In this document: in pieces, positions 1 to 64,000 of the stretch
Position numbering within the stretch: position 1 is the first letter of the stretch
How the letters are laid out: each line of letters starts with the position of its first letter
Sequence record: SRR31156797_7944
DNA length: 64,000 nucleotides
Reading direction: 5' to 3' (one strand)
Notes under the pieces: generated by a model
What the model was told of the DNA's origin: nothing
Seen by the model: only the letters and a program-made list of their open reading frames with translations
Database searches by the model: none
Made by a program: the position numbers and the translations under genes

Positions 1-1
1 A

Positions 2-892
2 GAGAAAAGCGTTGAAGCCTGGCCGGAAGGAGCCGTTACCATCGTCTGTCCCTGGGCCGTCGGGGGAGTCGCCGACATGGTCAACAGGAAAGCGGCGGCC
101 TACGGTCCCGATTACCTGGGAGTTCCCGTGCTGGCCACAAACGAGCTGGGAGCCGGAGGCAATGTCGCTCTCACCAATTACCTGAAGAACCAGCCCAACT
201 CCAACACTCTGATTTTCGGCGGAGAAGGGGCCTTCTCGATCGCTCCCCATATCGACGGCGCCGATGCCCTGCACTTCAGTTACGCCGATTACGAGCCCGT
301 CATCAACCTCTACTCATCCATATTCGTCATGACAGCCGATACGAAACTGAATATTACCGACCTGGACTCGCTGAAGGCCTACGGTCAGGGGAAGGAGGTA
401 AAGATCGCGGTCAACGGTACGGCCGGTTCGGAAGCCTTTCTCGCCAAGGCTCTGTTCAAAGAACTGGGCATAGAGCTTGAGCTTGTCAGCTATAACGGAG
501 CCAATCTGGCACTGGATGCGGCGGCCAAGGGCGAGACAGCCTTCGCCATATCCCATCAGTCCCAGGCCAAGGGCAGCGTGGAGGGAGGCATCCTCAGCCC
601 CGTCGTCATGTTTGACGAGACCGGTGTGGACAATGAGGTTTTTCACAATGTGAAGGGTGTGGGAGAGTACGGCTACAATGCCTATTTCAGGAACCGCTGT
701 CTGATCATGGCGCGGAAGGGGACGGATCCCCGGGTTCTCTCCAAGGTAAAGAACGCCTACCTGGCCATTCTTAACGAGCCGGAGATAGTAGATTTCTACG
801 ACTCTCTGATGATCGAGATAGACCCCCTTGATTCGGCGAAGATAGACAGGCACATAGCGGATGTAACCGCCATCGTTCAGAATAACCAGTAA
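2..892 (+). CDS. tctC: Tripartite tricarboxylate transporter substrate-binding protein (TctC/Bug family), 5'-truncated by the window edge
   Basis: The frame is open from position 2 (WPEGAVTIVCPWAVGGVAD, the typical Bug N-terminal motif); it lies upstream of tctB. Confidence 0.85.
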   Translation, partial: EKSVEAWPEGAVTIVCPWAVGGVADMVNRKAAAYGPDYLGVPVLATNELGAGGNVALTNYLKNQPNSNTLIFGGEGAFSIAPHIDGADALHFSYADYEPVINLYSSIFVMTADTKLNITDLDSLKAYGQGKEVKIAVNGTAGSEAFLAKALFKELGIELELVSYNGANLALDAAAKGETAFAISHQSQAKGSVEGGILSPVVMFDETGVDNEVFHNVKGVGEYGYNAYFRNRCLIMARKGTDPRVLSKVKNAYLAILNEPEIVDFYDSLMIEIDPLDSAKIDRHIADVTAIVQNNQ

Positions 893-970
893 TCCTCACA
901 GTGCTCCGGAGATATCCCTCCGGGGCGGCTTAGCAACAATCAGTCGGGTACGTTCATCAGGCCTCAGCTC

Positions 971-1045
971 AGCCGGGATCGCTCCTCGCTGCGCTGCGAT
1001 CCTATTTAGCCGGACTCGCTCCTCGCTTTGCTGCGCTGCGATCCT
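971..1045. repeat. Two imperfect tandem copies of a GC-rich palindromic unit (REP-like)
   Basis: AGCCGGGATCGCTCCTCGCTGCGCTGCGATCCT (971-1003) and AGCCGGACTCGCTCCTCGCTTTGCTGCGCTGCGATCCT (1008-1045); GGATCGC/GCGATCC stem in copy 1. Confidence 0.65.
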
Positions 1046-1082
1046 TTTATCGTTACGTCCCGTTATTAAAGGTAAATATGTT

Positions 1083-1631
1083 ATGGATCGAAAAAAAGTA
1101 TCGGTATCGTCCCGGCTCTCCGCAAGGCTCGATGCTGTAGAAAACACGCTGGACCGCTGGGGAGAGGGCTTAGAAAAGCGAAGATTCAGGCTCTACCCGG
1201 GCCTGGCCGCTTCGCTGCTGTTTATAGCCCTCTCCCTTCTGATCCTCCTGCTTATGCCCGATCAGATCAAGATAAGAGAAGGTCAGAGTATAACAGCCAG
1301 GACCTTCCCTTCCATGATGGCTTTCATCATGCTGGGAGGAGCCCTTCTCAATCTGGCCAAGGACGGCTTCAAACTAATCCGCAAGGGAAAGCTTCCCGCC
1401 ATTGAGCTCTGTCTCCGTACCGAAATCAAGGCGCTGATTCTTTTGGCATTTCTGATAATCTACGCGTCTCTGATGCCTCTTATCGGTTTCAGCATCGCAT
1501 CGCTGATCTACGGCATACTCATGCTCTTCTACTTCCGCATAAGGGACTTGAGGTACTATCTGCTGATCACGGTACTGGCCCTGGGCATAGGGTTTCTGTT
1601 TAAGAATCTGCTCCACGTCCGACTCCCCTAG
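1083..1631 (+). CDS. tctB: Tripartite tricarboxylate transporter small membrane subunit TctB
   Basis: 4-5 TM helices, 'RTFP' motif and C-terminal 'LLHVRLP'; lies between tctC and (beyond the prophage) tctA. Confidence 0.85.
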   Translation: MDRKKVSVSSRLSARLDAVENTLDRWGEGLEKRRFRLYPGLAASLLFIALSLLILLLMPDQIKIREGQSITARTFPSMMAFIMLGGALLNLAKDGFKLIRKGKLPAIELCLRTEIKALILLAFLIIYASLMPLIGFSIASLIYGILMLFYFRIRDLRYYLLITVLALGIGFLFKNLLHVRLP

Positions 1632-1632
1632 G
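1627..1632. repeat. Left target-site duplication CCTAGG (contains the tctB stop codon)
   Basis: Identical 6-mer at 37249-37254; both copies directly flank the TG...CA ends. Confidence 0.9.
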
Positions 1633-1694
1633 TGTAGCCCCGCGCGAAAAATCGGGGCAAATCATGCGAAATAACTTGCCCCTCTGAAATTTCA
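1633..1694 (+). promoter_or_regulatory. Left end with putative transposase-binding repeats
   Basis: GCGA(A/T)A units at offsets 12 and 34 from the end, the same offsets as in the inverted right end. Confidence 0.65.
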
Positions 1695-1719
1695 TAATAT
1701 AAAAGATCTTTTCAGCTAT

Positions 1720-2349
1720 CTACTCAATCATCATCAATTCTGGTCTATACAACCGACGGTTCTCAAAAGGTGGCTCCCATGTTGCCAGAGCATTATCTTG
1801 CGGTGTGAAGGTTATCGTTCCACTCTCGATCTGCCTCAGGCATTCTATCAGTAGTTTAACCCCCAATGGAAAAAGGGCCTCTCTCCAAAGGGCCTTGTAA
1901 TCCCACCCTTTTCTTATCAATACCGGCTCCTGCCGAATGATATCTCCCCCGTCGACCTTATCTGATAGTTGGTAAACGGTTCCACCTGTAACACTATCTT
2001 TACAGTGTATCGCCCATCGCACAGCGTCCCGCCCTCGATGTCTTGGGAGAAGAGATGGATGGTAACCTATTGCATGCTGAACTTTGGCTCTTACCTTACC
2101 GCTGATGAAATGGTGGGAATGCGCTGAAATTAGAACATCTGTCTCTTCGGGAATATCAGATGACAGCAGCTTCTCACTGTCAATAATTACCGGGGATTGG
2201 GGATCGGTATATGCTGCTACTTTCAATTTATCAAAGTATTTTCCTTCATTTGGGCATGCTATACCTGTGATCTTATGGCCCTCGTTTTTCACTGCTTTAT
2301 AAACAGCTGCGCCGAATGATTTCTGACCTGCAATAAATACGCTAAGCAT
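1720..2349 (-). CDS. Stand-alone formyltransferase/10-formyl-THF-binding domain protein (phage, mom position)
   Basis: GYHPSLLPRHRG...TGGTVYQLSDKVDGGDI motifs; 209 aa, so no C-terminal tRNA-binding domain. Confidence 0.85.
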   Translation of the reverse strand: MLSVFIAGQKSFGAAVYKAVKNEGHKITGIACPNEGKYFDKLKVAAYTDPQSPVIIDSEKLLSSDIPEETDVLISAHSHHFISGKVRAKVQHAIGYHPSLLPRHRGRDAVRWAIHCKDSVTGGTVYQLSDKVDGGDIIRQEPVLIRKGWDYKALWREALFPLGVKLLIECLRQIESGTITFTPQDNALATWEPPFENRRLYRPELMMIE

Positions 2350-3457
2350 TGTTGTTTTCTCCTATGTAAGCAAAGCCTTGTATAGCTCTAAAATGGCCGC
2401 CGTAACGGCAATGTCCTGAACTTCCCAAGTATTTCGGCGACCTTGGTTTTCCGCCCTTCACATATAACCGTGCGCTCTTCTGAATCCAGTTGGTATCGCG
2501 TCTTAGGGCAGCAGCGAGCTGGGGGTGTGAAGTATGAAATAGAACAGGGAGTTTCTTATTTCGCCGTCCATACCCATCAAGGTGATATTGGCAGACAGCG
2601 TTTAAGAATCTCACCCCGATACCGGCCCCCTGCCACTCCGGCATTACAACCAGCCTTGTAGCCCTGTAATAGCCGCACTGGAAAAAGGGACATACAGCGA
2701 GGTGAGCTACAGGTTCACCGTTCACTATACCAACGAAATAGTGAGCGGCGATCGGCATCGGTAGGTCTAAATAATAATGTGGTTTAAAGTACTTCCAGTA
2801 ACTTCCATCCGCCTGTTTAATTTCCAGTTTGATTTTGGGGCGTTGAAGACAGCTCCTTTCATAACGGCCATCTTTTGTATCTATAACCCAGTCAGGCTGA
2901 AGCCATTCGAGGATATCGTAATGGGGGGAGAGTATTACGACCTTTCGGCCTTTTACTCGCCTCCAGGACTTTTGAAAAGCGTTGGCTCCGATCTTTGCTA
3001 TTTGACGGTCTATAACGCTGGTAAACTCATCAAGAACGATCTCTGTTTCATTACTGAGAAGAAGCCTGGCCAGACCGGCACGGAATTGCTCTCCATTCGA
3101 TAAAATGTGGTGAGGTCTGAGCCATGATGGGACGCTTCCTAAACCGACTGAGGATAAGGCCGAAGTAACCCTGTTGAAGTCGGCTTCGGGAGCGATTGAA
3201 TCTATTATAGGGAGATCAGCGTTCCAACCCGAATTCAGGTCATAAATTCCGTTAGAGAACAGCTCTAATCCCAGAGAGGTTTTTCCGCTTCCTGAAGGCC
3301 CGACAATGGCCCCTATAGACCATTCGAACTCATCTATATCAGTATCTACATTGAGGCTGAATTTATGGCCGTACTCGGCATTAAATAAGCTCTTCACCCG
3401 TGCGGCCCTATAGGTATCGAAATTGTGGCATTTCCGGTGTACTTTCAGGGTTCTCAT
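2342..3457 (-). CDS. ABC-type ATPase fused to a GNAT (Mom-like) acyltransferase
   Basis: Walker A GPSGSGKT, signature LSNGE, Walker B IVLDEF; C-terminal GNAT motif RLVVMPEWQGAGIG. Confidence 0.85.
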   Translation of the reverse strand: MRTLKVHRKCHNFDTYRAARVKSLFNAEYGHKFSLNVDTDIDEFEWSIGAIVGPSGSGKTSLGLELFSNGIYDLNSGWNADLPIIDSIAPEADFNRVTSALSSVGLGSVPSWLRPHHILSNGEQFRAGLARLLLSNETEIVLDEFTSVIDRQIAKIGANAFQKSWRRVKGRKVVILSPHYDILEWLQPDWVIDTKDGRYERSCLQRPKIKLEIKQADGSYWKYFKPHYYLDLPMPIAAHYFVGIVNGEPVAHLAVCPFFQCGYYRATRLVVMPEWQGAGIGVRFLNAVCQYHLDGYGRRNKKLPVLFHTSHPQLAAALRRDTNWIQKSARLYVKGGKPRSPKYLGSSGHCRYGGHFRAIQGFAYIGENNNA

Positions 3458-3585
3458 ACGCTCACCACCTTTAACTTCATACCTTTCTTCTTCAGGCTAA
3501 CAAATACAGTTTTCTGCTCTTTCTCATCCTTACATAGAACAATCACCCCATACTTCGGGGTGTACTTTATTTCTTTCTTATTCAC
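3454..3585 (-). CDS. Small 43-aa protein translationally coupled to the ATPase-GNAT gene (not in the ORF track)
   Basis: GGAG RBS and GTG start; MNKKEIKYTPKYGVIVLCKDEKEQKTVFVSLKKKGMKLKVVSV; ATGA overlap with the next gene. Confidence 0.7.
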   Translation of the reverse strand: MNKKEIKYTPKYGVIVLCKDEKEQKTVFVSLKKKGMKLKVVSV

Positions 3586-3660
3586 TCTTTACTCCGAAAA
3601 TAGTATTTCGGGCTAATGAGCTTCCGGGTTTATACCGACCATATATTTGTTAATGCATGT

Positions 3661-3744
3661 GGCGGTAGCGGTTTCCCGTAGGTGTTGGCGCACCTGCTCC
3701 GGGAGGTTCGTTCTCCTGGGGCTGCCGCCCTTTACAGCAGCCCC
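3661..3744 (-). ncRNA. Candidate structured leader RNA with alternative stems upstream of the modification cassette
   Basis: GGCGGTAGC(3661-3669)/GCTGCCGCC(3721-3729) outer stem; inner AGGTG-CGCCAA-CACCT hairpin; competing GGGGCTGC(3718-3725)/GCAGCCCC(3737-3744) stem. Confidence 0.5.
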
Positions 3745-3750
3745 GAATTA

Positions 3751-4290
3751 TTACATCTGAAACCAGTCAGGTCTCTCAGGTTCAATCCCTGTGGTAGGGG
3801 CATTCAGCCAGGCGGATCTCCACTCTGTATATTCTTCTTTCTGATTTCCACTCAATTCATTCCAGGGCAGCGGGAGCTGATACTTGTCAAAAATCGCGAA
3901 CTCAAATGAACGCTTCTTTCTGATGATTTTCAGTTCATGTTCGGCCTTTTCTTTAGGATCATTTTCCCACTTGTCACCGGTCCAATGCTCATATGGCATT
4001 CCAGATGGTTCTTTATCTGTCCAATTTGAATCAGGTGCCTTATCATATTCAGTTATTTCATATAACTGCTTGGTGGCCTTATCCCAGTACTTCCCTCTAT
4101 GATCCTTTATCAGGCCATCAGAAATAAGATCTGCAATAGGGCGGACTGAGCCTTTCTCATCAACCATATCGGCCCGCATACCTTTAGTTCCGTTAAAACA
4201 TTCTACGGCTTTATACTGGTTCCCTTTAGGGACTTTGGGAGCGTCATAGTGGCCTATGATTATCCCATCTCTGATTTCGATATATTCCAT
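3751..4290 (-). CDS. Tail fibre assembly/chaperone-like protein
   Basis: Follows the tail fibre; C-terminal 'WRSAWLNAP...PERPDWF' resembles fibre-assembly proteins. Confidence 0.55.
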   Translation of the reverse strand: MEYIEIRDGIIIGHYDAPKVPKGNQYKAVECFNGTKGMRADMVDEKGSVRPIADLISDGLIKDHRGKYWDKATKQLYEITEYDKAPDSNWTDKEPSGMPYEHWTGDKWENDPKEKAEHELKIIRKKRSFEFAIFDKYQLPLPWNELSGNQKEEYTEWRSAWLNAPTTGIEPERPDWFQM

Positions 4291-5243
4291 TAAGCAGTCC
4301 TCCTCCACTTTCTTATTGTACGGTTAGAAGGTCGAGTCTCAGAGCCAATACGCGGGGGGCCATTGACACCGTCTGATTTTGGATTATGTACATGATTTCT
4401 TCCGGCCTTAACCCTTGACTGTCGAACAGAGTCAACAGTTCCACCGGAAGGCGCATCCAAAGGCTCATAGTAAAATTCATGGAAATGACCTTGAAACTGG
4501 TCAAGCTGCTGACCCGATCCAAATGCAGAAGCGGCTCCACCCTCAATGCGATAGAAATCTCCAGCATCTTCTGATGAGACATTCTCCCATGTTCCCGGGT
4601 AGTTCCTCTGGGAAGGTGTCAATCCTCCTGGGAGCTGAAGGTAATCAGATCCGACAGGGAACATACTGTCCACATAAGCCTTTACGGCGGCCTGTTCAAC
4701 TGCCATTTCTGACATAGAAAGCAGCTGAGGCTTTCGGCTGTCTTCAGCCAACAGATTTTCCCAGGTGGAAGTCTCATCCAGCCGCAAATCCAGAATAGGC
4801 ACCTGGTATTCTGTAAAGTCCGGCTTTGTTATGTTCTCGGAGGTATCATTTACCCCGGGATCAATGATCTCAATCTCCACATCATCCAGATACTGAGCGG
4901 GGCAAGGCTGATTGTTAATATCAATAACCTGACCGTCTTCAGTGATCTTGTACCGGAGGGCTATCGTGACCCACCGGTATAGCCCGGCGCCGGGCCTGGC
5001 CAGGGTTCCCAGATCAGCCGTAAAGGCTTCTTCTTTCTGAAGAATACGTCCTAAACCATCAAAGCCGACACCGGCGGAAACCGATACCTGGCTGCCCGTT
5101 ATTGTTGCTTCGAAACCGGTTTTAATCCCCATTCCTGCGATAGAGGCGGCCACATTCTCCAGCCCGCTTTCAAGGCTCTCCTGCAGCTTGTCAAAATCCG
5201 GTTTATCAGGTGTAAAGCCGGATACGAAATTCACTTTATCCAT
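4290..5243 (-). CDS. Tail fibre protein
   Basis: Position after the baseplate genes; C-terminal 'QLDQFQGHFH...SETRPSNRTIRKW' collar/tip motif. Confidence 0.75.
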   Translation of the reverse strand: MDKVNFVSGFTPDKPDFDKLQESLESGLENVAASIAGMGIKTGFEATITGSQVSVSAGVGFDGLGRILQKEEAFTADLGTLARPGAGLYRWVTIALRYKITEDGQVIDINNQPCPAQYLDDVEIEIIDPGVNDTSENITKPDFTEYQVPILDLRLDETSTWENLLAEDSRKPQLLSMSEMAVEQAAVKAYVDSMFPVGSDYLQLPGGLTPSQRNYPGTWENVSSEDAGDFYRIEGGAASAFGSGQQLDQFQGHFHEFYYEPLDAPSGGTVDSVRQSRVKAGRNHVHNPKSDGVNGPPRIGSETRPSNRTIRKWRRTA

Positions 5244-6024
5244 TCGGTATAACCTCCCATTCAATGGACTCGTCTAATAAACTTTGGGTTCTTTCGGTAA
5301 CTGCCGGCAGATAGTCAGCCACGCAAGTTATCATCGTTTTTGGCGGATTCTCAGGGCCATATACAACGGAGTAGCCGACACGGGCGGAGCCGATAACAAA
5401 GGCGTCATCAGGGAGTATCCTTACTTCCAGATAACAGATGTCCGAGTACAGGGTTGCAAGCCACTTACTACCGCCGTATAGGCGGATCTGATCCAAAGTA
5501 AGGTCTTCCATCTCAGCAGTTATCCAGGGCTTGATGATGATTTTGATATCAGGATCCAGTACATCATCAAAGATGGCATAGAGCCGGTCATAATCGCCCT
5601 GGGTGAGCTGGCGGACCTTTATAGCGATAAAGAATCCGGCGCCGATCTTATCAACTCCGATACGGGAGTAGCCTACTCGGAAGCTATTCAATGGGGCCTC
5701 AAAGACGTCATATCTTCCGGGAATTATGCTCTCCAAGATTTCATATATCTGTCCTCGGAATCCTCGCTCCTCCATCCATTTTGAGCCGGTAGCGGTCCGG
5801 CTCCTTAATGCGTCTTCTGTGTCCCCGGGGAACTCAGGAATACCGAGTGCTGCTGAATGGCGTTTCAGCATTCTTGAATCGCAGAGGTAGGGGAAGAACG
5901 CCCTGGACACCTTATTGATATCTGAGGAGGCAATATCCCCGACTCGACCGATGGCCCGGAAAATGGCCCCACGGTTCTTCTTTCGAAGTCGTGGAGGGTT
6001 CAGTTTCTCGATAAGATCGGTCAT
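5236..6024 (-). CDS. Baseplate wedge/tail protein I-like
   Basis: Synteny after baseplate J; repeated F-x-[VI]-G-x-[SA]-R-[IV]-G motif. Confidence 0.6.
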   Translation of the reverse strand: MTDLIEKLNPPRLRKKNRGAIFRAIGRVGDIASSDINKVSRAFFPYLCDSRMLKRHSAALGIPEFPGDTEDALRSRTATGSKWMEERGFRGQIYEILESIIPGRYDVFEAPLNSFRVGYSRIGVDKIGAGFFIAIKVRQLTQGDYDRLYAIFDDVLDPDIKIIIKPWITAEMEDLTLDQIRLYGGSKWLATLYSDICYLEVRILPDDAFVIGSARVGYSVVYGPENPPKTMITCVADYLPAVTERTQSLLDESIEWEVIPNG

Positions 6025-7118
6025 ACTTTCTCCACCTTCAGGGAGAACCCGTCGGGGTCATCTATCCCCGGAGGGATAAGGCGTTCCACTTTCTCTGCAG
6101 TACCGGAAGCCGACACATCTCTAACCGGCAGAACGATCTCCAAACGCGTCATATCAGGGTAGAGCTCCTCGAGCTGGCTGTAGGTCTTACGCTCTTCAAA
6201 AATCCCTCCCATAGGGATATTAAGGATCAGGTTACGGAGGGAGGCTTCAACCTCTTCGACCGTATAATTGCCGCCGGAAAACTGGATGTGATAGTTCGTC
6301 TTTTTGTCATCTGGCCATTTAACCAGGAGATCTCTGCACACAAGCCCGGCGTCGTTGATCGCTGTCTCAACGGCTGCTTTCAGTTCAGCGGGCTTCTCCC
6401 CGGAAACGGAGGAGATGTACAGATCAGTGGTACCTTGCCCCCTGGGGGTACGGATGACCTTGGTCTCTTTCACTCCGCTTACTGATGCGGCTATTAACTC
6501 GAACTTTTTGGGAGGATTACTATCTCCCTGGCTTGCCCATTTGGCTTTTATTCTGATTCTGTACGGGGCGTCCTTCTCCTCTTCATCCCCCTGTGTTCCT
6601 ATCCAACCCTCTTCAAGAGTTGTCTCTTCAATCCCGGTTATCACTTTCCTGAAGGATACGGCCGTACTGGCGGGGAGGTTGTATATACTTCCGGTGAATT
6701 CTGCTTCGATGGGGGCGGTGAATGTCCCGGTTGAGAAGTTAATGGTCTGGGTAACCTTAAAGCGGAGCTCCGTACCTTCGGCTCTGATGTAGGAGCCCTT
6801 TTCAACAGTTCCTGAGCTGTAGGCTTTCACAGTCAGGAGTCCTGTGGTTCTTATTGCGGAATTCCTATTGACGCCGAGGAGGAGTCCCCAGAGGGACAGC
6901 CAGAACCCAGTCGCCCTGTCCAGATCTGCCCTTCCATAAATGTAGTTCAGGGCTTTGCTGTAGAGGGCGATGACGACTGTGCAGACCCCCTCTATAAATC
7001 CTCTGAGAACGCCTACACTTTTGAAGTTCTTGATGCCTGTTTCTTCTGAGAATATCTCGTATATTTCATTCTTGATTTCATCCTCTGATTTTTCAAGAAA
7101 TGTCAGCTCTTCACTCAA
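6021..7118 (-). CDS. Baseplate J/gp47 family protein
   Basis: ATGFWLSLWG, G-x-x-YN, EEEKDAPYRIRI, PRGQGT motifs; TTG start after GGAGG. Confidence 0.85.
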   Translation of the reverse strand: MSEELTFLEKSEDEIKNEIYEIFSEETGIKNFKSVGVLRGFIEGVCTVVIALYSKALNYIYGRADLDRATGFWLSLWGLLLGVNRNSAIRTTGLLTVKAYSSGTVEKGSYIRAEGTELRFKVTQTINFSTGTFTAPIEAEFTGSIYNLPASTAVSFRKVITGIEETTLEEGWIGTQGDEEEKDAPYRIRIKAKWASQGDSNPPKKFELIAASVSGVKETKVIRTPRGQGTTDLYISSVSGEKPAELKAAVETAINDAGLVCRDLLVKWPDDKKTNYHIQFSGGNYTVEEVEASLRNLILNIPMGGIFEERKTYSQLEELYPDMTRLEIVLPVRDVSASGTAEKVERLIPPGIDDPDGFSLKVEKV

Positions 7119-7500
7119 TGTCCGTACCTCCCAGCAGCTTCTCCAGGTCAAAATAAAGTTTGTCATCGTCGGAGCTGTTCAACGGCTTGTAGTAGAGCCA
7201 GAACTTCCCCTCAGATGTTTTACCGCCCTCAACTGTAGAGGCGTCGATTCTAGGGTCTTTCAATGCCAACCGCTCCAGCTCGCCTATCACATCATCATCC
7301 TGGAAGTCATGATCATTGATCATCTCAAAGAACCGGCTGCCAGCTTCAGCGTCCCAGGGGACTGATCCGTATGGAATTGAAGCTTCCTCTCTCAGGTCTT
7401 GCGCGATGATCCGTATGGATTCTTCAAGCAGAACATCATCTTCTGGTGTAAACTCAATATCTCCGTTCCCATCCAGATAGAAATCAGATCCGTATTTCAT
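7111..7500 (-). CDS. Baseplate wedge protein (gpW/gp25/GP46-like)
   Basis: 'LKDPRIDASTV' motif; directly precedes baseplate J. Confidence 0.65.
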   Translation of the reverse strand: MKYGSDFYLDGNGDIEFTPEDDVLLEESIRIIAQDLREEASIPYGSVPWDAEAGSRFFEMINDHDFQDDDVIGELERLALKDPRIDASTVEGGKTSEGKFWLYYKPLNSSDDDKLYFDLEKLLGGTDIE

Positions 7501-7507
7501 ACTCCGC

Positions 7508-8068
7508 TTACTCCTTGAACAACAGGCTTATATCTGCCTTCAATTTCGCCATCACTGGGGATAGAGCTGGGTTAAGGGTATGCTCTTCAGGGCTCCCCGT
7601 TGTGGAGAGTTTTATAAACCCGTCCACAATCTCCTCCAGTAGGCCTTTGAGGCTTTTGCCGTTATTCAATAAGGAGAAGAGTCCATCTCCGGACATGCGG
7701 AAGATTCCCCCCTTCCCATCAACCAGGACAAATTGCCCTTCGGCTCCGTCAGCCGGGGTGTAGCTGTCCGACCATATCCCTGTGCTGTACGGAAACGCCT
7801 CATTGAAGTGAAGGAATGAGACTACAACTATCTGATCTTTCCCCGGCGGGCAATAGATCCCCTGACCGGCTGAATCGGCCCATATCGGGTTAAGGGGGAC
7901 CTCTTTGAGGATCTCCCCTGTACCTTCTAATGATTCAGGCATGAGTACTTCTCCGTCAAAGCAGTACCCGCCCTTATCCTTTTTGATATAGCTTTTCATC
8001 ACCCTGGCTTTCACAGGCCCGCGGACCCTGGAAAGCACCTTTTCTGCTATGGATTCAAGAGGAGTCAT
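7508..8068 (-). CDS. Baseplate spike/assembly protein (gpV-like)
   Basis: OB-fold-type 'GIYCPPGKDQIVVVSF' motif; synteny. Confidence 0.65.
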   Translation of the reverse strand: MTPLESIAEKVLSRVRGPVKARVMKSYIKKDKGGYCFDGEVLMPESLEGTGEILKEVPLNPIWADSAGQGIYCPPGKDQIVVVSFLHFNEAFPYSTGIWSDSYTPADGAEGQFVLVDGKGGIFRMSGDGLFSLLNNGKSLKGLLEEIVDGFIKLSTTGSPEEHTLNPALSPVMAKLKADISLLFKE

Positions 8069-8820
8069 AGTGCTGTGGCCTCCAGGGTCATTCGGTATTT
8101 CCCCGGGGAAATTGTGATAATCGATCTGATACAGGCGGCTTTAATACCATCGATCTGAACCGCCTGCCCGTATACAACCGGGAAGGTGAATGCTTCGATG
8201 CGATCTCGCTCCTTTGTGAGGATATTCTGACCTGATGTAAAGTTGATGGTCTCCGGCATCTCAGGGCGAATGTCTTTCATATCGCCAAATGACAGAACTC
8301 CTGTAGGGGATATAACAGTCTGATAATTCAGTCCATAAGCCGCTCTGATAAGCTCTTTCAACCTGGTAAGGGTTATGTACCCGGAATGCCCCGCAGGGCA
8401 GGAAAAACGGGATACGCGGAGGATGGCACAGGCTGATAGGTCGATACCAGTTACACCTGTCATTTCGAAGAGGTCCCGGAGAATCTCGGGGGCGTTTGTT
8501 TTCCTCCATGTTACTGGTTCACGGGTGGACGAAAGTTCGTTGAACCATCTTTCTCTGCAGAGAGTCCTGAAGGTGCCGCCTCTGTCCGGGTATACGTCTA
8601 TCACCTGGCATAGGAAAAGCTGGGCTTTAAGCCCGGCCCCCCATGAAAAGATGCCCTTTATAAGGTCACCTTTAAAGACTGCCGGAGCTTCTGAGGTTTG
8701 AATCGTTAAGGATATCCCTGCGGCGGAAGAGTCAAATTTCACCCTGTTGAAAGGGATGGCCGTGCGGTCGGATCTCATTGTCAGGGATGGCTTATAAAAG
8801 CTGGAAGATTCAGCCATCAA
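8065..8820 (-). CDS. Baseplate hub protein (gpD/gp44-like)
   Basis: Synteny between the tube initiator and spike genes. Confidence 0.5.
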   Translation of the reverse strand: MMAESSSFYKPSLTMRSDRTAIPFNRVKFDSSAAGISLTIQTSEAPAVFKGDLIKGIFSWGAGLKAQLFLCQVIDVYPDRGGTFRTLCRERWFNELSSTREPVTWRKTNAPEILRDLFEMTGVTGIDLSACAILRVSRFSCPAGHSGYITLTRLKELIRAAYGLNYQTVISPTGVLSFGDMKDIRPEMPETINFTSGQNILTKERDRIEAFTFPVVYGQAVQIDGIKAACIRSIITISPGKYRMTLEATAL

Positions 8821-9359
8821 AGGGCCTCCAGCTTTTTGAATTTAAAGTACTCCTCCCGGCTTACACCTTCGGGAATCTCCGGTTCCTCCTCAACGGCGGT
8901 TGAGTTACTTTCTGATTTCTGCTGTTCCTGAACAATGGAAATCACTGGATCATGTTCTTCAAACTTCAGAGAAACAGACAGTGAATCATCCTCATTTGAT
9001 TCGGTGGCCGAGAGGTCCAGAAAAAGCATATGGCGGATACCAAATGACTTAAAAAGATCACCCTGAACCGCATATACAACGGGTGTGTCATTCTCCAGTT
9101 TTTTAAAAGCCGAATTGATTATGCCGAGGTTCTCATACCTGGTTCTTCCCTGCTCCTCATTTTCGGTGAGGATCAAGGTTAAATCGATCCCTGAATCATC
9201 GTAGCCTGAGAATACTTTTTTCTTGCCGCTGCTTCCTTCGGGCTGAGCCTTATCGATAACCATTTTGCCTTTTACGCTCAACTGGGTTATCTGTCCGGGG
9301 AGCTTCTTTCCCCCGATATTTAATGCTCCGTTCTTTTCAACACGAATCAGGCTACTCAT
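8817..9359 (-). CDS. Tail tube initiator-like protein
   Basis: Directly after the tape measure gene; beta-rich tube-like composition. Confidence 0.5.
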   Translation of the reverse strand: MSSLIRVEKNGALNIGGKKLPGQITQLSVKGKMVIDKAQPEGSSGKKKVFSGYDDSGIDLTLILTENEEQGRTRYENLGIINSAFKKLENDTPVVYAVQGDLFKSFGIRHMLFLDLSATESNEDDSLSVSLKFEEHDPVISIVQEQQKSESNSTAVEEEPEIPEGVSREEYFKFKKLEAL

Positions 9360-11503
9360 ACGGCCTCCTGATTCGGATCAGGAATCCTATCCGTTTCTTC
9401 CTTCAGGAGAGCGAGGTAGTCTAACAGGCTGGGAAAATCTTTCAGATCATCAAAAGATATTGAAATATTATAGACATTTGAGGTCTGGCCCTTCGCCCCT
9501 TTACTTCCTTTAAACAATTCGGCAAGACCGGCCATCAATGATTTGCCTCCGCCTCTCCCGGGGAAATCAATGACATTTCCGATATCCTGGAATTTTCCTG
9601 ATACGGCCCCGAATAAAGAGTTCTCACTACTCAGACCAGAGGCCATGGTGCCGGTGATGGCGGCGCCTGCATGGGTCAGCCTTGAAAAGGGGCCTTCGGA
9701 AGCATTGGAATGGGGGATCAGTTTATCAACCTGGTTGAACTGATCGGATGCGGCGTTATAGAGGGAATGGTCGGCGGCAAGGCCGTCGGCCATCGTCGAT
9801 CCGAGGGCTTCACCTCCGCTTTTACCGAATATGCCCCCGATCTTTTCGCCAACCCATTCAAAGGGCGCGGCGATCTTCTCTCCTATTCCCTTGATCCAGT
9901 CGACAAAGGATGAGAACCAGGCTTTGACTGTGTCCCAGTTCTTTATCAGAAGATAAGCTCCCCCGGCTACGGCCGCGATAGCACCAATGACTGCGTAGAT
10001 AGGCCAATACACAGCCATATGGGCGGCGGCCACACCCCACATAGTTCCGGCCCATGTCATAGCGGAAGGAATGAAGCCAATAACACTTTTTCCGACATTG
10101 AGCATACCGGCACCGACTCCTATCAGGTTAGTTCGGATGATGCTGAGCCCGCTGGACATAACTGTCATAATGGCGGGGCCTTTTTCCATCAGGCTGATAA
10201 AGCTGAGGAGGCCGGTTGAGGACTGAAGAGCAAAATTTGCAACACCCGCCAGTGAGCCTGTAAGCTGGATCGCTCCGCCAGCCAGGCCTGCAACTGATTT
10301 CCCAACGACAGGGATATCCGTAGCCCAGTTGAGAAGCTGAACACCTGCCAGAGCCATCGATGTCCCCATGCCTTTGACGGCATTTGATCCCGTGCCGACT
10401 CTACTTTGAAAGACCTGAACAGCGTTATTCAGCCGTTCCTGCTTGGTGGTCAGGGTTTCGGACATCCTTGAAGCGTTCTGCAGAGTAATGCCGGCAGAGC
10501 CGTTTACGTAGTCATAACCGCTTTTCAGATCGTTGAGATTCTCAGTAAGCAGTCCGATAGCCGGTCCTGCCTCGGTTCCGAATGCGGCGATGAGTTCCTG
10601 GCCGCTGGCTCCGGCGGCGCTTATGTTTTCAAAGGTTCTTATCAGATCCAGCCCGCCGTCAGCGGTCCGAGCGATCCCGAATCCCAGCTTTTCACTGGCA
10701 TTGCCGAGCTGGGCGATTACACTCTTCAATGCGGTTCCTGCTTCAGGGCCGGTTATCATATTGGAGTTTAACTGACCGATGGAAGCTGACAGCTGTGCCA
10801 GAGGAATCTTATTGCTCACGGCAATGCCAGAGACATTCTTTAAACCGTCGGTGTACTGCTGCAGGTTTTCAAAAGCAAAATAGTTCTGGGTTCCGGCGAT
10901 GATATCCGAAAGCCTGGTCATCTCCTGACCGGCCTCGGCCGATTTGTTCCCCAGGTTGTTATAGATGCCGGTCAATGCGGAGGCGGCACCCTGCATATGC
11001 CCGCCTGTTGCCTTCGCGAGGAGCGCTGCCTGCTCTGTAGCGGCAATTCCCTGTTCGGCACTCAGGCCGGAGGACAGCATCGTATAGACAGAACTCTTGA
11101 AGGTTTCAGCAGCAACGGAAGTGAGTTTACCGGCGTCAGAAACACCCCCCGCCATCCTGTCGGCTGCGCTTTCAATGATTCCCATGGTGGCCGCCGTATC
11201 TCCGCCAATGGCGTTCACCTCATTAAGAACGGTGGATACCCTGGCCATGGCGTCCTGGTTGGCCGAGGCAACCTGCCCGGGTACGGCTGTCATAGACTGC
11301 AGCTGATTAGTAAACTGATTCATCTGCATGGATACAACGGAGAGATCTCTGGCTACAGCCATCATGCCGCTGCCGTTTTGGATCTCCTTGGCCGCCCCGG
11401 CGATTTTCGCCTGGGAACCGGCGAGGCTTCCTGTTGCTGATTTGAACCCGGCGGAGAACTGATCTTTAAACTGTAATGTGACGCTGCTGATCAGTGAACT
11501 CAA
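9356..11503 (-). CDS. Tail tape measure protein
   Basis: 715 aa Ala/Gly-rich; 'GPEAGTALK', 'FGTEA', 'LIKNWDTVKAWF' motifs. Confidence 0.9.
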   Translation of the reverse strand: MSSLISSVTLQFKDQFSAGFKSATGSLAGSQAKIAGAAKEIQNGSGMMAVARDLSVVSMQMNQFTNQLQSMTAVPGQVASANQDAMARVSTVLNEVNAIGGDTAATMGIIESAADRMAGGVSDAGKLTSVAAETFKSSVYTMLSSGLSAEQGIAATEQAALLAKATGGHMQGAASALTGIYNNLGNKSAEAGQEMTRLSDIIAGTQNYFAFENLQQYTDGLKNVSGIAVSNKIPLAQLSASIGQLNSNMITGPEAGTALKSVIAQLGNASEKLGFGIARTADGGLDLIRTFENISAAGASGQELIAAFGTEAGPAIGLLTENLNDLKSGYDYVNGSAGITLQNASRMSETLTTKQERLNNAVQVFQSRVGTGSNAVKGMGTSMALAGVQLLNWATDIPVVGKSVAGLAGGAIQLTGSLAGVANFALQSSTGLLSFISLMEKGPAIMTVMSSGLSIIRTNLIGVGAGMLNVGKSVIGFIPSAMTWAGTMWGVAAAHMAVYWPIYAVIGAIAAVAGGAYLLIKNWDTVKAWFSSFVDWIKGIGEKIAAPFEWVGEKIGGIFGKSGGEALGSTMADGLAADHSLYNAASDQFNQVDKLIPHSNASEGPFSRLTHAGAAITGTMASGLSSENSLFGAVSGKFQDIGNVIDFPGRGGGKSLMAGLAELFKGSKGAKGQTSNVYNISISFDDLKDFPSLLDYLALLKEETDRIPDPNQEAV

Positions 11504-11504
11504 T

Positions 11505-11533
11505 TTGAATTATCCTCATGCCGGGGGTATAAT
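11505..11533 (+). promoter_or_regulatory. Sigma70-like promoter for the antisense moron
   Basis: TTGAAT(11505-11510)-N17-TATAAT(11528-11533); ATG follows 6 nt later (leaderless geometry). Confidence 0.7.
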
Positions 11534-11539
11534 GGGGTT

Positions 11540-11776
11540 ATGTGGAAATTATTTAAATCATGGCTGGGAGAAATGAAGAAACTGGCTCTCTTTCTTACGA
11601 AAGGGGTGCTGAACGTGTTTGATCTTTTTTTCCTGATTGTCTGTCTTGTGTCGTTCATACCCGGTCCTATTTATGGAATAGCTATGGTCGCGGTTTATCT
11701 CTTAATCAGGAAACTTGTCTGGTCTGGTTTCGATAGTATCAGCCGCCCTCGAAAGCCTGACAAATCGCCTGAGTAA
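11540..11776 (+). CDS. Small membrane protein moron (candidate superinfection exclusion)
   Basis: 78 aa with hydrophobic helical hairpin; opposite strand to the tail operon; own promoter. Confidence 0.65.
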   Translation: MWKLFKSWLGEMKKLALFLTKGVLNVFDLFFLIVCLVSFIPGPIYGIAMVAVYLLIRKLVWSGFDSISRPRKPDKSPE

Positions 11777-11906
11777 TCACCCCGACTTCCATTTCTCTTA
11801 CTGCTTCAGCCTCCCTGATCATTACCATCGCTTCATCATAAGGAAGGGAGGAGATATCAACCTTCAGGAACCGCCTTACAAAGAGGCGGTCCCTGGCGGC
11901 ATCTGT
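11739..11906 (-). CDS. Probable frameshift extension (gpT-like) of the tail assembly chaperone
   Basis: -1 frame open across the chaperone stop: TDAARDRLFVRRFLKVDISSLPYDEAMVMIREAEAVREMEVGVITQAICQAFEGG*. Confidence 0.55.
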   Translation of the reverse strand, partial: TDAARDRLFVRRFLKVDISSLPYDEAMVMIREAEAVREMEVGVITQAICQAFEGG

Positions 11907-12262
11907 CAGAGCTTCTCGCTGCTGACCTCTTCGACATCCCCTCCGAAATAAGGGAGGACGTTTTTAAGTACCCAGCGGTCAACCGCTACAGGGCAGGGGC
12001 CCAGCTGCTTGGCAATGTCGGTACCCGTGGGGTAAACCACCATTCCGACTATCAGGTTCTGATTTGCTACGGCTCCGCCCATCTTGACCATGTCGGACTG
12101 AAAGGCTTCGTAGTCTTCGAAGGCGGGTTTGCGGTGGACGAATTCGATGTTTTTCTCCGCCTTGTTTTCGTCCCTGTACTTAATACGGCCCTTGAAGACA
12201 TCGCCATGGCTTTTCTTCAGCTCTTCAATTTTCTCTTTACTCAGTCCTTCCATTTTCCTCAC
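11906..12262 (-). CDS. Tail assembly chaperone
   Basis: Between the tube and tape measure genes; 'IEELKKSHG...FVHRKP' pattern. Confidence 0.75.
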   Translation of the reverse strand: MRKMEGLSKEKIEELKKSHGDVFKGRIKYRDENKAEKNIEFVHRKPAFEDYEAFQSDMVKMGGAVANQNLIVGMVVYPTGTDIAKQLGPCPVAVDRWVLKNVLPYFGGDVEEVSSEKL

Positions 12263-12280
12263 TCCTTGAATATGGTTTTG

Positions 12281-12712
12281 TTACGCCTTGGGGGCTACAA
12301 CAGGAATACCGCCGAATATGGGAATCTCGGTGATCTTCCCTTTGATCTTCATGCGGATCTCTGAGTCCTTTTTCATCTCCCGGGGTGTTTCGGTGATCTT
12401 GACCACAATCTCATCAATGATTTTGGGCTTGGCCCCATCCCCCATGGTTACGGTTATGGGGAAAGGAGGTGCCCCGAGTATTCCGGTTACGGCGCAGGAC
12501 TTGTTCAGCTTTTCAAACTGATCGATGGACATGTCCATTTCAAAGCTGCAGTCCAGGCCTTTCCTTATAAAGCCACGGGGATTACCCTGGCTATCCGTAA
12601 GGATATCGATATCCTTTTTGACATCGTATTTGATCTCCTCACAGGTGCCATAGAGCCCTGTGGGGAGCATGATTTTCGTCGACTGGAAATCGTACTCAAT
12701 GCCGTTAATCAT
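12281..12712 (-). CDS. Tail tube protein
   Basis: 'MINGIEYDF' start, 143 aa, follows the sheath gene. Confidence 0.75.
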   Translation of the reverse strand: MINGIEYDFQSTKIMLPTGLYGTCEEIKYDVKKDIDILTDSQGNPRGFIRKGLDCSFEMDMSIDQFEKLNKSCAVTGILGAPPFPITVTMGDGAKPKIIDEIVVKITETPREMKKDSEIRMKIKGKITEIPIFGGIPVVAPKA

Positions 12713-14145
12713 TATTCAAGACCTCCTGAGATAACGGGGTTGTAATAGGAAAACTCGTTTTCAATCCAGGACATCTTTCCCCGGGGGATGAGTCTTACCT
12801 TGGTAATAATCTTGTCCGTCGAAAGGATGTTCTGCCCCTCGGGTATGACCACCTGGCCTTCGGAAATCTTCCCGTCTTTCTCCATGTCCTTGAGGGGCTG
12901 TTCTGATACCTTCCTGAACATTCCAATGCCCTCCAGGGAACCGTCTGCTCCGACTTCCACGGTATCGTTGATGTAGAGGAACTGGGCGTTCTTAACCTTC
13001 TTCAGGGCCTGGTCCATTACCCGCCGTCTTTCCTCAAGACGAAAATCGCTGGAAACGGGGGCCGTCATCCGTCCATGGGTGACATAGACTCCTGTCTCCC
13101 CCTCATAGGTACAGAAAGTGGCATAACCCGCATTGTCCAGGGCATCGATATACCCGCCGTTTATGCCTTCGGGGAGGAGCTTTATTACTCCGGGGATTGC
13201 ACCGTACCTGGTGGCGTCTACCGGTTCATGGACATCACGGCGGGCGCTCATTCCGCTGCCGAGGCCGATACACCCGCGCTGATCCACAGCGCCGTAGGGA
13301 TCGGATTCCTCAACCCACCCGGCATAGACCTGTACCCGGGTGCTGGCGGTCGTGCCTCTTTCGGCTCCGTTAAGGGCGGCCACCCACTGGTCGACGGTTT
13401 CACCCTCGTTTATGAACCTTGCCTGGCATTTGATATGAAAGTACTGACCTTTCTCAGCGGCTCCCGTCACTTTGACATCGAGGGCGGCCCAGAGCGCGGC
13501 GTCGGAAACACCGGCGATGGAGATCCATTCGAAAGCATTACCCGAGGAGATTAAGGTGTCCACGGCTGCCAACACTTCGGCGTTACTGGCCTGGGGCGCT
13601 GTAGTGCTGAAGCTGAAAGTGTCTCCGGCTTCAAAGCTCTTTTCCTCACCTGCAGGAGCCCCGGCGCTGAATGTCACGTTTATTCCTGTATCGGGAATCA
13701 CATAGACGCCGTCGCCTTCGGGGACGGTAATCTGGCCGGAAGAGACGCCGTCTTTTACATAATGGAAGACGGCCTCATTGAGCCCTCCGCCTTCGTCAAT
13801 GACGATCTGAAAATCATACTCATTCCGGGGATCCCCGGTCAGGGAGATCAAACCGACTCCGGTATTGTCTGCCGTAACCTTGACGGCGCCTTTTGTCCCT
13901 GCGACCGAACCGGCGAGAGAGATGACATAGCAGGTCGTATCCGCAAGAGAAAGTGCGGATACAAGCAGATCCCGTAGCGGCCCGTCGGCTAATGCCTTGT
14001 GAGCTACTTCAGGATCGTTGAGGATCAGAATCCCGCCTGAGGGGATGGCTGAAACACCTACGGCGCAAAAGACTCCCGTGGCATCAGCGCCCTGCGCTCC
14101 CAGGGCTCCGTCATTGATACTGTTCTTGACTCCGCCTCTGCTCAT
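12712..14145 (-). CDS. Tail sheath protein (DUF2586-like)
   Basis: 477 aa; 'ALDNAGY', 'SDFRLEERRRVMD', 'GQNILST' sheath motifs. Confidence 0.85.
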   Translation of the reverse strand: MSRGGVKNSINDGALGAQGADATGVFCAVGVSAIPSGGILILNDPEVAHKALADGPLRDLLVSALSLADTTCYVISLAGSVAGTKGAVKVTADNTGVGLISLTGDPRNEYDFQIVIDEGGGLNEAVFHYVKDGVSSGQITVPEGDGVYVIPDTGINVTFSAGAPAGEEKSFEAGDTFSFSTTAPQASNAEVLAAVDTLISSGNAFEWISIAGVSDAALWAALDVKVTGAAEKGQYFHIKCQARFINEGETVDQWVAALNGAERGTTASTRVQVYAGWVEESDPYGAVDQRGCIGLGSGMSARRDVHEPVDATRYGAIPGVIKLLPEGINGGYIDALDNAGYATFCTYEGETGVYVTHGRMTAPVSSDFRLEERRRVMDQALKKVKNAQFLYINDTVEVGADGSLEGIGMFRKVSEQPLKDMEKDGKISEGQVVIPEGQNILSTDKIITKVRLIPRGKMSWIENEFSYYNPVISGGLE

Positions 14146-14435
14146 TCACTTGCCTCCTGCTCTTCCTTCTTGGGCTCTTCAGCCTGGGGGGCTCCTCCGC
14201 TGATCGAAGACTTGCCAAAGGCTTCGACGGCCTTACCGAACTCCTCGGCACTGACTCTCTTCCCGGCTCGCCATTTCATCCGAACGCACACACCGGCGAA
14301 TATAGCCGGGTCTACACCGACGGCCAGTTCTTCGATGGTGGGCTTGTCCTTTTCGGGGGTCTTCTGAGCCCCGGTGTTACCGCCCTGGTCCTGTGTTTGG
14401 GGTTGGCTCGCTGTGTTCGATTTTGCTTTCGCCAT
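14142..14435 (-). CDS. Small phage protein preceding the sheath gene
   Basis: ORF with RBS, overlapping the sheath start. Confidence 0.55.
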   Translation of the reverse strand: MAKAKSNTASQPQTQDQGGNTGAQKTPEKDKPTIEELAVGVDPAIFAGVCVRMKWRAGKRVSAEEFGKAVEAFGKSSISGGAPQAEEPKKEEQEASE

Positions 14436-14450
14436 GTATTCCTCCTGGGA

Positions 14451-15356
14451 TTACTCGTTATCCGATTCGGTTGTTGCTGATCTGAAAACGGGAACCTGTA
14501 CGGGTTCACCTCCAATCTGGGCGAAGAGGTTCAGGCCTATCCTGAACACAGCTGCTCCGCTGTCATCATTCGCGGGGCTGGCCTTAATGATCTTCACCTT
14601 CTTGTTAAGACCCTCTTCAGAGTCAGAAAAAGAAAGTAGGGGAATTAGGGCCGTTCCCATACTTTCCGCTTCCGCCTCATCCCGGCCCCAACATTCAATC
14701 TCCATAGGGAGATCAAAAGCGCCGGTTACCTGTCGTGACCAGAGTGTATTCTCACTATCCGTGAACTTCACGGGTCCGGCCTGATCAGTTTCAAACTGAC
14801 CGGAACCGGGAGTTATTAAGAACAAAGGGGGCTCTGATTCCGCCCGGATCAGGGTCCGCTCTGCTTCTGTTCCACCGATGGGAACGCCTGCGAAGGAACC
14901 GTCGATAAGGCCCCTGATCCGCTGAATCTCCTTACGAATCGGTCCTCCTGTTTCTCCAGAAAGATCACCTTTCATAAGATGGGGCCATAGGGCCGCGAAG
15001 CCCCAGAGTCTGGCTCCGATCTTGGAGGACTCGTTGTCATATAAAGAACGGGACGACACATTTAGTACGGGCTGTCCCACCCCGGGAAGATGCCGGAGGG
15101 CCCCCGTTACCAGGTCGGCCAGTTCAAGAAGTCCTTTGTCTGTCGACTTCATCAAGAGGTAGGCGGCCAGCTTAATGCCGTCTTTCCCGGAGGAAAGAGC
15201 CGACACAAGAACACTCGGGGTTGATGTGTATAACCTCTTGATTTCAGCTGTAGAAAAAGCACCGTCATATTCGGTTACTACAACCTTGGGCCTCCACGCG
15301 GAAAGTCCCTCCGATATTGCGGCGGCTGCTTTTTGCCTGGCTGAAACCAGCGTCAT
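14451..15356 (-). CDS. Tail terminator/gp37-like neck protein, extended
   Basis: N-terminal 'YDGAFSTAEIKRL...TPSVLVS' resembles Mu gp37/DUF1834; synteny. Confidence 0.5.
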   Translation of the reverse strand: MTLVSARQKAAAAISEGLSAWRPKVVVTEYDGAFSTAEIKRLYTSTPSVLVSALSSGKDGIKLAAYLLMKSTDKGLLELADLVTGALRHLPGVGQPVLNVSSRSLYDNESSKIGARLWGFAALWPHLMKGDLSGETGGPIRKEIQRIRGLIDGSFAGVPIGGTEAERTLIRAESEPPLFLITPGSGQFETDQAGPVKFTDSENTLWSRQVTGAFDLPMEIECWGRDEAEAESMGTALIPLLSFSDSEEGLNKKVKIIKASPANDDSGAAVFRIGLNLFAQIGGEPVQVPVFRSATTESDNE

Positions 15357-15811
15357 AATATCCCTCCGGATTCCCGTTCGATAAAATCATCAATAAGCTC
15401 GGATAAAAGCTCTGCGTCATCCGGGCCGATACCAAGGTGCTGCCGTGCCGGGAGGTTTATCTCAGGCCTCCCCTTGTCCTGCGCCCTGGCATATACCAAG
15501 GGACTCCCCCAGGTGATTCCTTCATGGGTGATTTCGAAAGTGGTTGACTCCTGTAATCGGGCATTTGGCCCCATCAGGAGAGAAGCGCCGGGCGCCTTTT
15601 TCTTCCGTCTGGCCCCGTAACGGTCTGACCAATCTTCCCAGTTGTTTCCTTCGGGATCTTTCTTTGTCTCAAACCGCTCTTTGATCTGGCCTTCGACTTC
15701 GATTCCCATTTCATCAAGCAGCTTTCCGATATCCATACCTGCGGCTCTCTGGAAAGCCGCACTCAGCTTTTCCAGTTCGCTTATGTCCAGGTAGAAATCA
15801 GATCCTGCCAC
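15353..15811 (-). CDS. Virion morphogenesis protein (Mu gpG / tail S family)
   Basis: 'RFETKKDPEGNNW', 'GSPLVYAR', 'LPARQHLGI' motifs. Confidence 0.85.
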   Translation of the reverse strand: MAGSDFYLDISELEKLSAAFQRAAGMDIGKLLDEMGIEVEGQIKERFETKKDPEGNNWEDWSDRYGARRKKKAPGASLLMGPNARLQESTTFEITHEGITWGSPLVYARAQDKGRPEINLPARQHLGIGPDDAELLSELIDDFIERESGGIL

Positions 15812-16207
15812 CTATTCCGCCGCTCCTCTCTTGAAACCTGATATTCCTTCAAGGAGCTCGGCCCCTTCTTCCTCCAGGGCTTCCGGTCCTTCTCCATCCG
15901 ATCCTAGGGCGATCAACAACTTGATCGCCGAATTAAAGCGTTTCCTGGCATCCTCTTCCCCGGCCATGTCGGTAAGGTAGTAGAGCGCCAGGTCCCGCGT
16001 GATGGGCTTTAGCGAATCCGCCAGCCTCGGCGGTGGGCTGATAGCCGTGCCTTCACTGTCCAGAAGATCGGGGAGGTATGTCCTGATAACACCGGACGCG
16101 TCCTCAAGGGCTGCTGTTACACGGGCCTGATTGATTGATCCGTCCTCAAGGAGCGGGAGCTTTTCCCCCTCCCTGAGAACGAAATCCTCATAGCTCAGGT
16201 AGATCAT
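15812..16207 (-). CDS. Head-tail adaptor (Mu gp36/DUF1320)
   Basis: 'ALEDASGVIRTYL...DLALYYL' motif. Confidence 0.8.
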   Translation of the reverse strand: MIYLSYEDFVLREGEKLPLLEDGSINQARVTAALEDASGVIRTYLPDLLDSEGTAISPPPRLADSLKPITRDLALYYLTDMAGEEDARKRFNSAIKLLIALGSDGEGPEALEEEGAELLEGISGFKRGAAE

Positions 16208-16545
16208 TCTTCAGCGTTGGAGTCTTTCCGCTCCAGCTTGATATTGGGATCAGCGTCCAGAGCGGCAAGCTGCTCCTCTGTTACGCCGTAGCTCCCCATC
16301 TCGGATGTGAAGCGGAGACCGGCGCGGCGGTAGCTCTCCCGTCCGGTTGTGCTTCTGGCAAAGATCTTGATCTTACCGTCCTTATCCTCCGAAGCGTCTT
16401 CAAGCGCGGTGATTTCCTCTTCAAGGGCCTTGATCTTCTTGGCCAGCGCGGCTTTCTTATTTCCGTTCTGGGCCTTATCCCTGTCTTCCTTCAGCTTGGC
16501 AAGCTGGGTGTGAAGTCCATCCATTTTTTCCTTGTTCTCGTCCAA
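16204..16545 (-). CDS. Mu-like head accessory protein (HI1506-like C-terminus)
   Basis: 'YRRAGLRFT...TEEQLAALDADPNI' motif. Confidence 0.65.
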   Translation of the reverse strand: MDENKEKMDGLHTQLAKLKEDRDKAQNGNKKAALAKKIKALEEEITALEDASEDKDGKIKIFARSTTGRESYRRAGLRFTSEMGSYGVTEEQLAALDADPNIKLERKDSNAEE

Positions 16546-16549
16546 AAGG

Positions 16550-16717
16550 TTACCTCCGAATAATATGGATCAAGACCATAACCGCATAATAGGGCCAGAA
16601 CAGTGTCACCCTGGCTATCAGGGGCCAGTCCATGTTTTCCCCAAACGCGAAGTTAATCAGGGCCTGAATCAGGAAACCGATAAGGGCCCCGCAGCAATAT
16701 ACAATCAGAAAAATCAT
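16550..16717 (-). CDS. Small membrane protein immediately after the capsid gene
   Basis: AAGGA RBS; two hydrophobic segments with a 'FWP' motif. Confidence 0.5.
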   Translation of the reverse strand: MIFLIVYCCGALIGFLIQALINFAFGENMDWPLIARVTLFWPYYAVMVLIHIIRR

Positions 16718-16727
16718 GATGCTTTCC

Positions 16728-17639
16728 TTACAGCCAGCGGCAAACCAGAACTTCAACAGCCTTATAGTTGGGGTTACTGCCGCCTCCGTCCTTCTTTTCA
16801 GCCTCGATCAGCGCCATGGCTGCGGCTCTGTTTTCGGGGGTAACAACCAGAAGGTTGGGCTGCAGGCCGAGCTTGGCACCGCCGTCCCTTGTGAAGGACA
16901 TCATCCTCTTGTAGGCTTCGTTGAAGTTCGCTTCGTTCAGCTCACCCCGGCATCCAATGGCCTGCTGCCAGAATCCATAACCGAATGCCCGGCGGACTCT
17001 AGCACCGTACAGGTACTGGTCCTTCATAAAGACCGTTTCCTGTTTGGAATCGGTGATGACTTCCAGTTCGGGTTTGGTCCTCTCCTGAAAGATCAGGGGC
17101 TTCACAGGGCGGCTGGTGTCCAAGAGGTACCAGGCGGGTTTATCCGTGACCAGCTCGTCGACGATGTTGCTTACAGAGCTGTCCGCGCCCGAACCATCTA
17201 CTTCAGCATTGATGGGGTGGTCCGTATCGAAAAAGTTCTGACCGTCGTAACAGAGGTTGGCAAAACCGGCCGGGAGGAGGCCGAACACTTCTCTGTCGAT
17301 ATGCTCCTGAACCTCCTGCCCCATGGCTTCAAACAGGGGATTATAGATCCCCATGTTGTCGTCTTCGATGTCCGTTCTTTCAACCTCAACGGTACCTTCA
17401 AACTTGTCGTTGGTGATGGTATACCCTTTCTCCCTGATGGACTTGAGGACTCTGTCCCCGACCCACTTTCTGAGCATGGGGAACTTCTCCAACCAGCCGT
17501 AGGTGTTCTCTTTGGAGGTGGAGGGTACGAGGGTTGCCACCTTGTTCCACTGGGTGGGGGCGGAATTCAGTGCTTTCTGGAAGATCCCGACAAAGAGCTT
17601 CCGCATGGTATCCAGAATTGCCGACTTAATTACAGCCAT
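16728..17639 (-). CDS. Mu-like major head subunit gpT
   Basis: 'YGWLEKFPMLRKWVGDR', 'CYDGQNFFDTDHP', 'KPLIFQER', 'GYGFWQ' motifs. Confidence 0.95.
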   Translation of the reverse strand: MAVIKSAILDTMRKLFVGIFQKALNSAPTQWNKVATLVPSTSKENTYGWLEKFPMLRKWVGDRVLKSIREKGYTITNDKFEGTVEVERTDIEDDNMGIYNPLFEAMGQEVQEHIDREVFGLLPAGFANLCYDGQNFFDTDHPINAEVDGSGADSSVSNIVDELVTDKPAWYLLDTSRPVKPLIFQERTKPELEVITDSKQETVFMKDQYLYGARVRRAFGYGFWQQAIGCRGELNEANFNEAYKRMMSFTRDGGAKLGLQPNLLVVTPENRAAAMALIEAEKKDGGGSNPNYKAVEVLVCRWL

Positions 17640-17642
17640 ATT

Positions 17643-18632
17643 TTACGCTTTCTCCTTTCCCAGGTACTCCCGGGCTTCTTCATCGCTGAGTCCCAGCTGT
17701 TCTGCCAGATTCTTTTCCTCAGCGTTCAGTTCGGTTTTCTCTTCGGGAGGCGTCCCCGGGGGTGTCTCTTCTCTGTTCGCCTCAACGATGACAGCGGCGC
17801 CCTCCATATGCTTCTCGAACTTCTCAAGGGACTCTTCACTGTTACACTGATCCAGATAGTAGTCCTTGCTGGAAGGAGCGATTTTCCCTTCCTTGACGGC
17901 CTTATCCACGGCAGCGGTAGCCTTCTCTTTCAGGCCGTCTTCCTTGATACGGTTCAGCTCGGTCTCGGCTGTCTCCGCTCTTTTCCTGACTGTGTTGTAG
18001 TCATCGCGGGGGACCATCTCCGAGTTGATCTCGGACTTAGTTTTCAGATCCTTGATAGCGTCAAGGACTTCCGTTTCGGTTGCTTCAGCATTCAGGCTGA
18101 GAGCAGTTAAAATGGATTCAGGAAACAATTCTTCGCCTCCTTTAGGCTCTTCGTGATTTAATGCCGGAAACGGCAGGTTGGGTGAATTGGTTAATCCGAT
18201 GGATTTGACGAACAGAACATCCCTTGATGCCCGGTTCACTCGGTATACGGGTGAGTAATAGCGGTACTCATTGTTTTCAAGGGCAGTCTGACCGGATGAG
18301 TTCCATTCGACTTTTCCGAATAGGGCCCCGTCTTCCGTTTTGAATTCTTTGATCCAGCCAACCGCCGGGGCGGATTCCCCCTTAGGGGCCTTCAGTTCGG
18401 TGGAGTGTTCAATATCAATAACAGGATCGAGACCACGCTTTTCCTGGTTCAGAGCGATTTTCTCAGCTCCTGGGTTCCGGTAGAACCGGCCGTCCCTTCC
18501 CCGGAATTTCTTATCAGAGGGGACGAGGGGGAGCCATTCGGGAACGGCCCCCCCTTGCGGGAGTGGGAGAACCCGGTTCATTTCCAGGTCTTCAGGTATG
18601 GTACTGTTCAGCTCATCTGCGGCGTTAAACAT
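17643..18632 (-). CDS. Mu-like capsid protease I/scaffold Z
   Basis: 'IDIEHST', 'APAVGWI', 'YRYYSPV', 'GLTNSPNL' motifs. Confidence 0.9.
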   Translation of the reverse strand: MFNAADELNSTIPEDLEMNRVLPLPQGGAVPEWLPLVPSDKKFRGRDGRFYRNPGAEKIALNQEKRGLDPVIDIEHSTELKAPKGESAPAVGWIKEFKTEDGALFGKVEWNSSGQTALENNEYRYYSPVYRVNRASRDVLFVKSIGLTNSPNLPFPALNHEEPKGGEELFPESILTALSLNAEATETEVLDAIKDLKTKSEINSEMVPRDDYNTVRKRAETAETELNRIKEDGLKEKATAAVDKAVKEGKIAPSSKDYYLDQCNSEESLEKFEKHMEGAAVIVEANREETPPGTPPEEKTELNAEEKNLAEQLGLSDEEAREYLGKEKA

Positions 18633-18686
18633 GAGCTGAGTGTAGGTGAGATTTTACTGGGTCGTAATGTAAGTAAGGTTAATTAG
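18632..18686 (-). promoter_or_regulatory. Putative activator-dependent late promoter 1 (head/tail block)
   Basis: 37/55 ungapped identities to 37022-37076; -10 TACACT; no consensus -35; upstream AATTAAC-N5-TTACATTAC. Confidence 0.7.
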
Positions 18687-18698
18687 AACTACAGGGAT

Positions 18699-19382
18699 TC
18701 AAGCATGAAACAAACCATTGAAAAATGCTTGTGTCGAAGAGAAAATTGAGAGAACGGTATTGAATTCAGCCACCAGAGTAACGACCCCACTGGCAAGGCT
18801 TATAAGAGAAACAATTCCTGCGATCAGCTTGAAAAATAAAGAACCGGTGATCTTTCTGGCGAATGAGGCGCTTATGATTCCTACACTAGATATTATATAA
18901 ATGGGGGCTGATAGAATATTACTGTACCCTACTTGAAGTAGCTTAAGAGGATTCTTTAGAACCTTAACAATATCTGTCTTCATATTTTTAAGATCACCAA
19001 TTTCTCTCAATATTGCTTCCTGTATCATGCTGGCGTACATATTTCGATCTCGTTCGAACAGGTATTCCCCAAAGTACTGGTTAATTTGTGATAAGCCATT
19101 AATAATAAGTGCATAATTTGAGTGTATTGCTCCTATCGCCGGTTCTCTTAATGTAACCAACCCCTGCTGGCCCAACATGCTTTGCATTTTGTTACTATTC
19201 ATAGTCAGGTAAGTATACTTATCCAAATCCCGACCTTGGCTTTTCATATACCCATTAAAGTTTTTCAAATACTCAGTGGCAAACTCCAAATATCCGTTGG
19301 TCTTATGAATATTCCATATAGTATAAGTAAATCCTATTAGAATCGGGAGGAAAATAAATCCTGAGGCGATTAAGTACTTCAT
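18699..19382 (-). CDS. AT-rich membrane protein moron
   Basis: N- and C-terminal TM segments; low GC; TATAAT upstream (19431-19436), just after the early-operon terminator. Confidence 0.7.
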   Translation of the reverse strand: MKYLIASGFIFLPILIGFTYTIWNIHKTNGYLEFATEYLKNFNGYMKSQGRDLDKYTYLTMNSNKMQSMLGQQGLVTLREPAIGAIHSNYALIINGLSQINQYFGEYLFERDRNMYASMIQEAILREIGDLKNMKTDIVKVLKNPLKLLQVGYSNILSAPIYIISSVGIISASFARKITGSLFFKLIAGIVSLISLASGVVTLVAEFNTVLSIFSSTQAFFNGLFHA

Positions 19383-19440
19383 AAGCTTTCCTTTTCTATG
19401 ATGTGCTGTAGTTAAAATAACAAAAAATCCATTATAAAAC

Positions 19441-19469
19441 AAAAAAGGCGGGATTTGCTCCCGCCCTTC
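19441..19469 (-). terminator. Rho-independent terminator ending the early operon
   Basis: GGCGGGA-GCAAA-TCCCGCC followed by T6 on the minus strand. Confidence 0.75.
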
Positions 19470-19538
19470 ATATCAAACTTGGTTCATGAACGGTTCATGA
19501 ACCGCATCAGTGCATTTTCTATCGATTCTGGTACCCAA

Positions 19539-19859
19539 TTACATTTCAAACAGTTCGCCCGGCACAGGGGCCTTTTTTTGATTCGATGCGTGTAGCCTTT
19601 TCTGGTGACGGTGGCAAGCCTGATATACGGCCTTGAAATTGGTATCAAATTTCCGGCAGATCTCCTGCATATTCGTCCCGTCAAAGCTCTCATAGATTGC
19701 CTTATCCCGGTCCTCCTTAAAGGCGGCCCCGGGACGGGGAAGATATATCTGAACGCCTCCGATAGAATCCAATATCTCCCGGACTATCTTCTTGGACTTC
19801 TCTTCATCACCGACGACTTTCTGTACGCTATCAATCATCATGGCCACTGTCTCTGTCAT
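19539..19859 (-). CDS. mor: Mor/C family transcription activator
   Basis: 'IGGVQIYLPR...RDKAIYESFDGTNMQEICRKF' Mor signature. Confidence 0.85.
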   Translation of the reverse strand: MTETVAMMIDSVQKVVGDEEKSKKIVREILDSIGGVQIYLPRPGAAFKEDRDKAIYESFDGTNMQEICRKFDTNFKAVYQACHRHQKRLHASNQKKAPVPGELFEM

Positions 19860-20259
19860 CTTGCCTCTCCACACGCTCCAGCCAGGCTTTCAGATCTTCG
19901 ATAAGCTTGCTCATCTGTTGGCCAGTCAGGATATCCTGATCTGACCCGATCTGCCGTTTAATCCAGGACTGCAGGGCGCTGTAACGTTTATTCCTGACGG
20001 CTCCCAGCTCGTAAAGGCTGCACCATAGGGCATAGCACTTCGCCATCTGCGGATCCCGGATCTTCCGTTCCCTATTGTACCGGAACCCCAGAAATTGAAA
20101 AGCGCGCATGATTTCCTTGTATTGGGCCTCCGTTTTCAGCCCGGCGGCGGAGTCAATTCCGGCCGCGCCGAAAAGGAGGGCCCTATATGATTCATCATCA
20201 AGACCGCACTCCTTTCGGGCGATGTGAATGGTTGCCAGTTTCTTCCGGCGGTCCTTCAT
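19831..20259 (-). CDS. gemA: GemA/Mu gp16 (DUF1018) regulatory protein
   Basis: 'IHIARKECGLDDESYRALL...ALW...LIEDLKAW' motif. Confidence 0.85.
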   Translation of the reverse strand: MKDRRKKLATIHIARKECGLDDESYRALLFGAAGIDSAAGLKTEAQYKEIMRAFQFLGFRYNRERKIRDPQMAKCYALWCSLYELGAVRNKRYSALQSWIKRQIGSDQDILTGQQMSKLIEDLKAWLERVERQDDRDSGHDD

Positions 20260-20885
20260 ACGGGCAGGGAAGCGAAGTCCAGGGGAATCATTGTATAGCC
20301 GTCCCCAGTTCCATTCTTCCTGTAGATCCGCATGTACCGCCTGCTCATGACTACCTTGATAGAGTCGGATATGGCCTCCATCGCGGCCTGCCAGTCCTCG
20401 TCATCAATCTCATATCGGCGGAGTTCCAGGATGCGCTTGGTATTCACGTTCCCGGCTTTATCCACTTGGAAGGCATCATTGACCAGGGCTCTCAGTTCGG
20501 ATGTAGCACCGTTAGACCATTTTATGATGCACTTATCCACCAGGTCTTTAGCGGCCTGCAGCTGCTCATCAAATGACAGTACATCCTGCATATCGATAGA
20601 CACCTTGAACTGGCCGTCGTAGCTGGTGATACTGATATTCCCTTTCTTGCCGCCCTGCTTGACATCATGCTCTTCCAGGCTGATCCGACAGAACTCTTCA
20701 AAGTCCTCGAAGATCGCGGCCTTAAACTGCTGTAAGGCCTGGGACATCTCTTCGGCTCCTGCGGCGATCTTCCTTACGGTCTGGTCCCTGAGTATGTCCA
20801 GGGGTTTGATGGTCTCCAGGGGGACAAGGTTTCCCCTGCCGTTTCTCATGTAATCCTTGCCTTCTACTGTGATAGTCGGTTTCAT
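20256..20885 (-). CDS. DUF3164 family protein of Mu-like phages
   Basis: 'GGKKGNISITSYDG', 'FDEQLQAAKDL', 'AFQVDKAG' motifs. Confidence 0.85.
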   Translation of the reverse strand: MKPTITVEGKDYMRNGRGNLVPLETIKPLDILRDQTVRKIAAGAEEMSQALQQFKAAIFEDFEEFCRISLEEHDVKQGGKKGNISITSYDGQFKVSIDMQDVLSFDEQLQAAKDLVDKCIIKWSNGATSELRALVNDAFQVDKAGNVNTKRILELRRYEIDDEDWQAAMEAISDSIKVVMSRRYMRIYRKNGTGDGYTMIPLDFASLPV

Positions 20886-21013
20886 CAGTTCTTGTTCCTT
20901 CGTTTTCTTGTTTCAGGGAATCCTCCCCGGTCTTTATCCATGTTTATCCTGACCGCACCGTAGGCAAATACGCCGAGCAGTATGGTCAGAATTAAAATAG
21001 CTATAGCGCTCAA
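20885..21013 (-). CDS. Small 42-aa membrane peptide (not in the ORF track)
   Basis: GGGAGG RBS, TTG start, MSAIAILILTILLGVFAYGAVRINMDKDRGGFPETRKRRNKN, TGATG overlap with the next gene. Confidence 0.55.
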   Translation of the reverse strand: MSAIAILILTILLGVFAYGAVRINMDKDRGGFPETRKRRNKN

Positions 21014-21026
21014 AATATCCCCTCCC

Positions 21027-21146
21027 AAAAAGAACTCCCGGTATTACCCCCGGGCGGGCTCCCGCTGCTCTTATGCGGTGGGGTCTTCGATCCCCTACGA
21101 TCCGGGTGTGACCCGGCTTCACTAAGGAAGGGGACGGCCCTCCCTA
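21027..21146 (-). ncRNA. Candidate multi-hairpin RNA element in the early operon
   Basis: Five consecutive stems followed by a U5 tract (see findings). Confidence 0.45.
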
Positions 21147-21154
21147 TAAGCTGA

Positions 21155-22261
21155 TCAAACTGCTGCCAGCGTATGTGAGTCCACAACATCCTGGCCGACT
21201 TCCGCCGCTGCATTCATCGCCTGCTTGATCAGATTGTTCACGGTCAGAGGGTAGGCCATGGAATAGCGGGTCCGACGGGTTGTTCTGGTCAGCTTATCGA
21301 TGGCCGCCTTATACACGGATTTGTCCAGGACGTTATCATGCTTGATTCCCACCCGGGCAAACTTCAGCTTGAGGTACTGCTCAAGGTCCACCTCTTTGTT
21401 GAGGGGCTCCAGTTCAGCAACTTCCATCCGGCGGATGATCTCGCGGGCCTCGAAGTTCCGGCTTTCATCCAGCTTGGTTTTCAGCTCGGGCTGGGCTACC
21501 AGGATGACCGAAAGCAGCTTCTTAAAACCGTCTTCCAACTCCCAAAACCTTTTCAGATATTTCAGGGTCTGAATGGTCAGATCATGGGCCTCCTCAATCA
21601 TCAGGACATGGCTGAAACCGGAGCGGGAGGAATCGGTCAGGATTCGCTCTATCTGTCTGGCTTTGGCCTCAAGGGTCCGCCGGGGGTGTTCCGTGGAACA
21701 GTCCTGAATAATGGAGTCGCATATGGCCGTGGCTGTGAGTCGCTCCTTGTCGATGATCCGGGGGAAGATGATCTTGATCTTAAGCCCCTCGTTATTGATC
21801 CGGTCGATGAGTAAGCGACGGAGTGTAGTCTTGCCCGAGCCGGATTCCCCTATGACCGCCAGCATCCCGCCGTTACGGGCGATGGAGTACATGTACTCCG
21901 ATACATACCTTGTACCGGCGCCCAGGAAAACATCCTTTGCTTCGTTTACATCATCGAGAAAAGGATCTTTAAAAATCTTAAACTGCTTCTTTGCCGCTGC
22001 TGATATCATTACACATACCTCCTGTAATACCTGCTGCTCCTCTTCCTCCGGGCTCGGCGTCCTCTCCCACAGACCCTTTCTGTAGACGCCGCGCTCGGCG
22101 AGAAATTCATTGATCATCTGGCGGAGCTCTTTGGCTCGCCCTTTGGGGAACTCCCCTCTGCTGATAATCTGGCTGACTGTACTTTTAGCCAGCCCCAAAT
22201 ATTGTGCCAGCTCTACCTGCGTGGCTCCTGATTCAACCAGTGCTTTCCTTACCTGCATCAT
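21155..22261 (-). CDS. Transposition B-type AAA+ ATPase (ExeA-like) with N-terminal HTH
   Basis: GESGSGKT Walker A, 'IEEAHDL' Walker B; follows the transposase. Confidence 0.9.
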   Translation of the reverse strand: MMQVRKALVESGATQVELAQYLGLAKSTVSQIISRGEFPKGRAKELRQMINEFLAERGVYRKGLWERTPSPEEEEQQVLQEVCVMISAAAKKQFKIFKDPFLDDVNEAKDVFLGAGTRYVSEYMYSIARNGGMLAVIGESGSGKTTLRRLLIDRINNEGLKIKIIFPRIIDKERLTATAICDSIIQDCSTEHPRRTLEAKARQIERILTDSSRSGFSHVLMIEEAHDLTIQTLKYLKRFWELEDGFKKLLSVILVAQPELKTKLDESRNFEAREIIRRMEVAELEPLNKEVDLEQYLKLKFARVGIKHDNVLDKSVYKAAIDKLTRTTRRTRYSMAYPLTVNNLIKQAMNAAAEVGQDVVDSHTLAAV

Positions 22262-23930
22262 CCCCTCCCATTCCCATTAGGATGCTTTCAAGAGTGTCGA
22301 GAGCACTGTCCGGTACGCCGTTCGGAAAGTTCGTCCGTATGATGCCGAAGTAGGCGCTCTCCCAATAATTCAGTCGGTGTTTCAATTCTTTGGCCGCTTC
22401 TACCGTTGATAGAATGACTTCCGGTGCTTCCGGCGGCTTGATCTGCTGGCCGCTCCTGGGAACCGGGATAATGTTTGATGTCTCCCTCCTTATCGTTGAA
22501 ATGGTCTTCAGCCCCTGGCCGTCGTTCCAGTCGGCAAAAGGATGCTTCTCATCCCCGATGGCCTCATCCAAAACCTTGCCTGCCTTTTCGACATAGGTTT
22601 CTTTGTTGGATTTAAACTCCTCACCCCAGACTGCCGCGTCCATATGGAACCCGGCTTCGTCGAGTTCTATGGGGATAAACTCTTCCGCGAAATCATCGCC
22701 CTGCCAGGTGTGGGACACTCGGATAACACCGCCCGCGTCCATCAGGATCGGCTGAACCTCTACTATCGAACCGGGACGGATACCGGGCAATCCGCCGACG
22801 GCATAGGGCCGGGGCTCCTTCAGCCGGGGGTGTATAAAGCTTATCTTCAGATCAGCTCCTACCTTCCGTTTCACCGGGTCTTTCACAAAGAGAGACCGTG
22901 TGTCATCCGGCAGCTCTCTCAGCTTGCCGTGGGGTATGGTGAGCCAAAGGGACAGACGGGTTTTATTCGCCCTTCTCAGGGTGGAATCGTAGTACTCGAT
23001 TTCCCCGGCGTTATAGGCTGAGCACCAGATCTCTGCCGCCCTGTTAAGCTCATCAACATTCATACAGGGCTCGTACTTCAGGCGGCTCTCGAAGAGCTTC
23101 TCCACAATGTTATTGGAAGTCTCGACCTGTCCCTTGGCTCTCGGTCTTCCCTGCTCATGGGCAATCGCTTGAATCCTCAGCCCTCTACAGGCGTTCTGTA
23201 TCCCCTGTGAAATGTTGGCCGAACCCTTATCCCAAACCATGATCTCCGGTACCCCGTGGAACTGGTAGGTCGGGTCGTTCTTTTTTTTCCAGGCGTACAA
23301 AAGGAAATCCCAAAGCGTAACCGACGATTCACCGGCCACCTGGTAATACCTCATGCAGATCGAGGCCGAGTAATGATCGGTAAGAACATAGCGCCAGACC
23401 TTCAGATCTTCTTTCCCCTTTAGGAAAGGTTTGTTCTTGTAGACCTCATCATCCCGGATTATCTTCTGTCCTCCTTTGGGGAGGTAGTAGACCAGGCATA
23501 CCGAGGGGTCAACCTGATGTACATGGTTGGGGTACAAGCTCCGCATTCGGGTATGGCTGGAGTCCTGTCTCTGGCTTTGAACGTCCAAGCCTCTTTCTTT
23601 AAGAAGCTCACAGAGCCGCCCATTGGAGACTCCGAAATGAACTCCGTTCGATTCAAGGGAAGCCCGGGCGTTGGGCACCTCCATGGTGACCTTCCCGTTC
23701 TTCCTGACGCCGACCTTTGCCATGGCCGCCAGGGCGATCAGATCATCATCCTTCACTCCAGTGGTCCCTGCGTCCTTCCGCTTCTTTCGTCCGGATTCAT
23801 ATCCGGCCTTATGCAGCTCCCGATAAACCTTGTCTTTTGACCAACCGTAGAGCCTACCGATCTCGGCTATCAGTTTTCCTTTCTCCCCCCGACCGGCGCT
23901 CTGCAGCCGGGGGATATAGGCGTCAATCAT
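22233..23930 (-). CDS. DDE transposase A (B3/BcepMu-like)
   Basis: 'PNHVHQVDPSVCLVYYL', 'WRYVLTDHYS', 'DKGSAN', 'PRAKGQVE' integrase-core motifs. Confidence 0.9.
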   Translation of the reverse strand: MIDAYIPRLQSAGRGEKGKLIAEIGRLYGWSKDKVYRELHKAGYESGRKKRKDAGTTGVKDDDLIALAAMAKVGVRKNGKVTMEVPNARASLESNGVHFGVSNGRLCELLKERGLDVQSQRQDSSHTRMRSLYPNHVHQVDPSVCLVYYLPKGGQKIIRDDEVYKNKPFLKGKEDLKVWRYVLTDHYSASICMRYYQVAGESSVTLWDFLLYAWKKKNDPTYQFHGVPEIMVWDKGSANISQGIQNACRGLRIQAIAHEQGRPRAKGQVETSNNIVEKLFESRLKYEPCMNVDELNRAAEIWCSAYNAGEIEYYDSTLRRANKTRLSLWLTIPHGKLRELPDDTRSLFVKDPVKRKVGADLKISFIHPRLKEPRPYAVGGLPGIRPGSIVEVQPILMDAGGVIRVSHTWQGDDFAEEFIPIELDEAGFHMDAAVWGEEFKSNKETYVEKAGKVLDEAIGDEKHPFADWNDGQGLKTISTIRRETSNIIPVPRSGQQIKPPEAPEVILSTVEAAKELKHRLNYWESAYFGIIRTNFPNGVPDSALDTLESILMGMGGDDAGKESTG

Positions 23931-24873
23931 CTGTAGGTCCTACTGTTGTTATGGGGGTACCGTCATCCCAGAGGAGGCGGAGGTCGTTAAGCTGATGAAA
24001 CAGGGCGTTCCCTTCGGGGGCCATAAATTGAACCTGATCGGTAAGGCGGTTCAGATCGCTCACCATGATGTCGATGCTGTGCTTGGCCTGCTCCATCAGG
24101 ATGATCTGGCTGCCTTCCCACTCTTTAACCTCCATTGAGGAGATCTCGGATAGGGCCTCGGAAAAATCGGCAATAACCTGGCTAAACTTTGGTGTCGCGT
24201 TCTGCAGCCTAGTCAGAAGCTCAAGGGCCTGCTGCTGCCACTTGGTCTGATCATCCTTGGTATTCAGCTCCTTATAGAGCTGGTTGATCTTCTTGTCTTT
24301 GTCCTGGAGAAGCTTGTCATGGACTTCCCGTTCTGTGAGGGCATTGTCTTCGGCCTCATTCTTTTCCTTTTTGAGACGCCTGACTTCTGCCCGTAGTTCG
24401 CGGGTGGTCATCTTGTCGGCGGCTTCCAGGGTAAGGCCCGCGACAGAACCGTTATCTGCCAGCGCGTCGATATCGTCATCATCCAGAAGGGCCAAATCAT
24501 AAAGCTTAGTAGGGATCAAAGTTGACACCGATGTCAACTTTGGGGAGCCGTTGTCATCAAGGAACTTGACGGATGCGTTCATCATCCGCTTAGCGGTCCT
24601 GTACTCAATTCCGATGCGTTCCAAACTACTCATGAAATTGCCGTGGGCCTCATGCTCCTTCAGAAGGATAAGCCTTTTCCCGGCTTCCAGCATGGCCTGG
24701 GCGCTTTGCCCGAGATAGAAGCGGGCCTCCTGCTCAATACGGCTCCGATCATAGGGGGCATCATCCCCATACTTCATATCGACTTCAGCCATGCGGATGG
24801 CCAGCTGATCCAGCTCTTCCCCCGTGGGCATATCGTTCTCGGCTTTGGGCGCAATCTTATTCTTTGCCATCAA
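23923..24873 (-). CDS. DUF3102 domain protein
   Basis: 'EAGKRLILLKEHEAHGNF' motif; usual neighbour of B3-type transposases. Confidence 0.75.
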   Translation of the reverse strand: MMAKNKIAPKAENDMPTGEELDQLAIRMAEVDMKYGDDAPYDRSRIEQEARFYLGQSAQAMLEAGKRLILLKEHEAHGNFMSSLERIGIEYRTAKRMMNASVKFLDDNGSPKLTSVSTLIPTKLYDLALLDDDDIDALADNGSVAGLTLEAADKMTTRELRAEVRRLKKEKNEAEDNALTEREVHDKLLQDKDKKINQLYKELNTKDDQTKWQQQALELLTRLQNATPKFSQVIADFSEALSEISSMEVKEWEGSQIILMEQAKHSIDIMVSDLNRLTDQVQFMAPEGNALFHQLNDLRLLWDDGTPITTVGPTDD

Positions 24874-25181
24874 TCTACTCCTGCTGTGCTTATTAAGTAT
24901 TCCTGGTTAATACGGTTCACTTTGCCCATAAGGGAATGAAGGTTCTCCTGAATCTTCCTCAATGGGGCGGCGGCTCTTGCTGTCAGTCTCCAGGAGGAGT
25001 TCTCCCTCTGCTCGGCCCAGCCTCCCTCTTCAAGGTTTTTCAGGTCCCTGTATACGGTGGAAGGCTCCGTGCCGATCTGCTTGGCGAGGGTATTAAGGGG
25101 GAGCCCCTCCAGTTCATTTCCGGCCAGCGTTTCGATCACCTGCAGGAGGCGGCGCTGAGCCTTGTTGGTGTAGCTGCTCAC
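24870..25181 (-). CDS. IclR-like winged HTH protein
   Basis: 'LAKQIGTEPSTVYRDLKNLEEGGW' motif. Confidence 0.75.
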   Translation of the reverse strand: MSSYTNKAQRRLLQVIETLAGNELEGLPLNTLAKQIGTEPSTVYRDLKNLEEGGWAEQRENSSWRLTARAAAPLRKIQENLHSLMGKVNRINQEYLISTAGVD

Positions 25182-25483
25182 GCCGCGCCTCCCGGGAACA
25201 TTTCCTGCTGTCTGTATTTGAAGGTCTCGCTCTTGGACCGGATAACGTCACTCAACTTAATAAGCTTGATGTACTCCCGCAGGATGTACTGATCCGCCGG
25301 GGAAAGATCCAGTTCCGCGGCTACCTGCCAAAGCCCTTCATAACTGAGTTGGATAAGGAATTCCACAGGCGCGGCCATGGCGATACCAGCGGCCAACAAT
25401 TCGGGGTCACCGATATACATCTCCAGGGGCTTTCTCTTCTCGTCGCTTACCTGGGCGGCTATATCTTCGATAGTCTTCTTCAT
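25178..25483 (-). CDS. Hypothetical early protein
   Basis: Coupled ORF with RBS. Confidence 0.55.
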   Translation of the reverse strand: MKKTIEDIAAQVSDEKRKPLEMYIGDPELLAAGIAMAAPVEFLIQLSYEGLWQVAAELDLSPADQYILREYIKLIKLSDVIRSKSETFKYRQQEMFPGGAA

Positions 25484-25710
25484 ATGACCTCCTTATGATT
25501 CTTCAGTTCTTCCCAATCCTCAAACCCGAGGGCTTTGGCTATAACCAGCTGTACCCTTTGGCTGGTTCCTGTTCCCCATATGACCTTGTTAACCATAGGG
25601 ATAGATACACCGCATTTCTTTGCGATATCTTTCTGCCCGATATTCAGCCGGGTCATAATGCACTGAATCTTGATCGCGTTATTCACATCTCTCGTCGGTT
25701 TGTTTGGCAT
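25480..25710 (-). CDS. Ner/Cro-like HTH regulator
   Basis: 'QKDIAKKCGVSIPMVNKVIWG...IAKALG' HTH. Confidence 0.7.
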   Translation of the reverse strand: MPNKPTRDVNNAIKIQCIMTRLNIGQKDIAKKCGVSIPMVNKVIWGTGTSQRVQLVIAKALGFEDWEELKNHKEVI

Positions 25711-25733
25711 CTGTATTACCCCTCCCATAGGGT

Positions 25734-25967
25734 TCATCCTCCTGTTGCAATAAAAAGTGAATCGTCATCATCCTGGGCTAGTAACGGCTCTATACTGGTG
25801 AGCGCCGTAAGCGAGTTGTTCACAACCGCATACGTCAATCCCAGCTCCCGGGCTATCTCCCCGACAGACCTGGCCTTCCCGTCTGAAAGGACCTTCCGTA
25901 CTCTGCCGGCGTTAAAGTACATTTCCTGATTTTCTTCTAATGGTTTATTGTGAACGCCCATACTCAT
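25734..25967 (-). CDS. Small winged-HTH protein
   Basis: 'SVGEIARELGLTYAVV' motif. Confidence 0.55.
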   Translation of the reverse strand: MSMGVHNKPLEENQEMYFNAGRVRKVLSDGKARSVGEIARELGLTYAVVNNSLTALTSIEPLLAQDDDDSLFIATGG

Positions 25968-26602
25968 CCTCCTAATACCACCTGTTCACGGCCACCGTTC
26001 ACCTGCCGTGCCAGGCCTACATCACCCGCAGCGGTATAGCCTTTACCAAATGCGATCGGATTCGGTTTCCGCTGCTTCTTCGGTTTGTATTCCGTCAGGT
26101 CTTTGGAGAACGCTTCCTGAATAGCGATGATCCGCTCTTTACGGTCACCGACCCAGCCGTAGGTATCGGCCATCTCATGTATGCGGTTAGACAGGTTCAC
26201 CGCCATACCGAGGCGGAACGATTCACGGTATTTATGCTTGGCATTTTTCCGGACTGTAGATCTGGTTATCCTGAGGATAGCTTTTTCAAGATAGTCGTAC
26301 ATTTCACAAGCAACCTCAGCTTCGAACTCAGGGCCGAGGAACATGTAGCTGAAATGTCCTTTGACCGGGACTACTCCATTTAGCCAGGCAACGGATTGAA
26401 TCAGCTCATTCCGCCAAGGTGATTTCCGTCTTGACTGGCTTTCTGGGAAGGCCTCGGTGTAATGGATTGTTTTATCATCAAGATCAAACTGGCTCATCAA
26501 GTCCATTGCTCTTTTCAAGGCAAGGGCGGCTTCGTGCTCATTGCTTGATTTTGAAAGGGCCAGAAGCTTCTTGACTCTGGAGACGGCATCATCTTTAGTC
26601 AT
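25964..26602 (-). CDS. DUF2786 domain protein
   Basis: 'RVKKLLALSKSSNEHEAALALKRAMDLM' N-terminus. Confidence 0.8.
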   Translation of the reverse strand: MTKDDAVSRVKKLLALSKSSNEHEAALALKRAMDLMSQFDLDDKTIHYTEAFPESQSRRKSPWRNELIQSVAWLNGVVPVKGHFSYMFLGPEFEAEVACEMYDYLEKAILRITRSTVRKNAKHKYRESFRLGMAVNLSNRIHEMADTYGWVGDRKERIIAIQEAFSKDLTEYKPKKQRKPNPIAFGKGYTAAGDVGLARQVNGGREQVVLGG

Positions 26603-26711
26603 GATCTGCCTCCCCGAGGAGAATAAGGAACTGTACGGCTGTTTCTTTTTTCCTTATTACTGGAAAAAGTGTTGATTTACGCTTGCGGTGTGATTTACTC
26701 CGCTGTAACAT
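26595..26711 (-). CDS. Short basic leader ORF (38 aa), first ORF of the early operon
   Basis: AAGGAG RBS then ATG; MLQRSKSHRKRKSTLFPVIRKKETAVQFLILLGEADHD; overlaps the DUF2786 start. Confidence 0.45.
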   Translation of the reverse strand: MLQRSKSHRKRKSTLFPVIRKKETAVQFLILLGEADHD

Positions 26712-26717
26712 GGGGTT

Positions 26718-26768
26718 ACTCCTTTACGGGGAGCGAACGACTTGGAAGGTGGAACGCTCCCCGTTTTT
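26718..26768 (+). ncRNA. Candidate ~50-nt antisense RNA covering the first early RBS
   Basis: TTGCGG(26683-26688)-N17-TAACAT(26706-26711) promoter; perfect 10-bp stem ACGGGGAGCG/CGCTCCCCGT then a T tract. Confidence 0.5.
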
Positions 26769-26778
26769 GGGGGTTCGT

Positions 26779-26858
26779 AGGTTAATTACTTAACCTTCTG
26801 GGAATATATTATTCTTCAAAGGAATATTTGTCAATAAGAAATATTCTTGTAAGGAAAT
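26779..26858. promoter_or_regulatory. Immunity switch region: leftward early promoter and operator-like palindromes
   Basis: Minus-strand TTGACA(26834-26829)-N17-TAATAT(26811-26806); 17-bp pseudo-palindromes TATTCTTCAAAGGAATA (26810-26826) and TATTCTTGTAAGGAAAT (26842-26858); AGGTTAA-N4-TTAACCT (26779-26796). Confidence 0.7.
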
Positions 26859-26862
26859 TTCG

Positions 26863-27771
26863 TTGAGCTTAGATAATCGATTTAAAGAAGTTCGTACTTT
26901 TCTGGGTGTGAATCAAAAGCAGTTTTCAGAAAAACTGGGGATTACTCAGGGCTCTCTAAGCAAAATTGAGTCAGGACGGCAGGAGCCCTCACTTTCGTTA
27001 ATAGATAAAATATTCCGCATAGGAATAAATATCACTTGGCTCCTTACCGGGGAGGGCTCTATGTTTCTAACTCCTCCCACTATCGGTAAACGTTTAATTG
27101 TGGCCCGGCAGGAATACGGCTGGGAACGGGATGTTGTCGCCTCCATGGGCGGGATTTCTATACCCGAATATGAAGCTATCGAAAGGGATGAACAGGAGCC
27201 TAATCTTGAGTTCCTTCAGAAGCTTGAAGGGAATACAAATATCAGCTCCCATTGGGTAATGACCGGCAAAGGGCAGATGTTCACTCTCAGCTCTAAGCCC
27301 CAGCTCCCTACACATATTCATACCGAGTCAAAAAGCATTACCCTTTCTGACCGCGATGATGTGATAATGGTACCGGTTCTCGATCAGTCCGTTTCCGCTG
27401 GCCCTGGGCAGGAGCTGACTGGCTCTACCTTTACCGATGTAACTATACCGATCCTGAACAGCATAATTTCCCCGTATCCGCCGCAGGCTATCAGGGTCGT
27501 TGAGGTCCGGGGGGATTCGATGACCGGCGTCAATCTCTTTGATGGAGACTTTGCGATCTTTGTTCAGGGGGAGGTCCGCTCCGATGGGATCTATGTGATC
27601 AGCATCGGCTCTGATCTGTTCGTGAAGCGGCTGGAATTTGACCCGTTTGAGAAGAAGATCAGCATCATTTCAGAGAACTCCCACTACGAAAAGAAAGTAG
27701 TGGACGCGGATTCTGAACTGGTAAGGATTGAAGGGAAGGTTATCGGGTGGATGCATAAGCATCCGTATTAA
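26863..27771 (+). CDS. CI-like repressor with two tandem XRE HTH domains and an S24 autopeptidase
   Basis: Two HTH units ending 'WLLTGEGSMF' and 'WVMTGKGQMF'; VSAG cleavage site, GDSM and VKRL catalytic motifs. Confidence 0.9.
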   Translation: MSLDNRFKEVRTFLGVNQKQFSEKLGITQGSLSKIESGRQEPSLSLIDKIFRIGINITWLLTGEGSMFLTPPTIGKRLIVARQEYGWERDVVASMGGISIPEYEAIERDEQEPNLEFLQKLEGNTNISSHWVMTGKGQMFTLSSKPQLPTHIHTESKSITLSDRDDVIMVPVLDQSVSAGPGQELTGSTFTDVTIPILNSIISPYPPQAIRVVEVRGDSMTGVNLFDGDFAIFVQGEVRSDGIYVISIGSDLFVKRLEFDPFEKKISIISENSHYEKKVVDADSELVRIEGKVIGWMHKHPY

Positions 27772-27811
27772 ATTCTACTTATAGCTAAAGTTCGGCGGGG
27801 AGTAGCAGTAA

Positions 27812-28618
27812 TTGGGCGATTCAGGACTCGTTTATCACTATACAGGAATCGATGGCCTACTTGGTATTCTGGGTAAAGAAGAGTTATGGCTTTCCAACTT
27901 TCTCTATTCAAATGATAAAGAAGAGCTTCAATTCGGTTTAAAGCTCTATAAGAAAATCATAGCATCACAGAGCTCTGACCTTGTAACAACTTTCGCTGAT
28001 ATCGTTGAAATGCTCTACGCCACTTTCCAATACTATATTTGTTCATTCTCCCCACACGGGAGTCAGTTAAGTCAATGGAGGGGTTATACATCGCCAGAGG
28101 GGGCCTTCTCAATTGGTGTTGATATTTCAGATCTTAGGTCTCTTAAAAATGGGACAGATTCAGGGATTTATATAGAAATAAAGGACTGTATATATGGGGA
28201 ATCAGCGGTAACTAACGAACTAGAAGAAGCAATAAAAAAAATACAGGATACTCTTATAGGCAGATTTCCAGACAATCTAGCGAAGCCTTCTCGAGTAAAA
28301 TCAATAACTGAAACGATATTTAATGAAATTGTTCCTATAATCGCTGTTGCCAAGCATTCGATTTTTTATCAAGAAGAAGAAATCAGGTATATGATGTTCC
28401 CTCAAAAGAGTACCGAGATGAGTTTTCGTCGGAATAATAACCTGATACTTCCTTATATTACTACTCCATTCCCGAGATCAATAATTAGAAAAATCAATAT
28501 TGGCCCCCAAGTCAAGCAGGAACAAAATTATGAGGCTATTAAATTGATGCTTCATTCATATGGGATGGAAAAAAATTGTGAGCTTGAAATTGTTGATTCT
28601 CCATATTGCGGTTGGTAA
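27812..28618 (+). CDS. DUF2971 family protein (moron)
   Basis: 'YHYT', 'SNDKEE', 'CSFS...LSQWRGY', 'K..F.QEEEIR', 'IGP' motifs; low GC. Confidence 0.8.
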   Translation: MGDSGLVYHYTGIDGLLGILGKEELWLSNFLYSNDKEELQFGLKLYKKIIASQSSDLVTTFADIVEMLYATFQYYICSFSPHGSQLSQWRGYTSPEGAFSIGVDISDLRSLKNGTDSGIYIEIKDCIYGESAVTNELEEAIKKIQDTLIGRFPDNLAKPSRVKSITETIFNEIVPIIAVAKHSIFYQEEEIRYMMFPQKSTEMSFRRNNNLILPYITTPFPRSIIRKINIGPQVKQEQNYEAIKLMLHSYGMEKNCELEIVDSPYCGW

Positions 28619-28663
28619 AAAAAAATTGAGACTTGTTATCATAAAATATGATCTGGAGCTTTA

Positions 28664-29701
28664 GTGAGAAAGAGTAATATCGTAAGAATACGTTTGAAAA
28701 AAAAACGTATCAGAAAAAGAGCAAAATTAGATAGAGTCCATTCGTATAAGAATTATTGGAAAAAAAAGAAGCGAAAGAATAAATGCTGCTCGAGTAATGG
28801 AGTTGGAGTCATTCGAAAGAACTGGATTGAATTCCCAGAGCATTTATCGATTACAGCTGATGCAGAAACACTCGTACATGTCTTAAAGGACGCGGAAAAA
28901 CAAGAGTTACCCACACTTAGTTTTCGTAAATCTAATTTTGTAACAATCAGTGCCGGGGTCTATTTAAGAGCGTTCTGTGATCATCTCAAGATTGAGGGTA
29001 ACGGTTATAAAATAAGTTGCCCTCCTAAAAACCGAAAAATGAGAGAAGTCCTCCAATTTTTAGACATACATAATTTTGGTGTGAAGATAAAAAGGGACGA
29101 TTTGGTTTGTTGGGAAATCAGGTCTTGGGACTTACATCAGTCTGCTCCGAACTTCGCAAAGCTTTTAATGGAGGATATCTTACCGGATGTGCTAAAGGGA
29201 AAGTTCCCCTCAGAGGATTTCAACGAGATTGCTTCAACCCTGCAGGAAGTATTATGGAATTGTGTTGAGCATGCTTATGATAAGAATGCAGAGTATAAGT
29301 TCAAGCGGTACTACTTAATTGCCGGGGAATACTTAAATTCCGACTATTTCGCCTTCTCAGTTGTTGACAGGGGGCAAGGTTTCTTAGAAAGTTTAAAGCA
29401 ACAGGATCTTTCATTTTACCAGAAGTACATGTCATCTGAATCTAAGATGATAAAAGCAGCTGTAAATGGACAAAGCGGAGCTGGGAAGCAGGATGAGGGA
29501 CGGGGCACAGGCCTTCAAAGTGTATTGGATCGTGTGAAGAAAATGAAAGGTGAATTTTTTATTTATAGTGGTAAGGGTTTTTATCATTTTAAGAAGGACT
29601 CCGAAATAATTGAAGATCATGATGAATTTATAAAAGGTGCTCTATTTACTATGATTCTGCCGATAAGTGAAAACAAAGAGGGCAGAGAGGATGAAACATG
29701 A
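28664..29701 (+). CDS. STAS-like region plus GHKL/HATPase domain protein (moron)
   Basis: 'EVLWNCVEHAY' N-box, 'DRGQG' G1-box, 'RGTGL' G2-box, 'KGAL' G3; low GC. Confidence 0.8.
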   Translation: MRKSNIVRIRLKKKRIRKRAKLDRVHSYKNYWKKKKRKNKCCSSNGVGVIRKNWIEFPEHLSITADAETLVHVLKDAEKQELPTLSFRKSNFVTISAGVYLRAFCDHLKIEGNGYKISCPPKNRKMREVLQFLDIHNFGVKIKRDDLVCWEIRSWDLHQSAPNFAKLLMEDILPDVLKGKFPSEDFNEIASTLQEVLWNCVEHAYDKNAEYKFKRYYLIAGEYLNSDYFAFSVVDRGQGFLESLKQQDLSFYQKYMSSESKMIKAAVNGQSGAGKQDEGRGTGLQSVLDRVKKMKGEFFIYSGKGFYHFKKDSEIIEDHDEFIKGALFTMILPISENKEGREDET

Positions 29702-30012
29702 AATTATTAAAAATATTAGATTGTGGAGATAGGTTTAAATATCAAGGACCAAGATTTAAAGAATTAGGCCCAGAATCTGGCGAAGAATTTAGGGATGACT
29801 TTTTTATCCCTTGGCTGAATGACAACAAAGGAGAAGAGCTTACAGTCGATTTTGAAGGTACACAGGTTTACACACCGTCCTTTCTTGAGGAGTGTTTTGG
29901 AGGAGCTATTAGAAAAGGTTTCGTTGAAGTTAAAACCATGAAGTTTATTAATATCAAATCGGAAGAACTGACAAGATTGAATAATTTTATTTCTAAGGCG
30001 AAACCTCAATGA
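29698..30012 (+). CDS. STAS-like DUF4325 protein
   Basis: 'SGEEFRD...VDFEGT..YTPSFLEECFGG' signature with the conserved Ser. Confidence 0.8.
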   Translation: MKLLKILDCGDRFKYQGPRFKELGPESGEEFRDDFFIPWLNDNKGEELTVDFEGTQVYTPSFLEECFGGAIRKGFVEVKTMKFINIKSEELTRLNNFISKAKPQ

Positions 30013-30473
30013 ATTCAGAGATCATATTATCATTACTATCTGGTTTGGTAGGTGTTATTGTCGGTAGCTTCATTCAAATTGCCTATACAATCAAATTTGA
30101 TAAGAAAAAAACTTCAGTCGACTATATAAAGCTTATTTGTACTGAATGGCTTGGTCTCTCTGCCCAAGCTCAGGAATTACTCAATAACCCTGCTGTATAT
30201 AATCATATGATTTTCAATCTACACATAAAAGAAAAAGCAAATCTTCTTAGTTATATAATGCCCTTCTATGAAAGAGACACCGTGAAGTCAAGGCAGATTT
30301 CAAAGTTGCAAGCATTAATTAAAGATAAGGGTGAAGAGTTTTCATTAGATCCAAGGTTTGAAGGGGCTCTAACAAAGGGAGAAAATGAAGGCGACAAAAG
30401 GCTATTCTTGGTTGAGCTAACGAACTTCATAAATGATATACATGAGAAGCTTACAGAAATTGCTCGTGATTAA
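30009..30473 (+). CDS. N-terminal TM helical protein (moron)
   Basis: 'LSGLVGVIVGS' TM anchor; ATGA-coupled to the DUF4325 gene. Confidence 0.65.
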   Translation: MNSEIILSLLSGLVGVIVGSFIQIAYTIKFDKKKTSVDYIKLICTEWLGLSAQAQELLNNPAVYNHMIFNLHIKEKANLLSYIMPFYERDTVKSRQISKLQALIKDKGEEFSLDPRFEGALTKGENEGDKRLFLVELTNFINDIHEKLTEIARD

Positions 30474-31228
30474 ATATTGAAAGATTCCCCAGGATTATGC
30501 TCAAATCCTGGGTCTATTCCCTCATACCCTTCATGAACCTCTCCGGTCCTCTTGTTCACGTAGGTTTTCTTTTTCAGCTCCGGCGGATCGGTCTTGATCT
30601 TGATCGTTTTCGTCGGCTTCCCATCTATCATGCTGGTCATATCCGGTAATCCCTTTTTCTGGAGTTGACGAAATTTCGCTCTTGAGACCGCACGGGATTT
30701 GCATTTACAACCCCATCCGTTTTTCGGATTATGGGTTTTCCAGAAGGGGTGATCCTTGGGGAGAACGAGCCCGTCCCATTCAAGGTGCGTAAGGCGGTGT
30801 TCCATCGAGGGGCCGATCCTATAGAGAAAGTACGGGTGGGCATCGGATTTCATCCCCCTCTCCCATACTCCTTTCTGATAGGCCTGGCCGGTGTTCACAT
30901 CGAATATCGTTTTGATCCGGCGGGGGCTCCCCAGCTGGGAATCGACCATTTCTCCCGTCTTCGGATCTTGGACCTTCTTAACACCCCACCAGCCTTTCTT
31001 TTTCAGGAGCTCCGTGGTTTCAGAGGCCCATTGCTTGTAGGTTTTCCCTTCTTTCATGGCCTGGGTGATGGATTTCCGGACATCTTCCAGGAGATCCGTT
31101 TCCATCATCTTGGCAATGGTAAAGGCCTGGTTGTGCTCCTGCAGCCAGACATCCATATAGTGAAAGGAAGGTTTCAGCCCTTTATTCTCAAGGTATGCGA
31201 TCGCTTCTTTAGGGATAGGAGGGGCCAT
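30470..31228 (-). CDS. Mu gpF/gp30 minor head morphogenesis protein
   Basis: 'AFTIAK', 'KKGWWG', 'GSPRRIKTIF', 'FWKTHNPKNGWGCKC' motifs. Confidence 0.9.
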   Translation of the reverse strand: MAPPIPKEAIAYLENKGLKPSFHYMDVWLQEHNQAFTIAKMMETDLLEDVRKSITQAMKEGKTYKQWASETTELLKKKGWWGVKKVQDPKTGEMVDSQLGSPRRIKTIFDVNTGQAYQKGVWERGMKSDAHPYFLYRIGPSMEHRLTHLEWDGLVLPKDHPFWKTHNPKNGWGCKCKSRAVSRAKFRQLQKKGLPDMTSMIDGKPTKTIKIKTDPPELKKKTYVNKRTGEVHEGYEGIDPGFEHNPGESFNI

Positions 31229-32766
31229 CAGATTTCCTCGAACTCGTCATCGCCCAGAGCACGGCCCTTGAAGGTAGCCAATGCAATCTGTTTCACTGTG
31301 TTTTCCGTGTTCAGCTCACCCAGGAGATCGGGCAGTTTTCCCAACAGCTCCTCATAGCTGCTGCAGCTCTGGACGGCTTTATCCAATGACTCTTTTACAG
31401 GGTCGGCCAGGGCCATCCAATCGCTGTTCAGTGCCTCGTTAAGCTCTTCAAGAGAGTCGGCGGGAGGTTCGGGGGCCTGCCGGTTTAGCTCTGTATTCAT
31501 TTCCTTTACAGCGGGAGTTTTGGGCTGGAGAACATCATCATTTTCATCCGGGCGGCTAAGCCCAAGCTTGCTATAAAGCTGGTCGGTACTGACCCTGAAA
31601 CCGAGTGGAACAAGCTTCTCAACAGCTTTGACCAGGTTGGGGATATTCTCCGGACGGGGAACGGGTAATTTGAACTCGGGATATACCTTCTGTACCCCGT
31701 GGTTCAGATCGACATAGGGCTTGATCAGATCCCGGTTGATCGTTGCGGCCAGCTGGTCGGCGTCGCTCTCACGGATCTCCTGGCGGACCTCGTTATGGAG
31801 GTCCCCTTTGTACTGGCCTCCCTCTGCGTCAGTACTCATCGTCTGGCCCAGCACCCCCTTGGAGATCTGCTTATCGATCCAGTCTGCCAGGCGTTCGAAT
31901 AGATCCACATTCCCGGATGACTGGACACCGTTGACGATCTCAATCTCCATGGACTTGGGGATGATCGCTCCTACATCCCGGCCAAGATTCCTTACGGCTG
32001 AGCGGAGGATGGCCTTGTCCTTATCGGAACCCTTGCGGCCGTCATATTTTCCCAGGCGGATGGGATAGCCATAGACCTCACAGAAGGCTGCCCAACCGGC
32101 CAGATCATAGCTCTTGATGAGATAGTAGTAGGCCACGGGGAGGGCAAGGCCGCCGCGGATCGGTAAGCCGCTCTTCAGGTGAGGCTCGTGAATGATGTAC
32201 TTATAGGGGGAAAGGGGCTGTGTTTCGCTACCGGTTCTCAAGAGGAGATCCACGCCGGTGTCTCTGTCATACTCGAACCAACGCGGATCCCGGCGTTTAT
32301 AGGCCTTGGGCATCCAAAGAGATTCGGAGGTTTCCCAGATAATTTCATTGACCGCGTACCCTTTTCCAAGAGAGTCCAGTGAGTCCTTGATCATCAATTT
32401 GAATGCCGGTTTCTTGACCAGTGTTTTCTGGATATCCTCTGCAATCTCCAGGGCCTGGGCGCTATCATCCGCCGGCTCGATTACGGGGCTCAAAGCTTCA
32501 ATCGCATGTTTACGGGTTCCGAGGACAGAACGGTAATGAAGATCCCGCTCCTCCATCTCTTCAGCCAGTGTCAGATAATCATGAGCCTGCCCGTTCAGCG
32601 CGCCGGTAACCAGAGTTGCCAGTGACCCGGGATCAAGGGCGGAGGCAACTTCAGAGGCGTCTATAGCCTGACGGATGGAAAAGCTGTTCGGCCCTGATTC
32701 TTCACTCTGCAGAGTGGATTTCTTAATACCGAACTTACTAAGTAGATTACCAATCGTCATCTTCAT
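31228..32766 (-). CDS. Portal protein (Mu gp29/DUF935)
   Basis: 'EEMEERDLHY', 'FCEVYGYPIRLGKY', 'ISKGVLGQT' motifs. Confidence 0.9.
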   Translation of the reverse strand: MKMTIGNLLSKFGIKKSTLQSEESGPNSFSIRQAIDASEVASALDPGSLATLVTGALNGQAHDYLTLAEEMEERDLHYRSVLGTRKHAIEALSPVIEPADDSAQALEIAEDIQKTLVKKPAFKLMIKDSLDSLGKGYAVNEIIWETSESLWMPKAYKRRDPRWFEYDRDTGVDLLLRTGSETQPLSPYKYIIHEPHLKSGLPIRGGLALPVAYYYLIKSYDLAGWAAFCEVYGYPIRLGKYDGRKGSDKDKAILRSAVRNLGRDVGAIIPKSMEIEIVNGVQSSGNVDLFERLADWIDKQISKGVLGQTMSTDAEGGQYKGDLHNEVRQEIRESDADQLAATINRDLIKPYVDLNHGVQKVYPEFKLPVPRPENIPNLVKAVEKLVPLGFRVSTDQLYSKLGLSRPDENDDVLQPKTPAVKEMNTELNRQAPEPPADSLEELNEALNSDWMALADPVKESLDKAVQSCSSYEELLGKLPDLLGELNTENTVKQIALATFKGRALGDDEFEEI

Positions 32767-34249
32767 TGTCGTTTCTCCATCTGCTTCCATTTCCTACGGA
32801 CTCATATTCATAGGGGGAATAATCGTTCTCATCGTTTTCATACGCATGCACCAGTAATACCCCGCCGACGACGGAATCACCGTGCCGCTTCTTTTTCTTA
32901 TCATCGTGGTCGGAGGTGCGCTCTGTGATCACCGGTACGCCCTTATCCATCATAACAACGCGGTGATCGTCTACGATGTTTGGATCTTCGGGGATGATCA
33001 GTTCGTTGTCTTCCATCCGGGCCTTGTATTTGGGCATGAACTCCATATAAAAGGTCCGGGAGATCATCACCATCTGAATGTAGGATTCACCGTAGTGCTG
33101 GGCCGCGTACTCAGCAATCATCTGGCCATTTCCCCTGGCATCGATGGAACCGCTGTAAAACCGGGGGAGGTTATCCAGGCAGTAGTATAGGATTTGAAGC
33201 TGCTGCTGGAACGGGACATTCCTCAACTCAAGATAGACCAGGGATTTCAGGAGCCGTTCATCCTCTTCGGAGGCAAAGGCGATGATGGACAGGTCACCGG
33301 AGCGGGCGAAGTCCATGCCGAAATAAGTAGGCTTGGCCGGGGCATTCTCGATGATGGCCTCCAGATCTTCTTTAATCCATTTAGCCGTCTTCTTTTTCCG
33401 GTGCCGTTCTGACTTAAAGGTGAAGTCATCGGTGCATTCATATTTCAGTACCGGGATCTCATCGTCCATGCAGGATTCGACAAGGGAGCGGGAGATATAG
33501 CGGTCCCCGCCTTTGGTCGGGACGCAGTACAACTCCTCAGATGCACCGTCACCGTAATCCGCCAGAAGCTTATCTAGCCATTTCTTTTCTCCTTCGGCTG
33601 TCCATTCCTTCCCGGTCCTGAGGCAGATCCGTTTGTATAGTCCTTGATCAAGAGCATCCTGGATCGTTGTTCGGTGCAGTGAGTATTCCAACTTCCGGCT
33701 GCGGATATCCTTGATCAGTTCATTGAAGGTGTTATCTTCCCCGTTATGAGTACTCATAATGCTTACGGAACCGCCCCACATGAGAAGGGCAAAGGCTGCT
33801 TTAAGCAGCTCTTTCAATGATTCAACAAATCCCGCTTCATCGATAATGACCCTTCCCTGCTTAGACCTGAGAGATCGGGCTTCAGAGGGTAAACCACAAA
33901 TCTGGAATCCCGAGGCGAAGGTGATTCGGAATACTGTAATATCCTTATCCTCATCGGAAAGGATTGTTTCCTCCTCCATTTCTCCACAGGCCATATTCAA
34001 CAGTTTTGCCCACATGGCACAATCGGAGATGAACTGGCGTGTCATCTCTTTGTTGTAAGCAAGATAGTAGGTGTTCTGACCGCCTTCTTCCCTTGTCTTA
34101 GCGGCTTCCGCAGTTGATAGGAACGCCTCCCCGAAACTGGCACCGATACGTCGAGATTTTTCCCATACTTTAACCTGGGAATTATCCCTGCACCATTCCA
34201 TCTGATAGGGGAGAAGAACATCTATATCAAGGAGTTCCTGATCTGTCAT
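32747..34249 (-). CDS. Terminase large subunit (Mu gp28-like)
   Basis: 'LLPYQ', 'EKSRRIG', 'IIDEAGF', 'GMDFARSGD', 'RHGD' motifs. Confidence 0.9.
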   Translation of the reverse strand: MTDQELLDIDVLLPYQMEWCRDNSQVKVWEKSRRIGASFGEAFLSTAEAAKTREEGGQNTYYLAYNKEMTRQFISDCAMWAKLLNMACGEMEEETILSDEDKDITVFRITFASGFQICGLPSEARSLRSKQGRVIIDEAGFVESLKELLKAAFALLMWGGSVSIMSTHNGEDNTFNELIKDIRSRKLEYSLHRTTIQDALDQGLYKRICLRTGKEWTAEGEKKWLDKLLADYGDGASEELYCVPTKGGDRYISRSLVESCMDDEIPVLKYECTDDFTFKSERHRKKKTAKWIKEDLEAIIENAPAKPTYFGMDFARSGDLSIIAFASEEDERLLKSLVYLELRNVPFQQQLQILYYCLDNLPRFYSGSIDARGNGQMIAEYAAQHYGESYIQMVMISRTFYMEFMPKYKARMEDNELIIPEDPNIVDDHRVVMMDKGVPVITERTSDHDDKKKKRHGDSVVGGVLLVHAYENDENDYSPYEYESVGNGSRWRNDNEDDDW

Positions 34250-34800
34250 ATGGAACCAATAATCTTCTTTGTGATTTTCAGAACTGCAGATTCTTCCGTT
34301 CCGGATTTCTTCAGCTCCGTTTCAGCTATAGCGGCCGCTTCCTCCAAGGCCTCTTTTCTTATCCGGGACTCTCGCTCTGCGTTCAGCTTTTCGGCCTGTT
34401 CCAGCTCCTTCAGTGAGCGGCTAACTTTATGGATCAGGTTGATCACGACTTCGGGATCTACCTCACCGCTTGCTTTGAGATCTTCAATTTCACCGATCAA
34501 ATCGAATGAGATGAGCCGGATCTGTTCATTGACAACCTTACCCAGGATATTCCTTGTTCCACCGCCCATCTTATCCATATAGACTTCGGAAACCTCTCGG
34601 GCCTGACGAGCTTTCTCTATCTGCCGCTCCATTCTCGCGGCATAACGGTTAACGGCACTTTGGCTGATGACATCCTCACCGGCCCGGTCATTGATAAGAG
34701 CGGTGATATCCTTCTGAGTTACGGATGGGGTTTTGAGTAATTGGATAAGCTCTGATCGGAGTTCATCGGGGAGAAGATCTATACTTGATTTTCTACCCAT
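34246..34800 (-). CDS. Terminase small subunit-like (Mu gp27/DUF3486)
   Basis: 'MGRKSSIDLLP...ISQSAVNRY' motif. Confidence 0.85.
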   Translation of the reverse strand: MGRKSSIDLLPDELRSELIQLLKTPSVTQKDITALINDRAGEDVISQSAVNRYAARMERQIEKARQAREVSEVYMDKMGGGTRNILGKVVNEQIRLISFDLIGEIEDLKASGEVDPEVVINLIHKVSRSLKELEQAEKLNAERESRIRKEALEEAAAIAETELKKSGTEESAVLKITKKIIGSI

Positions 34801-34803
34801 GAA

Positions 34804-35097
34804 TTACTCCGGGGCGGGGCGTTCAACCCCTTCGAGGCGGTCATTTCCTTCAGCTACATCAAGGCCCTTCATTGTGAGTTTAACGGTTTTAAGGTTTCCG
34901 CCCAGCTCCTCCACGGTGACAAGGCCCTGGCCTTTCAACCAGTCAATCTGCTCGTCGGTTTTTTCCAGGCTGATGGCGTGGCCGAACTCCTTGAGTACCT
35001 TCTGGAGAATACCGTTATTGTGGGAGTATCCGTTGTCTCCCTTTAGAAAATCAAGGATAATTCTCCGCTGGTTCGGCCCGAAAATATCGTGATTCAT
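34804..35097 (-). CDS. Mu gp26-like winged-helix protein
   Basis: 'WLKGQGLV...LTMKGLDVAEG...GVERP' motif. Confidence 0.8.
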   Translation of the reverse strand: MNHDIFGPNQRRIILDFLKGDNGYSHNNGILQKVLKEFGHAISLEKTDEQIDWLKGQGLVTVEELGGNLKTVKLTMKGLDVAEGNDRLEGVERPAPE

Positions 35098-35456
35098 TCT
35101 ATCTTTCCTCCGTTCTTTATAAGCCAGTCTTCCATAACGCGAGTAATGTTATTCAGGCCGGTCAGCTGCCCCTCAATATGAGAAAGCCGAGTATTGATTT
35201 CCTTGTAGGCACTGTTTTCAATATTATTGATCCGCTCATGAAGAGAATGGTCGCCGTTCCTCCGTAGCTCTTCCCATTCTTTTATAGATTCCTTGACGCA
35301 ATCCAGCTCCTCTTTAAAAGCGCTTTTTATTGCCTCGATTTCAGCGAGGTGTTTCTTTTGCTGAGCTGTCTGGATTCTCCAAACGACTGTGACTACGGAA
35401 GCCACTGTCGTTATGATCTGAACGGAAACAGAAATGACAATTTGAACGTTACTCAC
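35094..35456 (-). CDS. TM plus coiled-coil protein of the lysis-packaging block
   Basis: N-terminal hydrophobic helix, heptad-rich; position matches Mu gp25. Confidence 0.55.
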   Translation of the reverse strand: MSNVQIVISVSVQIITTVASVVTVVWRIQTAQQKKHLAEIEAIKSAFKEELDCVKESIKEWEELRRNGDHSLHERINNIENSAYKEINTRLSHIEGQLTGLNNITRVMEDWLIKNGGKIE

Positions 35457-35790
35457 CGGGGCTCCTCGTGTAGTATTTCAGTTGCCTTTCAAGCTCCCCG
35501 ATAAATCGCCGGTATTCATGAATATTTTTCTCCAAATTCCGGTAATCGGCATAAGACAAATAGAGTCCTGTAGGCAGCCCTTCGGGATCTATTTTGTGAT
35601 CCTCGTAATGGGCTAAAAGATCGCCCCAATGAACAGGTAATAAAATTGGGCTGGAGGGCTGGTTTATTACCTGCTCAGGGGCGCTGATTGATACTGATTC
35701 AGGGGCGGTTTTACAGCTACTTAAAAAGAGAGTTTGCGCGGTCCACAAGAGAACTATCATCAGTTTCATCAAGCTCCTGTTTCTGGGCAT
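35449..35790 (-). CDS. Putative outer-membrane spanin lipoprotein (Rz1-like)
   Basis: AAGGAGG RBS; signal peptide with lipobox-like FLSSC; overlaps the 3' end of the Rz-like gene. Confidence 0.6.
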   Translation of the reverse strand: MPRNRSLMKLMIVLLWTAQTLFLSSCKTAPESVSISAPEQVINQPSSPILLPVHWGDLLAHYEDHKIDPEGLPTGLYLSYADYRNLEKNIHEYRRFIGELERQLKYYTRSPGE

Positions 35791-35995
35791 CTGCTTCCTC
35801 CTTAATTCGCTGCTGATCATTGTGCAAATCAATGATTTCCTCCCTGTCCTCTTCCGTATCCTTGAGCTGCTTTTCCGCCTTCTTTTTTTCCTTCTTCAGG
35901 GTTCTAACCTTCTTCCCCCTGAAGATAAGAATCGAAACAAGAATTGTGATTAGCAGCCCAAGGTATGGGATGGCCTTTACCAGCATGCCTGTCAC
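35717..35995 (-). CDS. Putative inner-membrane spanin (Rz-like)
   Basis: N-terminal TM followed by a charged coiled coil. Confidence 0.55.
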   Translation of the reverse strand: MTGMLVKAIPYLGLLITILVSILIFRGKKVRTLKKEKKKAEKQLKDTEEDREEIIDLHNDQQRIKEEADAQKQELDETDDSSLVDRANSLFK

Positions 35996-36216
35996 TTCAG
36001 ACCTCTAGCGACGGCCACGCCTCCGGCTGTTTTTATCCCGAGGAGGGATATCCCCGTACCCAGGATCATACCGATAAGCGCAACCGGATCATTGGGATTC
36101 TCCTGGAAGAAAGAGAACCATGCCATAGCCAGCCCATTCACTAAGAAGATCACCGCGGTGAGCTTCTTGGTGGACTTGTAAAAAGGCTTTGTTCCTGGCT
36201 GGGATTGTTCAGCCAT
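35992..36216 (-). CDS. Small 2-TM protein, holin candidate
   Basis: 'FYKSTKK' followed by two TM helices; in the lysis cassette. Confidence 0.5.
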   Translation of the reverse strand: MAEQSQPGTKPFYKSTKKLTAVIFLVNGLAMAWFSFFQENPNDPVALIGMILGTGISLLGIKTAGGVAVARGLK

Positions 36217-36532
36217 TCTTAACCCCGGATATGATGCCGACGGCTGCTCCTGCGATAACCAGAACGGAGCCCACAACGGTTGTTATCACTGATTCCGTAA
36301 CACCCCCGAAGATAGCCAACATTGTACCGAGTATCACCATGAAACCGATAAGATAAGCTTTCCAACGTTCCGCCGGTTTTCGCTTCTTTGCCTCCCCGAG
36401 CATGACCATCGCAAGCCCGGCCGAAGCCGCTACGATTTCGAGAATCCAGGACTGGGGGAACTCCCAGAAGAACCCGACCGCTACGGCAATGATTACCAGA
36501 ACGATCCCGAAGATAGACAGCATGTTTTTCAT
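36209..36532 (-). CDS. 4-TM membrane protein, holin/antiholin candidate
   Basis: Highly hydrophobic 107 aa; follows the endolysin. Confidence 0.5.
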   Translation of the reverse strand: MKNMLSIFGIVLVIIAVAVGFFWEFPQSWILEIVAASAGLAMVMLGEAKKRKPAERWKAYLIGFMVILGTMLAIFGGVTESVITTVVGSVLVIAGAAVGIISGVKNG

Positions 36533-36550
36533 ATTTCCTCCATTGGAAAA

Positions 36551-37003
36551 TTAAGCTTCAAAACCTATGAGGATGTAATTCCCGTAGCCCTTGTCATAGC
36601 CCTTTGCAATGACTTTGCCGTTGTGGCTTCTGGACCAGAGAATAGTCCAGTCTTCCCCGGTGGGGATGATGTCGAGAGAGAGGTGCCGTACCCGCCGGTC
36701 CCGTAGATAATAGGGACAATCCCAGACCGTTGTGATTGAGTACGGGGTTTTGAAAGCGCCCTCGGCACAGTACAAAAGCTGCTTCAGATCTGCGGTGACC
36801 TTTTTCCGGTTCGGCTTGATCCCCATGTCTTTGAGGCGCCAAAGGGCGCTCCTGATTCCGTGAATAACATCCAGGTGTAAGTGAGGGCCGGAAGAACAGC
36901 CTGTATTCCCCATTACTCCGATTATCTGATTACGAGTAACGGTTGATCCGATCTCTAATGTTGAGGGTGTTCGTAAATGGGCATATCGGGCTGTGTACTT
37001 CAC
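36551..37003 (-). CDS. M23 family metallopeptidase endolysin, circularly permuted
   Basis: 'YAHL...GNTGCSSGPHLH' at the N-terminus; 'HLSLD' (HxxxD) and 'GKV...GYGNYILI' at the C-terminus. Confidence 0.8.
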   Translation of the reverse strand: MKYTARYAHLRTPSTLEIGSTVTRNQIIGVMGNTGCSSGPHLHLDVIHGIRSALWRLKDMGIKPNRKKVTADLKQLLYCAEGAFKTPYSITTVWDCPYYLRDRRVRHLSLDIIPTGEDWTILWSRSHNGKVIAKGYDKGYGNYILIGFEA

Positions 37004-37021
37004 GGCATCTCCTTAGCAAGT

Positions 37022-37076
37022 TGAGCTAAGAATACTGCCGATCTATCTGGTCGGTAATGTAACCAATGTTAATTGG
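37022..37076 (-). promoter_or_regulatory. Putative activator-dependent late promoter 2 (lysis/packaging block)
   Basis: Matches 18632-18686; -10 TATTCT; dyad TAAC-ATTG-GTTA upstream. Confidence 0.7.
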
Positions 37077-37184
37077 GGGAGGGCTTTTATACGCGTACGC
37101 GAGAGGAGGTTTTCCGTTCGGAAATGGTGGGCCTGAAATTTCACAGGATAAAACGTCGTTGAAAAAGGGCCTGTGTAAAAAACC

Positions 37185-37248
37185 GTTATTTCCCGGTTAA
37201 ACCCGGAATTATCGCAGGATTCACTGAGTATTATCGCATTACCCTACA
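37185..37248 (-). promoter_or_regulatory. Right end with putative transposase-binding repeats
   Basis: TGCGATAAT twice at 22-bp spacing plus a degenerate third copy; ends in CTACA on the plus strand. Confidence 0.7.
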
Positions 37249-37254
37249 CCTAGG
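37249..37254. repeat. Right target-site duplication CCTAGG
   Basis: Identical to 1627-1632. Confidence 0.9.
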
Positions 37255-37278
37255 GATCATCCAAAAGAGGAATATAAA

Positions 37279-38847
37279 ATGAATCTGTTCTTAGAAGGTT
37301 TTCAACAGCTGTTTCAGCTGTCCAACTTTATAGCCATGAATATCGGTCTTCTCCTGGGGATGGTTTTCGGTGCCATCCCGGGGCTGACCGTCATCCTCTG
37401 TATCGTTCTCTTTCTCCCCTTCACCTACTCCATGGGAGCGATACAGTCCTTTATGTTTCTGCTGGGGATGTACTGCGCCGGAAGCTACGGCGGCTCCATC
37501 TCAGCCATCCTGATCAAGACGCCGGGAACGCCCCACGCCACGGCCACCATGCTGGACGGATACCCCCTCTCCCAGAGAGGCCAGACCCACAAGGCTCTGA
37601 ACCTGGCCCTCCAGGCGTCCACCTTCGGAGGGATCGTCAGCGCCGTGGTTCTCCTCTTCCTGGCCCCCCAGGTCAGCCTCTTCGCCCAGAAGATGGGAAC
37701 CCCCGAGTACTTCCTCGTCTGCGCCTTCGGCCTGACCATTATCGCGGGAGTGTCCGGCAAGACCCTGACCAACGGCATCATCGCCGGGGCCCTCGGGCTC
37801 TTCATCGCCACCATCGGCCTCGATCCCATGACCAGCAGCACCCGCTTCATCTTCAGCAATATCAACCTTTACTCAGGGTTCGATCTGGTGATCTGCCTTA
37901 TCGGGCTCTTCGCTCTGAGCGAGGTGCTGAACAAGAGCGGAAAGACGAAAAAGGTCTCCAGGGTCAGCCTCCACAGGGAGGAGAAAAAGCGGAACGCCAT
38001 TACGAAGGCGGATTACAGGAAGATGGCCCGCCCGGCTGTCCTGTCCTCCCTGATCGGCGTGGTCATCGGAATCATTCCCGGAACGGGAGCCTCCATGGCC
38101 TCCTTCGTCAGCTATGACCGGGCCAGGAGGATGAGCAAGACCCCGGAGGAATTCGGGAAGGGTTCGATCGAAGGCATCGCCGCCACCGAGACGGCCAATA
38201 ACGCGGTCACCGGCGCCACCCTGATCCCCCTGCTGACCCTGGGCATACCCGGCGATGCCTCGGTAGCCATCATGCTGGGGGCCCTGATGATCAACGGCCT
38301 CACCCCGGGACCGAAGCTGTTCGCCGACCACGGGGTGACCATGTACGCCATCATGCTGGGACTGATCTTCGTCAACATATTCATGTTCCTGCAGGGGAAG
38401 TTCCTGACCCGGCTTTTCGCCCGTATCATCCGGATTCCCATCCCGGTCCTGACACCGCTTATCGTGATATTCTGTTTTGCCGGAGCCTATTCGGTACAGA
38501 CCTCCCTGTTCGACATTCATGTGGCCATCGTCTTCGCGGCTGTCGCCTATGTTCTGAACAAACTGGAGGTCCCGGTGATTCCCGTCCTTCTGGGACTGGT
38601 GCTGGGGCCCATCACGGAAGAGAACTTCAGAAGGGCCCTGATCCTGTCCGACGGCAGCTGGAACATCTTCATATCCTCTCCCATCAGCCTGGCTCTTCTG
38701 GCGATCATCGCCGTCTCCCTCTTTATCATCATCAAAGGGAAGCTGAGCGAGCCTGCCGGGGAGGGCGAAGCGATCGGCTCTCCCGGAGACAGGCTATCCG
38801 ATATAGAAAAATTAAAAACCGAGGAAGAACAACATGCGCAAGCCTAA
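37279..38847 (+). CDS. tctA: Tripartite tricarboxylate transporter large membrane subunit TctA
   Basis: 'GAIPGL', 'YGGSISAILIKTPGTP', 'ETANNA', 'PLLTLGIPG' motifs. Confidence 0.95.
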   Translation: MNLFLEGFQQLFQLSNFIAMNIGLLLGMVFGAIPGLTVILCIVLFLPFTYSMGAIQSFMFLLGMYCAGSYGGSISAILIKTPGTPHATATMLDGYPLSQRGQTHKALNLALQASTFGGIVSAVVLLFLAPQVSLFAQKMGTPEYFLVCAFGLTIIAGVSGKTLTNGIIAGALGLFIATIGLDPMTSSTRFIFSNINLYSGFDLVICLIGLFALSEVLNKSGKTKKVSRVSLHREEKKRNAITKADYRKMARPAVLSSLIGVVIGIIPGTGASMASFVSYDRARRMSKTPEEFGKGSIEGIAATETANNAVTGATLIPLLTLGIPGDASVAIMLGALMINGLTPGPKLFADHGVTMYAIMLGLIFVNIFMFLQGKFLTRLFARIIRIPIPVLTPLIVIFCFAGAYSVQTSLFDIHVAIVFAAVAYVLNKLEVPVIPVLLGLVLGPITEENFRRALILSDGSWNIFISSPISLALLAIIAVSLFIIIKGKLSEPAGEGEAIGSPGDRLSDIEKLKTEEEQHAQA

Positions 38848-40207
38848 CATCATTTTCTACTTTTCCGATCAGCAGAGAGCCGACACCTGCGGCTGCTACG
38901 GCCAGGAACTGGACATCACGCCCCACCTTGACCGCTTTGCCGAAGAGGGCATCCGGTATGAGCACGCCTTCAGCCCCCAGCCGGTCTGCGGCCCCTGCCG
39001 CGCCCTCTTTCAGACCGGCCTCTACCCCACTACGACGGGCTGCTTCCGGAACAACGTCGCCCTCCCCCTAGACGCGAAGACCCTGGGCCACTACTTCACT
39101 GACGCGGGGTACGAGACCGCCTATGTGGGCAAATGGCATCTGGCGTCGGACGGCGCCCTGGAATCGGCTCCCAGGCTCAACTTTCACCACGCCCCCGTCC
39201 CCCCCGAACGCCGGGGGGGCTACGCAGGCTACTGGAGGGCCTCGGACGTTCTGGAGTTTACCTCAGACGGCTTCGGCGGCTATCTCTTCGATGAGAATAT
39301 GAAACGCCATGACTTCAAGGGCTACCGGGCGGACTGCGTCACCGACTACGCCCTGGACTTCCTCAGGGAGAGGCCGAAGGACAGGCCCTTCTTTCTGACG
39401 GTCTCCCATATCGAGCCCCATCATCAGAATGACGCGGGCCATTACCAGGGCCCCGAGGGATCGAAGGAAAGGTTCAGGGACTATGAGACGCCCGGCGATC
39501 TAAAGGGAGAGGATGGAGACCATCGGGAGGAGTATCCCGATTATCTGGGAGCCTGCGAAAGCGTGGACCGGAACTTCGGCCGCCTCATCGCCCTTCTCAA
39601 GGATGAGGGGATCTACGAGGACACGGTGATCATCTTCAGTTCCGACCACGGATCTCACTTCCGTACGCGAAACAGGGACGACCATCTGAACGGCTATGAC
39701 GACTATAAGCGGACCGGCCATGACTCGGCCCTCAGGGTGCCTCTCGTCATCAGGGGCGGAGCCTTCAGGGGAGGAAAGACCGTTCGGGATCTGGTCAGCA
39801 CCGCAGGCATACCCAAGACCCTCCTCTCCATCGCGGGGATAAAGGAGGATGCCCGTACCCCCATGGTGGGGGAGGATCTCCTCGCCGTAGCGGAGGGCCG
39901 TCTTCCGGAGAGAAGGAATGAGGTGTTCGCCCAGATCTCGGAAAGCCGCCTGGGAAGGGTGCTTCGCACAGATGCCTTTACCTACGCCGTCTATGCTCCC
40001 GGCCGGAACGGCGGAGAAGAGTCCCAAAGCGATGAGTATGCGGATGACTATCTCTACGACCTGAAAAGGGATCCCCATCAGAAGAATAACGTTGTCGGAG
40101 ATCCTGCGTACAGGGCCGTCAAGGGGGATTTGAGAAAGCGTCTTATCCAGTGGATCGCCGAGGCCGAATACGAGGGAGACCGGAGCCGGGTTTCCATAAT
40201 CGAATGA
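38834..40207 (+). CDS. Cys-type sulfatase
   Basis: 'KPNIIF..SDQQR', CxPxR (CGPCR), 'GKWHL', 'SDHG' motifs. Confidence 0.9.
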   Translation: MRKPNIIFYFSDQQRADTCGCYGQELDITPHLDRFAEEGIRYEHAFSPQPVCGPCRALFQTGLYPTTTGCFRNNVALPLDAKTLGHYFTDAGYETAYVGKWHLASDGALESAPRLNFHHAPVPPERRGGYAGYWRASDVLEFTSDGFGGYLFDENMKRHDFKGYRADCVTDYALDFLRERPKDRPFFLTVSHIEPHHQNDAGHYQGPEGSKERFRDYETPGDLKGEDGDHREEYPDYLGACESVDRNFGRLIALLKDEGIYEDTVIIFSSDHGSHFRTRNRDDHLNGYDDYKRTGHDSALRVPLVIRGGAFRGGKTVRDLVSTAGIPKTLLSIAGIKEDARTPMVGEDLLAVAEGRLPERRNEVFAQISESRLGRVLRTDAFTYAVYAPGRNGGEESQSDEYADDYLYDLKRDPHQKNNVVGDPAYRAVKGDLRKRLIQWIAEAEYEGDRSRVSIIE

Positions 40208-40237
40208 ATTGACAGCCGAAAGTTCTCATGCGACCTT

Positions 40238-41389
40238 ATGGGAAAGGATCATGCTTTGAATGATAAAGACGAACTGAAAGGACTCCTCCCCTCACAGAAA
40301 AAATACCTCAGGGTCTATGAGTACCTGCTCGTCTATATCGACCGGAACAAGTTCTCTGAGAACAACAGGCTCCCCTCCGAGAACTTCCTCTGCCGGAAGT
40401 TCTCGGTCAGCCGGGAGACCGTCCGCAACGCCGTGAGGCTTCTGACCGACGCGGGCCGCGTCTTCTCCGTAAGGGGGAGCGGCAGCTACTTCGACCGGAA
40501 TTTCGCCCTCAAGGAGACGGCGCCGAAGGACAACGGCAAGACCAGGATCGGCTTTATCACCCAGGGGCATGACTACAATACCAGCTCCAACCTGGCCAGG
40601 GGCATTAAGCATGCCCTCAACAGGGACACGGTGGATCTGAAGATCTTTCTGACCGATAACAAGCTGAGCAGCGAGCGCCAGTGCCTGGAGTCCTGTTCCA
40701 CCGGCTTCGACGGCCTGATCGTGGACGGCGTCAAGGCCAGCATCATGAATCCCAATCTGGACTGCTACCAGAGGATTGACCGCCATGACACCCGCCTGCT
40801 CTTCTTCAACAACTACTATATCGGCACGCCCTACCACAAGGTCATCATCAACGACGCCCTGTGCGCGGACGAGCTGGTCTGCCGCCTGACCAGGGCGGGG
40901 CACAGGCATATCGCCGGCATCTTCGTCTACGACAACTATCAGGGCCAGGAGAAGTACAACGGCTTTATGCGCTCCCTGATCAAGTACGAGGCCGTGTTCA
41001 GGGACGAATACGTGAGATGGTGTACCTCCGAGGAGAGCCATGACGCCCGCTCCTTCTCCCGGGCCCTGTGGAAGTATATCAGGGGCCTCCCCAGGGCGAC
41101 CGCCCTGGTCTGCTGTAACTACATGATCCTGAGCATGGTGCAGGAGCTGTTCGCCCGGAAGGGCGTCCGGGTGCCCGAGGATTATTCGATCGTCTGCTTC
41201 GACTACTCCGGCGCCGACTGGCGGGAAAGCCGGATAACCTCCTCCGTTCACCCCGGCTTCGACATGGGCGTCCTGGTGGGTGAGAACATACTGAAGATGG
41301 TGGAAGACCCGGACTTCCGCAGACACGACTACTCCTACACCTTCGCTCCCCGTATCCACGAGGGCAGCTCCATACGCGATATCCGATAG
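40238..41389 (+). CDS. GntR HTH plus periplasmic-binding-fold regulator (AraR-like)
   Basis: 'LPSENFLCRKFSVSRETVR..GSGSY' followed by a LacI-like sensor domain. Confidence 0.85.
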   Translation: MGKDHALNDKDELKGLLPSQKKYLRVYEYLLVYIDRNKFSENNRLPSENFLCRKFSVSRETVRNAVRLLTDAGRVFSVRGSGSYFDRNFALKETAPKDNGKTRIGFITQGHDYNTSSNLARGIKHALNRDTVDLKIFLTDNKLSSERQCLESCSTGFDGLIVDGVKASIMNPNLDCYQRIDRHDTRLLFFNNYYIGTPYHKVIINDALCADELVCRLTRAGHRHIAGIFVYDNYQGQEKYNGFMRSLIKYEAVFRDEYVRWCTSEESHDARSFSRALWKYIRGLPRATALVCCNYMILSMVQELFARKGVRVPEDYSIVCFDYSGADWRESRITSSVHPGFDMGVLVGENILKMVEDPDFRRHDYSYTFAPRIHEGSSIRDIR

Positions 41390-41396
41390 GAACGGG

Positions 41397-42338
41397 TTAA
41401 CGGATACTTGTCAGAAATGAGTAAGCCGAAAAGATAAGCATCGCCCCGATGGTATGCAGGACAATGGTGTTGTTCAGGAGCACCGTTTCGTCTCCCTCCA
41501 GATACTCGTCCGCCAGCAGGGGCATGGAGAATACGGGAGGCAGGGAGATAAAGAGGAAGTAGGCGGCGTTCCGGGGGGCATTCATAGGGATCAGCCTGTC
41601 CAGCAGAAGGATCTTAACCAAGTATCCCAGGGCATACAGGGTGACCAGGCGAAGGACCGCATAGCCCAGGCTCCGCCTCAGATAGCGGGATGACAGGCTT
41701 ATGTTGCAGCCGATAAAGACGAGGATCAGAGGGGTCGTCAGCCTGGACGCGGCGATGAGGGTATCCGAGATCCCCATAACCAGGAAATTCCCGCTTGCCT
41801 CTATCTCAATGCCCAGGACGCCGAAAAGGCAGCCGAGGATGATGGACCAGACGATGGGAGACCTGAGAAAGGAGGCGTTGAAATGCTCCTTGGCGCTGCC
41901 GCCGCTCAGGTACCATTTCAGCAGGAAGTAGAAGATAAACCAGTTGTACAGCTCGTTCCCCAGTCCGAAAATGGTATAGTGCTGCAGGTTCTCATAGCCG
42001 TAAAGGGCCTCGTAAAGGGGGATCCCTATAAGGGAGAAGTTCATGGTGGAGATAAACAGGGGGAGCAGCTTGAGCCGGCCTCCGCTGATCCTGACGAAGA
42101 GATAGGCCCCCCAGAACAGAACCAGATTCATCGCCAGGATAAGGGCCGTCACATGGATGAAACCCGCATTAAAGTCCTGCCTTGAGAAGGAGAGGAAGAG
42201 AACCGCGGGGATGGCCAGATAGAGAACGGCCTTCTTGATTCCCTCTGTCCCCTTCCGGTCCAGCACATTGCCTTTCCTGAAGAGGATGCCCAGAAGGATG
42301 AATATGGATATCTTAAGGATTCCGGCGAGCTGAGTCAT
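41397..42338 (-). CDS. AEC (auxin efflux carrier) family membrane transporter
   Basis: About 10 TMs; 'AIPAVLF', 'N..LIGIP', 'SPI' motifs. Confidence 0.7.
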   Translation of the reverse strand: MTQLAGILKISIFILLGILFRKGNVLDRKGTEGIKKAVLYLAIPAVLFLSFSRQDFNAGFIHVTALILAMNLVLFWGAYLFVRISGGRLKLLPLFISTMNFSLIGIPLYEALYGYENLQHYTIFGLGNELYNWFIFYFLLKWYLSGGSAKEHFNASFLRSPIVWSIILGCLFGVLGIEIEASGNFLVMGISDTLIAASRLTTPLILVFIGCNISLSSRYLRRSLGYAVLRLVTLYALGYLVKILLLDRLIPMNAPRNAAYFLFISLPPVFSMPLLADEYLEGDETVLLNNTIVLHTIGAMLIFSAYSFLTSIR

Positions 42339-42418
42339 CTGGCGCTTTCCTGCCGCTCCCCGAAGAGAGAACCCCTCCGAAAGCCTCAGCCTCCGGAGGG
42401 TGTTCAGGGGAAGGGTTG

Positions 42419-43597
42419 TTACTTATAGTCGACCCATGCGGCTCCGGCGTCGGCGGATCTCACACAGTTTTCCAGGAACCTGACGCCCTCGATGCCGGCC
42501 TCGATGCCGGGGAAGTTCAGCTCTTCCAGAGCCTTTGGGTCTCCCTCGTCCATGGCCTTCATGGCAAAGCCGAAGTTGTTGTACAGATTGGACCAGGACT
42601 CGAAGAGCCCCTCGGCGTGGCCGCAGCCGATTCTGTCGCCGCCCACGCAGGGATCGTCTCCGTAGAGGTAGCCGTGCCCCCGGTCCAGCAGCTGCTTGGG
42701 CTGTCCCTGCACCTCGTATACCAGCTGGTTGGGATGCTCGTCCCACCACTCGACGCTGGCCTTGCTGCCGATGATTCTGATCTTCTGCTCGTGAATGGCT
42801 CCGGCGTTTACGGCGGAGGACCAGAGATTGGCCACGGCGCCGCCCTTCAGATTCATAAGGACGAAGGCGTTGTCTTCCAGGGGAGCCCGGCTTTTGATAA
42901 AGCTCTGCCTGTGGCACATCAGGCTCTCGATCTCGAAACCGGGGACCATCAGCTCAGCCATATAGAGGTTGTGGGTTCCGATATCCCCCAGGACATAGGT
43001 GGGGCCCGCGACCTCGGGGGAAACGCGCCACTTCAAACCGGGGTCATTGATCTCCAGCTCTTCAGAGTGCCATCCATGGGCGAACTGCATATTGATGATC
43101 CTGATCTCTCCCAGATCCCCGTTCTCAATCATCTTCCTGGCCTGATGGACCATCTGATGACCCGTATAGCCGTAGGTTACGCAGATCATCTTCTTCCGGT
43201 CATCCGCCAGAGCCTTCAGCTCCTCGGCCTCACTGGAAGTAAAGCAGAGGGGCTTCTCGCAGACGATATGGAGTCCCGCTTCCAGGGCGTCTTTGCACAT
43301 CTGATAGTGAAACTTGTTGGGGGTGGCGATGGATACGGCCTCGATGCCGTCGTCCCGCTTCGCCTCTTCGGCCAGCATCTCCCTGTAATCGGCGTAGCAT
43401 CTGCCCTCATCCAGCCCGATGCCGGCGCCGAAGGATTTGCAGCGCCCGGGATCGATATCGAAGGCCCCCGCCACAAGCTCGAACAGCCCGTCCCGCCGTG
43501 CGGCGGATCTGTGTATGTATCCGATCTGGCTTCCCCGCCCGCCGCCGATCATGGCCCAGCGGTAGGGACGGTCCAGTCTTTTTTCTTCATTGAACAT
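42419..43597 (-). CDS. Gfo/Idh/MocA family oxidoreductase (inositol-related)
   Basis: 'IGGGRGSQIGYIHR', 'IATPN..H', 'CEKP', 'DIGTH' motifs. Confidence 0.9.
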   Translation of the reverse strand: MFNEEKRLDRPYRWAMIGGGRGSQIGYIHRSAARRDGLFELVAGAFDIDPGRCKSFGAGIGLDEGRCYADYREMLAEEAKRDDGIEAVSIATPNKFHYQMCKDALEAGLHIVCEKPLCFTSSEAEELKALADDRKKMICVTYGYTGHQMVHQARKMIENGDLGEIRIINMQFAHGWHSEELEINDPGLKWRVSPEVAGPTYVLGDIGTHNLYMAELMVPGFEIESLMCHRQSFIKSRAPLEDNAFVLMNLKGGAVANLWSSAVNAGAIHEQKIRIIGSKASVEWWDEHPNQLVYEVQGQPKQLLDRGHGYLYGDDPCVGGDRIGCGHAEGLFESWSNLYNNFGFAMKAMDEGDPKALEELNFPGIEAGIEGVRFLENCVRSADAGAAWVDYK

Positions 43598-43618
43598 AAG
43601 CTCATTCCTCTCCGTTTT

Positions 43619-44443
43619 TTAAAAAAATCGTTTCATCCTCGCCAGCGTATCGGCGGCGATATCCATCAGGTCCGCCTCCCACAGCTTGTGGCAGAGGATC
43701 TCGCCCGAGTAGAAACCGTCGTAGCCCGTGGCCTTAACGGCGTCGATCCATTCGCCCAGGGGGATGTCGCCGTCCCCCGGCAGGGCTCCCCTGAGAAGGG
43801 TTTCATCGATCCAGGGTTCCCCTTCCCCCGGGCGGTAGCCGTCGGCTATATGGACGCCGTAGATCATGTTCTTGTCCAGCCGGGCTATGTCTTCGGGGGT
43901 TCCGCCCCGGCTGGCCCAGAAGTGCCAGAAGTCGACGACGAAGCCGAAGTTGTCCATCCCCACTTCCTGGACCAGGGCCTTGCACTGCTCCAGGCTGTGG
44001 ATGGGGGTCCAGGCGGCGCCCTCGTACTGAAACCGGATGCCCCTGGCCCTGCCCAGTTCACAGATCTTCCTGATATTGGCGGCGGTCAGCCTGATGTTGT
44101 CTTCCGCCGATCTGTCCGCCAGTTCCATAAAGGCGTTCAGCTGTATGGTGGGGCAGCCGATTTCGGCGGCCGTTTCGATCAACAGCTCGGCCTTCTTCAT
44201 CACCCCGGCGAAGACATCGGGTTTCTGGCTTTCCACATCGCCGATAATGTCGATGCAGCTGACCTTCATATCGTGCTTCTCCAGCAGAAGACTCAGATCC
44301 TCACCGGTAAAGCCGGAAGCCAGATAGCGGTCCAGCTTGTCCGTATGGAGCTCCACCGCGTCATAGCCGGCCTCATCGGCTATCCTGATATCCGTCGCCA
44401 CATTGGAGTATCTGACAAGCAGTCCGTGCAATCCGAATTTCAT
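43619..44443 (-). CDS. Sugar phosphate isomerase/epimerase TIM barrel (IolI-like)
   Basis: 'VVDFWHF', 'VHIAD', 'PGDGDIPL', 'GYDG..SGE' motifs. Confidence 0.7.
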   Translation of the reverse strand: MKFGLHGLLVRYSNVATDIRIADEAGYDAVELHTDKLDRYLASGFTGEDLSLLLEKHDMKVSCIDIIGDVESQKPDVFAGVMKKAELLIETAAEIGCPTIQLNAFMELADRSAEDNIRLTAANIRKICELGRARGIRFQYEGAAWTPIHSLEQCKALVQEVGMDNFGFVVDFWHFWASRGGTPEDIARLDKNMIYGVHIADGYRPGEGEPWIDETLLRGALPGDGDIPLGEWIDAVKATGYDGFYSGEILCHKLWEADLMDIAADTLARMKRFF

Positions 44444-44460
44444 AGGGCCCTCCTTCAGGC

Positions 44461-45360
44461 TTATATGTCCAGTTTCTCTTTGATAAAGGCTCTGGATTTC
44501 TGGGCGTACTCAAGGGGATCGTAGAGATGGGGATCCTGCTCGGCTTCCACTACGATCCAGCCCTCGAAGCTGCTGTTTCTGATGACGTCGAACACGCCGT
44601 CCCAGTCCACCATATCCCCGTCTCCGGGCACGGTGAAAACACCTTCGATAACAGAGCCCACATAGCTGTAGCGCTCCGGTCCCACATTGTCCCAGACGGC
44701 CTTCCTCAGGTCCTTCAGATGGATGTGGGCGGTTCTGTCGATGAATTTCTTAAAGGCCTCTACCGCGTTCTCACCGGCGTATGTCCAGTGTCCGGTATCA
44801 AGCAGACACTTAACGAGTTTGGGATCGGTCATATCCATCAGCTTGCTGTACTGTTCCAGGGTCTGGATCCCCGTACCCATATGATGATGGTAGGCAACGG
44901 TCATGCCCTTCTCCGCCGCAAGCTCGCCGAGCCTGTTGCAGCCGTCGGCGATAAGCTTGAACTGCTCATCGCTCAGGGTCGGGCTGTTTTCATAAAGGGG
45001 ACAGCCCGTATCGCCCTGGACGCTCATGCCTACCTCGCACACGCCGATGACCTTCGCTCCGGTCGCATGGAGGAAGTCACGTGTCTTGATAAACTGCTCA
45101 TAGGTGAACTCGGCGGGTCTGGTGGTGAAGAAACAGCTGAACCATGAATTACAGATTGTCATGTCTCGAAGCTTCAGAGCCTTGTTCAGAACTTCGGGGT
45201 CTTTGGGATATTTATTGCCGATCTCGCTCCCCTGAAATCCGGCGAGGGCCATCTCGCTCAGACACTGCTGATAGGTCAGTTCGCCGCCCAGCTCGGGGGC
45301 GTCGTCGTTGGTCCAGTTAATGGGCGCGCAGGCCAGCTTGATTTTAGATCTGTCAATCAT
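44461..45360 (-). CDS. iolE: myo-inosose-2 dehydratase
   Basis: 'APINWTNDD', 'YHHHMGT', 'DTGH', 'HIHLKD', 'FTVPGDG', 'VEAEQDP' motifs. Confidence 0.92.
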   Translation of the reverse strand: MIDRSKIKLACAPINWTNDDAPELGGELTYQQCLSEMALAGFQGSEIGNKYPKDPEVLNKALKLRDMTICNSWFSCFFTTRPAEFTYEQFIKTRDFLHATGAKVIGVCEVGMSVQGDTGCPLYENSPTLSDEQFKLIADGCNRLGELAAEKGMTVAYHHHMGTGIQTLEQYSKLMDMTDPKLVKCLLDTGHWTYAGENAVEAFKKFIDRTAHIHLKDLRKAVWDNVGPERYSYVGSVIEGVFTVPGDGDMVDWDGVFDVIRNSSFEGWIVVEAEQDPHLYDPLEYAQKSRAFIKEKLDI

Positions 45361-45437
45361 TTCTTTTTTACTCCTTAATATCTTGAAGTCTGCCGGACTA
45401 TGGGGGCTCCGCTGAGGCCATGGTTCCGACAGAGGGT

Positions 45438-46466
45438 TTAATAGCTGAGCTCTGTTATCTCAGATACCTTCACGGGGCGGTTCTCCGCGGCCGAGCGTTT
45501 GGCCGCCTCGGCGATTACGACCGATATCAGCCCGTCGAAGCCTCTCACCGGAACCTCGGTCCCCTTCCTGATAGCGTCGAAAAACCATATCTTCTCCTCG
45601 GTGAACGCAGCCATATACCTTTCCAGGAAAAAGTACTTGGGCTTTTCCGAAAGGATGCCCTCTTCCGAGCTGATCACGGCGGTGGAGAGGGTGTCGTTGC
45701 CGATGGCTACGGCCCCCTTGCTGCCGAAGGCCTCCACCCGCTGATCATAGCCGTAGACGGCCTTTCTGCTGGCGTCGATCACGGCGATGGCCCCGTTCTC
45801 AAACCTCAGGGTCACCACGGCGGTGTCATAGTCCCCGGCCTTGCCGATCTCCTCGTCGATGCGGACGTCCGCCGCGGCGAAGACCTCGGTGACCTCGCTG
45901 CCCGTCAGGAAGCGGGCCATGTCAAAGTCATGGACGATCATATCGCAGAAGATCCCGCCGGAAACCTTTACGTACTCCACCGGAGGGGGAGAGGGATCCC
46001 GGGAGGTGATCTTCAGGATATGCACATCCCCCACCTTACCGGCGTCTATGGCCGCCTTGACCGAGGCGAAGTTATGATCAAAGCGCCTGTTGAAGCCGAC
46101 CTGATAGATAACGCCCGACTCTCTGACAACCTTCAGGGTCTCCTTGATCTTGTCGATGTCCAGGTCCACAGGTTTTTCGCAGAACACATGCTTGCCCGCC
46201 AGGCAGGCTTCCCGGGACAGGGGCGAATGGGTATCCGTCGAGGAACAGATAAACACCGCCTCGATCTCGGGATCGTCGATGATCTCCCTATGGTCTTTGC
46301 AGACCTTCTGAACGCCCAGGCTCTTCATCAGGGCGGCGGCCTCATCCGTCAGGTAGGGATCGGCCACGGTCTTGATGGTGACGCCGGGGATCTCATAGGC
46401 GATGCTTTTGGCATGCACCTGCCCTATCCTTCCGGCGCCGATGATTCCGACAACAATATCTGCCAT
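45438..46466 (-). CDS. iolG: Inositol 2-dehydrogenase
   Basis: 'GAGRIG..H', 'CEKP', 'GFNRRFD', 'YGYDQRVE', 'FFLERY' motifs. Confidence 0.9.
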   Translation of the reverse strand: MADIVVGIIGAGRIGQVHAKSIAYEIPGVTIKTVADPYLTDEAAALMKSLGVQKVCKDHREIIDDPEIEAVFICSSTDTHSPLSREACLAGKHVFCEKPVDLDIDKIKETLKVVRESGVIYQVGFNRRFDHNFASVKAAIDAGKVGDVHILKITSRDPSPPPVEYVKVSGGIFCDMIVHDFDMARFLTGSEVTEVFAAADVRIDEEIGKAGDYDTAVVTLRFENGAIAVIDASRKAVYGYDQRVEAFGSKGAVAIGNDTLSTAVISSEEGILSEKPKYFFLERYMAAFTEEKIWFFDAIRKGTEVPVRGFDGLISVVIAEAAKRSAAENRPVKVSEITELSY

Positions 46467-46477
46467 TCCGTCTTCTC

Positions 46478-48340
46478 CTAGTACTGCTTGATCTCAGCAG
46501 ACTTTTCCCTGATCTTCCGGGCCGCTTTTTCTACCTCGTCATGGGAAGAAACCTCGGCGGTTCCGACCCTCCACCAGGCCTCGTAGCCCTCTGTCATGGT
46601 ACCGGGAAGGACCTTGATATCCAGCAGGTTCAGGGTGTCCGACGTCTTCAGTTCGGGGAATACCGCCTTCAGTTCGTCCATGGTCCCGGCTTCAAACCCC
46701 TTGGCGCCGTAGGCATTGGCCAGGGCCGCGAAGTTGATGGGCAGGCACTCACCGGTCAGTCTGTCGGTTGCGCTTTCCCTGTAGCGGAACTCATTGCCGA
46801 AGCTGGGAATTCCCTGGCTTCTCTGGAGGTTGTGTATACACTGGAATCCGCTGTTGTCCAGGAGGACGATGTTGATCTTGATGCCCTCCTGCAGAGCCGT
46901 AACCAGCTCGGTGTGGAGCATCAGGAATCCGCCGTCTCCCACGAGGCAGTAGACCTCCTTGTCGGGCTCGGCGATCTTGGCGCCGATGGCGCCGGCGATC
47001 TCATACCCCATACAGGAGAAGGCGTATTCGGCGTGATAGGCGTTGTGGGAGTTGGTATTCCATACCCTCTGGCAGTCGCTGGGGAGGCTTCCGGAGGCGC
47101 ATACGACGATGGCGTCCTTCTCGCAGAGCTCGCGGCTGAGCGCGCCCAGGACGGTGGACTGGGCCAGCCCCTCTTCGGGTTCGATGCTGAAAAGCCTGTC
47201 CAGCTCGGCGGCCCACTCGGAGCGCGCGTCCCCGATCTCGCTCTTGTAGCCGGACTTGTATCCCCGCTTCTTCAGTTCCGCCCTCAGCTGCCGAAGGGCC
47301 AGTTTGGCATCGGCAAAATAGGGCTCGGCGTCCATCTTGTGGGCGTCCATCTCATTGATATTGATGGTGACCATGGCCGAATCGTACTTGTAGGCGGACT
47401 TGGATGAGGTACAGAAGTCGTTCAGTCTGGTCCCGATTCCCAGGATAAGGTCCGCATCCTTGGCGATCTTGTTGGCGGCCAGAGTACCGGTGACTCCGGC
47501 CCCTCCCAGGTTGTACTCATTGTCGGCGGGAAGGGTGCTCTTTCCGGCCTGTGTCTCGCCGAAGGGGATATTGAACTCGCTGCAGAAGGCCTTCAGCTCC
47601 TCTCCGGCCTCGGAGTACTTCACGCCGCCTCCGCAAATGATAAAGGGTTTCTTCCCGGCTTCGATCCTGTCGGCCAGGCGCTGGAGCGAGCCCTCGTCCA
47701 GACAGCGGCGCTGGTTGTAATGAACCCTCTTTCGGAAGAACTCCACGGGGTAGTCGTAGGCCTCGCCCTGAACGTCCTGGGGCAGACAAACCGTAACGGC
47801 CCCCGTCTCGGCGGGATTGGTCAGGACGCGCATGGCGTTGATCATGGCGAGCATCAGCTGCTCGGGACGGGTGACCCGGTCCCAGTACTTGCTGACGGGC
47901 TTGAAGGCGTCGTTGGCCGTGATATTGTGGTCGTAGCTCTGCTCGATCTGCTGCAGAACGGGATCGGGCTGTCTGTTGCCGTAGGAATCGGCGGGCAGGA
48001 AGAGCACGGGGATCCTGTTGGCCGTGGCCGTACCGGCGGCGGTGACCATATTGAGGGCGCCGGGACCGATGGAGGAGGTGACCGCCATGATCTGGCGTCT
48101 CTTCTTCTGCTTGGCGAATCCCATGGCGATGTGGGCCATGCCCTGCTCGCTCTTGCCCTGGATGAACTTGAGGGAGTGGCTCCTGTCCTCAAGGGCCTCG
48201 CCCAGCCCCACGACGATGCCGTGACCGAAGATCCCGATGACGCCGTCGACGTACTTGATCTCCTCACCGTCGATGTTCAGGTACTGGTTATCCAAAAATT
48301 TCACTAAAGCCTGTGATGTGGTCAATCTTATCGTTTTCAT
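46478..48340 (-). CDS. iolD: 3D-(3,5/4)-trihydroxycyclohexane-1,2-dione acylhydrolase
   Basis: 'GIFGHG', 'TSSIGPGA', 'RQPDPVLQQ', 'EYAFSCMGYE' motifs. Confidence 0.95.
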   Translation of the reverse strand: MKTIRLTTSQALVKFLDNQYLNIDGEEIKYVDGVIGIFGHGIVVGLGEALEDRSHSLKFIQGKSEQGMAHIAMGFAKQKKRRQIMAVTSSIGPGALNMVTAAGTATANRIPVLFLPADSYGNRQPDPVLQQIEQSYDHNITANDAFKPVSKYWDRVTRPEQLMLAMINAMRVLTNPAETGAVTVCLPQDVQGEAYDYPVEFFRKRVHYNQRRCLDEGSLQRLADRIEAGKKPFIICGGGVKYSEAGEELKAFCSEFNIPFGETQAGKSTLPADNEYNLGGAGVTGTLAANKIAKDADLILGIGTRLNDFCTSSKSAYKYDSAMVTININEMDAHKMDAEPYFADAKLALRQLRAELKKRGYKSGYKSEIGDARSEWAAELDRLFSIEPEEGLAQSTVLGALSRELCEKDAIVVCASGSLPSDCQRVWNTNSHNAYHAEYAFSCMGYEIAGAIGAKIAEPDKEVYCLVGDGGFLMLHTELVTALQEGIKINIVLLDNSGFQCIHNLQRSQGIPSFGNEFRYRESATDRLTGECLPINFAALANAYGAKGFEAGTMDELKAVFPELKTSDTLNLLDIKVLPGTMTEGYEAWWRVGTAEVSSHDEVEKAARKIREKSAEIKQY

Positions 48341-48353
48341 ACAATCTCCTTTG

Positions 48354-49190
48354 CTATTCTCTCCAACCTAAAAGTCGATATTTTTCTTCGGCCGCCGCCT
48401 GCACGGCGGCCATGGGCTTCTTCAGCAGCTTGACCCTGTCAAACTCATGGGGATTCGAAAGGACTTCCTCCTTCAGCTCCCGGCCGTAGGCCATCCTCAA
48501 AGCGGTTCCGATATTCATCTTCCCCACCCTGGTCCCGCACAGACGCCGCACGTCCTCGTCGACGATGCCCGACGTGCCGTGTATGACCAGGGGGACATCG
48601 GTGCAGTTCTCGATGGCTTCCAGACGCCCGAAATCGATCCGCGCCGACTTGGTCTGCATCCTGTGGAGCGATCCCACCGCCACGGCCAGGGCGTCCACCC
48701 CGGTTTTCTCCATAAACTCCGCGGCCTCCTCCGGAACAGTGAGGACGGACTCGACCTCCTCATTCCTGTCCGTATAGGGGACCGATCCCAGTTCGGCCTC
48801 CACGGAGACCTTAAACCTCCGGGCCTCTTTCATAACCCTTCTGGTATTCTCAATATTCTCTGCCAGAGGCAGCGCCGATCCGTCGTACATGACCGATGTG
48901 TAACCGGCTTCCATGGCACGCAAAATTGAAGCAAACGTTTTCGTATGGTCTAAATGAATAATCACGGGAACACGGCTCTCCTCCGCCAGGGAGCGGTAAA
49001 GGGCCGCCGAGCTGTTCATATCCATATGGTCCACCGCGTCCCTGTTGGACATCAGGATCACCGGCGCCCGGAAGGCCTCGGCCGCCCGTATGACCGCCAG
49101 AGCGTCCTCGTACCCGAAAACGTTGAAGCCCGGGACGACTCTGTCCTCACGGGAGGCGGCCCGGATGTAGTCGTTCATATTCGCCAGCAT
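48354..49190 (-). CDS. iolJ: Class II aldolase, probable 6-phospho-5-dehydro-2-deoxy-D-gluconate aldolase
   Basis: 'HLDH', 'SVMYDGS', 'VEAELG', 'LVIHG' motifs; between iolC and iolD. Confidence 0.75.
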   Translation of the reverse strand: MLANMNDYIRAASREDRVVPGFNVFGYEDALAVIRAAEAFRAPVILMSNRDAVDHMDMNSSAALYRSLAEESRVPVIIHLDHTKTFASILRAMEAGYTSVMYDGSALPLAENIENTRRVMKEARRFKVSVEAELGSVPYTDRNEEVESVLTVPEEAAEFMEKTGVDALAVAVGSLHRMQTKSARIDFGRLEAIENCTDVPLVIHGTSGIVDEDVRRLCGTRVGKMNIGTALRMAYGRELKEEVLSNPHEFDRVKLLKKPMAAVQAAAEEKYRLLGWRE

Positions 49191-49194
49191 GCTT

Positions 49195-50190
49195 TCAGCT
49201 CCCCTTCCCGGCCCTGTAGGCCCTGATGAAATCCCGCACCTCCGCAAGGGTCGGCATGGATTCGGAGCAGTCGGGGCTCTGCACCACGATGGCGGCGGCT
49301 CCGGCGCCCAGCTCCATCCCCTCGGCGACGCCTTTGCCGCTTAACAGGCCGTAGATCAGGCCCCCCGCATAGGAGTCTCCGGCCCCCATGGTCTTCAACG
49401 GGGTCACAGGGAACACGGCGCCCTTGACGACGCTGCCGTCCCTGTTATAGGCGACGGAGCCCTCCCGGCCATGCTTGATCACCACAAGCTCCGCATTCCA
49501 GTCGAACCATCTCTTCGCCGTCAGCTCGTCGTCCCTGTTGGCGGGCATGGAGAACTTCTCCAGCATATCGAACTCCTCCCGGGTTCCGAGAATGACATTG
49601 CTTTTCTCGGCTGCCAGGGAGAGATAGATGCCGCTCTCCTCCGCCGACTTCCAGGTATAGTCCCTGTAGTCGATATCGAGCAGCACCTTGGTGCCGTGCC
49701 TGAGAGCGTATTCCAAGGCCGCGAAGACCGCCTCTCTGGAAGGGCTCCGGGACAGAGCGGTTCCCGAAACGACCAGGAGCTTCGCCTTTCTGACATACTC
49801 CTCGTCGATGTCCTTGATGCTCAGGTTCAGGTCGGCCACGTTGTCCCGGTGAAGGATATAGCTGCTGTCTCTGGGGGAACGGATCTCCGTAAAGGCCAGG
49901 CCGCTCATCCCGCCGTCCATATCGGCCTGCAGGTGACTGGAATCTATCCCCTTGCGGTCGAAGTAGCTGCGGATAAAGCGGCCGTGCTGATCATCCGAAA
50001 CCCGCCCGATAAAACCGACCTTGAGATCATAGCGCGAGCAGGCCACGGCGATGTTCGCCGGAGACCCGCCCACCGTCTTCCTGAAGGTCATGTTCTCTTC
50101 CATGGGAACGTTCATGTCCACGGCATTCAGGTCTATCCCGGCCCTCCCGAGGGCGATGACATCGATGGTTTTGCCGTCAGCGAATTCCAT
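49195..50190 (-). CDS. iolC: 5-dehydro-2-deoxygluconokinase
   Basis: PfkB kinase; 'VGGSPANIA', 'DIDYR', 'GAGD' motifs. Confidence 0.9.
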   Translation of the reverse strand: MEFADGKTIDVIALGRAGIDLNAVDMNVPMEENMTFRKTVGGSPANIAVACSRYDLKVGFIGRVSDDQHGRFIRSYFDRKGIDSSHLQADMDGGMSGLAFTEIRSPRDSSYILHRDNVADLNLSIKDIDEEYVRKAKLLVVSGTALSRSPSREAVFAALEYALRHGTKVLLDIDYRDYTWKSAEESGIYLSLAAEKSNVILGTREEFDMLEKFSMPANRDDELTAKRWFDWNAELVVIKHGREGSVAYNRDGSVVKGAVFPVTPLKTMGAGDSYAGGLIYGLLSGKGVAEGMELGAGAAAIVVQSPDCSESMPTLAEVRDFIRAYRAGKGS

Positions 50191-50204
50191 ATCCCCTCCC
50201 CGTC

Positions 50205-51011
50205 CTATCTGTCGGGCCAGATCTTGGCGTCGGGCTCCTGGGCCCAGAGGTGCTGCTCCTCAAAGTCGGGCCCGAGGTAGGGATTCCCGTCCAGATGGCG
50301 GATCACCCACAGGAAGTACATGGCATAGCCCGGCGCGGCGACCTGGGGATGAACCAGATCGGGGGGAATGACCACCGTATCGTTCTGCTCGAGGCAGACG
50401 CCCTGATCGCCCAGCCTCAGGAGACCGAAACCGTTCTCGGGAAGGAAGCGGTAGAAGTAGATCTCGGGCTGATTATGGGAGTGGGAGGGGAATCCCGCCC
50501 ATTTCCCGGGATAGTGGACGTCCTCGCCGATCATAAAATTGGCATTCTCGTGGATGGACTTGTCCAGGATGGTCCGGACCTGTCTGGTCCCCGTTTCGTT
50601 CATGGTGCCCTTGCCGCGGACCTCGTTCCTCAGCTCGGCGCTGCCGAAGAGCTTTGAAGGAAAGGTTTTTTCGTTTGCCGTCTTGTGTACGGAAAACTCC
50701 GTATCGTCCTTCAGAGCCCTGACGGCCAGCTTCGTACCGGGAGACAGGTGCATCGTATAGGGATCGTGGTCATACAGGTTGTCCCGTTTGATCACGACGG
50801 TTTCGTCATCCCAGCTGAGCTCGGCCTCGCCCTGAAGAAGGAGAAAGATCCGTTCCAGGTCCTCATCGCTCTCAAACTCATCCCCCGAGGCCATGTTCAG
50901 AACCCCAAAGGTCATGAGCATCTCGGGATTGCTCTCTTCGGACACCACTTCGGTGTAGCCCGGCTTGAATCCCTCTTTGTTTCTGATCTTGTACTTTGCT
51001 TCCAAATCCAC
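50205..51011 (-). CDS. iolB: 5-deoxy-glucuronate isomerase (IolB/KduI cupin family)
   Basis: 'GKWAGFPSHSHNQPEIYFYRF', 'HPQVAAPGYAMYFLW' motifs; GTG start. Confidence 0.75.
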   Translation of the reverse strand: MDLEAKYKIRNKEGFKPGYTEVVSEESNPEMLMTFGVLNMASGDEFESDEDLERIFLLLQGEAELSWDDETVVIKRDNLYDHDPYTMHLSPGTKLAVRALKDDTEFSVHKTANEKTFPSKLFGSAELRNEVRGKGTMNETGTRQVRTILDKSIHENANFMIGEDVHYPGKWAGFPSHSHNQPEIYFYRFLPENGFGLLRLGDQGVCLEQNDTVVIPPDLVHPQVAAPGYAMYFLWVIRHLDGNPYLGPDFEEQHLWAQEPDAKIWPDR

Positions 51012-51015
51012 TGTA

Positions 51016-51699
51016 TTAATCCTCTGTTTTCTTCTCAATGACGCCCGGGTTCTCACGGAAACGCTTCAGCATCTCTTCCACATGCTCCACAAGGACCTTT
51101 TCTATCTTCATCGTCTTCACCGACGGCCGGTCGTCATCCCGCTTCCCGCCGGTGGTGTCATAGGCCTGGGCGATCCAGTCCACGCACATATCCGGAGGGA
51201 TGATACTGGTATCCAGTATAAGGTCGAATTCGGTACTGTTGTTGTAATCGAATCGGAAATCCGACTCCACGAAGGAGCGCCTCACCCGATCATTTTCCTT
51301 TACCATCTTTTTCGCTTCCGGCTCGGACAGGTTCTTGTCCTCCATCAGCCGGTGGATACGGCATGCCTCGGGCGCCTTGATCCGGATATTGATGACGTCC
51401 GAATAGGTATCCAGCAGACCGAAACTGCCCCGTCCGGCGATGACCACGTTGCCATGATGGGCCACCGCCATAATGACCTCGGCCAGGAAGTTGATGGTCA
51501 TCTCGCGATACACATCATAACGCTCCCACATGCCGGGCACTTTCTCATAGATATTGTCGAACTTGCTGAACCCGTACTCCTTCATGATCTTGGAGAGCTG
51601 ATTCTTGTCCACATAGTCGTAATCAAGCTTTTCGGCAAGCTTCTTTCCCACATAGGTACCCATGCTGCCGAGCTTTCTGGATATTGTAATAACTGCCAT
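51016..51699 (-). CDS. Cytidylate kinase-like family protein
   Basis: 'ITISRKLGSMG', 'VIAGRGS', 'FDLILDT' motifs. Confidence 0.8.
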   Translation of the reverse strand: MAVITISRKLGSMGTYVGKKLAEKLDYDYVDKNQLSKIMKEYGFSKFDNIYEKVPGMWERYDVYREMTINFLAEVIMAVAHHGNVVIAGRGSFGLLDTYSDVINIRIKAPEACRIHRLMEDKNLSEPEAKKMVKENDRVRRSFVESDFRFDYNNSTEFDLILDTSIIPPDMCVDWIAQAYDTTGGKRDDDRPSVKTMKIEKVLVEHVEEMLKRFRENPGVIEKKTED

Positions 51700-51791
51700 T
51701 GAAGACTCCCTGGGCTTTCATCCGGGACCGGGCCCCGGGATGAGAGAACATATCCCCCGGCCCAGCGGCCGGGAGAAAGATGCGATATACC

Positions 51792-52775
51792 TTATTTCTT
51801 TTTCTGTTTCCGGGCGTCGATCAGAACGGCGATCACGATGATGAATCCCTTCACGATCTGCTGCCAGTAGGCGTTGACGCCCAACAGGTCCATACCGTTG
51901 TTCAGAACGCCGATGATCAGAGCCCCAATGACGCAGAAGGGGATCGAACCGATACCGCCGGAAAGGGAGGTGCCGCCGATTACGGTGGAGGCGATGGCGT
52001 CCAGCTCATAGGACAGGCCGTAGGTGGGGTTACCCGCGGAGGTTCTGGCCGTCAGGATCACAGCGGCCACGGCAGTGAAGAAACCGGCCAGAGCGTAAAC
52101 CTTGACCAGGGTCTTCTCCACATTGATACCGCATATCCTGGCGGCCTGCTCGTTGCCGCCGATGGCGAACACGTGGCGGCCGAATCTGGATTTGCTCAAG
52201 AGGATATGGGCGATGATCCCCATGATCAGGTAGATCCAGATGGGGATGGGGATGCCCGCGAAGCTGCCCGTACCGATAAAGGTGAAGCTGTCCTTCAGGT
52301 CGCCCACGGGGCGTCCCTGGGTCACCAGGGCCGCCGCTCCCCTGGCCACGGTCATCATCCCCAGGGTGGCTATGAAGGGAGGGATCTTTCCGAAGGCATG
52401 GAGGGAACCGTTTATGGCGCCCATCAGAAGACCGAGGATCACAGCCGCGAGCAGACCGAGGGCTATGGGCGCCACGATGCTGAAGGACTGGTCGGGATTC
52501 ACCTTGTTCTGGGACATGGAAGCCACGACGACCGAGATCAGGGCGACCATGGAGCCGGACGACAGGTCGATACCGGTTGTGATGATGGCGAAGGTGACGC
52601 CAAAGGATATGATACCGATGATGGACACCTGGCGGATAACGTTTGTGATATTCCGGACGGACCGGAAAGCCGGGGATACGACGGACAGTATCAGACAAAA
52701 GGCTACAAAGATGACGACGATACCGTATTTACTCATAAAGGCGCCGAAGCTGGGCCTTCCTAATGCTTTCTGCAT
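51792..52775 (-). CDS. Sugar ABC transporter permease (RbsC-like)
   Basis: 'GIDLS', 'IPPFIATLG', 'AIGGNE', 'YELDAIA..VIGG' motifs. Confidence 0.9.
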   Translation of the reverse strand: MQKALGRPSFGAFMSKYGIVVIFVAFCLILSVVSPAFRSVRNITNVIRQVSIIGIISFGVTFAIITTGIDLSSGSMVALISVVVASMSQNKVNPDQSFSIVAPIALGLLAAVILGLLMGAINGSLHAFGKIPPFIATLGMMTVARGAAALVTQGRPVGDLKDSFTFIGTGSFAGIPIPIWIYLIMGIIAHILLSKSRFGRHVFAIGGNEQAARICGINVEKTLVKVYALAGFFTAVAAVILTARTSAGNPTYGLSYELDAIASTVIGGTSLSGGIGSIPFCVIGALIIGVLNNGMDLLGVNAYWQQIVKGFIIVIAVLIDARKQKKK

Positions 52776-52794
52776 GGTTTCAAAACCTCCTTGA

Positions 52795-54300
52795 TTAAAG
52801 CGATTCGCCTGTGGCGAGGGCCAGGATCTTTTCCTGGGTTGCTTCGTCCCGGCTGAGTTCGCCGGAACACTTCCCTTCGTGCATGACCATGATCCTGTCG
52901 CTTATGGCGAGGATCTCGGGCATCTCAGACGACACCATGATGATGCTCTTGCCCATCTTGGCCAGCTCACCGATGAGACGGTGGATCTCCGACTTGGCTC
53001 CCACGTCGATCCCTCTCGTGGGCTCGTCGAGGATCAGGACCTCCGGGGTCGTCAAGAGCCAGCGGGAGATCAGAACCTTCTGCTGGTTCCCTCCCGAGAG
53101 GTTCTTGATCAGCTGCTCCAGGGTAGGCGTCTTGATGGAGATGGCCTCCCTCTGCTCCTGGCAGTTCTCCCTGATCTTCTTCCTGTCCAGCAGACCGTTT
53201 TTGAGGTAGGTCCCCACATCGGGCATGATGATATTGTCCTTGATGGACAGCTCGGGGAAGATCCCCGTCAGCTTTCTGTCTTCCGTCACAAAGGCGATGC
53301 CCTGGTTGATGGCGTCGATGGGCTCATGGATCTCGACCTTCTCTCCGTCCATCCGGATCTCTCCCGATTCGGCCGGCTTGTATCCGAATATGGCCTCCAT
53401 GACCTCGGTCCGCCCGGCGCCCATCAGTCCGGCCACGCCCAGAACCTCTCCCCTTCTCAGACTGAAGCTGACGTTCTGGAATTTCTTGCCGTTGCAGAGA
53501 TCATTGACCTCCAGGACGGTCTCGCCGATGGCGGCCAGCTCTTTATGGAAGAACTCATCCATGGAACGGCCGACCATCATGCTGATCAGCCTGTCCTTAT
53601 CGAAGTTTTCGATAAGATCGGAACCGATGTACTCGCCGTCCCGAAGCACCGAGACCTCATCGCAGATAGCGAAGATCTCATCCAGTTTGTGGGAGATGTA
53701 GATGATGGCGATTTTCTTCTTCTCTTTGAGATCCCTGATAATGTCATAGAGCTTATCGATCTCTTTGTCTGTCAGTGCGGAGGTGGGCTCATCCATTATG
53801 ACCAGGTCCGCGTTATAGGATACAGCCGTGGCGATGGCTACGAGCTGTGCATTTGCAATACTGATATCAGACATCATGACGCTCGGGTCGATGTCTATTC
53901 CCAGCTCATCAAAGAGCTCTTGGGTCTCTTCAACCATCTTTTTCTGATTGATAAGATTCAAGCCTTTGGTTTTAATTACTTCCTTTCCCAGAAAGACATT
54001 ACTGGCAACCGTAAGATTGGGAACCGGACTGATTTCCTGGGGGATCATGCTGATTCCGCCGTTGATGGCATCGATGGGGCTTTTAACAGCATAAGGCTCG
54101 CCCTTGAATTTCACCTCACCTTCGTCAGGCTGATAGATGCCGTAAAGGATCTTCATCAGCGTGGACTTCCCCGCTCCGTTTTCACCCATGAGAGCATGAA
54201 CGGTCCCCTTCCTGATCGTCAGGTCTACGCCTTTCAATGCCCTTACGCCTGGAAAGGACTTGGATACCCCTTTTATCTCCAGGACATTTTCCGTACTCAT
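52795..54300 (-). CDS. Sugar ABC transporter ATP-binding protein (RbsA/MglA-like)
   Basis: GENGAGKST, LSGGNQQK, DEPTRGIDVG motifs. Confidence 0.95.
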   Translation of the reverse strand: MSTENVLEIKGVSKSFPGVRALKGVDLTIRKGTVHALMGENGAGKSTLMKILYGIYQPDEGEVKFKGEPYAVKSPIDAINGGISMIPQEISPVPNLTVASNVFLGKEVIKTKGLNLINQKKMVEETQELFDELGIDIDPSVMMSDISIANAQLVAIATAVSYNADLVIMDEPTSALTDKEIDKLYDIIRDLKEKKKIAIIYISHKLDEIFAICDEVSVLRDGEYIGSDLIENFDKDRLISMMVGRSMDEFFHKELAAIGETVLEVNDLCNGKKFQNVSFSLRRGEVLGVAGLMGAGRTEVMEAIFGYKPAESGEIRMDGEKVEIHEPIDAINQGIAFVTEDRKLTGIFPELSIKDNIIMPDVGTYLKNGLLDRKKIRENCQEQREAISIKTPTLEQLIKNLSGGNQQKVLISRWLLTTPEVLILDEPTRGIDVGAKSEIHRLIGELAKMGKSIIMVSSEMPEILAISDRIMVMHEGKCSGELSRDEATQEKILALATGESL

Positions 54301-54382
54301 ATAGACTCCCGCTTAAATAAAAGAACACTTTCCTTAAAATGGGGAGAGCCTGAACCCTCCCCAAAATCGATCTAAAAACTGA

Positions 54383-55324
54383 TTACTTGTACTCGCTCAT
54401 ATTCTCGGGAGTGACGGTTTCGAAGGGGATCCAGTCCCACTTGTCAACGCCGTTCCCCTTAACCAGGTCGTACGCGGCCTTGGCGCCGTTGTAACCCTGG
54501 GCATTCATGTTCTGGAAAACAGTCACGTCCAGCCCCTTTCCGAGGTACTCGAGGGCGTCGGGAGTGGCGTCTACTCCGCCGATAATGAGATCAGCGTCCG
54601 CGATATTGGCGCCCTGGGCGGCCAGAAGGGTTCCGATGGCCATCTCGTCGTTGTTACATACGATGGCGTCCAGATCGGCACCGCTCTGAATCCAGTTCTC
54701 GGCGACCTGCATTCCCTTGGCTCTGTCCCACTTGGCTTCCGCGTCCATAACCACTTCGATATTGTCGTACTTGGCGAAAACCTGCTTGTTTCCTTCGGTT
54801 CTCATACGGGCGGCCTCGTGTCCCAGGGGTCCCATGATGATTCCGACCTTTCCGCCTTCGGGCTGCAGGGCTTCCGCTACCCACTCGGCCTGCAGGATTC
54901 CGGCCTGGATGGACTCGGAACCTGTGTACACATCAAAGTCGTTGTGGAACTCTTCGGCGGGCATTCTGTTGGCGATGACCAGCTTCACGCCGTCGTCCTT
55001 ACACTTCTTGAAGACAGGCTTCAGAGCGGAGATGTCTACGGGAACGATAAGGATGGCGTCCACGCCCTTGACCAGAAGGGTCTCGACCTGATTCAGCTGA
55101 ACGGCCGCATCGTCTTTGGCATCGGTCATGATAACCTCTACATCCTCATGCTCGGCATCGAAAGCGCGAACGCCGTCCTGCAGGTAGGTCTGCCCCTTGT
55201 CTGAGAAGCTGCTCATCGCCGCGCCGATCTTTACGCTGCCATCATTCTGCCCCTCTGCAAAAACAGATGCGGGTACGATAAGCATAACCAGTGCGATCAT
55301 AACCAATGCGAATCTTTTACTCAT
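54383..55324 (-). CDS. Sugar (probably inositol) ABC transporter substrate-binding protein
   Basis: Signal peptide; 'NNDEMAIG', 'GVDAT', 'TVFQN' motifs. Confidence 0.88.
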   Translation of the reverse strand: MSKRFALVMIALVMLIVPASVFAEGQNDGSVKIGAAMSSFSDKGQTYLQDGVRAFDAEHEDVEVIMTDAKDDAAVQLNQVETLLVKGVDAILIVPVDISALKPVFKKCKDDGVKLVIANRMPAEEFHNDFDVYTGSESIQAGILQAEWVAEALQPEGGKVGIIMGPLGHEAARMRTEGNKQVFAKYDNIEVVMDAEAKWDRAKGMQVAENWIQSGADLDAIVCNNDEMAIGTLLAAQGANIADADLIIGGVDATPDALEYLGKGLDVTVFQNMNAQGYNGAKAAYDLVKGNGVDKWDWIPFETVTPENMSEYK

Positions 55325-55376
55325 AGTTTTCCTCCAATTTTGTTGTCATCTACGGCAGGTTTTCGCCGTAAACAAC

Positions 55377-55419
55377 CAAACGTTTGCTCTATTATTAAAC
55401 GAAAAAAACAGGCTGTCAA
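55377..55419 (-). promoter_or_regulatory. Promoter and LacI-type operator of the iol/ABC operon
   Basis: TTGACA (55419-55414), TAATAAT, then palindrome CAAACGTTTG (55377-55386). Confidence 0.6.
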
Positions 55420-55486
55420 ATTAATTCTGAGTGAATCCATCAAATTTCTGCGATCCACCCGAAGCCGGCACAGCCGTCCGGCTTCC

Positions 55487-56386
55487 TCAGAGCTGGGAAA
55501 TCAGAAAATCCCTACTGGCTTTGATGTCCTTCAGAGCTCCGCCCGCGTCCCTGGGATCCCGCTCCTGCTCCACCGTGACCCATCCCGAATACGCCAGTTC
55601 GTCAAGGGTTTTCAAGACCCCGCCGTAGTCGACACAACCCTTCCCGATGGAACACATCACCCCCTTCCCGCAGGCATCGAAGAATCCCAGGCTGTCGGCG
55701 ATAGCCGCTCCGTAGACCTCCGGATTGATATCCTTGAAGTGCACGTAATCCAGCCTTTCCGCATATTTTCTGAGCGATTGCACGGGATCGTCACAGGCAT
55801 AATAGAGGTGGCCCGTATCCAGGCAGAGCCCGGCGGCCTCTGGGGAAATATCGTGAACGACCCGCTCTATTTCATCATCAAATTCTATATAACCTCCCGC
55901 ATGGGGATGAATTACAGGACGAACGCCAAATTCGACCGAGGCTATTTTCGAGATGATTTTTATATGCTCCATCATCCTTTCCCAATCCCCGGCTTCCAGA
56001 CGCGGCGCCGATTCGGGGTGCCCGGCCGTGTTGTTCCTGTCCGCCTTGACCGCATCGATGACGACCAGGTAACAGGGCGCCCCCTTTTCAGCGCTGCGGG
56101 ATACGAGGGAACAGATCTTTCTGGTCTTGTCCGCCAGCATGGTCCTGTCCGCCGAGGGGCTCAGGTCATCGTAGATCGTGCCGGCGATCAGCTGCAGACG
56201 CTTTGCGTGGAGCAGCTCCTTCAGATGCTCCGGTTCGGTGGGGAGGTAGCCGTATGGTCCCAGTTCAATGGCCCGGAATCCGCTCTCCCCCGCCTCATCC
56301 AGGACGGTCCTCCAGGACGGATTATCGGGATTTCCCGGATCTTCGATCCCCCAGGAACAGGGGGCGACGGCAAAGTTAAAATCCAT
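55487..56386 (-). CDS. IolE/MocC-like TIM barrel protein
   Basis: 'APCSWG', 'ELGPYGY', 'HPHAG', 'DTGH', 'HFKD', 'EQERDP' motifs. Confidence 0.8.
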   Translation of the reverse strand: MDFNFAVAPCSWGIEDPGNPDNPSWRTVLDEAGESGFRAIELGPYGYLPTEPEHLKELLHAKRLQLIAGTIYDDLSPSADRTMLADKTRKICSLVSRSAEKGAPCYLVVIDAVKADRNNTAGHPESAPRLEAGDWERMMEHIKIISKIASVEFGVRPVIHPHAGGYIEFDDEIERVVHDISPEAAGLCLDTGHLYYACDDPVQSLRKYAERLDYVHFKDINPEVYGAAIADSLGFFDACGKGVMCSIGKGCVDYGGVLKTLDELAYSGWVTVEQERDPRDAGGALKDIKASRDFLISQL

Positions 56387-56528
56387 TATATCGCTCCTTT
56401 TTTACTCAAACGCTTGCTTTATTATGCATCAACTTCTAACATAAGGAAAGAGAAGCTTTTCCATTCCCGATAACAGCCCGGAGAACTTGCTTTACATATC
56501 TATGAAAAAAATGGAGAATCATATAGTT

Positions 56529-57536
56529 ATGAAGGTGACCATCAAAGACATAGCCCATAAGCTGGATCTCAATTTCTCTTCCGTCTCCAGAGCCCTGAAC
56601 AATAAGCCGGGAGTCAGCGAGGAAACCCGGCGGCTGGTGATAGAAACGGCCAGGAAGATGGGCTACCGCCCCAATGTCATAGCCCGGGGACTGGTAAAGA
56701 ACGAAACGAAGACCCTGGGCATCCTGATGCCGGATATCGTCAACCCCCTTTTCGGAGAGATTACGACGGCCATAATAGAAACCGCCAACGAACAGGATTA
56801 CGATGTGTTCCTCTGTATCTCCAACTGGAGCAAGCTGAAGGAAACCGACAACATCAACGCCATCCAGCAGAAGCAGGTCGACGGCATCATCATAAAGTCC
56901 GTGAGCGACGACAACACCAAGCTTCTGGAACAGACGAACATCCCCGTCATCGGCTATGAAACCTGGAGCAGGAACCATAACTTCAGTTCCGTCAGCACCG
57001 ACAACGAAAGGGGGGGGTATATCGCCGCCCGGCACCTGATAGACTGCGGTTACGAAAAAACGGCCATCCTCCACGGGCCTCTCAACTCCACCGCCGGTCT
57101 CCACCGGCGAAACGGATTCCTTCGGGCTTACGATGAATGCTCGAAAGCCTTTGACGATTCGCTGCTCTATATAGGCGAATACAATATAAAAAGCGGCTAT
57201 CAGATGGCCTGCAGGCTCTTTGAAGAACACAGCCATGTGGATTCCATCTTTGCGGGCAACGATGTCATCGCCCTGGGCGTCCTCCAGTGCCTGGAGGAGA
57301 GGGGGATCAAGGCGGGAAGAGAGTTCGGCCTGATCGGTTTTGACAACATCAGCTTCTCCCACCTTCCCCAGATCCAGCTCACCACGATCAAGCAGCCCAA
57401 GTACAGCATCGGCAAGATCATGACCAAGATGGTCCTGGACGAAATAAAGAGCCGCGGCAAAGGGGAGAAGGTCCCCCCCCAGCGCATCCTCCTTCAGCCC
57501 GAACTCATCGTCCGGGAAACAACAGCCAAAAGATAA
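56529..57536 (+). CDS. LacI family transcriptional regulator
   Basis: 'TIKDIA...SVSRALN', 'YRPN..AR', 'IGFDN', 'LTTIKQP' motifs. Confidence 0.92.
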   Translation: MKVTIKDIAHKLDLNFSSVSRALNNKPGVSEETRRLVIETARKMGYRPNVIARGLVKNETKTLGILMPDIVNPLFGEITTAIIETANEQDYDVFLCISNWSKLKETDNINAIQQKQVDGIIIKSVSDDNTKLLEQTNIPVIGYETWSRNHNFSSVSTDNERGGYIAARHLIDCGYEKTAILHGPLNSTAGLHRRNGFLRAYDECSKAFDDSLLYIGEYNIKSGYQMACRLFEEHSHVDSIFAGNDVIALGVLQCLEERGIKAGREFGLIGFDNISFSHLPQIQLTTIKQPKYSIGKIMTKMVLDEIKSRGKGEKVPPQRILLQPELIVRETTAKR

Positions 57537-57597
57537 CCCTCCCCTTAAAGCCGGCGCCCCCTCCGGGAAGGAGATCAGAGGAGAGGCCGCCGGACGA

Positions 57598-58563
57598 TTA
57601 GAGATTCGCCTCTGCAACAGACGCCAAGTGGGGTGCGGTCAGTCCATTCTTATCTATGATAAAGGCATGATCGCCCAGAGGCTGGAATTTATCCCCCAGA
57701 CTGACAATGATCTGTCTGGGTGTGTTCTCGCATCCGGCCTTGTACTCCGCGACGGCGGCGCCCAGGCCTCCGACGGAGCTGTGCTCCTCAACCGTCAGGA
57801 TCAGACGGTTTTCCGCAAAGACCGAATCCAGGATATCCGTATCCAGGGGCTTGACCGTATGCATGTCGATCACCCTGGCGGAGATCCCTTTCCCATTGAG
57901 AAGATCCGCCGCTCCCACGGCCTCGGCCAGCATGGAACCGCTCGAGATAATGGCCACGTCCTTTCCGGGACGATACTCGACGGCCCTGCCGATCTGAAAA
58001 TCGAAGTCTTCGGAATAGAGAACCGGATACCCCGGTCCGCCGGTCAGCCGGATATACACCGGCCCCTGATGCTCAGCCGCGGCGTACAGGGCCTTGTAGA
58101 GCTGCAGGGGATCGGAGGGGGCCATAACCGTGAAGTTGGGGATGGCCCGGGCCACCGCCATATCGTCCATGGCGTAATGGGTGTTTCCCAGAGGTCCGAA
58201 GCGTACCCCCGCTTCGATGCTGACCACCTTGGCGTTCAGATTCATATATCCCATATTGACCCTCATCTGCTCGGCGCAGCGCATGGGCACGATGGCGGCC
58301 AGGCCCACCGCAAAGGGCAGGACCCCTTCCGCCGCCAGGCCCGCCGAAAAGTTGATCAGGTTCTGTTCGGCGATTCCCACATCAAAGAATCTGTCGGGAT
58401 AGCTGTCCCGGAAGGCCGTCAGACGGGCCGTGGGGGTCAGGTCTGCCGTTACGGTGCACATCTCGGGATAGTCTTCGGCCATCATAACCAGGGTGTCCCC
58501 CATAACCGTTCGATGTCCGGCCTTGGACCATTCCCGAAGTTTATCTAAAGGCAATTTGCTCAT
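57598..58563 (-). CDS. Transketolase C-terminal subunit
   Basis: 'DVGIAEQN', 'G.TH', 'GPVYIRL', 'TVKPLD', 'VEEH' motifs. Confidence 0.88.
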   Translation of the reverse strand: MSKLPLDKLREWSKAGHRTVMGDTLVMMAEDYPEMCTVTADLTPTARLTAFRDSYPDRFFDVGIAEQNLINFSAGLAAEGVLPFAVGLAAIVPMRCAEQMRVNMGYMNLNAKVVSIEAGVRFGPLGNTHYAMDDMAVARAIPNFTVMAPSDPLQLYKALYAAAEHQGPVYIRLTGGPGYPVLYSEDFDFQIGRAVEYRPGKDVAIISSGSMLAEAVGAADLLNGKGISARVIDMHTVKPLDTDILDSVFAENRLILTVEEHSSVGGLGAAVAEYKAGCENTPRQIIVSLGDKFQPLGDHAFIIDKNGLTAPHLASVAEANL

Positions 58564-58606
58564 GGTATATCTCCTCTCTCGCTCAGGGCTTTGCTCAAGC
58601 CGCTTC

Positions 58607-59440
58607 TTATTTTTCCAGATCCGAAACGGCCTGCTTGTAGTGTTCCTCGTCCATGGGCCTGGCATGCCAGCTGAGGCTGCCCTCCATAAAGGAAACGCCC
58701 TTGCCCTTGACGGTATCGGCAATGATGACGTGGGGCTTGCCGCTTTGGGAGTCTCTCATCTTCTCCAGGGCGGCGATCACGGTCTCCAGGTCATTCCCTT
58801 CTTCGATGACCATGACCTCCCAGCCCACGGCCTTCCAGAGGGAGACGAGGTCCACATCCATGATGTCGCTGGTCTTGCCGGCCAGCTGAACGCCGTTCCG
58901 GTCGACGATGGCCACAAGGTTGTCCAGTTTGTTCTTGGCGGCGTTCATGGCCCCTTCCCAGACGCTGCCCTCATTGCACTCGCCGTCTCCCATCAGGCAG
59001 TACACCCTGTGATCCTTCTTCTGAATCTTGGCGGCCTTGGCCATGCCGCAGGCCACGGGGAATCCGTTGCCCAGGCTTCCGGAGGAGACCTCTATCCCGT
59101 ATTTCTGATTCCGGCTGGGGTGGCCCGACAGGAAGCTGTTGTCACCCTTGAAGCTGTACATCTGCTCCCGCGTGATGTAACCGGTCTCGACCAGGGCGGC
59201 ATAGTAGCAGAGGCAGGCATGGCCCTTGCTCTGAACGAAGCGGTCCCTGCGGGGCATCACCGGATCCTTCGGATCATGATTCATGATCCTGAAGAAAAGG
59301 CCGGCCACGATCTCGATGCTGGACATGGCGGGTCCGAAATGCGCCCCCCTTCCGCCGGCGGCGTAGCCCATCTCAATAACATCGCGCCGCATCTCCAGCG
59401 CCTTCTGCTCGATCATGTCGATCGTATAGTTCTCCTGCAT
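58607..59440 (-). CDS. Transketolase N-terminal subunit
   Basis: 'RDRFVQSKGH', 'GSLGNG', 'GDGECNEG..WE' ThDP motif. Confidence 0.9.
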   Translation of the reverse strand: MQENYTIDMIEQKALEMRRDVIEMGYAAGGRGAHFGPAMSSIEIVAGLFFRIMNHDPKDPVMPRRDRFVQSKGHACLCYYAALVETGYITREQMYSFKGDNSFLSGHPSRNQKYGIEVSSGSLGNGFPVACGMAKAAKIQKKDHRVYCLMGDGECNEGSVWEGAMNAAKNKLDNLVAIVDRNGVQLAGKTSDIMDVDLVSLWKAVGWEVMVIEEGNDLETVIAALEKMRDSQSGKPHVIIADTVKGKGVSFMEGSLSWHARPMDEEHYKQAVSDLEK

Positions 59441-59447
59441 ATCCTTC

Positions 59448-60335
59448 CTACTCCTTATTAATCGTATAAAGATGGCCGCTGTACTGCCCGCCGGGAACGG
59501 CAGCCGCTTCGTACCTCGCCAGATCTATCATCTTCTGAACATCCAGGTTCAGCTCATAACCCATCTCTTCCAGCATGTAGGCCAGATCCTCGGTGGCCAG
59601 GTTTCCCGATGCTCCGGGAGCAAAGGGACAGCCCCCCAGCCCGCCCAGGGTGGACTGTACCTTACAGACGCCCTTCTCAATGGCCGCCAGGGTATTGACC
59701 ATGCCCATGCCCCTTGTGTCGTGGACATGAACCATCAGCTCCAGATCCGGATAGGCGTCGCCGACGGCATCTATGGTCTGCCTGACCTGGGACGGGTTGG
59801 CCATGCCCACCGTGTCGCAGAGATTGACGGTCCTGATCCCGCACTCCGCATAGGGCTTTAGAAAGGGGATCACATCGCGGGCGTGCTTCATGCCTTCAAA
59901 GGGACAGCCGAAGGCGGTGGCCAGATCCAGGCAGACAGCCATCCCGGGATAGGCCTCCCGTATCTTCCGCAGCTCCTCAAGGGACTCCTCATGGCTCCGC
60001 CTGATATTGGCCCGGTTATGGCTCAGGCTGAGGGAGACCACATAGGAGATCGACCCGATCCCCGCCTCCCGGGCGTTCTGAGCGCCCCTGAGATTGGGGA
60101 CCAGGGCAAACAGATCGGCGTCCGGATAGCGCCTCACGCATGTCTCGGCCAGTTCCCGGGCGTCCCTCATCTGGGGGATCGCCTTGGGGCTGACGAAGGA
60201 GGTGATCTGCACATGCTCCATACCGGCATCCATCAGTCCGTCGATGATCCTCAGCTTCGTATCCAGGGGAATATACTCTTTCACATTCTGGAACCCGTCC
60301 CGGGGTCCGACCTCATAGATCTCTATCTTTTTCAT
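59448..60335 (-). CDS. HMG-CoA lyase family protein
   Basis: 'EVGPRDGFQ', 'HVHDTRG', 'GLGGCPFAPGASGN' motifs. Confidence 0.88.
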   Translation of the reverse strand: MKKIEIYEVGPRDGFQNVKEYIPLDTKLRIIDGLMDAGMEHVQITSFVSPKAIPQMRDARELAETCVRRYPDADLFALVPNLRGAQNAREAGIGSISYVVSLSLSHNRANIRRSHEESLEELRKIREAYPGMAVCLDLATAFGCPFEGMKHARDVIPFLKPYAECGIRTVNLCDTVGMANPSQVRQTIDAVGDAYPDLELMVHVHDTRGMGMVNTLAAIEKGVCKVQSTLGGLGGCPFAPGASGNLATEDLAYMLEEMGYELNLDVQKMIDLARYEAAAVPGGQYSGHLYTINKE

Positions 60336-61798
60336 GTGTCACTCTCCAGCATGGTCCCCTCTTCCCTGAGTCGTCTGTACCAGTCGAAGGCCGGGACGGG
60401 AAGCTGGGGATGATGTCCTCCGCACTGTGACCTGGCCTTTTCCAGATAGCTCCGCAGCTGCTTTTTATAGCTTTCGGAGGCACAGTTTTCGATGATCGCC
60501 TCGGCGCGCTCCAGCTCATCCAGGCCCCTAAGATCGGCCACGCCGTTTTCGGTGACTGCCACATCGATATCGTGTTCCGAGATATCCACGTGGGAGACCA
60601 TGGGGACGATCCCCGAGATGGCCCCGCCCTTGGCGGAGGATGGGAGAAGCATGACCGAAAGCCCCGCGTTATGGGCGAAGCCCGCGCCTCCGCCAATGCC
60701 GTTGACTACCCGGCTGCCCCCTATATGGCTGGCGTTCACATTCCCGTAGATGTCCATCTCGATACCCGAGTTCAGGGCGATCACGCCCAGACGGCCGACG
60801 ACCTCGGGGCTGTTGGTGATATCCCCATTGCGAATGACTATCTTCCTCCGAAGTTCCGCGCCGCTTTCAAGGATCTCCACCGCCCGGTCGCTCATCCCGA
60901 TGCCGCCGGTGGATACGGCGGCCGCCCTGCCCGAGGCCAGAAGCTCCAGGACCGGCTCTGTCACTCCCCCGCAGAAGAACTGCAGATCTCCGAAACCGGA
61001 ACGGGCGAAGCCGTCGGCCAGAGAGTCGGCCAGGGCCCCGAATCCGAGCTGCACGGGAGGAAGGGCGGCCCCTCTGCCGTACTCCTTCTCCAGAAAACCG
61101 AAGAGCCGGGAGGCTATGCTGTCCGTAAGCTCCGTGCCCCTGGGCCGGGCCCCCATCCTTTCGGGGAGGGAGGTTTCCACGATACAGCGGATCTTCCCCG
61201 CATCAACGGGAACCGAGCCGCCCCCTATCCTCTGATCCGTTTTGACCAGGGGGATGGGCTGTGTATGGGGAGGGTCAGCGGGCACATGGATATCATGGAG
61301 TTCCCTCAGAAGCTCGGGCTGGGCGGAGTTGATCTCGACGATGACCTCTTTCGCCGCATCCAGCAGGTAGTGGACCATACCGACCGAGCTCGTAGGGATC
61401 AGCCGTCCCTGGTCGTCGAAGCCCAGGGCCTCCACAACCGCCACATCTATCTCGCCGAAGCTTCCGTTCTTCAGAAGGCGGGGCATCTTGCACATCTGCT
61501 GCTCCACATAGCGCAGCTCCCCCCTGTTGGCCTGAGCCGACAGGGTTCTGCCGGCCACCATGGGAGCCCGCCGGGCCACGATCCCCTCCGTTCCCAGCAG
61601 CTCATCCAGCCAGGGGACATTCGCCCCTGTCAGCAGATTCAGAGAGAGGCTCTCGCCCGCCTGCTTCCGCTTAACCAGTTCTCCCGGAACGGCCTTGGGG
61701 TAGCCCGCCATGGCCCATCCGCTCATGGCGACGGTCATGCCGTCCCTGATAAGATAGGCAGCCTCGGAGGCGGAAACCTTCAGCTTATTCATATCCAT
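60332..61798 (-). CDS. Acetyl-CoA hydrolase/CoA-transferase family protein
   Basis: 'GYPKAVP', 'EMDIYGNVN', 'NGIGG', 'VTENGVADLRGL' motifs. Confidence 0.85.
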   Translation of the reverse strand: MDMNKLKVSASEAAYLIRDGMTVAMSGWAMAGYPKAVPGELVKRKQAGESLSLNLLTGANVPWLDELLGTEGIVARRAPMVAGRTLSAQANRGELRYVEQQMCKMPRLLKNGSFGEIDVAVVEALGFDDQGRLIPTSSVGMVHYLLDAAKEVIVEINSAQPELLRELHDIHVPADPPHTQPIPLVKTDQRIGGGSVPVDAGKIRCIVETSLPERMGARPRGTELTDSIASRLFGFLEKEYGRGAALPPVQLGFGALADSLADGFARSGFGDLQFFCGGVTEPVLELLASGRAAAVSTGGIGMSDRAVEILESGAELRRKIVIRNGDITNSPEVVGRLGVIALNSGIEMDIYGNVNASHIGGSRVVNGIGGGAGFAHNAGLSVMLLPSSAKGGAISGIVPMVSHVDISEHDIDVAVTENGVADLRGLDELERAEAIIENCASESYKKQLRSYLEKARSQCGGHHPQLPVPAFDWYRRLREEGTMLESDT

Positions 61799-61815
61799 GA
61801 ACTTAAAAACTCCCT

Positions 61816-63231
61816 TCAGCCCTTGGGGGTGAAACCGGCGAAGAGCTCTTCGTCCGAGGGCTGGCGGCTGGGGATCTCGCGGATGACCCAGGTATTGTTC
61901 ATATAGTGTTTCAGTTCGATATTCTCGGAGGCGATATTGCCGCCCCATGTTCCGCATCCCAGGGAGCTGGTAAAGGGCATACCGCTCGTCCAGCTTCCCG
62001 TGTTGGTAGCGCCCTGGGCCTGATTGACCACGACCCTGGTGGTATAGGTTCCCAGGGCGTACTTGTCGACGTTTCCGGGGGTTCCGGAGTAGATGCCGAT
62101 GGAATGGCCGGCGCCGGAGTAGGCGTGGTTCTCGTTGGCGATGCGGATGACCTCATCGATGCCATCGCTCTTGTAAACGGTGGATACGAGGCTCATCTTC
62201 TCGCCGGCGAAGGGCGTGGCCTCCCCGGTCTTGTCCTCTTCCACCAGAAGGAAGCTGGTTCCCTCGGGGATCTTTATCCCGGCTATCCTCGCGATGTTCT
62301 CCACAGGAGAGGCGACGATGTCACGGTTGAGAACATGGTCAGCGGGCCAGTTGGGCCAGATCGCCTTCTGCACCCTTGCCTTCTCATCGGCATCCAGCAT
62401 ATGGGCGCCCACCTTCGCCAGTTCGGCCAGGGCGTCGCCGTAGACGCCCTTGTCTATGATGATGCTGTTATCGCAGGAACAGCCCGCGGCGGTGTCGAAG
62501 GTCTTGCTGGCCTTGATCTTGACGGCCGCGTCTGCCAGATCGGCGGTCTTGTCGATGTGGATCATCGAATTGCCCGCTCCCACGCCGTAGGCGGGGGTTC
62601 CGGAGCTGTAGGCGGCCTTGACCATGGGAGATCCTCCGGTGGCCATCACCAGATCGCACTGGGCCATGAGTTCGTTGGTCAGGGGGATGGAAGGCTCCTC
62701 AATGGGGATGAACAGATCCTCGGGGGCCCCGTACTTCCTCATAACGTCCCGGATCAGGTTGACCGTCTTCGCACAGGTGTTCTTGCCACGGGGATGGGGG
62801 GAATAGATGATGGCGTCCCGGGCCTTTACGGCGAAGATGGCCTGGATAAGGGGATGCATCTCGGACTGGGTGCTGGGCACCAGAGAGCCGATGACGCCGA
62901 CGGGCTTCGATATGCGAACCAGCCCTCTCTCGGGTATCTCCTCGCAGATCCCCACGGTCTTCACGTCCTTCACATCAAAGAGTACGCCCCGGCACTTGGC
63001 GGCGACCTTTATAAACTTGGAGGGAACGTCTCCCAGACGGCATTCATCGTAGGAGAACTCCGCCAGTTCCTGTACCAGCTCGTCATTGGCGACGATCTCC
63101 CAGACAATGGCGTAGGCCAGCTCGTCCACCCTCTCCTGGCTGAAGCCCTCCGCTATCTTCTGAGCCCTGCGAGCCCTGCCCATCAATTCGGTAATATATG
63201 CTGCTGCCTTCTGCGGATCTTTCATCATCAT
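61816..63231 (-). CDS. CoA-acylating aldehyde dehydrogenase (SauS/EutE-like)
   Basis: 'KPVGVI...PST', 'ATGG', 'GVGAGN', 'SKTFD...C', 'GEK', 'GCGTWGGN' motifs. Confidence 0.85.
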   Translation of the reverse strand: MMMKDPQKAAAYITELMGRARRAQKIAEGFSQERVDELAYAIVWEIVANDELVQELAEFSYDECRLGDVPSKFIKVAAKCRGVLFDVKDVKTVGICEEIPERGLVRISKPVGVIGSLVPSTQSEMHPLIQAIFAVKARDAIIYSPHPRGKNTCAKTVNLIRDVMRKYGAPEDLFIPIEEPSIPLTNELMAQCDLVMATGGSPMVKAAYSSGTPAYGVGAGNSMIHIDKTADLADAAVKIKASKTFDTAAGCSCDNSIIIDKGVYGDALAELAKVGAHMLDADEKARVQKAIWPNWPADHVLNRDIVASPVENIARIAGIKIPEGTSFLLVEEDKTGEATPFAGEKMSLVSTVYKSDGIDEVIRIANENHAYSGAGHSIGIYSGTPGNVDKYALGTYTTRVVVNQAQGATNTGSWTSGMPFTSSLGCGTWGGNIASENIELKHYMNNTWVIREIPSRQPSDEELFAGFTPKG

Positions 63232-63247
63232 GTCCTCCGGAACTTAT

Positions 63248-63265
63248 AAAGCATACGTTTGCTTT
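63248..63265. promoter_or_regulatory. LacI-type operator upstream of the aldehyde dehydrogenase operon
   Basis: Near-perfect palindrome AAAGCATACGTTTGCTTT. Confidence 0.6.
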
Positions 63266-63393
63266 TCGATAGAAACATACTATACCCTTTCTATCGCAAC
63301 TGTAAAGTTTCGTTTGGGTTTCGTTTGAAATTTATTTTATTCTGATCTAAGATAAGCATGCCTATAGCAAAATTGATAACGAAAGGAAAAAAG

Positions 63394-64000
63394 ATGTCCG
63401 ACAGTCCTATTGAGATAACAAGGAAACTCCTGATTCAGAACGGCAAGGTGTATGTCAACGACCTGAGCCGCCGTTTCGGCGTCAGCAAGGTTTCGGCAAG
63501 GAAGTATCTGGCCAGACTGGAGGACGAAGGGATAGCCCAGAGGTTCTACGGAGGGGCGTCCCTGCTGAAGAAGGAGAAGCCCGATCAGGGGGACGGCGGT
63601 TTCTATTCGGATCCCCTCCTCCTGTCCCTGGCGCGGACGGCCCGCGGGCAGATCGAGGACGGGGACTCCCTCTTCATCGGCTCGGGAAGGAGCTGCTGCG
63701 TTCTGGCCAGGGAGCTGAAGGGCATCAAAAACCTGACGGTGGTCACAAACAACATAACGGCCCTGACCGATCTGAACAGAAACGCCACCCGGGTCTTCCT
63801 GATCGGCGGCGAGCTGACGACCACGGACAACAGCACCCTCTTCTCAAGCTGGGAGTCACACCAGCTTATGCCGGAGAACATCTTCGTCAACAAGGCCTTC
63901 ACAAGCACATCCGGACTGGACCTGAAGGCGGGGATCACCGTGGACTCGATCATCAGCACCTATATCTTCAAGCACATCCCTGAGATGGCCCAGCAGTGGT
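63394..64000 (+). CDS. DeoR/GlpR family regulator, 3'-truncated by the window edge (not in the ORF track)
   Basis: MSDSPIEITRKLLIQNGKVYVNDLSRRFGVSKVSARKYLARLE..G...RFYGGA; 'FIGSG', 'VVTNN', 'IGG' motifs. Confidence 0.85.
   Translation, partial: MSDSPIEITRKLLIQNGKVYVNDLSRRFGVSKVSARKYLARLEDEGIAQRFYGGASLLKKEKPDQGDGGFYSDPLLLSLARTARGQIEDGDSLFIGSGRSCCVLARELKGIKNLTVVTNNITALTDLNRNATRVFLIGGELTTTDNSTLFSSWESHQLMPENIFVNKAFTSTSGLDLKAGITVDSIISTYIFKHIPEMAQQW

Follow-up and report, generated by a model that had tools for sequence, protein, structure and literature searches.

A phage gene cassette joining an ABC-ATPase/GNAT protein, a formyltransferase and a ParB-type mini-domain as a candidate late DNA-modification module

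A transposable prophage of 35.6 kb lies in the window analysed here, that is, the whole 64-kb stretch of DNA. Its final three genes, on the minus strand, encode a 43-aa protein, an ABC ATPase fused to a GNAT acyltransferase (ATPase-GNAT) and a formyltransferase (FT), and the question is what a phage does with such a set at this place. A first-pass annotation had proposed a new DNA-modification system at the position of mom in phage Mu. The three overlapping genes that it described, and their place at the genome end after the tail fibre genes, were confirmed by the ORF list and by direct reading (Table 1). The stop codon of the 43-aa gene and the start codon of the ATPase-GNAT gene overlap in a 4-nt ATGA, the ATPase-GNAT and FT genes overlap by 8 nt, and GGAG/AGGAG ribosome-binding sites are found upstream of the starts of the FT gene and of the 43-aa gene, in the latter case as GGAG 7 nt ahead of the GTG. 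A 165-bp gap separates the cassette from the tail fibre assembly gene, and the cassette ends 87 bp before the prophage end, where a 5-bp target duplication marks the boundary. The element begins at 1633 (TGTAG...), and the CTAGG beside it has its twin at 37250-37254, with a register ambiguous by 1 nt. A terminator-like hairpin is located directly past the FT stop codon, within the prophage end. Among the sequencing runs listed for this DNA no RNA run was present, and one DNA run that contains it may be its source.

Table 1. Features of the cassette and its surroundings (positions in the window). On the minus strand the three cassette ORFs run 3585..3454, 3457..2342 and 2349..1720 (ORF list).
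Feature	Position	Strand	Basis or remark
43-aa protein	3454..3585	-	GTG start; CTD homologue of ParB-like protein
ATPase-GNAT, 371 aa	2342..3457	-	ORF list
ABC-type ATPase domain, residues 1 to ~205	2843..3457	-	Pfam, motifs, model
GNAT acyltransferase domain, residues ~206-371	2345..2842	-	Pfam, alignment, model
FT (formyltransferase), 209 aa, catalytic subdomain only	1720..2349	-	Pfam, solved-structure matches
Terminator-like hairpin, 12 pairs and T-run	1654..1682	-	consensus match only
Tail fibre assembly gene	3751..4308	-	phrog_105, E 3.7e-08
Tail fibre gene	4290..5264	-	upstream of tail fibre assembly gene
5-bp direct repeat CTAGG at right prophage end	1628..1632	.	direct reading

The 371-aa protein matches ABC_tran (29.7 bits, cut-off 25, residues 92-146) and Acetyltransf_1 (23.3 bits, cut-off 20.7, residues 237-294) in Pfam, the Acetyltransf_1 and Acetyltransf_7 matches together spanning residues 237-297, and it belongs to phrog_11143 (E 2.9e-137). 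Two domains are present in its AF2 model (pLDDT 91.3). Among 105 aligned sequences, the residues of Walker A (S55, G56, G58, K59), the signature (L119, S120, G122), Walker B (D143, E144) and the H-loop (H179) are invariant. In the GNAT domain Y229 and the acyl-CoA motif residues R268, Q276, G277 and G279 are conserved. Since a Foldseek search with the whole model returned ABC nucleotide-binding domains only, the GNAT domain was folded separately; it gave only generic matches, of which RimI and SpeG were the best (TM ~0.6, 9-15% identity). These are protein and small-molecule acetyltransferases, which we count against a DNA target.

The ABC domain resembles the nucleotide-binding domains of the transporter type, such as MalK, Wzt, FtsE and PhnK, and not DNA-handling ABC ATPases. 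No DNA-binding domain was detected in the 43-aa protein, ATPase-GNAT or FT by Pfam and NCBIfam searches. These two observations are also counted against a DNA target. SufC, like PhnK, is among the ABC-domain matches, and both are transporter-type ABC modules that work inside soluble enzyme complexes. A transporter would have a membrane permease as partner; the neighbours of the ATPase-GNAT gene encode the 43-aa soluble protein, FT and the tail fibre assembly protein, and those of its relatives, with the ABC fold and motifs in place, are ParB and terminase genes. The family is large: 2,774 representatives of 50%-identity clusters match ATPase-GNAT at E up to 1e-3, 501 of them at E up to 1e-30, and they come from phages and prophages of Spirochaetes, Bacteroidota, Bacillota, Actinomycetes, Proteobacteria, Verrucomicrobia, Planctomycetes and others. 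The same cassette is seen in Burkholderia, Pseudomonas, Gordonia and Porphyromonas phages and in prophages of many phyla. When the tail genes of the window were compared with all loci by tblastx, none was shared, and thus the cassette moves independently of its neighbours.

Pfam assigns FT to Formyl_trans_N (PF00551; E 9.1e-18, 65.1 bits, cut-off 26.1) and PHROGs to phrog_9240 (E 6.2e-53), so that both the ATPase/GNAT fusion and the formyltransferase fold named in the first-pass annotation hold. The top solved-structure sequence match of FT is the hydrolase domain of 10-formyl-THF dehydrogenase (E 1.5e-21), compared with 6e-11 for Met-tRNA formyltransferase, 6.5e-09 for GAR transformylase and 9.5e-09 for a sugar N-formyltransferase. 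FT stops where the catalytic subdomain stops (residue 209) and has no second, tRNA-binding domain. Its His97, Ser99 and Asp133 align with His106, Ser108 and Asp142 of the dehydrogenase, whose triad is thus kept. Neither His97 nor Ser99 varies, while Asp133 is invariant in one alignment (A2) and nearly so in another (A4). The GYHPSLLPRHRG stretch is a near-exact match to the same hydrolase domain. Judged by sequence, FT is of the 10-formyl-THF hydrolase-domain type, as had been proposed from its YHPS motif and missing tRNA-binding domain. A near-invariant Gly95 stands two residues ahead of the catalytic His, at the position where amine formyltransferases carry the Asn of their N-x-H motif. Assignment as Met-tRNA formyltransferase, PurN or ArnA was rejected: FT scores far under the curated equivalog cut-offs of NCBIfam (fmt TIGR00460, 70.7 against 201.5; PurN TIGR00639, 37.1 against 150.1; ArnA, 48.9 against 777) and lacks the C-terminal tRNA-binding domain.

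According to the account in PMC6802093, the dehydrogenase hydrolase domain passes the formyl group of 10-formyl-THF to the thiol of 4'-phosphopantetheine, and HypX has been proposed to make formyl-CoA likewise. FT differs from both in having no OB-like second subdomain and no carrier, dehydrogenase or decarbonylase domain. The first-pass annotation had placed an acyl and a formyl step on the base itself; because the relatives of FT target a pantetheine thiol in that account, FT may instead feed the GNAT.

The 43-aa protein (phrog_28816, E 4.5e-14) had been listed simply as a small protein. It is a stand-alone copy of the C-terminal mini-domain (CTD, ~35 residues) of a ParB-like protein that precedes ATPase-GNAT elsewhere. 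In 184 of the 198 loci with room, ATPase-GNAT begins where a CTD-bearing gene ends, and 7 more have such a gene slightly further upstream; the 184 comprise 116 loci with ParB N-domain and CTD, 60 with the CTD only and 8 cut at a contig end. ParB, CTD and ATPase-GNAT form a single polypeptide in 8 of 150 family representatives. In the 64-kb window a custom ParB-N profile had no match at E up to 10 and only the CTD was found (E 2.9e-24), so any argument from ParB reaches this prophage through the CTD only. A search for longer proteins with the 43-aa domain gave three candidates, none of them scored. The mini-domain may also link ParB to DNA methyltransferases. ParB folds in phages are often fused to DNA methyltransferases, as stated in PMC12704722. 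In the description of PMC13229309, a DNA thymine dioxygenase that acts after replication is activated by phage ParB homologues consisting of a nucleotide-binding domain and a CTD, and both domains are required.

Of 199 loci, 125 have FT directly 3' of ATPase-GNAT, and every one of these falls in the clade whose identity to the query is 45% or more. After dereplication it is directly downstream in 63 of the 76 clusters of this clade with room; it is missing from the other 13 and from all 44 clusters below 45% identity, with nothing in its place. Thus the GNAT has no general need for FT. The reverse search, in the best 80 FT-relative loci, found ATPase-GNAT directly upstream in 77 and 1 kb upstream in one, two having no room. 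Had FT not kept company with ATPase-GNAT, the first-pass proposal would have failed here. Six GNAT residues (H252, M272, E274, W275, F307 and H308) do not vary among FT-linked sequences and are different in the FT-less clade. The strand leading into the acyl-CoA motif ends with M272-W275, the next strand carries F307/H308, and in GNATs these two strands flank the acyl site. In 3 of 7 close relatives that have lost FT, residues 307/308 are altered. These sequence comparisons support the idea that the three genes form one conserved functional unit. Prediction of an ATPase-GNAT and FT complex, with alignments unused, scored 0.21 (mark 0.34), which weighs neither for nor against contact. Three FT-like C-termini examined as fusions (P0251, P0266, P0328) were rejected, as they sit on truncated ATPase-GNAT pieces and are probable gene-calling or frameshift products.

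The surroundings of the cassette vary among relatives. SSB, C5 DNA methylases, HNH, primase and 5'-3' exonuclease are among the neighbours on the upstream side. A Treponema MAG locus (72% identity) has a tail fibre gene, then an invertase gene, then the cassette, which is the order of S/U-gin-com-mom in Mu. The cassette follows the tail fibre genes and is far from the terminase genes in phiE255, Komp_PAO1_1, the Porphyromonas phages and this prophage. Most often in the family, however, it stands immediately before the terminase genes, and 36 of 69 loci have a terminase subunit within the next two ORFs downstream. The mom position of the first-pass annotation is therefore true of this prophage and some Mu-like relatives, not of the family at large. 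The ParB partner, the DNA-metabolism and terminase neighbours and the place after tail fibre or invertase genes all fit a late modification directed at DNA.

We consider that the cassette is a late, post-replicative module for acyl or formyl modification of DNA, with a probability of roughly one half. The DNA-directed role proposed in the first-pass annotation gains from the partner, the neighbours and the late position; the modified base itself remains a prediction. In this scheme the cassette would be expressed late, and phage DNA would be modified after replication and ahead of packaging. The GNAT domain would move a small acyl group from a CoA thioester onto a nucleobase amine. By analogy, the fused ABC ATPase may serve as a clamp or switch, powered by ATP, for engaging DNA or exposing the base, and the 43-aa protein may be a dimerising or activating adaptor on ATPase-GNAT. 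As to FT, the sub-mechanism that we favour, though at low odds overall, is a relay in which FT would supply a formyl thioester to the GNAT: formyl-CoA or formyl-pantetheine would be made from 10-formyl-THF and taken up by the clade-specific GNAT pocket, and the final mark would then carry a formyl group. The entire chain, from the FT-made thioester through an ATPase-driven, mini-domain-docked and specialised GNAT to a formyl-containing mark on phage DNA, is one that we would not expect to hold in every link. Against a simple N-formyl base as a lasting mark in the virion stands the hydrolytic lability of formamides on exocyclic base amines.

Another order of events is conceivable, though improbable in our estimate: the GNAT would install an amine-bearing or other acyl group, and FT would then N-formylate that group or the base from 10-formyl-THF. 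The co-occurrence and context data apply equally to such a two-step hypermodification, and the relatives that apparently work without FT would fit an optional second decoration. A formamide on an aliphatic amine is chemically stable, and one of the known bases of phage DNA is a formyl-bearing 7-deazaguanine, the product of a phage formyltransferase. On the other hand, FT has Gly95 in place of the Asn of amine formyltransferases, its closest relatives by E-value are directed to a thiol or to water, and its scores against the fmt, PurN and ArnA models are far too low. The clade-specific changes in the GNAT strands beside the acyl-CoA motif also speak against an FT that acts after the GNAT.

We likewise think it unlikely that the target is something other than DNA, such as RNA, tRNA, aminoacyl-tRNA, a host or phage protein or a small molecule, modified for host takeover or anti-defence. 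Several observations lean this way, namely the GNAT fold matches to protein and polyamine acetyltransferases, the transporter or translation-factor type of the ABC domain (an ABC-F model is among the weak NCBIfam matches) and a layout of ATPase plus GNAT analogous to that of the tRNA cytidine acetyltransferase TmcA. The amino group of Met-tRNA that receives formyl from formyltransferases is also the one acetylated by GNAT toxins. One Porphyromonas phage record labels the small upstream gene 'acr candidate', and ASCH-domain genes adjoin the cassette in 2 of 69 loci, an ASCH protein being described in PMC6972931 as an N4-acylcytidine amidohydrolase. What points back to DNA is the near-universal ParB-CTD partner, the ParB fusions and the neighbours for DNA metabolism, methylation and packaging. 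FT has no tRNA-binding C-terminal domain, and PADLOC placed the cassette in no defence system, giving only a local match to mad3 (residues 114-180) that spans the ABC signature and Walker B.

A role in packaging, in which the ParB-like protein and the ATPase aid terminase while GNAT and FT modify a packaging protein, appears very improbable. It is suggested by the 36 of 69 loci with the cassette directly upstream of terS/terL and by Gordonia phages, in which the cassette occupies genes 1-3 ahead of 'terminase', where the small terminase gene is expected. However, many loci also encode a recognisable small terminase of their own, the cassette is far from terminase in phiE255, Komp_PAO1_1, the Porphyromonas phages and this prophage, and two intact small-group transferases would be left unexplained. 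An independent auxiliary metabolic role for FT, which as a 10-formyl-THF hydrolase would reshape the folate pool and merely accompany ATPase-GNAT, would agree with the PHROG category ('moron, auxiliary metabolic gene') and with the term hydrolase used in PMC6802093 for the isolated dehydrogenase domain, but is hardly credible given the 77 of 80 loci with ATPase-GNAT directly upstream in unrelated phages without shared tail genes, the translational coupling of the two genes and the co-variation of GNAT residues with FT presence.

If the family does mark DNA, a common and chemically uncharacterised phage DNA modification has been missed, and the evasion of restriction and defence, sequencing artefacts and enzyme tools would all be affected. 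From the FT-linked clade comes a concrete hypothesis about the chemistry, the thioester-relayed formyl group, that is testable in cultivable phages of Gordonia (such as BiggityBass) and Pseudomonas (Komp_PAO1_1), which carry FT, and of Lactococcus (P335), which lacks it. Should the whole chain hold, the mark would be a natural DNA modification not previously described and its GNAT would be the first known to use formyl-CoA; FT would join 10-formyl-THF dehydrogenase and HypX as the third formyltransferase fold directed at a pantetheine thiol. The 35-residue ParB tail kept as a gene of its own points to the part of ParB that contacts the client enzyme, a question that PMC13229309 leaves open for the ParB-dependent thymine dioxygenases.

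Those dioxygenases are a close likeness as regards the partner protein. As described in PMC13229309, the gene of the DNA-modifying enzyme adjoins that of a ParB homologue, and this ParB has a nucleotide-binding domain and a CTD without a DNA-binding domain, the CTD being needed for activation. The two CTDs are likened by description; the window keeps the CTD alone, and the client enzyme there is an Fe/2-oxoglutarate dioxygenase in contrast to ATPase-GNAT. With regard to the base-modifying chemistry, two further systems may be compared. TmcA/NAT10 is an NTPase module fused to a GNAT and carries out NTP-dependent acetylation of a nucleobase amine. Its ATPase is helicase-like and its substrate is RNA, whereas an ABC-type ATPase is found here; no TmcA chain was among the Foldseek matches listed for the GNAT domain (to rank 50, with gaps). 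Mom of Mu, an adenine modifier of DNA, is encoded by the terminal gene on the tail-fibre side of a transposable phage, with a small gene before it, and PMC7824862 places it in the GNAT superfamily. The likeness suggested by the first-pass annotation is one of position: Mom and ATPase-GNAT show no similarity detectable by sequence or profile (hhalign probability 0.1%, E 0.56; BLASTP E 0.64) and belong to different PHROGs (phrog_1384 and phrog_11143). Mom has neither ATPase nor FT, and com, the small gene before it, is annotated as a translational regulator, unlike the 43-aa ParB CTD homologue.

In conclusion, the closest known counterpart is the system predicted by Iyer, Zhang, Burroughs and Aravind in 2013, in which, according to section 3.4.7 of PMC7824862 (2021), an ABC-ATPase/GNAT core would acylate a DNA nucleobase. 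To call the cassette new was thus an overstatement. That phage-borne system couples an ABC ATPase to a GNAT in one protein or a gene pair, and the 371-aa protein contains both. Tenacibaculum phage pT24, the example named in PMC7824862, has a homologue of ATPase-GNAT (tblastn, E 1e-42, 38.9% identity, 76% coverage; matched by phage name). Experimental work on the ATPase-GNAT family was not found in a literature search, nor was an experimental or descriptive paper on the FT partner, supplementary files being outside the search; among the matches listed for acyl- and formyl-base names none was on a phage. The description in PMC7824862 mentions neither a formyltransferase nor a ParB mini-domain, and a part of these associations may already have been described in Iyer et al. 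2013. The form in the window represents a distinct clade (at least 45% identity) with FT, and in this prophage it is without the ParB N-domain. The DNA-marking role of the core enzyme is a prediction already in print, as PMC7824862 relates it, to which this study may add the FT partner and the ParB CTD.

The three genes that the first-pass annotation described at the prophage end are present there on the minus strand and overlap one another, according to the ORF listing, Pfam and PHROGs (see table), and they are a real, conserved unit. Direct reading gives an overlap of 4 nt (ATGA) between the 43-aa gene and the gene for the 371-aa protein, an ABC ATPase fused to a GNAT acyltransferase (ATPase-GNAT), and of 8 nt between the latter and the gene for the 209-aa formyltransferase (FT). 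Ribosome-binding sites precede the starts of the 43-aa gene (GGAG) and the FT gene (AGGAG). An 8-bp GC-rich stem (loop of 11 nt, no T-run) was also read on the minus strand at 3718-3744, directly past the stop codon of the tail fibre assembly gene and about 130 nt 5' of the cassette. By analogy with mom in Mu, the cassette might be transcribed separately.

Features of the cassette, the prophage and the flanking host genes
Feature	Coordinates	Strand	Basis or remark
43-aa ORF	3585..3454	-	GTG start; no Pfam match; phrog_28816
371-aa ORF (ATPase-GNAT)	3457..2342	-	ABC_tran (residues 92-146) and GNAT (237-297); phrog_11143, E 2.9e-137, 'unknown function'
209-aa ORF (FT)	2349..1720	-	Formyl_trans_N, E 9.1e-18; phrog_9240
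Terminator-like hairpin	1682..1654	-	3' of the FT gene; consensus match only
Transposase A	23930..22233		PHROG scan
Transposition protein B	22261..21155		PHROG scan
Mor-like activator	19874..19539		PHROG scan
Repressor	26863-27771		PHROG scan
Host tctC	77-892		one side of the prophage
Host tctB	1083-1631		one side of the prophage
Host tctA	37279-38847		other side of the prophage

PHROG scans of 44 further ORFs identified the prophage as transposable and Mu-like, with sheath, tape measure and baseplate genes. Its termini (TGTAG...CTACAC) and a 5-bp direct repeat, CTAGG, the target duplication at 1628-1632 and 37250-37254 (register ambiguous by 1 nt), were read directly at both junctions; thus the prophage is complete, an element of 35.6 kb at about 1633-37249 between host tctB and tctA. 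The gene order is odd for a Mu-like phage: lysis, small terminase, large terminase, portal and Mu-F-like genes (30470-37003) lie opposite the tail end, and the repressor and the whole early region, with transposase A and B and Mor, are found between them and the protease and major head genes (16728-18632). Beside the repressor, a low-GC block on the plus strand (27812-30473; GC 0.367 in 28001-30000 and about 0.5 around it), opposed to the main direction of the phage, encodes a DUF2971 protein, a histidine-kinase-like ATPase protein, a DUF4325 (STAS-like) protein and a 154-aa ORF. The block resembles a moron or defence cassette; PADLOC gave no match for its genes. Pfam, PHROG and PADLOC gave no match for a 247-aa ORF (18699-19442, minus strand) that lies between the genes of the Mor-like activator and the head protease.

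The cassette recurs widely as a unit and is not peculiar to this phage. In tblastn searches of phage records, ATPase-GNAT was found in 91 (33 at a coverage of at least 80%) and FT in 44. Annotated records of Burkholderia phiE255 have tail fibre assembly, gp28 (54 aa), gp29 and gp30 (formyltransferase), and Pseudomonas Komp_PAO1_1 has the same order. Porphyromonas phages carry a small gene (annotated 'acr candidate'), ATPase-GNAT and a short FT at the genome end, and Gordonia BiggityBass a ParB-like nuclease domain protein, an ATP-binding-cassette-like protein, FT (annotated 'tRNA-methyltransferase') and terminase. In Streptococcus Javan141 and Lactococcus P335, a ParB-like protein, an ABC ATPase, a separate GNAT ORF and the small, then large terminase follow one another without FT. 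At E <= 1e-3 the ATPase-GNAT family comprised 6,408 of 8,000 scored candidates in a 90%-clustered library and 2,774 representatives in a 50%-clustered one (501 at E <= 1e-30). One representative of 715 aa (P0289) contains an intein, with Hint and LAGLIDADG homing endonuclease domains, within the ATPase part. By tblastx, the tail genes of this prophage were not shared alongside the cassette in the collected loci, so the cassette moves independently of them.

Using profiles from our own alignments, we scanned 199 loci (6 annotated, 113 from IMG/VR and 80 from genomes) and found FT directly 3' of ATPase-GNAT in 125. At an identity of at least 50% to the query ATPase-GNAT, FT was present in 53 IMG/VR loci, 68 genome loci and 3 annotated loci, and absent from 2 IMG/VR loci and 12 genome loci, with no room in 1 IMG/VR locus. 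At 40-50%, where there were no genome loci, FT was absent from 3 IMG/VR loci (no room in 1) and present in 1 annotated locus, that of Gordonia; below 40%, again without genome loci, it was absent from 50 IMG/VR loci (no room in 3) and 2 annotated loci. After dereplication by single linkage at about 80% identity into 122 clusters, FT was present in 63 and absent from 13 clusters at least 45% identical to the query (1 no room), and was found in 0 of 44 below 45% (1 no room). The next genes in FT-less close relatives were terminase subunits, host genes or ORFs without a family; none was a substitute transferase. Conversely, 425 IMG/VR stretches encode FT relatives, and ATPase-GNAT lies directly 5' in 77 of the best 80 (1 kb 5' in 1, no room in 2), so that the FT subfamily is essentially cassette-only. 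FT and ATPase-GNAT thus do co-occur in relatives, a point that the first-pass annotation had put up for checking. That a dehydrogenase-type FT is linked to ATPase-GNAT reciprocally, and within one clade, is an addition of this analysis. L262 is the sole locus among these 80 with about 1 kb (between about 1500 and 2504) separating the two genes. The FT copies at L006:6122-6595 and L007:5107-5610 (Porphyromonas phages, one IMG/VR contig) lack part of the N-terminus (length about 157 aa) but keep the catalytic His and Asp region.

In loci without a small tblastn homologue of the 43-aa protein, the gene 5' of ATPase-GNAT encodes a full ParB-like protein, whose final ~35 residues can be aligned with the 43-aa protein. 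The two share a strand-helix-strand pattern that ends in V-x-V/L right at the stop codon, next to the start of ATPase-GNAT. A profile of this C-terminal mini-domain (CTD) matched the end of the abutting ORF in 184 of 198 loci with room, and slightly further 5' in 7 more. Among the 184, 116 also had the ParB N-domain, 60 were CTD-only, all within the clade at least 45% identical to the query, and 8 were cut by a contig end. ParB N-domain, CTD and ATPase-GNAT form a single polypeptide in 8 of 150 family representatives (Pfam detects ParB_N in one), and no ParB N-domain occurs in the 64-kb window. Judged by its sequence, the small protein is the ParB C-terminal mini-domain, an identity added by this analysis. 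The 43-aa gene is therefore a remnant of the ParB partner, of which the CTD is the part always kept. In phages, ParB homologues that combine a nucleotide-binding with a C-terminal domain and lack the DNA-binding domain are described as activating cognate post-replicative thymine dioxygenases, both domains being needed (PMC13229309), and the ParB fold as often fused to DNA methyltransferases in phages (PMC12704722).

A terminase subunit (Pfam) was among the first two ORFs 3' of the cassette in 36 of 69 dereplicated loci with enough flank. CTD-only forms are rarely found beside the terminase genes (1/7, versus 33/54 for ParB and CTD), although these numbers are small. Other 3' neighbours were host genes at prophage ends, PAPS-reductase-like (2 loci), N6/N4 DNA methylase (1) and ASCH (2) genes; 5' neighbours included SSB (4 loci), C5 DNA methylases (2), HNH, Toprim primase, 5'-3' exonuclease and lysis genes. 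The adjoining ASCH, PAPS-reductase-like and N6/N4 methylase genes lie at L087:2270-2632, L097:1771-2202, L042:5692-6597, L119:4017-4901 and L126:5572-6591. ASCH proteins are described as including N4-acylcytidine amidohydrolase (PMC6972931).

Across 105 aligned ATPase-GNAT sequences, the Walker A, signature, Walker B and H-loop residues and Y229 are invariant, and R268, Q276, G277 and G279 of the acyl-CoA motif nearly so. The AF2 model is confident (pLDDT 91.3, pTM 0.85). In Foldseek its N-terminal half groups with transporter-type ABC nucleotide-binding domains, including the enzyme-associated PhnK; SufC was among the sequence matches. When folded by itself (pLDDT 86.6), the GNAT domain has generic GNATs as its matches, RimI and SpeG among them (TM ~0.6, 9-15% identity). 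PADLOC gave only a local match to residues 114-180, spanning the ABC signature and Walker B motifs.

FT consists of the catalytic subdomain only. Its best solved relative by sequence is the hydrolase domain of 10-formyl-THF dehydrogenase (E 1.5e-21; residues 4-192 against 3-201, the stretch GYHPSLLPRHRG being near-identical), followed by Met-tRNA formyltransferase (E 6e-11), GAR transformylase (E 6.5e-09) and HypX/HoxX (E 6e-04); it scores far under the NCBIfam cut-offs for fmt, PurN and ArnA. Neither H97 nor S99 varies in the two FT alignments, A2 and A4. D133 does not vary in A2 and is nearly invariant in A4; for Gly95 it is A4 that shows no variation and A2 in which the residue is nearly invariant. 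Gly95 precedes the catalytic His by two residues, at the place where the usual N-x-H motif has Asn. By alignment, H97, S99 and D133 correspond to His106, Ser108 and Asp142 of the dehydrogenase; its hydrolase domain is described as using these residues to pass formyl from 10-formyl-THF on to the 4'-phosphopantetheine thiol of a carrier domain, and the HypX N-domain is proposed there to make formyl-CoA likewise (PMC6802093).

The genes are coupled, the catalytic motifs intact, the ParB-CTD partner near-universal, and the neighbours belong to DNA metabolism, DNA modification and packaging; a DNA-modification reading of the cassette is reasonable. The new modification system proposed at the mom position stands as a conserved unit with a reasonable reading, but not in the novelty of its core, because that role is already in print as a prediction: an ABC-ATPase/GNAT core is predicted to acylate a DNA base, citing Iyer et al. 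2013, with Tenacibaculum phage pT24 as the named example (PMC7824862). This phage was among our tblastn matches with ATPase-GNAT; our literature search found no experimental work on the family and no mention of the FT partner. We suggest that late in infection the GNAT would acylate an amine of a DNA base, that the ABC module may give ATP-driven engagement or base exposure, and that the CTD may dock on, or dimerise, the enzyme. FT would supply the donor for the GNAT, a formyl thioester (formyl-CoA) derived from 10-formyl-THF. This role of FT is favoured because its nearest relatives are thiol-directed, because its subfamily was never found alone among the best 80 of 425 relatives, and because GNAT residues co-vary with FT linkage: M272, E274, W275, F307 and H308, near the acyl-CoA motif, and H252 are fixed in FT-linked sequences and different in the FT-less clade, and of 7 close relatives in which FT was lost, 3 are changed at residues 307/308. 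Against it, FT-less relatives clearly work without FT, and an N-formyl group on an exocyclic amine would be labile. The main alternative within the DNA reading is the two-step scheme of the first-pass annotation, which combines an acyl and a formyl step. The fold searches with the ABC half and the GNAT domain, neither of which points to DNA, also count against donor supply. Outside the DNA reading, RNA, tRNA, protein or a small molecule is a less likely target, and a packaging role is less likely still. The formyl-thioester relay is a testable hypothesis added by this analysis.

A link to Mom is borne out by position and not by the enzyme, since the GNAT was rejected as a Mom relative (hhalign probability 0.1%, BLASTP E 0.64, a different PHROG). 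The cassette forms the last prophage genes at the tail-fibre end, with the tail fibre and tail fibre assembly genes as its immediate 5' neighbours, and in Mu the corresponding place is occupied by gin, com and mom. In the closest genomic relative, a Treponema MAG locus (72% identity), a gene for a tail-fibre C-terminal domain and a resolvase-type invertase lie 5' of the cassette (L121:2600-3566), an order that mirrors the S/U-gin-com-mom of Mu.

Follow-up and report, generated by a model that had tools for sequence, protein, structure and literature searches.

A 150-amino-acid protein encoded at one end of a Mu-like prophage is, in our assessment, probably a true circular permutant of the M23/LytM peptidase domain that serves the prophage as a holin-dependent endolysin. 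Its gene lies on the minus strand at 36551..37003 of the 64,000-nucleotide stretch of DNA that we analyzed (sequence record SRR31156797_7944; hereafter, the window). With somewhat less assurance, we also favor the broader view that the protein represents a large phage-borne family in which an undescribed natural permutation of the M23/LytM domain arose from a tandem repeat and functions as a minimal endolysin of 150 aa that is differently pluggable into larger proteins. M23 endolysins and permutation in other families were already known; judging from the sequences, the new element appears to be a conserved, phage-borne permuted form.

The gene begins with a GTG codon that follows the ribosome-binding site AAGGAG (37009..37014, minus strand) at a distance of 5 nt, in agreement with a sequence-only reading of this DNA that had called such a site here. 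Homologues that open with M-K-Y-T-V-R-Y-A-H-L at residue 1 back this choice of start codon. The protein belongs by its Pfam match to PF01551 and begins MKYTARYAHL...GNTGCSSGPHLHLD, and its C-terminal part reads ...RHLSLDIIP...NGKVIAKGYDKGYGNYILIGFEA; the YAHL start and the HLSLD...GKV...GYGNYILI end from which a swap of the two domain halves had been proposed can both be read in the ORF. Residues 2-51 (36851..37000, minus strand) correspond to the canonical M23 C-terminal half, with the YxHL strand (H9), a GNTG motif and HLH (H41, H43). Residues 85-146 (36566..36751, minus strand) are the counterpart of the canonical N-terminal half and hold the ITT strand, H107xxxD111, GKV and GYGNYILI. The intervening residues 52-84 (36752..36850, minus strand), which have no match in a canonical profile, form a connector between the former C- and N-termini. 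DSSP assigns two short helices to this connector in an AlphaFold2 (AF2) model (residues 57-60 and 73-80), and the permuted proteins share a family-specific motif in it, Q75/F79/D81/F84. Following work on LytM and lysostaphin, we take H43, H107 and D111 to be the zinc ligands and H9 and H41 to be the catalytic histidines.

Profile searches place the two halves of the protein on the M23 domain in reverse order. PF01551 (Peptidase_M23) matches with 48.8 bits against a cut-off of 28.7 (E 8.5e-13) in two stretches, the better of which aligns residues 2-48 with profile positions 44-89 of 96. For a finer comparison we built a canonical M23 profile from 72 domain windows cut from the canonical-order proteins in our hit lists. 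Positions 83-131 of this profile are matched by residues 2-51 (E 1.7e-20) and positions 33-78 by residues 98-146 (E 5.9e-7), and the order HxxxD before HxH, which defines collinearity with the M23 profile, is reversed. In the second of these matches, H107xxxD111 falls on HkGiD of the canonical profile. Because only profile positions 79-82 separate the two matches, the break falls in the hairpin that links the GYGN and YxHL strands, as had been claimed. The canonical-order proteins in the profile were retrieved by similarity to query residues 1-50, and for this reason the match of the query's last third to the N-terminal half is independent of retrieval. The swap of halves with retention of the zinc ligands that the sequence-only reading described is borne out by these out-of-order matches and by the presence of H43, H107 and D111.

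Pairwise comparisons gave the same picture. A phmmer search of the PDB aligned query residues 5-46 with residues 111-151 of TagE (5j1l) and, weakly, residues 119-146 with 76-103 of the same chain. P0177, a 145-aa canonical-order M23 protein from a metagenomic protein library with HxxxD at 44 and HxH at 126, was matched by BLASTP in two exchanged segments, query 80-146 on 15-81 (E 8e-9) and query 7-66 on 91-142 (E 1e-8). Two out-of-order partial M23 matches, the outcome sought as a check on the permutation, were thus obtained with Pfam, phmmer against the PDB, the canonical profile and BLASTP alike. A collinear match to a tandem duplicate is a textbook mark of a circular permutant, and P0110, a protein of 1143 aa in which Pfam marks two M23 stretches in canonical tandem, provides one: query residues 3-141 align collinearly with 919-1052, across the M23-M23 junction (E 9e-11), so that the query's HLH falls on the HLH of domain 1 and its HLSLD on the HNGID of domain 2. 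A second tandem protein, P0158, is likewise matched across its junction by positions 3-151 of a profile of the permuted family. Out-of-order matches to the canonical profile occur in 117 of 129 family members, with both parts at E <= 1e-3 in 60 of these. By three independent tests (the canonical profile, the swapped local alignments with P0177 and the collinearity with a tandem duplicate), the 150-aa protein reads, at the level of sequence, as a circular permutant.

AF2, run on a 35-row alignment, predicts a single compact domain with a mean pLDDT of 95.9 and a pTM of 0.90, and 137 of the 150 residues have a pLDDT of at least 90. The elements of the model follow each other as E2-10, E27-31, E42-48, two short helices, E88-92, H97-103, E110-114, E120-122, E129-137 and E141-149 (E, strand; H, helix), and residue 2 already lies within a core strand. 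Foldseek returned no match at E <= 0.001 for the model in the PDB or in BFVD; the M23 rows that it listed from BFVD cover a half-domain each (44-55 columns, rmsd 0.5-1.6 Å). VIA-align against 48,161 chains gave none with Z >= 5, and the best M23 chain reached Z 2.9. Seven M23 chains are listed by VIA at Z 2.5-2.9, and each covers one half of the model. The C-terminal halves of five solved M23 chains align with model residues 1..81-89, among them LytM (2b0p 252..316 on 1..83; Z 2.9, 65 residues, rmsd 2.6). The N-terminal halves of two solved chains align with residues 74/75..150, namely EnpA (6smk 2..70 on 74..150; Z 2.7) and 2gu1 (200..272; Z 2.6). A sequential structure aligner is expected to fail on a circular permutant. 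Because these aligners appear to be bound to chain order, with M23 rows that cover halves only, we regard the missing whole-domain match as neutral for the fold, and the half-by-half VIA matches are, for this predicted model, the pattern expected of a permutant under a sequential aligner. Structure prediction, which had been put forward as a further check, yields a confident single domain whose first part resembles M23 C-terminal halves and whose last part resembles N-terminal halves. From residue conservation and the confidence of the model, we infer that the HLSLD segment would reach the metal site.

The new termini lie on strands that pair in the canonical hairpin, and pairing between chains is possible in principle. 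The half-domains might then associate in a head-to-tail, domain-swapped oligomer in which each active site is drawn from two subunits. We consider this quite improbable, since AF2 confidently models the lone chain as one domain, the conserved connector, at about 30 residues, has the length needed for closure within the chain, and fused relatives bear the domain at either end.

Homologues with the same order, whose existence had also been suggested as a check, were readily found. A word-indexed search retrieved 35 proteins, of which 34 match over their full length (98-100% of the query, 33-48% identity, 143-174 aa), and H9, H41, H43, H107 and D111 are invariant in the alignment of these homologues. 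An exhaustive search of 50%-identity representatives extended the hits to 2695 proteins at E <= 0.001 and 92 at E <= 1e-10. Of the 185 proteins retrieved in all, 131 align in a single collinear stretch with 80% or more of the family profile. By a strict count that adds a motif criterion (HxH before HxxxD, with no canonical pair), 126 are permuted; the five excluded comprise two tandem canonical proteins, two permuted motif variants and one chance motif. Most of the 126 are about 150 aa long, and 104 are stand-alone proteins of at most 200 aa. The median spacing from HxH to HxxxD in these proteins is 64 residues, with HxH first, compared with 80 residues from HxxxD to HxH, with HxxxD first, in 50 canonical-order proteins. 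Taken together, the swapped alignments, the same-order homologues and the halves of the predicted structure support the reading of this protein as a natural circular permutant.

The breadth of the family also bears on whether the layout is real. Lying at the very edge of the prophage, 245 bp from its terminus, the ORF might have been suspected to be a local rearrangement artefact or a pseudogene, but the chance of this is negligible. The ORF is unbroken and preceded by a ribosome-binding site; 34 of the 35 word-indexed matches have the same order, length and start, at the low identities given above; and the layout is common to 126 of the 185 retrieved proteins and recurs in IMG/VR, where 14 loci have full-length matches (among 80 of 383 confirmed loci). 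Homologues of the same layout refute this reading. We also considered whether the odd gene order of the prophage had caused the permutation and rejected the idea, because homologues in unrelated contigs have the same order.

Degenerate LytM domains are common, and one family member is labelled "MepM / murein hydrolase activator NlpD". It is nonetheless very improbable that the 150-aa protein is a LytM-type factor without catalytic activity that, like EnvC or NlpD, activates or regulates another hydrolase, as all five catalytic and zinc-ligand residues are present together in 124 of 132 aligned sequences, and PHROG and Pfam scans showed no amidase or other target hydrolase nearby. Taken singly, H107 and D111 are kept in 132/132 rows, H41 and H43 in 131/132 each and H9 in 125/132; six of the seven H9 misses are alignment gaps, which we attribute to N-terminally truncated entries. 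Conservation extends into the connector, with Q75 in 106 of the 132 rows and E at the same position in 22 more, and D81 in 103.

To place the permuted proteins among their canonical relatives, we computed a FastTree phylogeny on 99 columns of the canonical profile. The tree was limited to proteins with either a whole-domain match or both half-matches in swapped order, and rows with less than 75% column coverage were dropped (12 of them permuted), which left 78 permuted and 49 canonical rows. One bipartition gathers all 78 permuted rows and a single canonical protein, P0177, with a support of 0.966. Because all permuted rows fall together, we read the sequence phylogeny as indicating a single origin of the permuted family. 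A count of motif spacings, in which chance pairs are possible, finds at least two canonical motif pairs in about 22 of the 50 canonical-order proteins, and on this basis tandem precursors appear to be common. The permuted form would have arisen when an M23 domain was duplicated in tandem and the two outer halves were then lost, and we consider this duplication-then-truncation route the most likely origin. Pfam scans of 22 longer relatives found the permuted domain fused to another domain in 14 (NAGPA in 9, LysM in 2, SH3_5 in 1, GH25 in 1 and S8 in 2, one of which also carries NAGPA), at either end of the larger protein. Fusions with LysM, SH3_5, GH25, NAGPA and S8 domains are typical lysin architectures.

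Standard resources match only part of the protein, as the sequence-only reading had predicted: the best stretches in Pfam, PHROGs and NCBIfam all cover about residues 2-50. In PHROGs, 18 families match partially and none past residue 73. Eight NCBIfam models match, all far below their cut-offs (at best 32.3 bits against 500). A sequence search of the PDB matched 22 chains, in every one of which the best stretch is about residues 3-50, and none of these 22 is a solved structure with the permuted M23 order. Among GenBank phages, none of the 50 matching records reaches at least 80% query coverage. Because the profile libraries see little beyond residue 50, members of the family end up annotated as fragments, "hypothetical" or "MepM/NlpD". 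Indeed, cluster members of the permuted family bear no label other than "hypothetical protein" or "MepM/NlpD", and neighbors in the ESM Atlas belong to clusters of 51-474 members, mostly viral, that are named "Peptidase family M23 domain-containing protein". In the openly available full texts that we searched, we found no description of a permuted M23, LytM or lysostaphin enzyme, and the permuted family has apparently not yet been described.

The gene belongs to a 35.6-kb element that separates the host genes tctC (77-892) and tctB (1083-1631) from tctA (37279-38847). At the left end (1627-1639), CCTAGG (1627-1632) is followed by TGTAGCC from 1633; at the right end (37242..37254), ...CCCTACA ends at 37248 and is followed by a second copy of the target duplication, CCTAGG (37249-37254). 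These ends mark the element as a transposable prophage of the TG...CA type, and its target duplication, 5-6 bp long, takes in the stop codon of tctB. Its PHROG matches include a transposase, a transposition protein, a Mor-like late activator, a repressor, terminase subunits, a portal, a MuF-like protein, a protease, a major head protein, a sheath, a tape measure and a baseplate wedge protein, and Pfam adds GemA. The prophage is Mu-like and intact. A PADLOC scan of its cargo genes gave only a weak mad3 match, on an ABC/GNAT ORF.

The peptidase gene is the outermost gene of this prophage; it starts 245 bp inside the end at 37248 and is transcribed inward. Downstream by 18 nt, a 107-aa ORF (36209..36532, minus strand) has four transmembrane (TM) segments predicted by hydropathy, and it is followed by a 94-aa ORF (35992..36276, minus strand) with two predicted TM segments, a second holin or antiholin candidate whose true start may be further in. 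Neither ORF matched a PHROG or Pfam family at threshold, and the 107-aa ORF is a holin candidate on the strength of its topology. Next comes a 92-aa i-spanin candidate (35717..35995, minus strand), whose N-terminus carries a TM segment and whose tail is charged; its gene overlaps a lipoprotein gene. The latter (35449..35832, minus strand) has the lipobox LSSC and matches the Rz-like spanin family phrog_812 (E 2e-7), and is an o-spanin candidate; it probably starts at an internal Met (~35769), overlapping the 3' end of the i-spanin gene. Genes for the small and then the large terminase subunit follow. With a four-TM ORF, a two-TM ORF and a spanin pair lined up behind it, the peptidase gene does head a lysis cassette, as first proposed.

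The peptidase itself has no hydrophobic segment, its highest 19-residue Kyte-Doolittle mean being 0.49 against the threshold of 1.6 that we used for TM segments. Its features are those of an endolysin: a predicted muralytic domain without a signal peptide or SAR segment, next to a holin candidate and spanin genes in one late operon. A role as the holin-dependent endolysin is the most likely one for this protein.

An active permuted M23 enzyme might also act as an accessory wall hydrolase, in entry, superinfection or remodelling, and leave lysis to another, unrecognised gene. Many canonical M23 domains of phages lie within tape-measure or other virion proteins, and several ORFs of this prophage have no assigned function. 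In three related viral loci (L004-L006), moreover, the permuted gene sits inside the head module, between portal/head-morphogenesis genes and the head protease. The 150-aa protein, however, stands alone, without a structural-protein partner domain, and TM proteins and spanins lie directly downstream of it, in the window as in most of the related loci. The prophage also showed no second muralytic domain: no endolysin PHROG was found in the other 48 prophage and flank ORFs scanned, and no muralytic Pfam family in 35 ORFs (prophage ORFs without a PHROG function and five host flank genes). We therefore judge an accessory role unlikely and retain the endolysin assignment.

The related loci show the permuted gene in several settings. 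We examined 13 viral loci from IMG/VR, having left out L010 as a duplicate of L009. The permuted gene follows tail-fibre or other tail genes in four of them (L001, L002, L003 and L013), and in L009 a PHROG holin (E 6.8e-22) comes directly after it. Read by eye rather than tallied by a tool, an ORF with a predicted TM segment or lipobox is directly adjacent in 10 of the 13. When the lysis and packaging neighbors in the window were compared by phmmer with the ORFs of L001-L014, the peptidase was the only one with homologues. A profile search of genome contigs added four loci, in Chlorobium, Ca. Stahlbacteria and MAGs.

These observations suggest how the protein could work. The new termini would be placed at the turn of the canonical hairpin between the GYGN and YxHL strands, and the helical connector of about 30 residues would bridge the old ones, so that the chain could rebuild the usual fold and metal site. 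It would refold to the LytM fold with zinc on H43, H107 and D111 and with H9 and H41 as catalytic residues. Late in the lytic cycle, the peptidase would be made as a soluble cytoplasmic enzyme without an export signal and released to the periplasm through lesions formed by the four-TM holin candidate, where it would cut the peptide cross-links of peptidoglycan. Our guess, by analogy with the Gram-negative M23 enzymes MepM and ShyA, is that the cleavage might be of the DD-endopeptidase type. The overlapped pair of i-spanin and o-spanin would then disrupt the outer membrane and complete lysis; the presence of spanins suggests a diderm host.

M23 peptidases, among them lysostaphin, LytM and ShyA, serve both as model wall hydrolases and as leads for enzyme-based antibacterials. 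The 150-aa protein has the same motifs and the same five His/Asp residues as canonical M23/LytM domains (PF01551; TagE 5j1l, LytM 2b0p, lysostaphin 4lxc/4qp5), and further solved canonical members were matched as well (ShyA 6ue4, EnpA 6smk, StM23 9gy1, phi29 gp13 3csq). Each half resembles its canonical counterpart in sequence and in predicted structure, and the chemistry, zinc-dependent cleavage of peptidoglycan peptides, is presumably shared too. Unlike canonical M23 domains, the protein has its halves reversed, starts and ends within the GYGN/YxHL hairpin, joins the old termini by a conserved helical connector of about 30 residues and lacks a signal peptide. P0177, a secreted M23 and the nearest canonical-order relative in our sample, which groups with the permuted clade (0.966), shares a DxIPT..DW motif with it but differs in its normal order and in an N-terminal, signal-like hydrophobic segment.

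A natural permutant that keeps its five active-site residues is a ready test of how well the fold tolerates re-wiring. If the permutation is as we describe, the relocated termini would make the domain a differently pluggable catalytic module, as the fusions at either end in its relatives suggest, and because these termini are placed on a different face, they would open new options for fusion engineering. The protein would also stand for a compact, 150-aa type of endolysin for diderm hosts, one that our GenBank search did not find in cultured phage genomes. We regard the finding as a well-supported case of structural evolution and do not see it as opening a long-standing question.

Precedents for such a rearrangement come from other families. 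Within the NlpC/P60 superfamily, the YaeF/poxvirus G6R and LRAT families are circularly permuted, which offers a precedent for swapped catalytic residues in a superfamily of cell-wall hydrolases; these permutants differ from the present one in their papain-like fold and Cys/His chemistry (PMC6403190). Barrel-sandwich hybrid (HABAS) domains, of which M23 is a listed member, occur in three topologies related by circular permutation, and the fold class is described as permutation-tolerant; the permutations presented in the available portion of this work are between families, and none within M23 is reported there (PMC11515920).

Comparable lysins and prophages are known in the canonical form. MMPphg of Meiothermus phage MMP17 is a stand-alone M23 endolysin of 210 aa whose lytic activity is reported to be stimulated by zinc and whose conserved residues are listed in canonical order (H105, D109 ... 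H163 ... H196, H198; PMC7448439). It is not a close relative of the 150-aa protein, and the likeness lies in its being a stand-alone phage M23 lysin. In the Mu/B3-like TG-CA prophages of Leptospira, a putative M23 endolysin adjoins predicted holins and spanins (PMC8705779). These elements resemble the prophage in the window in being Mu-like, in their TG...CA ends and in having M23 beside holins and spanins, and motif order is not discussed in the accessible sections of that paper (PMC8705779). Some of them also share with the window prophage a separated TerS-TerL-portal block (PMC8705779).

The 35.6-kb Mu-like prophage that holds the gene for the permuted peptidase (a circularly permuted M23 endolysin candidate) is inserted exactly between tctB and tctA of the host tctCBA operon. 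Both junctions could be placed exactly from the window sequence, with CCTAGG followed by TGTAGCC... at 1627-1639 and ...CCCTACA followed by CCTAGG at 37242-37254. The termini are TG...CA, flanked by a target duplication of 5-6 bp. The tctB stop codon lies within this duplication, and the tctB and tctA open reading frames are both still intact. Calculated on 1635-37249 (the prophage itself spans 1633-37248), the GC content is 49.7%, compared to 57.6% for the host flanks within the window. Additionally, two copies of TTATCGCA lie at most 40 bp from the prophage terminus (37209-37238) and may be transposase-binding repeats.

By comparison with Mu, the gene order between 16728 and 37003 is unusual. 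The entire early region sits between a lysis-TerS-TerL-portal-MuF block (30470-37003) and the genes for the protease and the major head protein (16728-18632). It comprises, in order, a plus-strand repressor block (26863-30473), a Ner-like regulator, transposase A, transposition protein B, DUF3164, GemA and Mor. Some Leptospira transposable prophages, as described in section 2.5 of PMC8705779, resemble this element in that their TerS-TerL-portal block is likewise set apart.

Beyond the repressor, four plus-strand genes (27812-30473) encode a DUF2971 protein, a histidine-kinase-like ATPase (HATPase_c_2), a STAS-like DUF4325 protein and an open reading frame without a match. Judged by their position, they are probably cargo of the prophage and may form a defence system; none of the four has a PADLOC match. 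At the end opposite the permuted peptidase, two moron-like minus-strand genes (1720-3457) encode a formyltransferase-like protein (PF00551) and a fused ABC-ATPase/GNAT protein (phrog_11143), the latter with a weak PADLOC match to mad3 (E 6e-10).

A 44.8-kb MAG contig, SOIB01000205.1, has a permuted peptidase gene at each end (loci L082 and L084), of which the copy at the start is complete and the copy at the end is cut at residue 115. Because the gene occurs at both ends, the contig appears to be a phage genome, either circular or with terminal redundancy, that was binned into a Ca. Stahlbacteria MAG.
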